Of a stretch of 64,000 nucleotides of DNA, positions 1-64,000 are shown piece after piece. A model generated the notes under the pieces. The model worked only from the letters and a program-made list of their open reading frames with translations. It was not told where the DNA came from and did not search any database. The stretch is taken from the NCBI GenBank assembly GCA_010909165.1, contig VJWM01000117.1, positions 496,001 to 560,000 of the forward strand. The letters run 5' to 3'. This stretch comes from Anthoceros angustus. Taxonomy: Eukaryota; Plantae; Anthocerotophyta. How positions within the stretch are numbered: position 1 is the first letter of the stretch; each line of letters starts with the position of its first letter. The translations under genes and the position numbers were made by a program.

Positions 1-1983
1 GGAGTGTGAACTTGAACATGTGGTTTTTGTGGCTGCAATTGTGCAAGCATGAGTGACTGCGCACAAGTGTTGGCTTTTCGGTTTGTTTTGTTGCTTCAAG
101 ATTGTCTTCCACTCGCTCTAGGATTCCAGATCCAATGACACAACTACACCGTAATCACTATCAAGGCATATCATTGTGACTGCAAAATTTCGCAGAGGCC
201 AACAAACGTTGTAATTTGAGAATCACAGCGCCACCTTTCCCGTCCGAGGCGAATGGTGCATCACAAGACTGGTTGCTTCATTTGCCGAGTGTGATGACCA
301 TGTCATCGGAAATCCTTCAAGTTGCTCAAAAGCAAGATCCTTCCACAATGTGAGTCTCGCCGCTAATCGCAAAAATCGAAACAAAGGTGCAACACGCTAA
401 GGAAACAACACGCACTACATGAATACCGGTGTCACTTGAAGATGTTATGTGTGAGCGCCCAATTTCCTTCATTTGCCAGGTTGTATCAAGATCCCATTTG
501 CGAAATCCTTCTCGAAGTCACATGAGATCAATCACCAAGGTACTTGTGATCACCAACAGACTTTGCATCTGCCACCCCGGCTCGAACAAAAAAAACGTGA
601 AACAAAGGTGCAAGACGCTACACGCACCATATCACCTAATATGCTCCACACAAAAGCGTTAGAGTTCGCCCTCACATGTCCCGCTCCTAAGACACGCAGG
701 GTCACTCCGAGCGGCATGATGCAGATGAGGAATTGGATGTCCGCCCAACACCGTGATACCGTGGATGCGATTCAAATTACTATCATCTTCGATCAAGTCG
801 CCCCATACATCCAAAGCATAACAAAGCATGTTAGTACTCAATCACCAAACGTAGGGCTCCCACATCTGCCCTTCCCGCATATACAAAGTGAAAGCAACAT
901 GTCTAAGCGGAGGATTTGCGGTCGCTAACGCTGGCCATACTTAACAAAAGTTCCTATATGTATGTGTTGCTTTCATGTATGTGTTCGATCCGATGGAAAC
1001 CCTAAACCCTTATCAAGAAAAGATATGTATGACACCATCCAACACTGGGCCGATGAACGTGTGATAGAATGTTTTTTCCCGCGACGAACCGGAAGTGGTG
1101 GCACGACATTATCGTGTATTATACGTGAGTATCTAAAGGATTCCGTGGCATATTCTAGCGCATAATCAAAAAAAGAAAGTCACACACACACCCGTGTGAC
1201 GGATCAGATTCCATACATGGGAGGAAGGTGGGCATAATTTGTTTTCTTTCTACCTCAAAAGTGCAAAAAGCAAAGAAAACTTTTCTTGGTACGCCATGTA
1301 AAGCACCGATGACAGATGCATATTCAGACAGCCCAAATGCTATCGACAAGAAACTCTCTTTGAACCTTTCAAACCAAAAACTTCTAAAAGTTAAAAAGCC
1401 TCATGGGTATTCGCATCACGGGCATGTGAGGTCACCATAATTGCTGACATGTGAATTCAATACATAAATAAAAATCAAGATTAAAGAGAGTTAAAAAATT
1501 TGAGGATGTCCGATCCGTGCAAAAATAACTGTGAATGATAAAAAATAAGATAAATATAAAAATTAAAAAATTTTGGTAAAGATAGTTATGAAGTTCTATA
1601 ATAACTAGGTGATGAAAAAGATTGAAAATAAAAGCGATTAGGGATAAAAATCAAAAGTATAGGGAGAAATTATTTTTATAATTTTATGTCATAAACTTTA
1701 ATATAAACTAAAATTCAAAAGACTTAGAAGGATTGCAAGAGATATTGCGTTGTATTGCATGGTGCTACAAAGAACCAAAATAACTAGGTCTAGATATCAA
1801 TGGTAAGGCATATCAAACGTGACTACCCATAAAGGAAAGAGGATAAAAAAGGTGCAAAGGCCGCAACTACTCTTAAAACACCCAAGCTCCACACATTAGA
1901 CAAATGGACACATATTTATAAGAACGTCATGATTAAACATCCCGAGCTTAGATCGATACTTAGATGGGTCGGGAGTGCATGCA

Positions 1984-2003
1984 CCCTAAACCCTAAACCC
2001 TAA
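1984..2003 (+). repeat. Short interstitial telomere-type repeat (CCCTAAA)x~3
   Basis: ccctaaaccctaaaccctaa; the same tract lies at 23287-23306 in copy B. Confidence 0.7.
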
Positions 2004-4062
2004 GCCATTGGTGCAATTAGCTTAGGCACACCATGGTACAAGTTGTTAAGTACAAATCCGTCCTTAGTGGACTTCAATAAAATTCTTCTTGGCTGCTGCT
2101 GCGCATTGGATCCCCATTCTGGGCACGCCTCCCGATCACCCCTAGTCTCCTCCGGAGTGGAGAAAGGTGCATCGTGAATTCTATTGTACACCAGTCTTGT
2201 GTTGCTATGTCCTCATCGCTCAAGAAGACCAGCTTCAGTAGTCTTTCTTAAGGTCAGATACACATCACATCCCAGCGGATGCGATTTGAAGAAAGCTCAT
2301 GCAAGGCCTCCCAAGATGATGAGATGGAAGCCTGGGTCGCACGGAACGGAGTTCTGCAATGCAACGCAGGCGGCAGTGTGAGAACCAGCTCAATGAAAAC
2401 AGCCATGGCAGTTGATATCGGTTTAATGCGGTCATTAAGGACCGCTCCGCATCCTAGAACATAGAAGAGCAGCAGCAACACACCGGCAGCAACAGCAGCA
2501 ACCTTGGGCATCATGAGAATGTGCTTAGGGTTTCGAGGTCTGGGCATTTGCCTGCGCACGGTTCGTCAGTCTAATGATCGGGCGAAAAGCTGGTCTGTTT
2601 TGCTGCACCAGCTGAGCGATGCAACTAAGCTCTAGGACTGGCTTTTGAGATCCAGAGACGTTGATGCAAGATCTACTAGGATGGAATTCGGTGCTTGCCG
2701 GTTGCAAGTGGAGCAACCAACGCATGCATTACTTTTTGGGCACTGGCTATGTGCTCGGATCAATTGGGCAGAGAAGGACATTGCTGAAATAGTATGTCAT
2801 TTCCAAAGTTGAACTTTCTGGTTGCATTAGAGATGATTAACTGGAGGAGAGACGGAGAAGGAGAAGGAGAAGGAAGCTGAATTTGGTGAAGGTTTTGACG
2901 AATTCGGGCCGGATGAGTAGATTCCCGCCCTCCGTTCCGTTCCGTTCCGAGGTCTGAGCCGCAGCAGGAGTCTGCAGGAGGCCACGCCACGCGGCACGGG
3001 CAAATGTGGCCCGTGTCTGATGGCTTTGCAGCACCGCAAGGCCGACAGGTATGGCTACGGATAATCATGGTGGAGACTGGAGGCTGGTGGCAGAACTTCC
3101 GGACAGAAGATAGGGCTTAAGGATGGTGTCAAGTCAAGGTAGACCTTTGGTGCCCTTGGCCTACGCAGATCCCAACACCGCCGCATCCAGAGGATGCCGA
3201 ACCCACGCCCACCACAACTCTGAATATCTCTACGAACTGATGTGAGCACACTTCCCGAGGCGCACGTTTCAAGAGGTTGGGCTGGATTTTGAGATGGACC
3301 ACCCAGGCAGTCAAATCAGCACTCGGTCGCATACCCCAGGGAAATTGTGAATGTGAATCCAGTGGGAGCCAGCTTGGTCCTCGTTTCCACAGTGTTCCAC
3401 GTGCAAGGACCAGCCTGGTCCCCACTGTAAAACAGGAGCTTGGCAAGGACCAGCCTGTTCCTCATTCCTACACTTTGCCATGTGTGTAAAACATTGGTGG
3501 CTACACGGATTGGAGAACGAGATGCGCACAGGAGAAATCGGTAGGCAGCCTCTTCACAAGAGTGATTCCCTCGGATGTCAGAATATTCATGGACCGACAA
3601 CAAATATGCAAGCCTCCATTCATGGGGAGCGAGCTGAATGGAACTGCTCTGATCAGTTAAGCAAGCTCTTGCAGCCAGCTGCAGGCCTCTTGCTTGTCCC
3701 CGGCAGCCGTTGTTACAAGATACTGATGCACAGATGGAAGTTTGAAATAGCCATTACTCATGGAGCAGGGCAGGTGTCATTCCTGGCCATTCATGCATGC
3801 TCAGACCGGAGCATCCCTCCCTTTACCAACCAGGGGCCTGCTGTTGTTCATGAATTCTGGAACGTGTTCAAGAGTCACAATCTTGAACAACACTCAAAAG
3901 ATGAATTCAGAGGTGGCCATCAGCAAAGACTGACGTGAAACAAAGCAGGATTGGGCTACACATCCTTATACCACTACCCAATCACGTGGTGCAGATCGCT
4001 CCTCCAGTCATGTACCAAATCCCGGGGTGATGCTGCAACACACGTCGTTTGAGTAGCTCCCA

Positions 4063-7000
4063 TCAGAGTTTCTCATAAACACGTCTGTCAATTCCCTCTG
4101 CATACACGTTGGGCAAACCCATGCCACTCCTCGTCCTCCTCAGGCCTTTTCCGAAATTGCACCTATGCAGTTGGAATATCTCGCCGATGTGATCCTTTAC
4201 CAACGGCTTGACCAGATCCCTCAGGGTAATCCATGCCTCCTTCACGGAAATGTCCTGGTCCGCCGATGGACCTGTCAGGTTGAGATCTACCTTGGACAGG
4301 TCTGCGTCCAGAGAGGCCGCAGTGAGATACAGCGCTCCATCCAAGCTGGTGAAGGGTCGGGAACCGCATTCCCAATGCCGGCAGCCACATGTAGGCCAGC
4401 TTTCACTAGGAAAACCAAAACCTTGATACCACTGATTGCTAGGGGCCTGATCCACTTCCACTTCGCATCCTCCAATGTCAAGTCGAATCCAGTTTGGCCC
4501 TCCACGATGTGATTCCCAAAGATATTTTCGCACATGAAGTGCAGCTTAGCCGCTTTGCCCACACGCACCCCTGCAATCAATCTCTGTACTACACCCACGT
4601 CTGCAGTGGTGATGTAGGGACGTCTGGGTATCTGACTGCTTTCTAATTCTGCAGAGAAATTCATAATCTCATCCATCTTAGAAAGCAAAATTGTTGAGTA
4701 GCTTCCTGCCCAGTCTTGATAGCGCTCATCTCATGTTGGATAAGTTGCAAAGTCTCGCCAATTCTATCCACTTTGACTCCACTGCTTTCACCTCTGTCTC
4801 CACCATTTTCACGTGTGCTTCAAATCTCTTATCCCTTGAATGATGGTTTGCAACAGTTGCTCCCCATCTCCGAGTGAGTTGTTCCAGGGAGGGATATAGT
4901 ACGTCGGACGCTGCAGACCGAGACGTTTGAACTGTGCGTCTTGTTGTGCGAGCACCCCTTTCTCTGTAGGCAGGACTTCCTCTACAGCTGCATCTATGTT
5001 GGATATGGTTTGAAGGAGACCTGTTCGTCGCCTTTGCAAGACATCCAAGACTTCACCAGCCAGAGCTCTTTAGCTCCCTCAAAGGCACTCTCAAAAGAGG
5101 CTTCAGGACATTCTGGACCACCATTTGAAGTCGGCCAGATCCATGAGGAGAAAATCTCCCTGTACAGTCATGTTGGTCTGAAAAACACACTTCAGCAAAT
5201 CCTGCGTTAGCACTGACTGATTATGCCGGTAGATACAGAGTGTGAGGTTTTCGACACACTCGGTCCTGATAATTCCTTCCACAAGCTCGACTCCCGGACT
5301 GCCTTCAGGGAAGCACAAAAGATTTCAACTTTGCAATCACATGTTCCTTGAGAAACTCGATAGTTTCATCTTTGCTCTTGGATGACCTCACCAGAATATC
5401 GATATGGTCACCGATGTCTCCGGTGTCCTCTCCGATATCCCCACTGCTTTCCAAAACACATCCATACCATCACACCAAAACTTGATGAGGTTGCGTTCAA
5501 TACGATATTGATGAGGTTGCATGCCATGGAATCCGAACAAATCCTTTCGAAGGCAGACCTACAATACGCAAACCTCCACAATGTCAGTAAACAGGTTGAA
5601 GACACACACCATCGACACAAAAGACATGTTGGTAGTTATCGTACTTGGAATCTAGGAAAAAGCCTGGACCAAGAAACGTCTTCGTCTTGTCAAGGCACTG
5701 TAACCTCCTTCCGAGGTAGTTAATTGCTTGCTGTATCAGCAGTTTCCCAGTTCAACTTTCGTCTCCCAGGAAGAGCGTCACCATTACCGGCGGCCATGGT
5801 GAAGGGAACAAAGAATCCGACACGTCGAGTCCCATCCTCTTCATAGCATAAGTTGAGAGTGGTCATCAATGATACCAGATGTTGCCTTTCAATCCCTCCG
5901 CTTGTGTGCCTCTGAGAATCTCATCCAAGGTGGAATGAAGCAGACTTTGAGCAACAAATCCATCTGAGGAATACGACAAACCTACTAGTAGACGGAGACA
6001 TGCTCTGGTTAGAAGGTGAATGAGTCGCCCTAAAAATTGTGACTCATCCAGTGTGGATTTATCACCACAACATCTGTATCTTGAAAACAGATGATACTAC
6101 CCACATCATGCAAATAGGCAAGAATGGCTCCCAATCGTTCCCCTCATCTTGAACCCCACCTTCGTGGAGACTCTTCAGCTCGTTTTGGAACAAAGTTTGA
6201 AGTTGCTGTTTCCTCTCACCATTGGTTGAGCTGGATGTTGGGATACCCAGGCAGTCAAATCAGCACTCAATCGGTTGCATACCTCGGGTACCCAAAACAG
6301 TTTAGTTGCAAATAGAGCTCGAAACGATTCCATGAGTGCGTCCAGCAAGGGCTTCACACTCTTGGCAGATCGAGCGTCCATGGAGAAGAGTGTTTTGTTT
6401 CCACGTGAACAACCTGTTCAAACTCGGTGGCCAACTCTGTCAGAACGGGTTGAAGGAGATCGGTAATGCTTCAGCATCAGAACGCTTCATCTTATCCACA
6501 TGAGTTGCCACCACAAATATTTGAGGCAAAGTAGAGCCCACGTTGCGACAATTGGAGTTGATGAACCTAAGCCAGTACGCCAAGCTCCTTCTGAACCTGT
6601 CCTGCAGGACATTAGGCGGATGCAGTTGGGGAGGTTTCCGATCATCAAATGGGCTGAACGCAAACAGGAAGATACATGCTTGGTTGAAGGTCGGAAAAGG
6701 TAGTCTTGCAGAGCTCGGTAGTGAGCTTGTCCAGCCAGATCCCACATGGTAACTTGCATATCATGGTCGTTGCGCAACACCTCGATTTCTATGCCTTCCG
6801 TTCTGGCACCGGTGACGGAAGCCATCCGTCGCCAAGCCCGAAATATTTTTCCCTTCAGTCGAGCTAGAACTTGGCTGAGCTGGAACTCGGGTGATGCGGC
6901 TGTGTGTCGTCTCCATGCGCGAATCATGGTGGTGCGGAGAGTGGTCTTCCCTGCGAAAGGGGCACCGCACAGGAAGAGGCGCCCAGCCTTGGGCATCACA

Positions 7001-8304
7001 GGCCCTTGCCTGCCCACGAGCAAAGGCCAGTAAGCCTCTTGAGTGGCATTGCCTGCCAAGGCTGCATTGATGATTGCGTCCTTTCCTTCCGCTTCCCATG
7101 TTGTCCCCGATGTTGATCTCCGTAACGTCTTGTTGACTTGAATACAGTTCATCAAGTCTCTAAACATGTCATGGTCCAGGGCGTCCCAGAAGAAATGTCG
7201 AGCTTTTTCAGAGATGCGTTGCCCTCCAAGGATCTCAGCAACTCTTTCTTGAACGAGGCGTGGCCCTTGAGCCACTGCAAGTTCAGGACACGCAGTGCTT
7301 TGCATTCCGGGAGCAACTGGACAAGGCGCATCCACACATCCGTCGCAGCTGATGGCCATTCGAATGTAATGAAACGAAGATGAGATATGGTGGAGTTGCG
7401 GCGTAACCCGTCCAGGCCGTGGATGAGAGCATATGGAGTGGTGTGAAGCTCTCGATACGATCGTTGGTGCGCAGCATTCCGGCCAGGGCGTCTGCCAGGC
7501 CTGCCTCCCCATTCTTCGAGATAACCAAGTTAAGCTGTGTGACGCCAGAGATGGAGGCATTCTCATCCTCATCCGCGCGGGTGAAAGCAAGTTTGAGCAC
7601 AGTGCCCATGGGCCCGAGGCCGCCGGGAATGGGACCCCAAAATGCAAAGCCATCATCCAACTCCATTACCCGGAGCGTGGCACAGAGCGGAAGAGCATTT
7701 CCAATACACTGGGCTCCCGCCACATCCATGCCGATGCCTTCCAGTGCCAGATCCTTGAGATGGGGAGCCGTGGCCAGAATGCGGGCCAGGAGCTGTGCCC
7801 CTTCAGCACCTCCCACCTCGTTCCCTTAAGTCAACCTCCAGGACAGAATCCTTGTTGAAGCCTTTGGCCAGGGCACCCAGTCCGCGGCATCAAGCCCAAC
7901 TCGTACTGAAAGTGTTCGTAAGCTGCGACTGGATGCAACAAGCTGGCCCAGAGCCTCGCAAGCCGCCTGCCTTCCAAAACCTTCACAGCCATACAGATCA
8001 GTATTCCAGGGAAGGGTTGGACGCCAGGCCCCCAACAGAACCGACACTTCATCCTCCGATCCAAGCCGATGGCCCACCTGGAATGGTTATCTCGAGACTG
8101 CGGCAGTTGGCAATGGCTGTCAACACCCGCTTGCGCACTCGCCAGTGCCTTCCCTCATCACCACGGATTCGCCAGTGAAGTAGCCGCCATACTCTTCATC
8201 ATTATGCAGATCGGGTAGATGGGGGCATTCCGGCCCAGATCTAGCAGCAGCTGCTGCAGCTGAACCAGCGCGCGCCAATCCTCCGCCTCATGCTCTTCCG
8301 CCAT
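4063..8304 (-). pseudogene. TORNADO1-like LRR-Roc-COR (ROCO) gene, copy A; frameshifted as assembled
   Basis: RI-like LRRs (APHLKDLALEGIGM; CKALRVLNLQWL), Roc GTPase motifs G1 GAPFAGKTT, G2 RTEGIEI, G3 WDLAGQ and G4 VVATHVD, a COR region, and a TRN1-type C-terminus (HFMCE...HIVEGQTG; EAWITL...FQLH). Split by many indels that may be consensus errors. ATG at 8304 is homologous to 33281. Confidence 0.85.
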
Positions 8305-8904
8305 GCTCTGCTCTGCTATGCTGTGCTATGCTTCCCGGACTGCTAGAATGGAATGAGGGCCAGGCAGGTGCTGTGCTCCTCCAGGCCACACCACATCCCG
8401 CGGCCTTCAGCCCTGGCAGGCAGGCCCCACGCAGCGAAACTTCCCACATGAACGGCGAAACAGCCCAAACTTAAACATGCTAAAATAAGTAAATGCAATG
8501 GAATGGAATTTGTCCGGGTCAGTCGAGATCGGGACACCGGAACGGAACGGAAGGGGAAACGGCTCCCGTGCACGGTCCCTGTGATGAATGATGGGCTGGG
8601 TAAGGTTGGGTTGGGTTGGGTGTCCATGGAAACTGGATCCAGCCTAGAAACCCTTTACTTGTAATTTTCGATAACATGATCTTTCATGAATCTAAGCTCA
8701 TCAGGGTCTGCCAGCCTGTGAAAGGGAACAACACGCTCTCAAAGTCAGCGTATGGGAAGGAAGTGCAATGATATTGCGGATATAACCCATGTGTTTCTCC
8801 ACAAGTGAATGGCAGGGTATGACTACTGTTTCTCCCAAACTCAGTTGGACCCTTTCCAGTAGGTTTCATGTGGTCCATGGTGGAAATGGACAGATTTATC
8901 TTTA

Positions 8905-9037
8905 CCCGTGATTAAGCATCGGAGTTGGATCGGTATAGATGTCTCTAAGGGAATGGATGCCCTTGGTACAAGTACAGGCAACCATGGTAAAAGTTGAGCA
9001 GTCCCTGACGAAATCCGTCCAGTGGACAAATAAAACC
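8905..9037 (+). repeat. Degenerate solo copy of the inverted-repeat arm found at 23191-23400 / 24050-24243
   Basis: gattaagcatcggagttggatcggta...aagggaatggatgcccttggtacaagta...accatggtaaaagttg...gaaatccgtccagtggac aligns by eye to the reverse complement of 24060-24212. Confidence 0.6.
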
Positions 9038-10799
9038 CCCCAGTGGACAGACGTTGCTACTGTTGTTGTTGCTGAATATGGACGTCCTTGACATCAATGG
9101 CCTAACTATATCCGGAATGATTGATCGGCTCCTGTCTGGTGGCCATGCGTCGGAAGTGTGACAATCTGGACGATGCTCACCAGGGTAAACAGACTGCCTG
9201 CAAGCAGCTGGAGCAGCGCTGCGGCCTGTGGAGTCCAGACGAGCGCATGATCGCATTAAGGCATCAAGGATCGGAAGTACCTTCTGGCATCAAGGATCGG
9301 GAAGGTACCTTCTCACGTATGACCGAACCATATTGCTGTCAGGCTGTCCCTCTGCAGGTGACACAGAAAAAGTAATTAGCTCCAATTTAGCCCTGGCTCA
9401 TCCGAAATTAGCCTCTACAGGCACGGTCATAGGCATAAGGAGCACTTACCAACACAACTTTTGAAGATCAATGAGAGTCAAGTTCAGCACTGCATCACAT
9501 CATAGAGTAGCAACCTGTTATGCCTCATCCTGACAAACTTCAAACCTTGCATAGAGATCGTCTTCACTACTAGCACGTGCATATGATCATAAGGGTGAAA
9601 GATACTGTCGACTTGTTTCACAATTTGATTTCATCGTTCATTTGACCGTAGGGCCACAAGTAAATCCTTCAAATTTGAGATGTAAATCTTCTGGGTAGAC
9701 ATACCATGAGGAGAATATATGCTCAGTTGACACGGAACGGAGAGATCTGCTTGCTGCGCCCAGTGACTCTGTCGGTCTCATCAGATATCTCTTTCCTAAA
9801 AGCAGCTGCAACCACATACTCGTCAGGTCGAAACTTGCAAAAGTCGTCTATAATCATGGAAAGACCTAAACAGAATATGCAAGTTTCTCGATATTCACCG
9901 TCCACACTTGCAAAAAGAGTGAAAGAACCCTAAACCTAAGAAGAAAGAGTGAAACATGCGTCCCCTCACAAAGCACAACAAGCAAGATCCTGAGGACCTC
10001 CACATCAAAAGCAAGTACACAACATTACCATAATCCGTAAACCTTCTCTTCGGCGCCATGGACAAATTCGCCATATATTCGGAACCATCGTCCATCTTGT
10101 GCAGCTGTAAAACTAGGGACGCCTCCTTACAATCCCTACAAATCACCGTCGTCACTGATCATGTTGGAAGCCATTTGCAATACATCTGCTTTACCCGGCC
10201 CACTTCTTGCCGCGATCCTAAACCGAGGTGAATTGAAGATCTATCACCATCCTAATGCTGAATCCAGCTGGGGCTTCGAGAAAAACGACAGCATGAAAAG
10301 ATGCATTTTAGATCCAATCTGCATCTAATCTGATCCGAGGCAAGAAATCCCTTCCACGATGCTCTCCAGCACAGACGACTTTCCAGAACTCTGTTGCGAG
10401 GTTAAACAGTCAGAGGAACCAGATTTCCAGACGCGCACCAAGCTGGAAACCAGCAAACAAAGAGGCATCACGTGAGGTCAAGCTGCCCCAATGAGGGAGT
10501 CAGTCCACTGACCTGGCCTCCCACCACCACAACAGAGGGCACAGAGGCCAATCAGGCTTTCCATTCAGCCCCGCTGCTGCTGAAGCAGCAACCTGCAAGC
10601 CCTGGATTAGCCATTACTCATGGAGCAGGGCAGGATGTCATTCGTCATTCCTGGCCATTCATGCATGCTCAGACCGGAGCATCCCTCCTTTACCAACCAG
10701 GGCCTGCTGTTGTTCATGAATTCTGGAACATGTTCAAGAGTCAGAACCTTGAACAACTAAAAGATGAATGTCCAGAGGTGGATGAAAAATGTTCATTAT

Positions 10800-11040
10800 T
10801 CAAAGCACTTCTAGGCTGCGACTGGATGCAACAAGCTGGCCCAGACCCTCATCAAGCCGCCTGCCTTCCAAAACCTTCACAGGGAAGGGTTGGACGCCAT
10901 GCCCCAACAGAATCACACTTCATCCTCCCGAGCCAAGCCGATTTGCCACTTGTGGAAATACCCAAGCCAGGGCCGACACTGCGGCAGTTGGCAATGGCTG
11001 TCAACACCTGCTTGCGCACTCGCCAGTGCCTCCCCTCATA
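10800..11040 (-). pseudogene. Deleted N-terminal LRR fragment of a third TRN1-like ROCO paralogue
   Basis: EGRHWRVRKQVLTAIANCRS...CEGFGRQAA...LVASSRSLEVL matches 32880-33125 and 7920-8160, with internal deletions and different residues at the LRR beta-strand positions. Confidence 0.75.
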
Positions 11041-11509
11041 TGCTATGCTATGCTTTCCGGGACAGTAAATGTGGCCCGTGCATGATGGCTTTGCAGCACC
11101 GCAAGGCCCACAGGTGTGGCTACGGATAATCATGGTGGAGACTGGAGGCTGGTGGGGAACTTCCGGACAGATGATAGGGCTCATGGGGTTGTTCATGGAT
11201 GGTGTCAAGTCAAGGCCGTAACCTGATGCCCTTGGCCTGCGCGGATCCCAACACCGCCGCATCCAGAGGATGCCGAACCCACGCCCACCACAACTCTGAA
11301 TATCTCTACAAACTGATGTGAGAGCTCCCATAAAGGAAAGACAAAGAAAGAAAGAAAGATGCATACAAAGGTGAGGGCAGAAAGACGAATAAAAGGTGCA
11401 AAGGGCCTGGCCGCAACTACTCTTCAAACACCTCCAAGCTCCACTTCAAGTTTTTCATCCGCATGAAACCATATCCGATGATATCCGACGATGATATCCG
11501 CAGCTCTGT

Positions 11510-11562
11510 CCCGTTCAAGACCAAAGGGAAGACCACTCTCCGCACCACCATGATTCGGGCGT
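11510..11562 (+). pseudogene. Tiny inverted Roc P-loop fragment
   Basis: gggaagaccactctccgcaccaccatgattcgggcgtg encodes GKTTLRTTMIRA and is the reverse complement of about 6915-6952. Confidence 0.65.
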
Positions 11563-11697
11563 GATGTGAGTACACACCCATCCAAAATGCACAGCCCAGA
11601 CAGATCGCATGACAGGAAGACTAACCTCAGCCATCAAGCTACGAATGGATTGTTTACAGCTGACCCACGTTACTGCAGGATCAGCTTTCAAGGGTCT

Positions 11698-13009
11698 TCA
11701 CGTTGGCTTCATTAAGAAACTTCGCCAAGTACTCGCTGCCATCCTGTGATAAGGGCCAAAACAGTAAACAATATTCAACAAAACTTCACCTGCTATGACA
11801 ACTGGGTAGAACAGCATATTGCTGGATATCAAACTTACCTCCAAATGATGGTATTTTGTTAGCCGACGGACATCCAGTAGTGTTGCTATCCCACTTGTTT
11901 CCTCTATCCACTGAACGAGTGCAGTTCGGGCTTCATGGGCTTTCAGCCACTCTCCCTGGAAAAGGTGAAACAGGCACGTGCTCAACAGGAGTTTATGTGC
12001 GGGTTCCCAACATTCACGCAGAGCTTGACGTGAAGAGCCATGGAAAGATTTATCTACCTGTCAATTAGGGCTACAACCTCTTCAGCCATACTTTGGCACT
12101 GTGCTTTTGTGGCTGATCAAGTAGACCGAAACAGTAAGCAACATCTGAATGGGATTGTACCTGCAATCCGAATCATAGACGTGAACACTGCCACTAGGGT
12201 GACAGAGAAGTGAAGACGGCCATTCAGAGGGCTACTTAATAGAAGAAGAGAGGACATCAAAATCACCTGACTCCGTGGATGCGTCAACCCATTTCCAACA
12301 ACTATTCCCATAAGTTGGGCGCCAACATTGTGCCGATTCTTAGGCTGTGGATGGTTTATCAGATAATGAGCAAGAGACGGGACATACTTCCCGGCATAGC
12401 TTTCTCCGGCCAAAAAAGGGGTCTCAGCTCAAATGAAGGATTTTCAGCGATAAAGGAAGACAGCGCATGGTGGAGATGGGCTGCTACAGTATGCTGATCC
12501 TTTGGGACATCATCATCAGAAGATGCAATGCTGAAACCTGTCCCAACAGGACTGTCGACAAATAGCACTCCATACCTGCAACGCTTGCAAATGTGATGGA
12601 GCAGTCAGTAAGGAACCACTTGACCAGCATATCAGCCATGAAGTTATAGAAGAACGAGCAGGCGACAACGAAAAACGGTCTGACAGCCAGACACACCTGT
12701 TATTCCAGGCCCATTCATTGTGGTGCAAACTTCCGGTTCTACTAAACCGCCATGGCCCAAGTTCATAGAAGCAACCAATAAGGCTTGAACACCCAGGGCC
12801 TCCATTAAGCCAGAGCAGAGAGGGGCATCCACAAGAGAGGTCCGAGGATCTGTTGCTTCATAGAAAACGTAGAAAAGTTGGGACCTGCTGGAGTCGCTAA
12901 CAGGAAGGTAACCTGAAATTGTTGGCACAGCCTCCAAAGGAAAAGTTACCGTTACTGCCTTGGGCGCTTTTTGCACTGGAATGGCTTCACAGACCTGTGT
13001 TATCAACAC
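11698..13009 (-). pseudogene. Serine carboxypeptidase-like (peptidase S10, SCPL50-like), 3'-truncated
   Basis: Exons encode PTISGYLPV...[29 protein letters not shown], the catalytic-Ser motif GESYAGKYVP, VGNGLTHP and GIATLLD. No exons for the catalytic Asp and His are seen beyond about 11700; frameshifts are present. Confidence 0.8.
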
Positions 13010-14746
13010 ACTATGTTAGAGAAGATGGGATCAAGTATCGAAACGACTCACCTCCTACTACTCCATGGTGAACATGACTCTTCAAATTCAGTAGACAGAT
13101 GTGAAGAGCAAATTGCCGTGGGTAAAATTAACATGCTTAGGTTAGATGGACCAGTGAGTCGACAAGTGATTCAGATTCCTAGCATGAAGTAATGTGTGCA
13201 ACGGACATCAGTCAGCGGCTAAGCCCTGTGCTTTGCAGAACCACCTCAGAGTGCTCGAGAGCTCCTTCTGTCCCATCTGTCATTCTTGATCAAGGCTCAT
13301 GGGTCTGAACCCGGTTCTGTTGTAAGTTTTCTGAATAAAGATGGAGTCAGCGTGAGCAAACAACTTCAATATGCTCCCAGAACTTCATAATCAGCTCGAC
13401 GATGGATCTATAACCCAAATACTATCGTTGTGACCACAAATAAGTGACAAGGACTCGGACATTATAGAAGCGTAACTCTGAATCCTTGAACATTTGAAGG
13501 CAGAAGAATACGTACAAAGCGGAGGAGCCTTGTCGTCTCGCGCGTGCTGGTGGTCCCCATATATGTTTTTCAAATGAGTTTCTATGAGGGCCGACTTTGC
13601 ATATGTTTCCTGTATGCTTTGCCACAAAAGGTACCCCTACTTCAGTGCCAGCTGGAATAACATAAGTCCTGCACTGAGGGGAGCTGAGCCGAGAAATTCC
13701 GCTCAGCTCCATTGCTAGGGACGAAAGAGCCAGCCACCAAAAACCGATTCAAATGCCAAGCCAAGGCCTACCTACCTCACCAGGTGCGAAGGAAACATAA
13801 TTTTAGACATGCACGCACGACAAATCCCTCTCTGACCGAATCAGAACAAGAACCAGTGTCTACACTGGAATGGCTTCACAGACCTGTGTTATCAACACAC
13901 TGTGTTAGAAGATGGGATCAAGTATCGAAACGACTCACCTCCTACTACTCCATGGTGAACATGACTCTTCAAATTCAGTAGACAGATGTGAAGAGCAAAT
14001 TGCCGTGGGTAAAATTAACATGCTTAGGTTAGATGGACCAGTGAGTCGACACGTGATTCAGATTCCTAGCATGAAGTAATGTGTGCAACGGACATCAGTC
14101 AGCGGCTAAGCCCTGTGCTGCAGAACCACCTCAGAGTGCTCGAGAGCTCCTTCTGTCCCATCTGTCATTCTTGATCAAGGCTCATGGGTCTGAACCCGGT
14201 TCTGTTGTAAGTTTTCTGAATAAAGATGGAGTCAGCGTGAGCAAACAACTTCAATATGCTCCCAGAACTTCATAATCAGCTCGACGATGGATCTATAACC
14301 CAAATACTATCGTTGTGACCACAAATAAGTGACAAGGACTCGGACATTATAGAAGCGTAACTCTGAATCCTTGAACATTTGAAGGCAGAAGAATACGTAC
14401 AAAGCGGAGGAGCCTTGTCGTCTCGCGCGTGCTGGTGGTCCCCATATATGTTTTTCAAATGAGTTTCTATGAGGGCCGACTTTGCATATGTTTCCTGTAT
14501 TGCCACAAAAGGTACCCCTACTTCAGTGCCAGCTGGAATAACATAAGTCCTGCACTGAGGGGAGCTGAGCCGAGAAATTCCGCTCAGCTCCATTGCTAGG
14601 GACGAAAGAGCCAGCCACCAAAAACCGATTCAAATGCCAAGCCAAGGCCTACCTACCTCACCAGGTGCGAAGGAAACATAATTTTAGACATGCACGCACG
14701 ACAAATCCCTCTCTGACCGAATCAGAACAAGAACCAGTGTCTACAC
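12974..14746. repeat. Tandem duplication, ~885 bp x2, covering the SCPL 5' region
   Basis: cactggaatggcttcacagacc at 12974 and 13863; both units end gaaccagtgtctacac; near-identical with small indels. Confidence 0.9.
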
Positions 14747-15544
14747 CGGAATCGCTCGCGACCACTGACCATCAGTACACCACAGTCCCTGAGCTACACC
14801 CCGCAACTCTCACCACAAAAGATCCTGAGGAATCACTTGGAACAGACAGGCCACAAAGACAATCAGAACTGCACTCGTTTAACTCCTGAATGACTTGTGA
14901 GGTGCGGATGCGGCATCAGAGCGGAAGCCACAGGGTGGAGCACAGACATTCAAAGACTGAGAACACATGGAAACCAAAAACCTAGCCCGGAAGCGTAATG
15001 TCTATCCGAGCATTCCACCACACCGCTCCTGCAGCCGTAACTGTCCGTAACCAAGTTCTTGGCAAAAAGCAGGCCGGCAGAGCAGGCCACATCCAATTTC
15101 CTGCGCTTCCGACAACTCCTGAGCTTGTCCAAGATGCTTGCAGCAGCAACAGCTGAGAATCGTGAGCTACACGCTCCCTCCTCTGTCGGAAAAGCAAGGA
15201 ACAATCACATAACACGATAGAGCTGCTTGCGCGTTCCAGCAGTGGCAGGCCAGAGCCGCGTAGGTGAAGAGTGGCCAGCGCTCGTCACACCGAGCCGCGG
15301 GCTTCCGTGCTCACATTGTTCCTGCGGCCATTGTGGCGCTGTCTGCCACAAAGGGAAGGAGACAACCGACGCGACGGTCTCGTGTCCAGCTGACACACGA
15401 CTCGTCGAATAGTTCCAATTAGCATAATTCCGTTTTTCTTCCTTTCTTTGAATTCAGCCCCCGGAAGCGCGAAGCATAGATTTGAGGGGAGGGCCTGAAA
15501 AGACAAGAAGACACTTCAGCTCGTTCAACGGAGCAAGACAAGCC

Positions 15545-16450
15545 TCGTGGCCATCGCCACAAGAGCAGCATCCTTCCACGATTGTCCGATTGAGGGTGGT
15601 GGTCCCAGGTCGTGAATTCACGACAAAGCGATAAACATGCTCATAAGCATGGTGTGCATCTCGCACTATCATCTCACGTTTCTCAACCCGAGACATCGTG
15701 GTTCCATCACACATTCGAAGATTCGTTCAGTGACGAGCCAAGGTGTGCTATCTGCAGTGTCTGGTAGCCCAAATGGCAAAGCAAGTTTTTCAAGGTCTGT
15801 ATGGGGACCATGGCCTCCGTCCTTTTGGAACTGCAAATTTGCACTCTTCAGTCCGGAGACCAAATCACCTTTCAGGCTGCTTCCTGGATTCAAGTGAAGT
15901 TGCTTCCTGCTGCAATTCACCAACGCTCGCACACGCTTTCAGGAGGCACGAGTAAGTGAAATTTGTGGCGGCAGTGGCGTCTTGCATGCTGGCATAAAGA
16001 ACAAGAGCTTCCTAACCAAGATTGATGCCGTGTACCCAGAGATCATTGCATTCCATATCACCACATCTCTCGTGGGCAAGCTTTCAAACTCGCGGCGAGC
16101 ATCAAATAGGCTTCCACATTTTGAATACACACCTACCAGACAGTTGGAGACCAACACATTCGGCTTCCACATGCCAGCTTGTGAAACACCTGCATCGCCT
16201 CCTGCAACCTCCCATGAGAGGAATGAAGTGGTTGGCCAGAAATGTGTTGGACTCATGTCCACATTTAGGAAACAGTGCATGGACGTGCCTGCCGAGCACC
16301 AAATCCTTCCTTGCGGTGCACCTGTTAAGCACATTGTAGAAGAGACATGGTGGAACAAACAAAACCCGTTGCACCAGCAGGTCCAATGCATCAACTGCCT
16401 CCCTCAGATGCCCCTGCTCACAGAGCTTGGTCCAGCCTGAGCTCTAGAGG
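15545..16450 (-). pseudogene. PLS-class PPR-DYW:KP pseudogene with internal deletions
   Basis: KLCEQGHLREAVDAL; FYNVLNRCTARKDLVLGRHVH...NTFLANH; LVGVYSKCGSLFDARREF...DVVIWNAMISGY; DYW remnant GGHGPHT..EKLALPFGL...EKREMIVRDAH...GCCSCGDGH. Resembles the intact gene at 52313-54568. Confidence 0.8.
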
Positions 16451-17589
16451 AGCCTCACAACAAGCCACCCTGCAAGATTTGAGGCCATGGTCATCAAAAG
16501 CAAAGAAAGGAAACCTCATACGCCATGCTGCCAGACACCTTCATCATCAGCACCACATGCAGAAAGCGGATGGGAAAGGGCCACCTTTCAGAATCCTGAC
16601 ATCCCAGGACAAATCATCCTCAGAACTGCAGCCAAAAATGAAGCATCGTGGAGTATTCTGTCCAACAACACACAGCAAACCCAGTAGTACTCCATGATTG
16701 CAACAACTAAGCAGAGTCAATCAAAGCTCAGAAAACCTTGCATTATTGATGCACTATAACTACGTGACTCATTTGCAATGTTTTCTGAGCTTGGAATTGA
16801 CTCTGCTGAGTTGACCGTCAAGCCTGCCCAGCTCATGGAATGAGTTGCCGTCTGTGGATGCCTTCCATACCTGCAGAGTCCCTTCTGGGCCAGGATATCA
16901 GTCTCCACCCAAGCCTAATACGCCACAGCACTAGAAACACCACCCAAACCAGAAGAGTGGAAAGGCGAAGCTGTGATGTATTCACTCACCCTCGCACACT
17001 TATCAGAGCCTCCCGCTCCGGTGACAAAAAATAAGTCATCCACTGCCATTGAATGCACACAGCACACAATCTGGCTCAAGACCGGTGCACCGGGAGGGGG
17101 TGTGCTAATCATCTTCACACACCTGAAGTGAGGTTGCATGTCAAGCGTTACACAGGTAAAAGCAGAAATAACTTGGAATGGCCAGGGCAGTTAGCATTGA
17201 CACCTTGTGCTTGACCTACCGGCAAGTTGTCAGGACGAGGCAGATACTGCCGTGAAGCCGTTGCTACTACATGGAACCTGCCACATCTAGCTTCACTCCA
17301 CCACAACCATGAAGAGGACATGCAAAAAGGCAAGTCAATCGGAGAAGCAGTGACAACAGCAGATGGTTCTTCCGCTGCGGGCTGCAATGAATCTGTTTAG
17401 CAGCACAACAACAAACAGGCCTAGGAGTATCCATCAGGCACACGCCACTGTAAAATGCAAAGCACGTCACACTTGAGCAACCACGTGAAGCAGACATAGG
17501 CCCAGGAAACATTCAGTAACTTCCACAATCCATGACCAGCTATCTCCTTCTAACCGTGAAACTCCCAAGCGTGAAAACAAAGAAGCTAC

Positions 17590-18345
17590 CCCACCGCCGG
17601 ACACAGCAGACGGCCCTCCGTCGGATAGTCCGACGGAGCTCCGCCGGATCGTCGGACAACTGGACGGAGCTCCGCCGGACCGTCGGACAACTGGACGGAG
17701 CTCCGCCGGACCGTCGGACAACTGGACGGGGCTCCGCCGGACCATCGGACACCGGACGGACCGCCAGGCGGAGGAAGAAAGGACCACCGTGGCCGGCGGG
17801 CGGAAGGAGGTGGGGCCCACCGTGGCCGCCCGGCGGAAGGAGAAAGGTGGTCGACCATCGGCGGCCACGGTCCGGCGGACCACCGGGGACCCGGGGTCCG
17901 GCGGGTACCCGCCTGAACGGACCAGCGGGTCCCCGGCCGACCACCGGGCGGACCAGCGGGTCCCCGGACCACCGGCGTGGGTCCCCGGCGGACCACCGGG
18001 CGGACCAGGTCCCCGACGGACCCGGGTACCCGCCGGACCGCGACCCGGGGTCCGTCGGGGACCCCGGTGGTCCGCCACGGGGTCCGTCCGGGGACCCGCT
18101 GGTCCGCCCGGTGGTCCGCCGGGGACCCGCTGGTCCGCCCGGTGGTCCGCCGGGGACCCGCTGGTCCGCCCGGTGGTCCGCTGGGACCCGCTGGTCCGCC
18201 GGGAACCCGACGGACCGCCGGACCGCACCCGGGGGTCCGTCGGGGACCCGGGGGTCCGTCGGGGACCCGGTGGTCCGGCGGGGACCACGGTGGGCCGACG
18301 GACCACCGTGGTGTCCTCCTTCTTCCGCCGTGGTCTACGGACCTA
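17590..18345. repeat. GC-rich tandem plus inverted (foldback) repeat block
   Basis: 31-bp unit acggagctccgccggaccgtcggacaactgg x~4 (17633-17760). A second 31-bp unit, ccggggacccgctggtccgcccggtggtccg x~3.5 (18088-18200), has its reverse complement at about 17915-18010. Inner hairpin ccccgacggaccc (18011) / gggtccgtcgggg (18048). Followed by an abrupt AT-rich tract (18410-18480). Confidence 0.85.
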
Positions 18346-18572
18346 AAATATCATAACTAGAAAGATTGAATGACCTACATATTTCTGAACTAGTCTATCA
18401 TGCAGCGCTGTCGAATTTATGTATAATTGTATATTATTATAATTTAAAAATATAATAATATATAAAATAAAAAATAAAATTTGTGCCATCATGATGACTT
18501 TCATCTAATCAAAACTCAGATAATCCTATCCTATCTTATTCTAATGTCAAGACCAGAGTCTAGGTCTTGGCC

Positions 18573-20572
18573 TCATTTCTCATCCTTGGCTTCACGATCC
18601 TCCCAACTTGTGGCACCCAAATGCACCTGTGTTATACTTTTCAAGCCTAGCTTGATCCACCACCTCGAGCCAATTTGTTTCCTTTGATATGGAACGCAGA
18701 ATTTTTCTCTCCCAACTTGAACGCTTAAATATGGTGGCACAACCCTTTTCCTCATCTCAGAATCTTCTAGGAACTCCACAGGCTTGGGCCGACGCTTAGT
18801 TGCCACTATAGATGCAAAGGGCATCCGCACCTTTTCTTGCTCACTCACATTCTTCACAGGAGGTAGATGTATCCCCTCACAACTTACAATATCCTCATGT
18901 GGTTGTGCTTCAATCTCCTTTCCCTTCTTCTGTGGCAGGTCAGGCACCTTGGCCACAATGTGCGCTTCATCACACTCCTCCAACCCTCCGGAAGGTGGAT
19001 TCGCTGCTCCCTTAGGAACACGCAACTTCTCATACTCAAGAGGTGTCTTTCCTGTGTCACTCGCACCATTGGGTACATGACTCATCTGGCGATTGGCACC
19101 CAGGTTCATGTTCTTAGCTTCAGCATCACGCGAAGAGTGACCCTCCACAATCATAGCAAAGCATTCCCTCATTTCTTGAATATGCTTCCCCTGTAAATCT
19201 TTTAGTGTGTCCTTCATCAACACAATTTGAGGGATTAGCTTCTTGGAGAACGTCTTCCACTCAGGCCCCATTGGGTTTTGAGCTTTTGCTTCATCCCTCT
19301 CCACCCGAAATATCAAGGATTGTGTTGCTTCTTCATGCAATCTGGAACTCAATTCTTCATTCTGCTTCATTTGGAGAGATAACTTGGTCTTCAAATTCAT
19401 CATACAACATTGAAGTTTCTTCACTTGTTCTCTCAGCTCCTTCATTTCCTGCAAACGACCTTGCTCCGCTTCTGCATTTCGCGCAGCCAAGGCACATGTC
19501 CAGGAGTGAGACTTTTTCTTCAGCCTGTCCAACTCCAACTCATCTTGCTCCAGGGTTCGTAGAAGCCTGGGAATAGTCGCAGGATACCGTGTAAGGATCG
19601 CTCCAATGATCCATCAATGTACCTCTCATGACCTCATCCTTCGAGGCACATTGTCGCTCTTCTAGTTTAGGGGACACCATTGTAGGGGCCTCGGAACCCA
19701 CTTTCGTGTAGCAGTCTTCTCCCTCTCCTTCTCTTTGCTCATGTTCCTCATAGTAATATGAGGCATCCTCGTCGGTCTCCTCTTCCATCATTCTTACTTC
19801 AAAAAGTGCATCCTCCTCTTCCTCCGGCTTCAAAACTTCATTTCGTAGTATAGATGTACAAGGAAGGCCGACATATGAGACGCCTTCGGATAACTCTTTT
19901 CCAAATTATGCTCACTTACAGCCATATCCCACATTGTAGTCCCCAATCAATCATCTCTCCTTCACAATCTTCCTAAAACCGCCAAGGTGTAGAAAGATAA
20001 TTGTCCTTTTTGCGTGCAAGAAGCCTAGTATCCTCGCCATGGCTCGGTGACGGACACTTCGACTGCGATTTTCCAACCATTGCTCGCTCTCGCCGAGGCC
20101 GGATGCACGAACATCCCTTCGTGTACAACGGAATCCCGCTGCGTCGTCCCCCCGCTCGTGTAGGAGGCGCCTCCAACCTCATCGTCGAGATGGAGCGCCC
20201 TGACCATGAGCTCGCGGGTCGATGCAGACGCCACCCGTTCCATCTCCACCTCGCCTCAGCGTTTCACAGAGCTCTCTGACCAGCGTGGCGCTGCTGTGAC
20301 GCCACTCCTTGCCCAGAAACTCGCAGCCCCAATCGGCCAGAAACGGCCTTACCAAGGCTTGATCCGAGGGATGCCATGCTGAAAAATCCAGATCGCCTCC
20401 TCTCAATCCAGTTCCCCGCCGATTTCTGCCTCCAATGCGCAATGCCTCTGATTGCTCTCAAGTACTCAGACGCGCTCCCACCGCATCCAGCCTCTTTTCC
20501 ACATCCAAGATTAAATGGTCGTATACCTATGTATGTATATGTAGGCTGCTTTCGTTTCGGCATTTTTGGCAC
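18573..20572 (-). mobile_element. Degenerate transposon-associated ORFs (acidic / coiled-coil, retroelement accessory-ORF-like)
   Basis: Intronless minus-strand ORFs 19540-19833 and 18573-19538 (acidic, then coiled-coil) and 20025-20572 containing WGCEFL...ATLVRELCETL, reminiscent of the LVREF motif of plant retroelement accessory ORFs. No catalytic domain recognised. Confidence 0.4.
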
Positions 20573-20792
20573 CCAGAACTCATCTCACATGTGAAGAAGA
20601 GTGGGTGAATGTGGCATGCTTAGGTTAGATGGAGAGAGCCTGACGTGATTCAAATTCTGGCATGAAGTAGATGATGTGTACATCTGAAATCGATCGACTT
20701 GGACAACTCCTCGAGCTTGTCCAAGGTGCAAGATTTGCAAGAAGCAAGAGCGATGTGAGTCTGCTCACATTGTTCCATGGAACAAGAGCAGC

Positions 20793-21130
20793 CTAGTGGC
20801 CATCGCCACAGGAACAACATCCTTCTACAAGGGGATGAAAACGGTGTGCATCTCGCACTATGATCTCACGTTTCTCAACTCGAGACATGATATTGGTCCC
20901 ACAATGACAGTCATCATACAGCCCATGATTCTTTTTAATGTAAGGTGTGCCAGCCAAATGCGAAGCAAGCTTTCAAGATACCCATGTGGTGACTTGCTTG
21001 CCAAGCAAAGCGCTAAGTCTAGCAGGCTTCTTGCAGGCGCCCGTGAGGTTTGAGCTCCCAATGCCGCCCACGCACAGGCAGGAGTGATGCCATGGTCTTC
21101 CACCATCAGTCGGAAGCAGGTTGTAGGATT
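20793..21130 (-). pseudogene. Second, heavily deleted PPR-DYW:KP remnant
   Basis: CFRLMVEDHGITP (L2-like), GRLQEA and EKREIIVRDAHRFHPLVEGCCSCGDGH* (stop at 20793-20795); the DNA is homologous to 15545-15800. Confidence 0.7.
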
Positions 21131-23190
21131 TTTTGTAGGTAGGTGTTTTGAGACTTCCCACCTTGAGGTGGGAGTGTGAACTTGAACATGTGGTTTTTGT
21201 GGCTGCAATTGTGCAAGCATGAGTGACTGCGCACAAGTGTTGGCTTTTCGGTTTGTTTTGTTGCTTCAAGATTGTCTTCCACGGCTCGTTCTAGGGATTC
21301 CAGATCCGAATGACACAACTACACTGTAATCACTATCAAGGCATATCATTGTGACCTGCAAAATTTCGCAGAGGCCAACAAACGTTGCACTTGAGAATCA
21401 CAGGCGCCACCTTTCCCGTCTGAGGCAGTGAATGGTGCATCACAAGACTGGGTTGCTTCATTTGCCGAGCCTGTATGACCATGTCATCGGCGAAATCCTT
21501 CTGAAGTTGCCTGAAAAGCAAGATCCTTCCACAATGTGAGTCCTGGCTGCTACACTGCACAAAAATCGAGAAACAAAGGTGCAACACGCTAAGGAAACAA
21601 CACGCAGCTACATGAATACCGGTGTCACTTGAAGATGTTATGTGTGTGAGCGTCCAATTTCCTTCATTTGCCGAGGTTGTATCAGCATCCCATTTGCGAA
21701 ATCCTTCTGAAGTCACATGCATTCAGTCAGTCAATCAGTCAAGGTACTTGCATTATCACTCAAGGCAGACATTTATCTGGCTGCGAACAAAAACGTGAAA
21801 CAAAGGTGCAAGACGCTACACGCACCATATCACCTAATATGCTCCACACAAAAGCGTTAGAGTTCGCCCTCACATGTCCGTCTCCTAAGACACGCAGGGT
21901 CACTCCGAGCGGCATGATGCGCATGAGGAAGCGGTGTTGGATGTCTGGCCCAACAGCCGTGATAGCAGCCGTGGATGCCAGATTCAAATTACTATCATCT
22001 TCTGATCTGAAGCTGTCCCATACATCCAACTGCAAGCATAACAAAAGCATGTTAGTACTCAACCACACCGAAACGTAGGGACTGCTCCCACATCCTGTCC
22101 TTCCTGCACATACAGTGAAAGCAACATGTCTAAGCGGAGGATTTGCAGTCAGTTTCTCGGCGAACGCGGGCCATACTTGCGAACAAAAGTTCCTATATGT
22201 ATGTGTTGCCCGCCTGTTTCCCATGTATGTGTTCTGATCCGATGGAAACCCTAAAACCCTTATCAAGAAAAGATATGTATGACACCATCGGAACACCAGG
22301 CCGATGAACGTGTGATAGAATGTTTTTTCCCCGCGTACGAACCCCGGAAGTCGTGTACGATAATGCGGTATTATACGTGAGTATCTAAAGGATTCCGTGG
22401 CATATTCTCGTAGCGCATAATCAAAAAAAAGAAAGTCACACACACCCCCAGTACTGATCCAGTATTCCATACATGGGAGGAAGGTGGGCATAATTTGTTT
22501 TCTTTCTACCTCAAAAGTGCAAAAAAAGCAAAAGAAAACTTTTCTTGTTTGGTACGCCATAGGCAAAGCACCCAGGACAGATGCATACTTCGTACAGGCC
22601 CAAATGCTATCGGGACAAGAAACTCTCTTTGAACCTTTCAAACCAAAAACTTCTAAAAGTTAAAAAGCCTCATGGGTCGGATTCCCGCATCACGGGGCAT
22701 GTGAGGTCACCCGTGCGAATTGCTCGTACATGTGAATTCAATACATAAATAAAAATCAAGATTAAAGAGAGTTAAAAAAATTTGAGGATGTCTGATCCGA
22801 TGCAAAAATAATCTGTGAATGATAAAAAATAAGATAAATATAAATTAAAAAATTTGGTAAAGATAGTTATGAAGTTCTATAATAAACTAGGTGATGAAAA
22901 AAGATTGAAAATAAAACGATTAGGGATAAAATCAAAAAGTATAGGGAGAAATTATTTTTTATAATTTTATGTCATAAACTTTAATATAAACTAAAATTCA
23001 AAAGACTTAGAAAGGATTGCAAGAGATATTGCAGTGTATTGCATGGTGCTACAAAGAACCAAAATAACTAGGTCTAGATATCAATGGTAAGGCATATCAA
23101 ACGTGACTACCCATAAAGGAAAGAGGAAAGATAAAAAGGTGCAAAAGGCCTGGCCGCAACTACTCTTAAAACACCTCCAAGCTCCACACA

Positions 23191-24243
23191 TTAGGACAAA
23201 TGGACACATATTTATAAGAACGTCATGATTAAACATCCTGAGCTTAGATCGATACTTAGATGGGGTGCCTTAAGGGAGTGCATGCACCCTAAACCCTAAA
23301 CCCTAAGCCATTGGTGCAATTAGCTTAGGCACACCATGGTACAAGTTGTTAAGTACCCACAGAAATCCGTCCTTAGTGGACTTCAATAAAATTCTTCTTG
23401 GCCGCTTCATATTGATCCCCATTCTGCACGCCTCCCGAGGCGATCAGTCCTAGTCTCCTCCGGAGTGGAGAAAGGTGCATCGTGAATTCTATTGTACCAC
23501 CAAATTGCCGGCTATGTCCTCATCGCTCAAGAAGACATCATGAGTCAATCGTAAGGTCGATACACATCACATCCCAGCGGATGCGATTTGAAGAAAGCTC
23601 ATGCAAGGCCTCCCAAGATGATGAGATGGAAGCCTGGGTCGCACGGAACGGAGTTCTGCAATGCAACGCAGCGGCAGTGTGAGAACCAGCTCAATGAAAA
23701 CAGCCATGGCGGTTGATATCGGTTTAATGCGGTCATTAAGGACCGCTCCGCATCCATAGAACATAGAAGAGCAAAAGACACCGCAAAGAATAAAGAACCT
23801 TGGGCATCATGAGAATGTGCTTAGGGTTTCGAGGTCTGGGCATTTGCCTGCGCACGGTTCGTCAGTCTAATGATCGGGCGAAAGCTGGTCTGTTTTGCTG
23901 CACCAGCTGAGCAGGATGCAACTAAGCTCTAGGACTGGCTTTTGAGATCCAGAGACGTTGATGCAAGATCTACTAGGATGGAATTCGGTGCTTGCCGGTT
24001 GCAAGCGGAGCAACCAACGCAATGCATTACTTTTTTGGGCACTGAAGAAGAAGAAAAAGAATTTTATTTAAGTCCACTAAGGACGGATTTCCGTCATGGG
24101 ACTTGGTACTTAACAACTTGTACCATGGTGTGCCTAATCTACTTGCACCAAGGGCATCCACTCCCTTTAGGCACCCCATCTAAGTACCGATCCAAGCTCA
24201 GGATGCTTAATCACGGCGTTCTTATTGTGTCCATTTGGCCTAG
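23191..24243. mobile_element. Non-autonomous element bounded by ~200-bp imperfect terminal inverted repeats (MULE/foldback-like)
   Basis: Left arm 23191-23400 (ttaggacaaatggacaca...ttaggcacaccatggtacaagttgttaagtacc...aaatccgtccttagtggactt) is the reverse complement of right arm 24050-24243 (aagtccactaaggacggattt...ggtacttaacaacttgtaccatggtgtgcctaa...tgtgtccatttggcctag). No clear target-site duplication. Confidence 0.65.
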
Positions 24244-24459
24244 GCCATTTGGACACTGGCTATGTGCTCGGATCAATTGGGCAGAGAAGGACATTGCTGA
24301 AATAGTATGTCATTTCCAAAGTTGAACTTTCTGGTTGCATTAGAGATGATTAACTGGAGGAGAGACGGAGAAGGAGAAGGAGAAGAAGAAGGAAGCTGAA
24401 TTTGGTGAAGGTTCACCATCGCTGCGTAAATTGAATTGCGCACCAGGAGGAGGCGCCCA

Positions 24460-25375
24460 CGACGTTCTCTGATGATTCTGATCTGGATGCATTGCTGGAT
24501 GCTGAAAGCAGCGACGAGGATGACAGTGATGAACATGGAGGTACAGGCCTCCACAGGCGGATCGATGATATCCTCAAGGATTTGCCACGCGGCACGGGCC
24601 GGAGAACGTGGATGTGGACCAATTCGAGGAGATTGAGGTGGGCCCTGCTGTTGCCAGCCCAGCCTTGCCTGCAGGAGGGCCGGTTTTGGAGGAGGATTTG
24701 CGACACGCCGACACTTCAGAGCCGTGCAGTTTGGACTCCCAGGATGAGGGTGACGATGTGGAGGTGGAGGACCAGGATGTGCTGCCACCAGAAACTGCAC
24801 CATCTGCTGGTGCCTTGGATGACGAGAAATTGCTGGCCGACTTGGCTGCCCAGCTGCTGGAGTGGGCGCCGATTCCCTGTGCGTGGGTGCTCTGTCTGAC
24901 GTTCAGAGCTCTGCGTCTGGCATCTCCCAATCCAGCTCAGAGGCCCTAGGCAGGGAAGATGGTGGGATGCCGGAGGATATGCTTCAGAGTACGAGCACCA
25001 ACTTGTTTGAGGGAGACAGAAAGCGGGAGCGAGCTTTGTCGGGGTGGGAGGTAAGGAATACTTTCTCAAGTCAGGGGCCTCCAACGTCACTTGGAGGCCG
25101 GAGCTGCGTTTGCAGCAGCTGCAGCTGCAGCTGCAGCTTCCTCTCGGTTATTTAGGAGTAGAATGATTGCTGACTTGGAGAAGTCTAGCAGCTCACATCT
25201 CTCTTCAGCTCATACGCTTGGTGATCCCTCCAGATCAGTCGACAACCACGAGCTTGTTGAGGGCGACTCATTAGTCCAGTCCCTAAGAGATCCAGACCGG
25301 ACTGACAGCTCGGGAGTAGCTCAATCTTTGTCTTCGCATACACCTTTGGCTTGTCGCCCTTATGTTTTATCATAA
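24460..25375 (+). pseudogene. Captured fragment resembling the N-terminal exon of plant VPS8
   Basis: DSDLDALLDAESSDEDDSDEHGGTGLHRRIDDILK followed by GAAFAAAAAAAAASSRL recalls the DLDSFL..SD..HRTVDEIL and GAALAAAAAASRL motifs of plant VPS8 N-termini (recognised from memory, not searched). No WD40 exons follow, and the block is absent from copy A. Confidence 0.5.
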
Positions 25376-25594
25376 ATGCTTGTCGAGGCACGGACAACCG
25401 TCAAGGCCTAAGACGTCGAAGAGAAGCCATCTCGTCAGCAAGAGAGCTGGGGAGGTTCGACCCCTGCCTTTCTGTGAGTGACTGTCTCGTCGTTTTCTCA
25501 ACCAGTCATGGGAGAACTATGTTTCAGAGATGCCGAGAAAGGCACAAAATTTATCCTCGCTTTGGTGGAAGCCATCGTTGAGGGCTCTCCAACC

Positions 25595-25670
25595 GAATAG
25601 ATGTCAGGAAGGCATGGTTGTACCCGATTCCTTGACTTTTGTGTGCCTCTTGCTGGCATGTGCAGGACTG
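25595..25670 (+). pseudogene. Isolated PPR motif fragment
   Basis: QEGMVVPDSLTFVCLLLACAG is a typical P-to-L motif boundary; it abuts the point where similarity to copy A resumes. Confidence 0.5.
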
Positions 25671-26703
25671 GAGGGCTGGTGGCGGAACTTCCGGACAGAA
25701 GATAGGGCTTAAGGATGGTGTCAAGTCAAGGCCGTAACCTTTGGTGCCCTTGGCCTACGCAGATCCCAACACCGCCGCATCCAGAGGATGCCGAACCCAC
25801 GCCCACCACAACTCTGAATATCTCTACGAACTGATGTGAGCACACTTCCCGAGGCGCACGTTTCAAGAGGTTGGGCTGGATTTTGAGATGGACCACCCAG
25901 GCAGTCAAAACAGCACTCGGCACTAAATCGGTCGCATACCCCGGGGAAATTGTGAATGTGAATCCCAGTGGGAGCCAGCTTGGTCCTCGTTTCCACAGTG
26001 TTCCCACGTGCAAGGACCAGCCGGGTCCCCACTGTAAACGGGAGCTTGGCAAGGACCAGCCTGTTCCTCATTCCTACACTTTGCCATGTGTGTAAAACAT
26101 TGGTGGCTACACGGAGTTCTCCCCCGCCAAAATACCTAGCTAAGATGCTTGGAGAACGAGATGCGCCCAGGAGAAATCGGTAGGCAGCCTCTTCACAAGA
26201 ATACTTCCCTCGGATGTCAGGAATATTCATGGACGGACAACAAATATGCAAGCCTCCATTTCATGGGGAGCGAGCTGAATGGAACTGCTGTGATCAGTTA
26301 AGCAAGCTCTTGCAGCCAGCTGCAGGCCTCTTGCTTGTCCCCCGGCTTGGCCGTTCTTACAAGATACTGATGCACAGATGGAAGTTTGAAATAGCCATTA
26401 CTCATGGAGCAGGGCAGGGTGTCATTCCTGGCCATTCATGCATGCTCAGACCGGAGCATCGCTCCCTTTACCAACCAGGGGCCTGCTGTTGTTAATGAAT
26501 TCTGGAACATGTTCAAGAGTCACAATCTTGAACAACTCAAAAGATGAATTCAGAGGTGGCCTTCAGCAAAAACTGATGTGAAACAAAGCACGATTGGCTA
26601 CACATCCTTATACCACTACCCAATCACGTGGTGCAGATCGCTCCTCCAGTCAGTACCGAATCCCGGGGTGATGCTGCAACACACGTCGTTTGAGTAGCTC
26701 CCA

Positions 26704-29700
26704 TCAGAGTTTCCGATAAACACGTTTGCCAATTCCCCTCTGCATACACGTTGGGCAAACCCATGCCACTCCTTCTCCTCCCTCAGGCCTTTTCCGAAAT
26801 TGCACCTTATGCAGTTGGAATATCTCGCCGATGTGATCCTTTACCAACGGCTTGACCAGATCACTCAGGGTAATCCATGCCTCCTTCACGGGAATGTCCT
26901 GGTCCGCCGATGGACCTGTCAGGTTGAGATCTACCTTGGACAGGTCTGCGTCCAGAGAGGCCGCAGTGAGATACAGCGCTCCATCCAAGCTGGTGAAGGG
27001 TCGGGAACCGCATTCCCAATGCCGGCAGCCACATGTAGGCCAGCTTTCACTAGGAAAACCAAAACCTTGATACCACTGATTGCTAGGGGCCTGATCCACT
27101 TCCACTTCGCATCCTCCAATGTCAAGTCGAATCCAGTTTGGCCCTCCACGATGTGATTCCCAAAGATGTTTTCGCACATGAAGTGCAGCTTAGCCGCTTT
27201 GCCCACACGCACCCGTGCAATCAATCTCTGTGCTAAACCCATGTCTGCAGTGGTGATGTAGGGACGTCTGGGTATCTGACTGCTTTCTAATTCTGCAGAG
27301 AAATTCATAATCTCATCCATCTTAGCAAGCAAGAATTGTTGAGTAGCTTCCTGCCCAGTCTTGATAGCGCTCATCTCATGTTGGATAAGTTGCAAAGTCT
27401 CGCCAATTCTATCCACTTTGACACCCACTGCTTTCAACTCTGTCTCCACGGTGTGCTTCAAATCTCTTATCCCTTGAATGATGGTTTGCAACAGTGGCTC
27501 CCTCATCTCCGAGTGAGTTGTTCCAGGGAGGGACATAGTACGTCGGATGCTGACAGACCGAGACGTTTGAACTGATGCGTCTTGTTGTGCGAGCACCCCT
27601 TTCTCTGTAGGCAGGACTTCCTCTACAGCTGCATCTATGTTGGATATGGTTTGAAGGAGACCTGTTCGTCGCCTTTGCAAGACATCCAAGAGTTCACCAG
27701 TACTTAAGAGCTCATCAGCTCCCTCAAAGGCACTCTCCAAAGAGGCTTCAGGACATGCTGGCCACGACCAGCTGAAGTCGGCCAGATCCATTGAGGAGAA
27801 AATCTCCCCTGTACAGTCTTGTTGGTCTGCAAAAACACGCTTGAGCAAATCCTGCGTTAGCACTGACTGGTTATGCCGGTAGATACAGAGTGTGAGGTTT
27901 TCGACACACTCTGTCCTGATAATTCCTTCCACAAGCTCGACTCCCGGACTGCCTTCAGGGGAAGCACAAAAAGATTTCAACTTTGCAACCACATGTTCCT
28001 TGAGAAACTCGACAGTTTCATCTCTGCTCTTGGATGACCTCACCAGAATATCAATATGGTCACCGATGTCTCCGGTGTCCTCTCCGATATCCCCACTGCT
28101 TTCCAAAAACACAACCATACCATCGCACAAAAAGTTGATGAGGTTGCGTTCAATAAGATATTGATGAGGTTGCATGCCATGGAATCCGGTTAACAAATCC
28201 TTTCGAAGGCAGACCTGCAATACGCAAACCTCCACAATGTCAGTGGACAGGTTGAAGACACACACCATCAAACCAAAGACATGTTGGTAGTTATCGTACT
28301 TGGAATCTAGGAAAAAAGCCTGGACCAAGAAACGTCTTCGTCTTGTCAAGGCACTGTAACCTCCTCCCGAGGTAATTGTAATTGCTTGCTGTATTCACAG
28401 TTTCCCAGTTCAACTTTCGTCTACCAGGAAGAGCGTCACCATTACCGTCGGCCATGGTGAGGGGAACGAAGAATCCGACTCGTCGAGTCCCATCCTCTTC
28501 ATAGCATAAGTTGAGAGTGGTCATCAATGATGCCAGATGTTGCCTTTCAATCCCCTCCGCTTGTGTGCCTCTGAGAATCTCATCCAAGGTGGAATGAAGC
28601 AGACTTTGAGCAACAAATCCATCTGAGGAATGCGACAAACCTCTAGGAAGCTCTGGTTAGAAGGTGAATGAGTCGCCCTAAAAATTGTGTGATCCAGTGT
28701 GGATTTATCACCACAACATCTGTATCTTGAAAACAGATGATACTACCCACATCATGCAAATAGGCAAGAATGGCTCCCAATCGTTCCCCCTCATCTTGAA
28801 CCCCACCTTCGTCGAGACTGTCTTCGTCGAGACTGTCTTCGTCGAGACTGTCTTCGTCGAGACTTTGTAGCTCGTTTTGGAACAAAGTTTGAAGTTGCTG
28901 TTTCCTCACAATCGGTTGAGCTGGATGTTGGGCTACCCAGGCAGTCAAATCAGCACTCAATCGGTTGCATACCTCGGGTACCCGAAACAGTTTGATTGCA
29001 AATAGAGCTCGAAACGATTCCATGAGTGCGTCCAGCAAGGGCTTCACACTCTTGGCAGATCGAGCGTCCATGGAGAAGAGTGTTTTTGTTTCCACGTGAA
29101 CAACCTGTTCAAACTCGGTGGCCAACTCTGCCAGAACGGGTTGAAGGAGATTCGGCAATGCTTCAGCATCAGAACGCTTCATCTTGTCCACATGAGTTGC
29201 CACCACAAATATTTGAGGCAAAGTAGAGCCCACGTTGCGACAATTGGAGTTGATGAACCTAAGCCAGTACGCCAAGCTCCTTCTGAACCTGTCCTGCAGG
29301 ACATTAGACGGATGCAGTTGGGGAGGTTTCCGATCATCAAATGGGCTGAACGCAAACAGGAAGATACATGCTTGGTTGAAGGTCGGAAAAAGGTAGTCTT
29401 GCAGAGCTCGGTAGTGAGCTTGTCCAGCCAGATCCACATGAGTTGCCACCACAAATATTTGAGGCAAAGTAGAGCCCACGTTGCGACAATTGGAGTTGAT
29501 GAACCTAAGCCAGTACGCCAAGCTCCTTCTGAACCTGTCCTGCAGGACATTAGGCGGATGCAGTTGGGGAGGTTTCCGATCATCAAATGGGCTGAACGCA
29601 AACAGGAAGATACATGCTTGATTGAAGGTCGGAAAAAGGTAGTCTTGCAGAGCTCGGTAGTGAGCTTGTCCAGCCAGATCCCACATGGTAACTTGCATAT

Positions 29701-32700
29701 CATGGTCGTTGCGCAACACCTCGATTTCTATGCCTTCCGTTCTGGTACCGGTGACGGAAGCCATCCGTCGCCAAGCACGAAATATTTTTCCCTTCAGTCG
29801 AGCTAGAACTTGGCTGAGCTGGAACTCGGGTGATGCGGCTGTGTGTCGTCTCCATGCGCGAATCATGGTGGTGCGGAGAGTGGTCTTCCTGCCAAAGGGC
29901 ACCGCACAGGAAGAGGCGCCCAGCCTTGGGCATCACAGGCCCTTGCCTGCCCACGAGCAAAGGCCAGTAAGCCTCTTGAGTGGCATTGCCTGCCAAGGCT
30001 GCATTGATGATTGCGTCCTTTCCTTCCGCTTCCCATGTTGTCCTGATCCTGATCTCCGTAACGTCTTGTTGACTTGAATACAGTTCATCAAGTCTCTAAA
30101 CATGTCATGATCCAGGGCGTCCCAGAGAAATGTCGAGCTTTTTCAGAGATGCGTTGCCCTCCAAGGATCTCAGCAACTCTTTCTTGAACGAGGCGTGGCC
30201 CGAGATCCACATGGTAACTTGCATATCATGGTCGTTGCGCAACACCTCGATTTCTATGCCTTCCGTTCTGGTACCGGTGACGGAAGCCATCCGTCGCCAA
30301 GCACGAAATATTTTTCCCTTCAGTCGAGCTAGAACTTGGCTGAGCTGGAACTCGGGTGATGCGGCTGTGTCGTCTCCATGCGCGAATCATGGTGGTGCGG
30401 AGTGGTCTTCCTGCCAAAGGGCACCGCACAGGAAGAGGCGCCCAGCCTTGGGCATCACAGGCCCTTGCCCACGAGCAAAGGCCAGTAAGCCTCTTGAGTG
30501 GCATTGCCTGCCAAGGCTGCATTGATGATTGCGTCCTTTCCTTCCGCTTCCCATGTTGTCCTGATGTTGATCTCCGTAACGTCTTGTTGACTTGAATACA
30601 GTTCATCAAGTCTCTAAACATGTCATGATCCAGGGCGTCCCAGAGAAATGTCGAGCTTTTTCAGAGATGCGTTGCCCTCCAAGGATCTCAGCAACTCTTT
30701 CTTGAACGAGGCGTGGCCCGAGATCCACATGGTAACTTGCATATCATGGTCGTTGCGCAACACCTCGATTTCTATGCCTTCCGTTCTGGTACCGGTGACG
30801 GAAGCCATCCGTCGCCAAGCACGAAATATTTTTCCCTTCAGTCGAGCTAGAACTTGGCTGAGCTGGAACTCGGGTGATGCGGCTGTGTCGTCTCCATGCG
30901 CGAATCATGGTGGTGCGGAGTGGTCTTCCTGCCAAAGGGCACCGCACAGGAAGAGGCGCCCAGCCTTGGGCATCACAGGCCCTTGCCCACGAGCAAAGGC
31001 CAGTAAGCCTCTTGAGTGGCATTGCCTGCCAAGGCTGCATTGATGATTGCGTCCTTTCCTTCCGCTTCCCATGTTGTCCCGTTGATCCTGATCTCCCGTA
31101 ACGTCTTGTTGACTTGAATACAGTTCATCAAGTCTCTAAACATGTCATGATCCAGGGCGTCCCAGTAAGAAATGTGGAGCTTTTTCAGAGATGCGTTGCC
31201 CTCCAAGGATCTCAGCAACTCTTTCTTGAACGAGGCGTGGCCCCGTAGATCCCACAAGTGCAGGACACGCAGTGCTTTGCATTCCGGGAGCAAGTGGACA
31301 AGGCGCATCCACACATCCGTCGCAGCTGATGGCGTATTGGAGTCCTGCTCGAGACGAAGTTTAGATATGGTGGAGTTGCGGCGTAACCCGTCCAGGCCGT
31401 GGATGAGAGCATATGGAGTGGTGTCAAGCTCCTCGATACGATCGTTGGTGCGCAGCATTCCGGCCAGGGCGTCTGCCAGGCCTACCTCCCCATCCTCCGA
31501 GATCCCCAAGTCCAGGACACGCAGTGCTTTGCATTCCGGGAGCAACTGGACAAGGCGCATCCACACATCCGTCGCAGCTGATGGCGTACTGGAGTCCCGA
31601 GACGAAGTTCAGATATGGTGGAGTTGTGGCGTAACCCGTCCAGGCCGTGGATGAGAGCATATGGAGTGGTGTCAAGCTCCTCGATACGATCGTTGGTGCG
31701 CAGCATTCCGGCCAGGGCGTCTGCCAGGCCTACCTCCCCATCCTCCGAGATCCACAACTCAAGCTTTGTGACGCCAGAGATGGAGGCATTCTCATCCTCA
31801 TCCGCGCGGGTGAAAGCAAGTTTGAGCACAGTGCCCATGGGCCCGAGGCCACCGGGAATGGGACCCCGCAATGCAACGCCATGATCCAACTCCAGATACC
31901 GGAGCGTGGCACAGAGCGGAAGAGCATTTCCAATACACTGGGCTCCCGCCACATCCATGCCGATGTCTTTCAGTAGCAGATTCTTGAGACGGGGAGCCGT
32001 GGCCAGAATGCGGGCCAGGTGCTGTGCCCCTTCAGCACCTCCCACCTCGTTCCGTCGTAAGTCCAAGTACTCCAGGACAGAATCCTTGTTGAAGCCTTTG
32101 GCCAGGGCACCCAGTCCCGCGGCATCAAGCCCAACTTCGGATACGCCAAGCGAGAGTAAGCTGCGACTGGATGCAACAAGCTGGCCCAGAGCCTCGCAAG
32201 CCGCCTGCCTTCCAAAACCTTCACAGTTATTAACAAACAGCAAGTCCAGGACACGCAGTGCTTTGCATTCCGGGAGCAACTGGACAAGGCGCATCCACAC
32301 ATCCGTCGCAGCTGATGGGAGTCCCGAGACGAAGTTTAGATATGGTGGAGTTGTGGCGTAACCCGTCCAGGCCGTGGATGAGAGCATATGGAGTGGTGAC
32401 AAGCTCTCGATACGATCGTTGGTGCGCAGCATTCCGGCCAGGGCGTCTGCCAGGCCTGCCTCCCCATCCTTCGAGATCCAAATAAGCTTTGTGACGCCAG
32501 AGATGGAGGCATTCTCATCCTCATCCGCGCGGGTGAAAGCAAGTTTGAGCACAGTGCCCATGGGCCCGAGGCCGGGAATGGGACCCGCAATGCAACGCCA
32601 TCATCCAGCCAGATACCGGAGCGTGGCACAGAGCGGAAGAGCATTTGCAATACACTGGGCTCCCGCCACATCCATGCCGATGTCGGTCAGTGACAGATCT

Positions 32701-33281
32701 CTGAGACCGGGAGCCGTGGCCAGAATGCGAGCCAGGTGCTGTGCCCCTTCAGCACCTCCCACCTCGTTCCCCTGTAAGTCCAAGTACTCCAGGACAGAAT
32801 CCTTGTTGAAGCCTTTGGCCAGGGCACCCAGTCCCGCGGCATCAAGCCCAACTTCGGATACTGAAAGGATGAGTAAGCTGCGACTGGATGCAACAAGCTG
32901 GCCCAGAGCCTCGCAAGCCGCCTGCCTTCCAAAACCTTCACAGTTATTAACAAACAGCAAGTCCAGGGAAGGGTTGGACGCCAGGCCCCCCAACAGAACC
33001 GACACTTCATCCTCCCGATCCAAGCCGATGGCCCACGCGCTGTGAATGAATATGGACTGGAGACTGCCGCAGTTGGCAATGGCTGTCAACACCCGCTTGC
33101 GCACTCGCCAGTGCCTTCCCTCATCACCACGGATTCGCCTAGTGAAGTAGTAGTCGCCATACTTTTCATCATTATGCAGGCTGGGCATATCGGACACGGC
33201 ATTCCGGCCCAGATCTAGCAGCAGCTTCTGCAGGTAAACCGGCAGCGCGCGCCAATCCTCCGCCTCACGCTCTTCCGCCAT
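26704..33281 (-). CDS. TORNADO1-like LRR-Roc-COR (ROCO) protein, copy B, with internal tandem duplications; frameshifted as assembled
   Basis: MAEEREAEDW start; LRR ORFs 32601-33281, 31482-32561 and 30973-31566; Roc motifs (P-loop ending KTTL, frameshifted; RTEGIEI; WDLAGQ; VVATHVD); COR (LHDVGSII...VVINPHW; LGRRLQC...GFFPRFQV); a coiled coil; C-terminal HFMCE and AWVCPTC with stop at 26704. No introns evident. Confidence 0.85.
28807..28864. repeat. In-frame 15-bp tandem repeat (SLDED x4) in the COR region of copy B
   Basis: cttcgtcgagactgt repeated; copy A has a single unit at about 6160. Confidence 0.85.
29187..29685. repeat. In-frame 246-bp tandem duplication of the Roc G3-G4 segment
   Basis: tccacatgagttgcc at 29187 and 29433; the protein reads ...VVATHVD|LAGQAHY...VVATHVDKMK; junction microhomology ccacatg. 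Confidence 0.9.
29681..31255. repeat. ~520-bp tandem triplication spanning the last LRRs and Roc G1-G2
   Basis: ccacatggtaacttgc at 29681, 30207 and 30725; the junction joins MWDL(AGQ) to LWDL(RGHASF) through shared tgtgg(g)atct. Confidence 0.9.
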
Positions 33282-34930
33282 GCTCTGCTCTGCTATGCTG
33301 TGCTATGCTTCCCGGACTGCTAGACTGGAATGAGGGCCAGGCAGGTGCTGTGCTCCTCCAGGCCACACCACATCCCGCGGCCTTCAGCCCTGGCAGGCAG
33401 GCCCCACGCAGCGAAACTTCCCACATGGACGGCGAAACTGGCCAAACTTAAACATGCTAAAATAAGTAAATGAAGCATTTACTTTTGGTCTTGTTTTCAG
33501 GCACATGAGAATTTGTCCGGGTCAGTCGAGATCGGGACACCATCTATCACCATCCTAATGCTGAATCCAGCCGGGGCTTCGAGAAAAACGACAGCATGAA
33601 AAGATGCATTTTTAGATCCAATCTGCATCTAATCTGATCCGAGGCAAGAAATCCCTTCCCACGATGCTCTCCAGCACAGACGACTATGCTATGCTATGCT
33701 ATCCGGGACAGTAAATGTGGCCCGTGCATGATGGATTTGCAGCACCGCAAGGCCCACAGGTGTGGCTACGGATAATCATGGTGGAGACTGGAGCCTGGTG
33801 GCGGAACTTCCGGACAGATGATAGGGCTTATGGGGTTGTTCATGGATGGTGTCAAGTCAAGCCCGTAACCTGATGCCCTTGGCCTGCGCGGACGGATCCC
33901 AACACCGCCGCATCCAGAGGATGCCGAACCCACGCCCACCACAACCCTGAATATCTCTACAAACTGATGTGAGAGAGATGTGAGAAAGAAAGAAAGATGC
34001 ATACAAAGGTGAGGGCAGAAAGACGAGTAAAAAGGTGCAAAGGGCCTGGCCGCAACTACTCTTGAAACACCTCCAAGCTCCACTTCAAGTTTTCATCCGC
34101 ATGAAACCATATCCGATGATGATCCTCATATTTTGGGTAGGAAACCAGAAGACGTAAATTTTGGCTATCAATTTGTCCAATTCCGCATCCTCAATCGCTC
34201 CCTCCCGTATCGTCAATCACATATTGAATCCCATCCTTAATGCCATCCTCCTCCCACATCCTCCTCCCGCATAGACATAGGCAGGTGCAAAAAACATGAA
34301 CCTCTTGAGCCCCCACCTTCGGGTGACGCCACTTTCTGATGGCCTCGAGGCGTAGCACCGAGAAACAGGGCTGATTCATATGCCCTCCAGGCAGGTGCAG
34401 AACAGAGGGACAGGGCTAGTTCCTCATGATGCTTGCAACCTGCGAGTAGAGGGACAGGTCCAGGAACCAGCTCTGTCCCTCGATTCTGCGCCTCGAGGCC
34501 ATCAGAAATTCTGGGTCAAATTCGAGTTCCCTCGAGGGCCATCAGAAATTCTGGGTGAAAATTCTAGGAACTCGAAAGTGTGTGGATGGATCGCCATTTA
34601 GTGCAACTGGCTGTAACATCCGCCATGGTCACCCACCCTGCTTTGCTCTGATCACCAGCCCTGCTTTTGCTCTGGTACCCCAACCTGCTTTTGCTCTGTT
34701 GCCCCCGACAGGACCGGGAGAGATGGAGCATAGGATGGTTGCAGGAGAGCGAGATGATGCATCCCAGTCCTGCCGACGACCTCTTGATTTGCAAAGCTTG
34801 CAAGGGACTGCGCCCAATGCCTTGCCAGGCTTGTGATACTGCCCTCGTCGGGCATCATCCATATTTGAAGGCACAGCTTACCACTATCTTAGAAAACAAA
34901 CAAGGAAACAAACACGGCCAAGGCTATACC

Positions 34931-38519
<3,589 letters not shown>

Positions 38520-38774
38520 GGTCGAAGACGGAAGGGACGACGCGATCGAGCTGAGATGGAGACGGACAACAAACTTTCCTCCATCAGCAACCCTAATATG
38601 CATGTGATCATATAGTATTGTACCGAGATCAGTAGGTTCTATTTCAAAGGTATGTCATCCATATTTGCATTATAAAGTGCGTAGAACGAAGGCGAGGTGT
38701 GGAGTTTGGACCAGCCTGGGCTACATGCCGCACCAGTCGTGTTGTGCAACCTCTCGCTGCTCTCGAAGCTGCAA
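38520..38774. promoter_or_regulatory. Putative bidirectional promoter between MAP2 and the SIN3-like gene
   Basis: Divergent start codons about 255 bp apart; TATA-like tataaa at about 38671. Confidence 0.5.
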
Positions 38775-41700
38775 ATGGATGACGGTGATCGAACGGATGC
38801 CGCGGTGCCAGCTGCCGCGCAGAAGCTTACACATGATGACGCATTGTCCTACCTGAAGGATGTGAAAGACATGTTCAAGGAGGACAAGGACAAGTACGAT
38901 GACTTCCTCGAAGTCATGAAGGATTTCAAAGCTCAGAGGTTGGCATCTCTCTGTCACTCGTCTCATTTCTGCCATGCTCCTCGGCGATTCCTTGTATAGT
39001 GCGGTTGTGGATCCTGGGTGGGTCGTGATTGTGTGGCGCATTTAGCTGTGGGCGGGGGAAGGTGAGTAATCTGTGTGATGTCCGTGCGCTGATGATTTGG
39101 TGGCTCTGGCAGGATCGACACCGCTGGCGTTATAGCGAGGGTGAAGGATCTGTTCAGAGGGCATAAGGCCCTCATTCTGGGGTTCAACACTTTCCTGCCC
39201 AAGGGATATGAGATCACACTTTTGGAGGATGAGCCACCTCCTAAGAAAGTGGAATTCGACCAGGCCATCAATTACGTGAACAAAATCAAGGTGTTTCAGC
39301 GTTTGGGTTTGCTGGTGGGATTCGCAGTGCGATCAGTTTGATTGCTGTAGAAACCTCTTTGGCGTGAATGAAATGCGAGGCCATGCTGGTCCTCCGACAT
39401 GACACGACATAGGATGTAGATGAACTAAGCTGTTTCTGTTTGTGTCCACAGACACGTTTCCAGAATGACGAACAGGTCTATAAAGCTTTCCTAGAGATAC
39501 TGAACATGTATCGCAAGGGAAACAAAACGATCAGTGAGGTCTACCAAGAGGTTGGTTACCTTTACTCTGTCTCGAAGCTGGCCGTGTAAGTTTACACGTG
39601 CGAACATCTAGAGGCTGTTACTTGCCTTTCTTTCAAAGCAGGCACTAGTTTCCGACCTAGCTGTGTACTTACTATGACATCGCACTTATGGCAGGTTGCA
39701 AACCTCTTCCACGAGCATTCTGATCTTTTAGAGGAGTTCACCTACTTTCTCCCTGACTCCAATGGGCCTCCCGCTTATGCCACTGCACTCCCACCCTCTG
39801 CAAGTAAATCAACTGGGACTCACACTGCACGCCGAGAGGATAAGGCTGCTGGCCCTGCTGTCCGACATCGCCAGATTGAGAAGCCTGTAAAGGTATGTGC
39901 TTGCTGCCTCATTTAGGGCGTTGCCAGCTGTTGTCTGGTTTTTGCTGTGGGTCATGTGTTCTCAGGTGTGCCACATGGACCAGATAATCTCTATTATCTT
40001 ATTTAGAATGATTTCTTTAAGTGTTAATAATGATTTCGAATTAGCATGTGGTATTTTATGTGAAAGTTTCCTAGTAGAGTTTTCTTCGTAAGATGCTTTT
40101 AACGTGTACGGTAAGATAGATTACGTAACTATCCTAATAAACCCATCTTCCGCTCAGAGGGAGAAGGTCTCTGCTGCCAGTGGTGATCGAGAGCGAGGGC
40201 CTGACAAGATGGAAGTGAAAGATGTGGAGCGAGTTGGTGGACGTGTTGAGAAGGATCAACGGAAAAGAACTGATAAGGAGAGAGATAGAAAAGATGACCG
40301 CAAGGACAGAGATAGGGATGAGAAGGATGTCGAGCGGGATAAACAGAGAGATTCAGAAATGCAGCGGATCCCGAACAAGCGGAAGTCAGCTCGGAGGGCT
40401 GATGAACTGATTCGCAAGCAGTCTCAAGCTGGAGATGCTGTTGAAAACTTCCCTTCTCCCCCTGGCCCGTCAAATGCAGCAGATGAGAAGCCGGCATCCA
40501 AGAGTAAGAAGCACTACACTGCGAGTTTTTGACATCAATAGTGTTCTTATTTGGCCTGCTTGCCTTCTCTGCTTATTTCAATTCTCTTGTATTCTTGGAA
40601 AGTATCTCTTAAAAGAGTGTAGTGATTTCACATGCAGGTACAAGTAATCAAAAGGAGCTCGCCTTCTTTGACAGGGTAAAGACAAGGCTGCGAAATCGTG
40701 ATACGTACCAAGAATTCTTGAAGTGTTTGAATATTTTCAGTCAAGAGATAATCAGCCGCCAGGAGCTGCAGAGCCTGGTAGGTTTTTTCTCCATCCATGC
40801 CTTTGTATTGTCAAGTGCTGTGCATAGGATCCAGTGGAAGTTATATTATTGCAAACACGTCAGAAAAGGAACACTCAGAGAAAATACAGGAGTGCAGCCA
40901 TAGAATCCTGATGTTCTCACCCTTCTATGCAGGTTAGTGACATACTGGGAAAGCATCCGGATCTGATTGAGGGCTTCAATGATTTCCTCTCTTGCTGTGA
41001 TCGCAATGGTGGTACTAGAACCTCTTGTCACCCCCCTGTTCTTTTATTATGCCATGAACTTTTTGGGCAATATGGTGGTTGCTTATGGTATTCATTTCCA
41101 TTAAAACGTCTTGTGTTTCAGAAGGATACCTTGCTGGTGTCTTCAGCGGATCCAGAAGTAAGTCATAGTTTCAAAAGGCCGTCTTTTCAAAAGGCACATT
41201 CTGGGTGATGTCAGGGTGAAGATAATTCCAAATAGAGTCGCTGATGACAATTGTTTTCTTTGTACAGAGCTGGAAAGTGTTGAGGGAGTTCCTCTCAAGG
41301 GCAAAGCGGACAGAGATCGGGACAGGGATGGCCATCGCGAGAGGGAGAGTCACCGTGATAGGGATAGGGAACTGAGGGACTGGGAGAGAGATCGGGATAG
41401 AGAGAGGGATCGTGACAGGGATCGTGAACGGGACAGAGACAGGGAGAGGGATACGAAGGACCGTGATAGAGACAGGGATAGGGACAGAGACAGGGACAGG
41501 GAAAGAGACAGGGACAGGGAAAGGGAGAGGGACAGCAAGGATAGGGATAGAGACAGGGAGAGGGACAGAGAAAGAGAACGGGATAGACAAGAGCGGGAGA
41601 GGGAAAGGGAGAAAGAGAGGGAGAGGGAAAAGAGGGAGAAAGAGAAAGAGAGTGAGCGAGAAAGGGAAAAGCGAGAAAGGGAGAAGGAGAGGGAGAGGGA

Positions 41701-44700
41701 GAGAGAGAGAGAAAGAGAGAGAGAAAGGGAAAAAGAGAAAGAGAGGGAGAAAGAGCGGGAGAAGGAGAAGGAAAGAGAAAAAGTACGTGAAAAAGAAAAG
41801 GAGGATCGAGAATGGGAGCGGGAAAGAGATAAGGATCGGGACAGGGACAGACCTGCATTTCATCCATTGAAGGAGGTGCAGAATCATAAAGGCTCTGTGG
41901 CATCTGGCAAGGAGAAGTATCTCAACAAACCTATATCTGAGCTTGATCTTTCCAACTGTGACCGCTGCACACCAAGTTATCGCTTGCTGCCAAAGAGTGT
42001 AAGGATCTTCCTGTTACCTGTTTCTGGTATGATATTGCTGTTCATGTTAGTTCTTACCACTGAATTCTTGTAACCAGTATCCGAAGCCCCGAACAAGTCA
42101 TCGGACAAAATTGGGAGATTCAGTTCTGAATGACAGCTGGGTATCTGTTACGTCTGGGAGTGAAGATTACTCCTTCAAGCACATGCGTAAAAATCAGTAC
42201 GAAGAGAGCCTTTTCCGTTGCGAGGATGATCGGTACGTTTTGGGATTTTTAGTTCATGCTTGTCCATCAGGTGCGGGCTATGCCGGATAGCTGCCTTATG
42301 GTAGTTGTGTTGGTCAGGTTTGAGCTTGACATGCTACTGGAATCTACAATAGTTACTGCAAACCGGATAGAAGAGTTAATTCAGAGGGCTCAGGATGGAG
42401 GGGTTCACGAGGAAGCATCTTTCCAGCTTGAAGACTTGTCAGGTATTGTGCATGAATGTATACCAACCTGTTGTGGACACGATGCATTGAGGAGATTGTT
42501 CCTCAACTAGTATGGAGAATTCTCACTGGCATGGCCTACATTGGTTTGCAGCCATCAATTTGCGATGTATTGAGCGGTTATATGGAGATCATGGCCTTGA
42601 CATCATTGACTCTCTCAAGAAAACTTCTACAACGTCATTGCCTGTGGTGCTGGGTCGACTCAAGGAGAAGCGAGACGAATGGGTGAAATCTCGCATTGAG
42701 ATGAACAAAGTTTGGGCAGAAGTGTATGCCAAAAATTACCACAAGTCTTTGGACCATCGCAGCTTCTACTTCAAACAGCAAGACAAGAAGAATCTGAGCA
42801 CAAAAGGTAATCTGGTTTCTGGCTTCTCTTATTCCCAGTACCAGAAATTGACTTGCTGTTTCAGGGATTTGCTGTTGACACCTTGAGACTGACGTCTTGC
42901 AAACTCCCAGGCATGTTGGCCGAGATCAAGGAGACCAGTGAGAAAAAGAGGAGGGAAGATGACACAGTATTTGCCATAGCAGCTGGGAATGCACTACGGA
43001 TTGCTCCAGATTTGCAGTTTACATTCTCAGATCCAGCGGTGCATAATGACGTGTACCAAATAGTGAAGTTCTCCTGTGACGAGCTTTTCTCACCAGAGAA
43101 TAGTAGCAAAACGATGTTGATCATGACAGACTTTATTGAGAAATTTTATGGAGTACCACCTCGACCACGAGGTGTAGAAGATGCTGAGGAGGCTGTCAAG
43201 GTTAAGGGGAGTGATTCAAAGAGCAGTAGAAGTCGTGGTGAAAGTGCATCTAGTGGAGATAGTGACAATGCAGAAATCGCGACAGGAGCCCCAATGGAAT
43301 TAGGGAATGACCATAAAGAGAGAACTTCTACTGTTGAGGACTGTACCACAGCTTCAAGTCGTCCCAAGGCATTATTTGGTGACTCCTCAACTGCAGCTAA
43401 TCCAGATAGTGAGCGTTTTGGTTATGTTACTGGTGAGAATGCCTATGATGCTGCTCAACGATCTAGGAAAGGAATCGAAGCTGTTCAGGAGGGAGCTATG
43501 TGTGCTGAGGGGTCTGTTGTGCATGCTGGAATAGCATGTGATGCATCAAAGCAGCCTCCTGTGCTTGGTAGGCTAGCAGATGTTACAGCAAGGGAATCAA
43601 CTGCAGGAAATCTCCCAGCCAACATCCCTGGTGGAGATCCCACATCTGGGGCGAACAAGGTAGCTGATCTTTACTTTTACTTTTTGGTAGGGCAATATGG
43701 TCTCAAGCATTTTATGCCTTTTTGAGCTCTGGAATACAAGTTCTGGGATGCTCATGTAACTAGCTCAAAAATGTCTCGGATGCAGGAAAGTAAGGTGGTG
43801 AAGGCTGTCAAACCTGAGTCTTCAGGTGCAAAATGTACCAAACCTGAAGCGTCTCTGGGTGGACCTACTGGAAGAGTCGATCGAGAGGAAGGAGAGTTGT
43901 CACCTTCTCCAGAAGGAGATGATTATCGAAGTGATGTTTATGTGTGTGCAAGTAATCTTGCTGCCAAGGACAATGGCGTAAAAGATTCTAGTCAGCGGCA
44001 AGATGAAGAAGAGGATGTTGATGGGGAAGGAGAAGGAGAGGGTGAGGGAGAGCATGATGCTGATGCAGATGATGAAGGCGAGGAAAGTGGCCAGAAGACC
44101 AGTGAAGACAGTGAAAATCTCTCAGAAGCGGGTGAAGAGGTTACAGGCAGTGAATCAGGGGATGGAGATGATCCATCTCATGATGAGGAGGAGGAGGAGG
44201 ATGACGATGATCTTGAAGGGAAAGCTGAGAGTGAGGGTGAAGCTGAGGGGATGGCAGATGCAGATGATGGTGATGTTGATGGGAATCTGCGTTTAGCATC
44301 GCCTGATAGGTCATGTGGAATGTGCAAGCCTCTTGCAGCTCGAGCTGCCACAACTGACATGCCTGGGCTGGGTCCGACTGAAACATTTTATGGGAATGAT
44401 GGCTTTTGCATCCTCCTCAGATTGCACCAGGTGAGGTAGATTGCCGCTCTTGCACAAGGAACGACATTTCACTGTCATTTACTATTGATTGCAAGTGGCC
44501 ACCTACTAACAGAGGTGGCTTTTGTCTACCAGATTTTGTATGAGCGCATCCTGTCTGCCAAGACAAATGCACAGGCAGCTGAGCTGAAATGGAAAGTTAT
44601 GAAGGACACTGCCCCTCCAAATTTGTACGCGAGGTGGGTTTACTATTATGTTGGATACAGAACCTATAGTGCATACACTTGACTCATCGTCATGGCAGTC

Positions 44701-45884
44701 AGGTATATGCAGCTATGAGAGAGTACAGGTCAAAATGTGCCTCGTGATAAAATTTGCCTGTGTCATGGCCAGGTTTATGCGGGTGCTGTACAGCTTGCTG
44801 GATGGGTCTGCAGACAGTGCAAAATACGAGGATGAGTGCCGAACAATTATTGGAACTCAGTCATATGTGCTGTTTACCTTGGATAAGCTAATCTACAAAT
44901 TTGCCAAACAGGTTATTCATTTTGATGGAAAAAGCTGACTCACAATGTTGATTGATTCAATGTGCATTGCTTTCATGTACATCTGTCGGGAGTGGTAACT
45001 GCTTCTTTGGCTTGTACAGCTAACTTGTGAAATGTTTGTGTCCACAGCTTCAATCAATATCCACAGATGATATGGCCACCAAACTACTCGCCCTTTATTC
45101 ATATGAGAGGACCCGAGCACCTGGGTTTTCAAGTGATACCATCTATTATGCTAATGCATGTGTCCTGCTGCATGATGAAAATATATACAGATTTGAACGG
45201 GTTAGCCCTGATTTGTGTTACCCTTTCTAATTTGCAGCTGCCAGTGGCCCGTGCAGAATACACTGGTTTGATTGGATTGAGGTTTGTTGCAGAAATCGAA
45301 TCCTACTCAATTGCATATACAGTTCATGGAGGGTGGAGCAGACAAGGTGGAAGTTCCTCCTTGTGCCATGGAGCGTGGGTTTGCAGAGTACCTGAATGAG
45401 TTTCTTCTCACAGGAGCAGACACGAATAGATCTCCTGTATTTTTAGCAAGGTTGAAACCTTGGGACAAGGGTTTTTTTGACTGATTATGGAAAACTTCAC
45501 AGCCATGTTTGCAGCATGCTTATCTTTCAAGGGTGTTTTTGTACGCAGGAATAAACGGAAGTTTTCTGAGGTTGACGAGGGTACTGCCATTTTGAAAGCC
45601 ATGGAGGGTGTGCAGGTAGTGAATGGTCTAGAGTACAAAATTCAAGCGAATAGTTTGAAGGTATTTGCCAAGTTTGTGACTCCGGTTTTCGATGGATTCA
45701 GATGACTTTGATTCGAGACAGCTTGAGATGTTTATGCCTTGAGTCAAAATTGTGGCCTGCACAGGTTTCGTATGTTTTGGATACTGAAGACCTGTTCCAC
45801 CGCCCCACAAAGAGGCTACGCATAACAAGTGGTCCTAATAATAATAAGTCGCACAAGTTCAACGAGTGGCTGGATAAGGTGTAG
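38775..45884 (+). CDS. SIN3: SIN3-like paired amphipathic helix co-repressor (multi-exon)
   Basis: PAH1 [10 protein letters not shown]...[15 protein letters not shown]...[13 protein letters not shown]; PAH2 [14 protein letters not shown]; PAH3 [14 protein letters not shown]; HDAC-interaction domain [10 protein letters not shown]...[16 protein letters not shown]; [14 protein letters not shown]; C-terminal [12 protein letters not shown] and VSYVLDTED; stop at 45882-45884. Confidence 0.95.
41303..41852 (+). repeat. Coding low-complexity (RD/RE/KE)n tract in SIN3
   Basis: Purine-rich run encoding about 180 aa of DRDRE / EREKE, in frame between PAH3 and the HDAC-interaction domain. Confidence 0.9.
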
Positions 45885-46904
45885 ATGAAGGTTCACTGGG
45901 CCCGTGATTTCAGTTACAGTTCACTGTGCCCCTGATTTCAGTCACAGGTCTGCTTTCTCATTTTCTGATGTAGAAGGCTTACGCAAATTCATCGTATTTC
46001 CGTTGTGATCTCTGTGCCAGTTTCCAAAGCCGGATCAAGTAATCGACACCTGAATGAAGGCCCTCAGGAGAAGACTAGGATAAGGAACAAGCCCCTGGGC
46101 ACTTGAGGCGCGTTAAGCCTCGTGCTTGGGAGGGTGAGACCCTCCAGGGCCTTGCAGGTTTTAGTGATGTAGTGCGCTCACGCGGCGTGCTGATATGAGT
46201 GAAAGCCCGCCTACCATGAAAGAATTCCTACGAGCTCGACATAATTCTTGTGAGCCCATGTTGTTTTCCTCTTTCTGTTCATTTGTGGCCACCATGTGTG
46301 GCCACTTGATCCACCTGCAGTCATAGCTCCACCTGCGGAGAGCGTAGAATGGGCGAAACTTTGGCGAAAGCAATCAGGGGCACAATGCATCTGTCGTGGG
46401 CGCAACCAGCGATCATGTAGGGCAATGCTTCTTTTGTACCCTTTATTACTCGCCCCTTCCTTAGGGTGCGCCAATGCTTCTTTTGTCGAGGCTCCCTGGA
46501 GTGCGCTCAAAAGCGTGCGAGTCATTCTTTCTTAATGATAATGGTAATGGCTTTTGTTATGGGCGCCATGGATTTTTATGAGCCATTTGTGTACTAGCTA
46601 AGCTGAACAACCTTTTCCAAAACGTGCGATTCGCTTGTTTTTCTCCTTCAAAACGGGTGGCTTCCTTGATGGCTGACCAAAACAATCCATGCCTAGGCAC
46701 TACTATTATGTGTCACGATTTGTAAGGGACTGCAAACTAGAAAATGTGTGTTCACATAAATATATGGTATGTCAGAATCTTGAGTCATATGGCATTTGTT
46801 GTGTTAGAGGTCTTTTAGGCCGTATGAATTAATTATGTAACAAAATTACTTGTTAAGCTAGCTAATAGATTTATTGTCGGCTCTCGTAGAAGAAGAAACA
46901 AAAT

Positions 46905-49250
46905 AGCATGGCTGAGAGGGCCTCTGTCCAAAAAGACTTGGGCAGCTGAGATTGAGCCAACATGGCGCGGGCCATATACATGAGGTCGCCATTGGTCTTC
47001 TCAGCCATGCTATTCTGTTCAGACGTGTAAGGCACCGTGAATTGTCGTAAGACCCCGCGCTACTCGCAGAAGTCCTGAAACTGTTCATGATTGAGTTCTC
47101 CCGCATTGTCTGAACGGATACACCGAAGCTGACGGCCTTTATGTAACTCGGCCATAGCAACAAAGGGTAAAAACACATGGAACGAGCCAATCTTAAGATG
47201 GAGCAGAAATGCAAAAGTATATCGATTGTAGTCATCTATGACGGTCATATATAAAATGGTTAGCTCCGCCTAAGGACTTGAGAAGAAGAGGACCATATAG
47301 GTCCACATGGACCAAATCCAAGGGACCGGTTGCCCTGGCAGCAGGAAGAGATGGGTATGGAGAACTTCTCTGTTTTGCAAGCACACAAGCTTCGCAAAGA
47401 GGCTTAGTCTTGGAAAACTGAGGAAGACTGTCCCGATACAAGTCCTGCTGGGAAGTGGCATGCAGGCGGGCATGATTCAAATACCCAAGCCGGCAGTGCC
47501 ACATGCGTATATTAGGAACAAAGTTCTCATCAAGTCCGTTGTTGGCCATACTCCGTACGAGTGTTGGCATGGGAGCAAGCCACTAATATCACATCTTCGT
47601 GTTTTTGGTTGCCTTGCCTATGCTCTCGTCCCTCCTTAGCTCCAGGACAAGCTTGATGCTCGTGCTCGAAAGCTAGTGTTTGTTGGCTATGGTGATGACC
47701 GCAAGGCCTACAAGTTGGTGGACTTGGCTTCTCGGACTCCTAATTATGCCCGCACCGTCACCTTTGATGAAGCCAAGATAGTGCCTGCTCTTGGAACGTC
47801 CTTTGAGTCTTCTCTTGACGTGCATGATGGTGCTTTCTCGAGCTCGAGCACTCCACGCTCGTCTGGTGACATTTCCCTTGACCACCTTATTCAGCCTTTT
47901 ATGTTTCATGCTCCTCCTGTGGCTCCTATCCCTCTTGCAGGTCTAGTGCCGCCCGTTGTTGGCCCTTTTCCTCCGAAGCGGCCACCACTTGTGCCACCTG
48001 TTCTTGCTCGAGCGGGGGACATGGAGATTAGACCACGACGCAATACCAAAGCACTAGCCAGTGGAACTATGTGACTTCGATTTTCCGGTACACATGATTT
48101 ACCTCGAGCACCTCAGGCTCCCCCATCCCCTCCTAAGCCTATGCCTGCTCCCAAGCATAGATATCCTACACATAGGCGCCAGCCTAGACATCTTTGGAAG
48201 GAAGTCCTATTTGACATTCAATTCAATCAAGCTAGCTTAACCTATGATGGTACCTCAGATGCTGTCTTTGCCTTAAGGGTTGTTGCTACAGAGGGAGATC
48301 CTTAGACCTTACAAGAGGCATACTCCGGACCTGAGGCAGGCAAGTGGAAGCTAATTATTGATGACGAATACAACTCATCAATTAAAAACAACACTTCGAC
48401 TTTGGTTAATCTGCCCAAGGGTAGAACCACTGTTAAGTGCAAATGGGTTCTTAAAAATAAGTTCCAGGAGGTAGAGCTTAGGATCCGTTACAAAGCTAGA
48501 CTAGTGGCTAAGGGTTATAGCCAGAAAGAGGGAGTTAACTATTAAGGCAATAATAGTTAACTCCCTACTCTCTTGTTGTCAAAGTTGCTTCTGTCAGGAT
48601 GCTTCTAGCGTTATGTGCAGAACTTAACTAGGTCCTAAAGATCTACCAGCTTAATGTCTGTGCAACCTTTTCTTATGGTCATCTCAAGGAGGAGATCTAC
48701 ATAGGTCAACCCGAAGACTATGAAGACAAAAAGTTTCCACACAAAGTATGTAGGTTAAACCGCTTCATCTATGGACTTGAGCAAATTCCATGCTTGTGGT
48801 ATGAAAGCATAGATATCTATCACTATGGCTATTGTAGCATATCTCAAAGACACCTAGTCACTGGGCCCGTGAGTGTCGCTTGGTTGTAGAAGAACTGGCC
48901 TCACTACATGATCCTTGATGTGTAGGAGAAGTTCTTTGTTTGCCCCGTTGAGGGTGCCTTCTACGGAAAGCAGTTAGCACTCTGTCAGCTTTGGACTTGG
49001 ACCTGGACCCTGACATGAGTCTACTATGCTCTTCTTGGAACAAGGCACCTATGATTTCATCAAGGGAGATTGTGGCAGACGTGCCGGCTACAGCAGCCAT
49101 TATGCAATTCTATCCACCTCATCCATCTTAGTGCCAAGGGAGGTAAGTTGAGCTCGGAGATGTCTAAACTTGTTCGTATGAGCAAGAACTTTGTCTCCTT
49201 CTCACATTTTCAAACTGTAGAATTCTTGTCTCACAGCACAAAGAGTTAAC
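46905..49250. mobile_element. Degenerate, internally rearranged Ty1/Copia LTR retrotransposon
   Basis: Minus 46905-47505: GAG-pre-integrase WHCRLGY...CEAC and integrase core LVHVDLYGP, IDDYNRY, IRSDNAGE, QFTVPYTSEQN. Plus 47505-48830: TPYECW..LRVFGC, VFVGY, then RT (KCKWVLK, YKARLVAKGYSQ, LKEEIY). Minus 48858-49250: gag/UBN2-like (RQEFYSLKM; SLDEIIGAL). Stops and frameshifts; no LTR pair recognised. Confidence 0.9.
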
Positions 49251-49546
49251 ACATTGCGAACGTGAAGACAAGTGTATAGGATCCAAGCGAAGGGGGTGGG
49301 GAAGGGATAGAAATGCTGGTAAGCGTAGTGTAGTATGCTATAGCTGATGCTTGCACACTCTGTGCTTATGATGAAACACACAAGACTAACAGATGTGTGC
49401 TGAATCCTGTGCTAGTAGGGGCATCAAGTATTGCAGATCAGCCATCTAGCAGCAAGAGACACTCTTAATAAGGCAGCACGCAGGGGAAAGCATCAAAGAC
49501 GATCTCATAGATGTTTAATTATATTAATTGGGTTTCACTGAAAACG

Positions 49547-49636
49547 AAATGCTAACCCTAACTTGGCGAGGAGGAGGAAGGGGTGGGGAAGGGATAGAAA
49601 TGCTAACCCTAACTTGGCGAGGAGGAGGAAGGGGTT
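49547..49636. repeat. Short tandem duplication (~51 bp)
   Basis: gaaatgctaaccctaacttggcgaggaggaggaagggg occurs twice; a partial copy (ggggtggggaagggatagaaatgct) lies at about 49293. Confidence 0.75.
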
Positions 49637-50823
49637 TCACCAGTGTAGACACGTGTGTCACCTCTTCACAAAGATCCCGCCTCTCCTTGGAGAATGCGAC
49701 ACTTCACATCTTCATGTGTCATGGGCGTCGGCTCGCGGGTCCGAGCATGGTATAGCAACATCCATCAGGCGTAGAGAATACGGTCTTCTCCAGAATTGAA
49801 ATCAACTTGATATGTTGAGTAAAAAGGTTGTTGATCTAAGATTCAAGGTTGGTAAGATCTGGCACTCTCACCAATGCGTAGTCTTGTGAGCAAATTGTTT
49901 GCTGATCCTGAAGATTGCTAGCACGTTTGTGGCAAGCAATACAATTTTTTGATGTGGAAATTGCTGTTGAGGAGTCCTGTTGTCTGATGCTTGTAGGATG
50001 TGGTGTAGGTGCAAGCCTGAAGAATCTGTCCACTCGTTGAAGACCCTGAGGTGCAGGAGCTGGTGCAGTAAGCTTCCAGGAATACCTACGCCTCGACATT
50101 GTCCTTGACTTAAGCAAACTACTCTGCGGTGTCCAGGGCAGCGGAAGTTGAAGATTAGCCTCAGATTTGAGTAGATGGCTTAGAGTATTCATGTAGTCAG
50201 ATTTTGATTAGCTAAATCTTTATTCATATATAGGCTAACGTGGTAATGTAGGGGGTGAGGCCTGCTTGGGCACACAACTGAGTGTTCATGATAAAATGAA
50301 AACTGGGTGATGTGCCCAATTGTATGTCTGACCATCAACATCTACAATGTCTAGCTATGCTGCATGCATCCGTTAGATTAGCAGTATTGTAGATAATCAT
50401 ATGCCTGGTGTGGCTTTGATACCATGTTCGCAGAGAACTAGGAGACCATAGAGCAGACTCTTTGAGGAGGGAACTCATAACAATTAGAAAAATGTAATGT
50501 ACAAAACCGTGTATTGAATGTTGCTTTAAATACCATGTATATGTGACCATTCATATAACCATAACTAACCCTAGTTTAGATGGAGTCAGCCAAGTGTTGA
50601 TTAAATAATATAACAAAAACAGTAAAGTCTCTAAACAACACTCAAGTCATTAGAGAATGTACTTGATCATGGCACAACGACGGTCAATTGTAGGCAATTG
50701 GACAACAAGTAGAGAAACAACGCATAAGCCAGTAGACCAAGGCATCAGTGAACAACAACAAGGACTCGTACCCGGTTCCAAGCTCCGTATAGGGGGTCTG
50801 CTATTTCATTATCAGGCCACCTT

Positions 50824-51023
50824 ATTATACTAAGGGGCACAAATTCATAGGCTACAATTTGCAAGGTGCCGAAGATTATACTAAGGGGCACAAATTCATA
50901 GGCTACAATTTGCAAGGTGCCGAAGATTATACTAAGGGGCACAAATTCATAGGCTACAATTTGCAAGGTGCCGAAGATTATACTAAGGGGCACAAATTCA
51001 TAGGCTACAATTTGCAAGGTGCC
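50824..51023. repeat. 51-bp minisatellite x~3.9
   Basis: attatactaaggggcacaaattcataggctacaatttgcaaggtgccgaag at 50824, 50875, 50926 and 50977; identical units with no spacers. Confidence 0.92.
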
Positions 51024-51330
51024 AAAGGGCACCTTCGTTTTAGTCCTTCTGCTTCCTATTTTTTGCCTTAGATCCTGGTGGACACACTCCTTAATGCAAC
51101 CTCATTTACTGCACTAAAAGTCTGTACTTTGATCAAACTCTTCTTCTACTAAACATATAAGAATGAGTCCATAAACATCTAAACAAACGTTCGGAGTATC
51201 CTATGTGAAGTGAACTACACTTCGCATCGTTATAGCTTTCCCATTAAATTAACTACATACCATCATGAACTATATGAAAAACTATACTTCACAAGAACAA
51301 ATAAATCATGCTCATTGATAGCTTTTTTCA

Positions 51331-51831
51331 TCACATTGAGGTTATGCCATATTGAAATCTAGACCATTTCCTAATGGATTTGGCATCGCATTCCATGGGC
51401 TCATAGAAGTTGCAAGTAGGATACTTGGCAGATGTAAATGACGTTTTAAATACCAAATTGTCACCACTAACCTCAATAGCCGTGATAGACCACCATGTAT
51501 AATAAGCTTTCACTTGAATACCTTGCAAGCCTTTGAGCTTCCCATTTTGCAACACTCCAGTAATAGTATCTGCATAGCTCACAGGGAGCAAATCTCGAAT
51601 GCTGTAGCTACACTTCCGTTGGAGGTGCACCACAAATTCACCCCCACTTTGCAAGCTCTAATCTTGCACAATGAGCGGCAAAAGCCCTCGTGGGAACCCA
51701 TTATGCTCCAACTCATCGTAAGCCGTAGTCCCACCTGATTCTACACCCAAGGAGTGGGTTTGCAAGGCCAGTAGGAGCACACATAATGTCATAATTGTTA
51801 CAACTTGTGCATTCACTTTTGCACACCCCAT
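51331..51831 (-). pseudogene. DUF538 family secreted protein with one premature stop
   Basis: Signal peptide, then TAYDELEHNGFPRGLLP, an in-frame TAG at 51658-51660, then GEFVVHL...SYADTITGVLQNGKLKGLQGIQVK..WWSITAI...F..P.C. Confidence 0.85.
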
Positions 51832-52312
51832 TCCTCTCTCAATTGCCAAGGTTCTCAATTGCCAAGGTCAAATCTTTTCTAGACATCAATTTTGTTTCCA
51901 AACTCAGCTTTGTAGCAAAATGCCACTACATAACGATAGAATTCAGTCAAGAAAAAAGTAACAAGGTTGGACTATGTTGCTGCAAAATGTTAGCATAAAC
52001 ATGATATATAATTAAGTATAATAATAATAAGAAAACAAACCCGAAGAAAGAGATTACGTTGGCTCTCATATATATAGCACTTATGTCGGTTCTCATATAT
52101 AGAAGTTTTTTGGTGCAACTTACAATAACGAGGCTTTAATTACAATACCGAGGTCATGACGGTCATGACGTCATACGTCAGGTAGGCACCCTCAACCATC
52201 CTCCTTGAGGACTGGATATGGAGGGCAAGTATGTGCCTCGTCTCTAGTGTGGGGGACAACATCCTTGCGACATATTATATCTGATGTTACTGCTTTGAAT
52301 GCGTCCCCACTT

Positions 52313-54568
52313 TCAAGGGCGATCCTTACAACTGCAAAACCCAGCTGCAAATCTGTGCACGCGGTACGCATCTCTTACAACGATGTCTCTCTTTTCAATC
52401 CTTGACAATATCTTGGTGGAGCTGTGGCAGTCACTGCACATTCGTAAATTCTTTGTTACCAGCAGAGGTGTGCCACTTGGAGTGTTCAACAGACCAAACG
52501 CCAGAGCCAGCTTCTCAGCATGCCCACAAAGCTCATCCTGCTTTGCTTTCTCAGACAGCGGCTTCATCACCAACTTTGTGTGCGGTATGTGGCCCCCCTC
52601 CTCCTTCAGACGAGCATTTGTGGTCTCTACCTTGAACGAAATATCATCACGAATTTCTCCTACCACAAAGGTATGTACCTGCTTGTTTACCTCAATGCCA
52701 GCGACCGCAGGTTTCTTCTTAGCTCCTGCTGACTTTCTCATCGTTTCAATCCTCTGTACATCTGTCCATCTTCCTGCATCTGCAAACATGTTTGCCACTT
52801 GCACATAGGCAGAAGCATGCCGAGGGTCCAGTCTAACAAGGCTTTGAAAGCACCGTGCTGCTCTGTCTACGTCTCCATGACTTCTGCAGGCATTCAGCAA
52901 CGACGTCAGCCCGACCACATCATTTCGGCTCTCACATGATAACAGCATCCTCTCGGCATCTTCCAGAAGCCCTGCTCGCCCGAGGAGGTCAATCATGCCA
53001 TTGTAATGCTCAATAGTGGGCTTCACGCCGTGCTGTTCAGTCATGGCATAGAAGTGCTTACGACCCTCATTTACCAGTCCCTCGTGACTGCACGCTCCTA
53101 GAAGGCAAGTGAAGGTGACATCATCGGGCTGAATACCAGCAAGTAACATCTCCTCAAAGCAAGCTAATGCTTCGTGGCCTTCATCACAAGCACCACACCC
53201 AGCTATCAGGACATTCCATGTAACCACATCCTTGGAGGCCAGCTTGTCAAAAACTCTGCGTGCATCTTCCAGTTCTCCGCACTTGGCATACATGTCCACC
53301 AGGCAGGTGCCTACCACAATGTTACCTTCTAGCTGTCCAGTTTCCAAAATGTGTGAATGCAGTTGCCTGCCCACCTGTAGGGCACCAGCGCTTGCACAGG
53401 CCTTGAGAAGGCAAGCAAATGTAACGACGTCAGCCAGAACCAAGCCCTCCTGTTCCATTTGAACATACAGAGAAAGGGCCTCTTCACCAAGCCCATGCGT
53501 CGCATACCCAGCTATGAGGGCCGTCCATGTCACCACGTCCTTTTGGGTCAGACCGTCGAAAACTCTGCGTGCATCTTCCATCTCCCCACACTTAACATAC
53601 ATGTCCACCAGGCAGGTGCAAACAAACGAGTCAGGATGAACGCAACTCTGCAACACATCAGTGTGCACCTGCCTGCCAGATTCCAGGTCGGCGGCAAATG
53701 CACAAGCTTGCAGGGCAGCTGCAAATATGTGATCATTCGCCTTCATGCCTGAGCGACGCATCTCACGGTACAGCTGTATAGCCTCATTCGGTTTCCCATG
53801 TTTAGCATGGGCAGAGATGATAGAAAACCACATGAAGGCATTTGGTTTGCGAACCCTGGTGAACACATCCATGGCCTCCTGCAACCTACCTCGACTTGCA
53901 TACATGCGCAAGATATGGTTCCCTAAGAATGCATTACGATCGTAACCAAGCTTGACAGTGAGATCATGAACTCGACGCCCCACAGCCAGGTTCTTCTCAG
54001 CCACACATCTTTTGAGGACACTGTACAGAAGAGAAGTGGGCACACCACCTTCCTCTTGTACCTGAACAGTCAAAGCATCAACAGCTTGTGTTAGCTCTCC
54101 CTCGTCACACAGCTTGCTCACGCTGCACTGCAGCAGGTCAGTCTTACCACCACGACCCATTTGCATTACGTCCAGAGCAGCCAGCTGCTCATCCACCCAA
54201 GCTGGCTTGTACAGGTTGTTCAACCAGACCACATCGCCGGACCCCTTGTGCCGGAAGTCAGGCGACCGGTAGCTCTTCCTATCCCGCCTGTTATCCCACC
54301 ACAGGGTAGGGTCCAGAAAAAACTGTCGCCACAAGCGCTCCTGCTCCTGCTCCTGGCCACGACCCTCGCTGCACAATTCTTCCCCACCCGTACATTCTAT
54401 CAAACGTGCTGGGCTCCTGGCGACACAGCTGCACCTCCAGGCTTCACTGTTTGACAGCCGCCGAAACCTCACAGTCAGCTGTCCGCTGGCACTTCCTAGA
54501 TCAATGCTTGTCAACCCACCACCGACTTGTTGGGTCCACACCGGATCCTGCTGCCATACCGTTGCCAT
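52313..54568 (-). CDS. PLS-class PPR RNA-editing factor, E1-E2-DYW:KP type, with an N-terminal OSB-like PDF motif
   Basis: Intact intronless ORF (first in-frame ATG 54568); 11 PPR motifs L-S-P-L-S-P-L-S-P2-L2-S2; E1/E2; KKKPAVAGIEV in place of the PG box; deaminase HAEKLA...CSDCH; ends CSCKDRP. Confidence 0.95.
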   Translation of the reverse strand: MATVWQQDPVWTQQVGGGLTSIDLGSASGQLTVRFRRLSNSEAWRCSCVARSPARLIECTGGEELCSEGRGQEQEQERLWRQFFLDPTLWWDNRRDRKSYRSPDFRHKGSGDVVWLNNLYKPAWVDEQLAALDVMQMGRGGKTDLLQCSVSKLCDEGELTQAVDALTVQVQEEGGVPTSLLYSVLKRCVAEKNLAVGRRVHDLTVKLGYDRNAFLGNHILRMYASRGRLQEAMDVFTRVRKPNAFMWFSIISAHAKHGKPNEAIQLYREMRRSGMKANDHIFAAALQACAFAADLESGRQVHTDVLQSCVHPDSFVCTCLVDMYVKCGEMEDARRVFDGLTQKDVVTWTALIAGYATHGLGEEALSLYVQMEQEGLVLADVVTFACLLKACASAGALQVGRQLHSHILETGQLEGNIVVGTCLVDMYAKCGELEDARRVFDKLASKDVVTWNVLIAGCGACDEGHEALACFEEMLLAGIQPDDVTFTCLLGACSHEGLVNEGRKHFYAMTEQHGVKPTIEHYNGMIDLLGRAGLLEDAERMLLSCESRNDVVGLTSLLNACRSHGDVDRAARCFQSLVRLDPRHASAYVQVANMFADAGRWTDVQRIETMRKSAGAKKKPAVAGIEVNKQVHTFVVGEIRDDISFKVETTNARLKEEGGHIPHTKLVMKPLSEKAKQDELCGHAEKLALAFGLLNTPSGTPLLVTKNLRMCSDCHSSTKILSRIEKRDIVVRDAYRVHRFAAGFCSCKDRP

Positions 54569-54919
54569 ACTTCTACAAGGCAAAACCTTCACATGGCACG
54601 AGACTTCCTTCCAATCGATGCAGTCTGCCTGTGTGGTACCACACTAAGATGCATTTCTAACATGGTCCACCATCTTCTTTGTCATCAGCTGATGGAAGAG
54701 TTGCCCGACCACCTTCTCGCCTGCGGACACGACTCTCATTCTCCTGCCAGTGCCTGCTACAGCACAGATTTTTTTTTTTCGGTTATTTACTCGTAGTATT
54801 TATTTGTCTAAAGTTCGCTTGGACATTCCCATACTGGGATGGGACTGAGTCTCCTAAGCCCATTCAACGGGCCGTTGTTGGGTTCTTGTTGTTGACTGAC
54901 GGCTGGAATGGTGAGCAAA

Positions 54920-56100
54920 CTGTGTCGGGAGAGGCAGCTCAGTGAGGCTGATGAGGATCTGGAACTTCTGGTACAGACAGACTGTCCGCTTCTACGGTCG
55001 AGTGCAAGTTGGATACGTCCTTGTGCAACCACATACTGCGAAACTATGCTTCTCATGCCAGGTTGAAAGAATCACATGGGATGGATGTGTTCAATCAGAT
55101 TCCTTCACTTGGTCTGCCATTATTTCCGGGCATATTAAACATGGGCAAGATAAGCAGGGCATACAGCTGTACGATCAGATTCGCAGGTCTGGTGTGAAAC
55201 CAGATAGCCATGTGGTAATAGCAGCTCTGCAGGCTTGTGCAAGGAGGAATGACTCGAAGACAGGGCAGCAGGTGCACGCTCATGTGCTGGCCAACGGCAT
55301 TGAGCCCGTTCTATTTGTTTGCAGTGCCTTGGTGGACGTGTGTGCAAAGTGTTGCAGTGTGGAAGATGCTCAGAGTGTGTTTGACAGACTCTATAGAAAA
55401 GATGTGGGGAATGTCATGATAGGAGGATACTCCCCGCAAGGCATAAGTCAGGGGGTCCCTTCGTCCTTACAGTGTTGTGCAACAAGAAGGAATAGCTGCA
55501 CCTGCTTCTGCGACATATGTGTGCTTCCTGCAGGCATGTTCAACCAACCCAGCTTTTGAGAAGGGCAGGTCTAGGCAAAGTGTGGCAGCCTAGAGGACGT
55601 CCAGGGTGTGTTGGTCAGTCATGGTCAATCCTACTAACAGGGCATGCGTCATGAAGCACTTCAGCTTCACAGAGCTATGCAAGACGAAGGCATCGCTGCG
55701 CCTGATTTGGTGACAGTTGTGTGCCTCCTGCAGGCATGTGCAAAATGTGGAAGTTTCAGCTTTGGAAGAGGGGAAGCAGCTTCATACACAGGTCAAACAG
55801 AGAGGGCTTGAAGCAGATCTCCTGAAGGCATGCTCAGATGTCGCAGCTCTGTACCTGGAAAGGCAGTTTCAATTCACGGATTGCAAAACATGGGCTTCAA
55901 GCTGACGTGCTTGTAGCAATTAGTTTGATAAACATATATGCAAGGTGCGGGAGCATGGTAGAGGCCACGTGGATGAGGCAGTAACTCTGGTAACGACAAT
56001 GCCTGTACCGCCTCATGCTGCAGTTTGGCCCACTCTTGTGGGTGCCTGTCGAAATCAGAGCAATGTGGAGGTGGGATAGCATGCATATGCAAAGTTGGAG
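54920..56100 (+). pseudogene. PLS-class PPR pseudogene divergent from the intact PPR
   Basis: DTSLCNHILRNYASHARLKE; FTWSAIISGHIKHG..QGIQLYDQIRRSGVKPD; FVCSALVDVCAKC; frameshifts, stops and deletions; E-like remnant near 56030-56100. Confidence 0.85.
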
Positions 56101-56294
56101 GACCTTGTTTGTGAAATGAACAAAAGATGGGATGTTCCATATCTGCACCCATCATCATCGAGGGACATAACTCCTGATGAAAAGAGCTCATTTGTCGTCC
56201 CAAACGACACTACAAGATGCACATTCCAAAGCACCACAAACATCCTGAGTCCGAGCTCTAGAATAGGTTTGAGAAGTTGCTGAATGCATAACAG

Positions 56295-57354
56295 CTAAGG
56301 ATCTATCATTTCCAACTTAGAAGGATAACCCCTTGGCCCATTTATGGTAGACAATTCAGGATTGGGCTCATTCAAGTATTTGGTAGGGTAATTTGTGAAA
56401 AATGCATATTGATATGTGAGGCTGGGAATAGATGGCAAATATAATACACGATCAACATTTAAGATCTTCTTCAACATCTTATCATTTTCAGCTATAGTAC
56501 TCAGTAAGATCTTTCCTGCAAAACCCAAGTGAGTACAAGTAAGCTAAGTGAACCTATAAAGATCTAATATTTATTAATTCAAATAATTATCTATTAATTC
56601 AAAAACAATGCCTCACCTTTGGGTTTAAGCAGCAGTAATGCTGCCTCACCATATTTCTCCCATGTATCCTTTGAAATATAAGGTGGGTCGATTACTACAT
56701 AATCATATTGATGTAAATGTGAAGATGGAAGTTCATCTGGTTCATTGAAATCCCATTTCACAAATCCAGGGAAACCCTTCCATCTCTCGTCGATCTATTA
56801 CAGCCACATGAAGAACATGGTGTTATCTCAGCAATAGCAAAAACATGAATTGAGATGATTTACTCAGAGGTCAAAGATTGTACTTACATCAAAAAAGTGA
56901 CTCTTGTCTTTTAAGGCTTTCTTTTCTAAAGAAAAGTACACACTTGGAACAGATAAGAATGCTGCTTTGGTTGCTAGTTCTTCAATCTCCTAACAACCCT
57001 CCAAGATACCCCATTCACAATACAAAACTGATTTATGTCTCATGAAAGTAAAAAATGACTTGTTTGATTTGATATGACTAATAAAGATAGAGTGCTCAAC
57101 ACCATTAAAGGTAGATACAATTCATCATCAAGCAATTGCTGAAGAACAACTATAAAATAAGTAAGACAAACCTTGCGCATCATAGCTGTAGTCTCTGCAG
57201 AATACCAGTATTGGTTGTAGTCCCATAGCTCGGGCCATTTGTGTGTAAAAATGGTATGACCGATGTGCTTTTCAGTCACCTTGCCTGCCAAATTCCAGTT
57301 CTTCTTTTTGATGATGCATGATACATAATCTTTCTGCTCTTGAGTAAATTCCAT
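56295..57354 (-). CDS. EEF1AKMT1/N6AMT2 (Efm5)-family methyltransferase, 4 coding exons
   Basis: Spliced reading: E.WDYNQYWYSAET / AAFLSVPSVYFSL / IDERW...FVKWDFNEP...YDYVVIDPPYI / GKILLSTIAEN...PSIPSLTYQYAFFTNY; canonical GT-AG introns. Confidence 0.8.
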
Positions 57355-57788
57355 CCCGTCACCACACCAACTGGGGTGACTAGAGCGAGTATGTATTATC
57401 TTGAAACGAGCACCCTGGAAGAAAAGGACGAAACCAGGGCCAATAGGAGACAATTAGAAGTCCAGCCACTGTTAGGGTTCAAGGAGAGACGAAGGGGAAA
57501 AGCAGGCAAGCCATTATGCCAGCCATCCACGCTGGAAATTCGCAAGGAGATGGCACATAGCCATGAGACTGGCCTCAATCTTATGTGTATTTGATTCAGT
57601 GTGACAGATACCACGGCCCTTCCAATGGAGACTGCAACTGCTGTCCTCAAATTGCGCAGGTCTGTGCAGATTGATGCACACCGGCCTTGTCATGCAAGGA
57701 CTGGCTGCACCCTTATGGACTGACGACTGACGAACAGTGGCGGGGGAAACTTCTTTCCTACGTTTTCGTGAGGAGGGATCTTGGAGAG

Positions 57789-60700
57789 ATGGAGGCAGAG
57801 CGGAGGAAGTCGTTGTCAGGGGAGATGGAGAGGCAAAGTGGCATCATGGAGTTGAAAGACCTCAGGAGAAGGATGTCACAAGTGAAAGAAGAGGACAAGA
57901 AGTTTTATGCGCCCCTTGGGCCCACGGAGACTTTGTATCTGCCAACCAGGCATTTGTACGTGAAGGCACTGAATTATCCCACCAAGTTCCTGAGGAGGAT
58001 GCAGCTGGGCATCGAATGCCCCACTTACTTAGAGTGGCGGCACTGGTACCCTGGAGAAAAGAACAGGAAAAGTTTTGTGATTAAGAACGTGGGCAGGCGG
58101 ACGCTGGTATTGCTAACACCTTTGAAGAGGCTCGCACTGTCCATATTTTGTGCCTTCATGACTATTTGTGTAACAGCGGGGGCGGGGGGCGGTGTTGTGA
58201 AATGATCAACAGACCTTTCAGTGGAAGCCTCCTGCATCGCCACACTTTCTCATGGAGTTCAAGGAGCCTGCCAGGCTGAGCCCAGGAACTAGTGCAACGA
58301 TGGACATTGTTTTCAGGCCTACCCAGCTCGTGAACTATAGGAGCAGTGTAGAGTTTGTTACGGCAAAGGTAATGATCTGTGCTGGAAGCATGTTGAGGCG
58401 TGCAGGTTGGTTTCGGGCTTTGATATGAGTACTGGTCAGAGTTGTAGAAACTCCTCTGAGGTTGGTCGTTTTGGCAGTGGAAGTGGACTCTTATACTGAA
58501 GGGTTCGCTTCCCCAAATTGACCTCGGCTTCCCAAAGGCTTTCGACTTTGGCTACTGCACTGTGAATGAGTTTACAGACAAGAAATATCAAGTTACCAAC
58601 AATGGGGACGTGCCTGTGGCCTATCAGTGGAATGTGAGGCTTCCGTTTCATATGATTCCAGAGGCTGGAACTATACTGCCCAAAGACTCTGCCACTCTGG
58701 TTTGCAGATTTAACCCAAAGGATGCCTCTGCGTACGTCTCCAAGGTTAACACCAACTGTCAGCTCCACCAGGATACTTCAGTATTTGATGCTTCTATCTG
58801 TAATTGTTGCAACATCCCACTTTCATGGCGGTCAATCATGTCTCTCGTCTTGATACCTGCAGACTTGCGATCTACTTGATGGATTCAGCAAATACTGAAC
58901 ATTGTATCTCACTTAGAATTCATCATCCAGGCATTTGTCACAACATCAGTGGGCTCAACAACAGAGGTGAGGATGACAGGGATTGGAAAATTTCCCGTTC
59001 TCTCGCTCTCACCAGGTGCCCTCGTCTTTGGACACGTGCTTGTTAACTCATCCAAGGACATGCAAATGGTGGTCACAAATACATCTATTGTTCCTGCAAT
59101 GTTCTGGGTTCGTAGAGCTGAAAATGATGAGCATTTTGGTGCTAGCTCTGTGTTCTCTGTACATCCAACTGAGGGAACCATTGGGCCAACTTCATGCATT
59201 ACCCTCAAGGTGTGTTAAACAGGCATTGATCAGCCCTTATACTTTTACTTTTTCGCTCTCTCTTTGACAAGAAGCATGTGGATGAAGACCATTCATTTTC
59301 AAGAAGCCAGTAGTTGTATTTGACTTATATGGCCTTCGTGGGTCTCCGCAGGTATGTTACACTCCTGTATGTGCCGGCACCTTCTCCCTAGAGCAATTTG
59401 AGATTGTTGTTAATACAACTAGTCGTGTTTGTTTCTCCTGCTCGGGCACTGCTGCTCGACCTGCCGTGATGATTTCCACGTTTTCCATGGATTTTGGCAG
59501 CTTGGAGCTCGGGGATACTGTTGCACGTGCTATCACATTGGACAATCAATCAGATGTGCCTGTTAACTTCCAATTTGTACCAGAGGGTGGTGTGGTCTTT
59601 GAGTTTGTTAGTGACAGGGGCACTATCCGTGCAAAGCGACCTACCACAGTCACAATACACTTCAAACCAATCGAGGCTAGGAACTATTACCAGCGAGTCT
59701 TCTGTGTGGTCCAGGACAACTACCCACTTTACTGTGACTTTATTGGAACCTGCTTCAAAGAAACATTGAGGCAGCCAACACTTATGCAATACCATGTTGA
59801 TCAGCACAGAGCCTATGTGAAGACGGCCATAGCTCATCAGCTTGAGGCTATCCAGTTTGAGGATCAGGATAAAGATGACTTTGTTGAAACCACACATGCG
59901 CCTAAAAAACCCCGACCTGTGGCACGTGTGAGTTGGGGCAATTTCTGTAGCCTTGGCACTGACTTGATCAACGTTGGGCATGCATTGATCTTGCCACATA
60001 TAAAAAGGGTTGATATCACAGAGGATGACGGAATGAGGCAAGTGAAGGTAGCCTTGGATTTAGAAAGGAAGTCGACCATAAGCTTCAGGGACATTGGTCC
60101 TCGATGCTCCAATACATATGTGCAAAACGTGCTGGAACCCTCCAAAAAAGTTCGTCAGAACAGTTATGTATTGACAGATGAAATGCCAGGTCCTGGTGAC
60201 TTTGCCTCTCTTGATACAAATATCATACTTGGCAATAACAAAGGCCTTGTATTGAAGCACAAGCAAATTCATCTTGGGAAAGAGGACTCTGCACAGGCAG
60301 TGTGGGAAGAGCTCTTTCTTGGGAGGATGGTGGACTGGGAGCCAGTGACAATTGACGTGTCACACTTGGACTTTGGAGCTGGATCATCCGGGGAAATGTC
60401 GGAAGTGAAGCACATCACTTTGACCAATAATTCTGACACTCTGTTGACTTGTCTTTGGCTCGTGGAGACACCTCCAGAGGATATACCACCGAGAATAAAG
60501 CAGTACCCTGTGATCAAAGTCTATGGTGCTCCAGTTCAAGCTAAACCAGAAGAAAATGATCCTGTCTTTCAAGTTTTTCCTCGCCGAGTTGACATACCTA
60601 TGGGTGCCGCATTCACATTCAGTGCTACTTTTGCACCAATAGATACGAATGCTTATTATTCACAGCTGTTGACCGTCTTAGTGTATGATAACTGTGATCT

Positions 60701-63700
60701 GGGTGCCAAGCAGTGTGCAATTTCACCACCTTGGTCAGGAGCTGTGCAAGCTTCTGGGCACAGCTTTCATTTCAGGTCACAAGAGTTTGTACCTTTGGGT
60801 GTCAGCTTTCATCCCGAGCATATCTTCTTCCGAGCTGTGCTGATTAGCCATCCTGTGTACCAGAATACAACACTATACAACAAAGCCAAAACTCCTCTGA
60901 GGTACTAGTAATTATGATATGCTAGTGCCCCTCCACGATCTGCTTCGTGTATATGGCTGACGATACCGGTGTTTGAAATGCATTGGACGACTTCTGTGAC
61001 CTTTTAGAAGATTTGTTGCAAGATGGTCAGATAGTGATAATCCCTCTAGGCTTACGGAGGTTGGTGGGCTGGGTGCTCTCAGATTTGCGTTCAACTGCGA
61101 TGAACTTCTTCCAGAGTTTTCCCTGGTCCCCAGTGAAGGCGTCATTCCAGGAGAGAGTCTGCGGATAATAACTTTCAAATTCGAGTCAAAGACAGCAAAG
61201 GTTTACAAAAACAAGGTGACGTGCATTTTCAACAATGCCGTACGGGACTTTCTGGTGGTGTCTCTCACCGCAAGCACCCATTTGCCTAAGGTGTTTCACT
61301 CAAAACAATCAAATTTCCATTTCGGCATGCCATCATTCACCTTGACTGCCTCAAAAAAACGCTGACGTTTGCAGAAAACCTGAATTTTGTATATCAATCT
61401 GATATGTGGAAGCCTGATGAAATGGCCAGGTGAAGGTTGAAGATGACTCTTGCATGTGCTTCAAACCAACGAGTATTGGAACCAGAGTTCTTCAAACATT
61501 TGTCATGTATAACACTTCTGGGATTCCTTCTCAATATCAGTGGGACATTCCTCCCAAGTACAAAGACATCTTTGCTATGGACAATCCTTCAGGGTTGATC
61601 CGCGGGAAAGAAAAGATATATCTGAACTGCTCTTTTCTCCGCGCAAGAAGAAACACTACACATGTAACATCTCATGTCTTACAGCAGCATGCAGAGAAAG
61701 CGTACTATTCGAACAATGCCATAGCTCTGCAAACCATGCCAAGCACTGAGTATTTTGACACCATCAAACTGGTAGCCCACGGAGAAGGGATTGTGGACAC
61801 AATACGAATCCGACCCGAGGTCGTGGATCTCGGGATCATCGTGGTGGGGATTGAAAAGAAGGTAACAGTGAGTCTTTACAACCCCAGTGAAGGAGGCCTC
61901 CAGTATGAGCTGAAATTGAGAAGCCCTGAGGACGAGTCCATACAGAATCTAGTGTGCATTATTTTTGACACTCCAAGCGCCTTCATTCCTGCCAGATCCT
62001 TTCAACCTGTGGTCATCACAGTGAAAACCATCGAACCAGTCACCTTCTCCCTAGAAGTGGTCTGCACGGCATCCTTTCCAGACTCCTATGAAATTCTACC
62101 TGCAGTCCCAGGGATTCCTCGCATTGAAAGGAACTATGAAGCCCAAACTGATTCAGTTGACTTTGACTCTTGCTTCTCCGTTGATGCCATTGCGAGTACC
62201 CTGTGATCAAAGTCTATGGTGCTCCAGTTCAAGCTAAACCAGAAGAAAATGATCCTGTCTTTCAAGTTTTCCTCGCCGAGTTGACATACCTATGGGTGCC
62301 GCATTCACATTCAGTGCTACTTTTGCACCAATAGATACGAATGCTTATTATTCACAGCTGTTGACCGTCTTAGTGTATGATAACTGTGATCTGGGTGCCA
62401 AGCAGTGTGCAATTTCACCACCTTGGTCAGGAGCTGTGCAAGCTTCTGGGCACAGCTTTCATTTCAGGTCACAAGAGTTTGTACCTTTGGGTGTCAGCTT
62501 TCATCCCGAGCATATCTTCTTCCGAGCTGTGCTGATTAGCCATCCTGTGTACCAGAATACAACACTATACAACAAAGCCAAAACTCCTCTGAGGTACTAG
62601 TAATTATGATATGCTAGTGCCCCTCCACGATCTGCTTCGTGTATATGGCTGACGATACCGGTGTTTGAAATGCATTGGACGACTTCTGTGACCTTTTAGA
62701 AGATTTGTTGCAAGATGGTCAGATAGTGATAATCCCTCTAGGCTTACGGAGGTTGGTGGGCTGGGTGCTCTCAGATTTGCGTTCAACTGCGATGAACTTC
62801 TTCCAGAGTTTTCCTGGTCCCCAGTGAAGGCGTCATTCCAGGAGAGAGTCTGCGGATAATAACTTTCAAATTCGAGTCAAAGACAGCAAAGGTTTACAAA
62901 AACAAGGTGACGTGCATTTTCAACAATGCCGCAGGGACTTTCTGGTGGTGTCTCTCACCGCAAGCACCCATTTGCCTAAGGTGTTTCACTCAAAACAATC
63001 AAATTTCCATTTCGGCATGCCATCATTCACCTTGACTGCCTCAAAAAACGCTGACGTTTGCAGAAAACCTGAATTTTGTATATCAATCTGATATGTGGAA
63101 GCCTGATGAAATGGCCAGGTGAAGGTTGAAGATGACTCTTGCATGTGCTTCAAACCAACGAGTATTGGAACCAGAGTTCTTCAAACATTTGTCATGTATA
63201 ACACTTCTGGGATTCCTTCTCAATATCAGTGGGACATTCCTCCCAAGTACAAAGACATCTTTGCTATGGACAATCCTTCGGGGTTGATCCGCGGGAAAGA
63301 AAAGATATATCTGAACTGCTCTTTTTCTCCGCGCAAGAAGAAACACTACACATGTAACATCTCATGTCTTACAGCAGCATGCACAGAGAAAGCGTACTAT
63401 TCGAACAATGCCATAGCTCTGCAAACCATGCCAAGCACTGAGTATTTTGACACCATCAAACTGGTAGCCCACGGAGAAGGGATTGTGGACACAATACGAA
63501 TCCGACCCGAGGTCGTGGATCTCGGGATCATCGTGGTGGGGATTGAAAAGAAGGTAACAGTGAGTCTTTACAACCCCAGTGAAGGAGGCCTCCAGTATGA
63601 GCTGAAATTGAGAAGCCCTGAGGACGAGTCCATACAGAATCTAGTGTGCATTATTTTTGACACTCCAAGCGCCTTCATTCCTGCCAGATCCTTTCAACCT

Positions 63701-64000
63701 GTGGTCATCACAGTGAAAACCATCGAACCAGTCACCTTCTCCCTAGAAGTGGTCTGCACGGCATCCTTTCCAGACTCCTATGAAATTCTACCTGCAGTCC
63801 CAGGGATTCCTCGCATTGAAAGGAACTATGAAGCCCAAACTGATTCAGTTGACTTTGACTCTTGCTTCTCCGTTGATGCCATTGCGAGGTACCCTGCACT
63901 TAAGATCGTAGGTGTGAAAAGTGAGGACATGAGCGGGGCTCAGCTATGGAGAGAGATCCGAGTCAGCACCTTGAATCACATCTTGTCGACGGACAAAGTG
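57789..64000 (+). CDS. CFAP65: Cilia- and flagella-associated protein 65 (ASH/Ig-like repeats); runs off the window end
   Basis: GIECPTYLEWRHWYPGE..KSFVIKNV; LSPGTSATMDIVFRP; repeated ASH-type units (MDFGSL..ITLDNQSDVPVNFQF; F.P....YYQRVFC; FKPTSIG...MYNTSGIP.QYQW). The start is approximate, and a 1.7-kb internal duplication interrupts the gene. Confidence 0.8.
60503..63896. repeat. ~1.69-kb tandem duplication inside CFAP65
   Basis: gtaccctgtgatcaaagtc at 60503 and 62196; both units end gatgccattgcgag(g)taccctg; the copies differ mainly by homopolymer indels. Confidence 0.92.

Follow-up and report, generated by a model that had tools for sequence, protein, structure and literature searches.

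In variable plant NLRs and receptor-like proteins, such as flax L, RPP8 and lettuce RGC2, the exposed sites of the xxLxLxx motifs are positively selected, and in the ribonuclease-inhibitor-like fold of leucine-rich repeats (LRRs) the beta-strands form the concave binding face. The variable lymphocyte receptors of lampreys are extracellular and are assembled somatically from cassettes. Closest in architecture are the LRR-ROCOs of the brown algae Ectocarpus and Saccharina, which combine LRRs with Roc-COR without a kinase, are expanded and clustered, include many disrupted copies and show positive selection on concave-face residues; immune recognition by these proteins is still a candidate hypothesis (PMC3341825, PMC11378527). 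In seed plants, TORNADO1 (TRN1) is a developmental gene (PMC4104024). Reviews credit plants with one or two Roco genes (PMC11378527); in one of them Roco genes are listed, among plants, for flowering plants only (PMC4104024). The literature covered, subscription papers excepted, contained no account of Roco genes being expanded or variable in bryophytes or other land plants.

The window analysed here, a 64-kb stretch of DNA, carries two minus-strand genes, copies A and B, which align colinearly with P0153, an intact LRR-Roc-COR relative of 1,399 residues from public assemblies that served as the tblastn query against the stretch. Copies A and B and a fragment, C, are clustered and broken as assembled, and the breaks may be errors. 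The family parallels the brown-algal ROCOs in positive selection on concave-face LRR sites. The brown-algal repeats, however, have 24 residues, occupy one 72-base exon each and are shuffled and alternatively spliced, whereas the hornwort Roco repeats have about 28-40 residues, are ribonuclease-inhibitor-like, share a single exon and differ through codon changes. TRN1 likewise comprises ribonuclease-inhibitor-like LRRs, Roc-COR and a tail in about 1,400 residues, has the same COR intron position and lacks a kinase, but its LRR windows are unenriched and one or two copies are expected of it, whereas the hornwort family is multi-copy and its windows are hypervariable. As in variable NLRs, the paralogues are near-identical outside the exposed sites and lie in tandem clusters with fragments, although the NLR switch is an NB-ARC ATPase and that of the hornwort family a putative Roc-COR GTPase with the LRRs N-terminal to it. 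Diversity on the LRR concave face is also the point of likeness to the lamprey receptors. What is new here is the test on paralogues from a second lineage together with the TRN1 control.

A cluster of TRN1-like LRR-Roc-COR genes

Copy B (26704-33281, minus strand; ATG at 33281, stop at 26704) is matched end to end by P0153 in tblastn (27-42%), and is frameshifted and internally repeated as assembled; it was read through in local scripts with X at the frame breaks. The N-terminal cap and a first set of repeats 1-10 (B1, 32241-33281) are followed on the same strand by a second set of repeats 2-10 with other window codons (B2, 31507-32250), joined to B1 by a 10-base microhomology, and then by repeats 7-10 once more with repeats 11-12 (B3 and last repeats, 30988-31515). 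The LRR windows, all on the minus strand, lie at 33039-33059, 32943-32963, 32853-32873, 32769-32789, 32682-32702, 32598-32618 and 32472-32492 in B1, at 32136-32156, 32052-32072, 31965-31985, 31881-31901 and 31749-31769 in B2, and at 31345-31365, 31249-31269, 31165-31185 and 31078-31098 in B3 and the last repeats. Three tandem units of about 525 bases (29676-31243, minus), which contain the last LRRs, the P-loop and the start of Roc, differ from one another by 1-3 substitutions and meet at microhomologies; they and a 247-base tandem duplication within Roc (29187-29687, minus) are probably assembly products. Roc, COR-A, COR-B and a TRN1-type tail occupy 26704-29836 (minus), a part matched at 41% by a Nothoceros protein, and no kinase or protease domain was found after them. 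The GT-AG intron in COR (28215-28299, minus) is at a position common to the P0153 gene and TRN1 orthologues. The COR of copy B alone also carries an in-frame array of 3.9 copies of a 15-base unit (28807-28864), which has no counterpart in the deepest contig of run X1.

Copy A (4063-8304, minus) has one set of 12 LRRs, Roc-COR and the tail, with an intron at 5559-5644 (minus) and many single-base deletions. It lies, with its downstream DNA, in a segmental duplicate (1-8538, unstranded) whose partner is 21171-33541 (89-98% by self-BLAST). Fragment C (10812-11039, minus) consists of repeats 1-3 without the repeat-2 window. Part of the 3' region of the genes comes next, and the two pieces are inserted in a copy of the DNA upstream of B. 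A GT-AG intron of this locus (10391-10512, minus) is spliced out in run X1, and a loose end of X1 at 33685 is the spliced join. The chimeric locus (10239-11486) is transcribed and spliced, and its flank at 10209 is present in DNA run X2 too; the locus might represent a captured fragment or give rise to regulatory RNA.

Pfam detected Roc in copy B above the cut-off (E 1.7e-7) and also in copy A, where the P-loop (6913-6987) and the in-frame DxxG and THxD motifs supply G1, G3 and G4 of a Roc GTPase. COR, which directly follows Roc as in ROCO proteins, was matched below the cut-off in the frameshifted copy B (COR-A, E 2.4e-6) and above it in the colinear, intact P0153. Roc and COR were the only Pfam domains detected in the Roco genes; NB-ARC, TIR, CC or other executioner domains were not. 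Pfam and the P0153 alignment thereby uphold both the TORNADO1-like LRR-Roc-COR architecture and the non-NLR character proposed in the initial annotation. By analogy with characterised Roco proteins, the copy A/B family may have a GTP-binding switch with a nucleotide-dependent dimer cycle; a search by sequence with the Roc piece found no solved structure. Searches used individual pieces of the genes. A protein search with the LRR piece gave no match, the Atlas search gave generic LRR clusters only, and the representative-protein search returned two close relatives amid generic LRRs; none of the proteins retrieved was near-identical. In an AlphaFold2 model of the first 210 residues of B (pLDDT 82), which spans six motifs, every one of them carries a strand, and the structures most similar to the model are the NLRP1 LRR, ribonuclease inhibitor and NOD2. 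In this model the first six B1 windows are predicted to be the beta-strands of a ribonuclease-inhibitor-like fold, in agreement with the earlier assignment.

Substitutions are concentrated in the LRR windows

The LRR windows were set in advance from the LxxLxLxx consensus alone as codons 2-8 of each motif, with twelve motifs in total. Between B1 and A, 21.4% of aligned bases were substituted in the windows and 1.6% in the scaffold (Fisher p 2e-18). The corresponding values were 23.9% and 2.4% for B2 against A (p 4e-15), 16.3% and 2.3% for B3 and the last repeats against A (p 1e-6), and 13.3% and 0.9% for B1 against B2 (p 9e-11), so that the ratio of windows to scaffold ranged from 7 to 15. Outside the LRRs, A and B differed by 2.7% in the Roc-COR-tail part and by 2.5% in the 3' flank. 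A near-identical scaffold with strongly different xxLxLxx windows and a near-identical Roc-COR half were both claimed in the initial annotation and hold (0.9-2.4% in the scaffold against 13-24% in the windows), and the variants that it quoted were found where it had placed them. Its further claim of clustered in-frame, multi-base changes held for six windows. The other windows are disrupted by deletions, most of them frame-shifting, so its exclusion of long-read error was overstated: it was in the LRR windows, too, that bases went missing in the assembly. Deletions, mostly frame-shifting, occur in most windows of copy A, in several of B and in fragment C, and gap openings are commoner in the windows (14 in 173 bases) than outside them (7 in 682). 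A same-length in-frame pair was available for only 6 of the 12 windows.

Codons were counted in these six windows, in frame in two copies, with one independent pair per window. At the exposed positions 16 of 30 codons were altered, all non-synonymously and with 0 silent changes, while only one of the 18 interleaved structural codons was altered, with no silent change. Over all pairs, 14 of the 24 changed exposed codon pairs differed at 2-3 bases. A four-class codon model gave omega of about 37 for exposed codons, 0.67 for the scaffold and 0.85 for Roc-COR (likelihood-ratio test p 2e-22); the value of 37 is crude, as it comes from six windows and is inflated by the multi-base codon changes and by any homogenisation of the scaffold, and that of 0.85 reflects weak constraint or errors. 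A pathway-averaged pS of 0.28 at exposed codons, a by-product of the multi-base changes, was left unused. A local mutation hot spot and, separately, old retained tracts are both disfavoured because the leucine codons between the changed codons are spared. Regional hypermutation was rejected on the interleaved codons, which show no silent change.

The same bias in a second plant, but not in TRN1

Among named proteins the closest belongs to the hornwort Nothoceros aenigmaticus (40-41%) and carries a weak COR-B match; this accords with the proposed origin in a non-seed plant, and the plant is probably a hornwort. Roc-COR is only 28% identical to that of Nyssa TRN1, against 55-86% among TRN1 orthologues. 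TRN1 sequences make up a clade of short branches (support 100/99) in an unrooted tree, whereas the copy A/B genes group outside this clade, on long branches, with P0153 and liverwort proteins. The copy A/B genes are therefore ROCO family members and relatives, not orthologues, of TRN1. The LRR of P0153 lies within one exon, and in the 64-kb stretch at least six repeats share an uninterrupted frame. What distinguishes the two contigs of the P0153 type (L001 and L003) is a pair of introns, one at the P-loop and the other in COR; their positions are those of TRN1 orthologues, and copies A and B lack the P-loop intron.

In a profile search of metagenome contigs, four paralogous loci of another, unrelated plant were recovered along with true TRN1 orthologues. 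The paralogues lie beside the TRN1 clade in the tree. LRR frames are open in three of the four (L016, L018 and L019, the peat paralogues), all partial genes. L016 and L018 are extended at the N-terminus by a long additional stretch; the fourth locus, L007, is also TRN1-like LRR-Roc. Among the three, 25-35 of 50 exposed codons were changed, against 13-26% in the scaffold and 1-3 of 30 structural codons, and a paralogue model has a strand on all ten motifs. Omega at exposed codons was 3.8-4.2, with 1 rejected at p 5e-7 to 3e-10 in three pairs that are not independent of one another; scaffold omega was 0.76-0.94. In TRN1 orthologues the enrichment at exposed positions was absent (0.18 vs 0.19, 0.35 vs 0.34 and 0.58 vs 0.47, not significant), and therefore the bias is not a property of the fold. 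The contrast drawn earlier with a conserved TRN1 is thus sustained, since exposed positions in the orthologues vary no more than the scaffold. The window bias is present in two separate subfamilies, and the positive omega tests at this locus and in the metagenome paralogues agree with the locally focused diversification proposed at the outset. The metagenome paralogues are also better experimental material than the broken copies A and B.

Assembly damage and read evidence

The Anthoceros angustus draft was assembled from Nanopore reads with wtdbg and Pilon, and has 49.6% GC and a size of 119 Mb against an estimate of 107 Mb (PMC7027989). Both genes are frameshifted throughout as assembled, with 34 gap openings in 2.6 kb of Roc-COR. 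Every join in copy B (B1/B2, B2/B3, the three 525-base units and the 247-base unit) passes through 8-13 shared bases, and duplications with the same joins are found in CFAP65 and other unrelated DNA; the extra copies together make up about 9% of the 64-kb stretch. Tandem duplications at 12974-14756, 34931-36346 and 60502-63896, of 0.5-1.7 kb and 97-99% identity, one of them inside CFAP65, have imperfect junction microhomologies of 9-13 bases. This duplication signature is probably assembly-wide. A contig of run X2 with a depth of 300 lacks the 247-base unit, and contigs of another species pass from repeat 10 directly into the last 525-base unit. Because the microhomologies are shared with unrelated duplications and these contigs skip units, the repeats of B are probably assembly products. 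The two internal LRR sets described in the initial annotation are indeed in the sequence, but a real internal duplication of one gene is probably not what they represent. B1 and B2 probably come from different paralogues, since their scaffolds differ by 0.9%, more than the CFAP65 pair (2 in 1,700). Real shuffling of LRR modules at in-frame junctions was rejected overall, as the same junctions occur in CFAP65 and unrelated DNA and also cut Roc, although it could have occurred in one copy. It may be that assembly damaged two intact genes in copies A and B, or that both are young pseudogenes, and the exact LRR-window haplotypes are unreliable.

The read evidence consists of collapsed contigs of runs X1 and X2. 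X1 is an RNA run: the fragment-C GT-AG intron is spliced in it, and its depth is absent over 33356-33532, where DNA run X2 has depth. As X1 covers LRR and Roc parts, within a mapped stretch that stops short of the intron of the gene itself, the Roco subfamily appears to be transcribed. A gap-free 407-base variant of X1 across repeats 1-5 has 34 other letters, most without a displayed position, and a 199-base X1 contig matches B2 at 31547-31744, where the assembly is frameshifted, with 2 other letters and 1 gap. In X2 the depth is about 20 for the long divergent contigs and 225-300 for those of the conserved Roc part. Uncalibrated by a single-copy gene, these depths suggest 10-15 near-identical copies, although two or three are possible. 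Copies A and B, fragment C and the contig variants of X1 and X2 together bear out the proposal of a multi-copy family. Of the 27 best-supported read differences in the LRRs, which come mostly from related species, 14 fall in the windows, which are 24% of the LRR (p 0.002). The window pattern itself is not an artefact, because short-read contigs contain gap-free divergent variants and the open-frame metagenome paralogues show the same window bias.

Proposed function and alternative explanations

We favour, as probable though well short of certain, an expanded cytoplasmic family of TRN1-like Roco proteins whose concave face is under strong diversifying selection and recognises fast-changing non-self, most likely microbial. 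Changing partners, most plausibly microbes, are proposed because the selection on the binding face is so strong. A ligand bound at the LRR would shift the nucleotide-dependent monomer-dimer cycle of Roc-COR, as expected from Roco biology (PMC4104024). Since neither kinase nor protease follows, the signal might leave by way of the conserved tail or be handed to a partner, much as sensor NLRs work with helpers. The scaffold would be held about 98% identical by recent duplication and by exchange of sequence, with selection retaining different surface codons. More broadly, the chances appear about even that non-seed land plants have a further class of intracellular immune receptor, with a Roco GTPase switch in place of NB-ARC and LRR faces diversified in at least two subfamilies, and that seed plants retain only the developmental TRN1. 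The expansion of Roco genes, with surface selection like that of NLRs in two plants, suggests a GTPase-switch receptor class in land-plant immunity; a transformable bryophyte would open the idea of ROCOs as immune receptors to test, and the question arises whether TRN1, in its developmental role, is a domesticated recognition protein.

Diversifying selection reveals an arms race or discrimination rather than its agent, and the main rival to microbial recognition is accordingly that the selection is real and the partner is not a pathogen, as in the choice of cyanobacterial or fungal symbionts, mating or allorecognition, or opposition to selfish elements. Hornworts host cyanobacteria. Symbiotic bacteria were also inferred in PMC7027989. 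This rival appears unlikely, though worth keeping: the same pattern occurs in a separate subfamily of another plant, for which general defence is the simpler account, and the closest parallels are NLRs and brown-algal ROCOs.

Much less probable is that the pattern is mostly an effect of assembly, in which long-read consensus and multi-mapped polishing flattened the scaffold and left mixed or wrong letters in the windows. The concentration of indels in the LRR windows, the extra microhomology-joined copies, CFAP65 included, and the mosaic of informative sites would fit such an origin, as would the three 525-base units, which have B-specific scaffold letters in common and unlike windows. Error would not, however, spare the leucine codons between changed codons, polishing can only relocate variation already present among paralogues, and neither the gap-free divergent short-read variants nor the same bias in open-frame paralogues of separately assembled metagenome contigs is expected from it.

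We give similarly little credence to targeted rewriting of the windows, by cassette conversion from fragments or by directed mutagenesis, and still less to its operation within one plant, which we regard as very improbable. The frequent 2-3-base codon changes on a 2% background, the different windows on the same scaffold letters among the units and the transcribed fragment locus between the genes are what it would produce. Against it, silent sites inside the windows are untouched, unlike in regional hypermutation, and the DNA contig depths fall into classes of about 20 and 130-300, as expected of germline paralogues. Signs of a diversity-generating retroelement were likewise missing: changes affect all four bases without an adenine bias, and a scan of the larger ORFs revealed no reverse transcriptase.

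Free drift of surface positions in redundant or dead copies, although compatible with the frameshifts, the rearranged fragment and the weakly constrained omega values of the scaffold and Roc-COR here and of the peat paralogue scaffold, is largely refuted and receives slightly less credence again, as drift leads to omega near 1 rather than 4-37 and cannot yield window changes of 13-24% where the non-coding 3' flank differs by 2.5%.

Neighbouring features

Neighbours of the Roco genes are a PPR-DYW gene and CFAP65 (Pfam), a combination that indicates a land plant whose sperm are flagellate. The PPR-E-DYW editing factor has an open 759-residue frame at 52313-54592, with a second PPR frame on the opposite strand at 54942-55559. 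Long open frames at 21760-22641, 42853-44439 and 18573-19538 have no Pfam match, and the first sits within the segment duplicated along with the Roco genes. GC-rich arrays of a 31-base repeat and a long purine-rich low-complexity tract were observed at 17600-18312 and 41360-41800.
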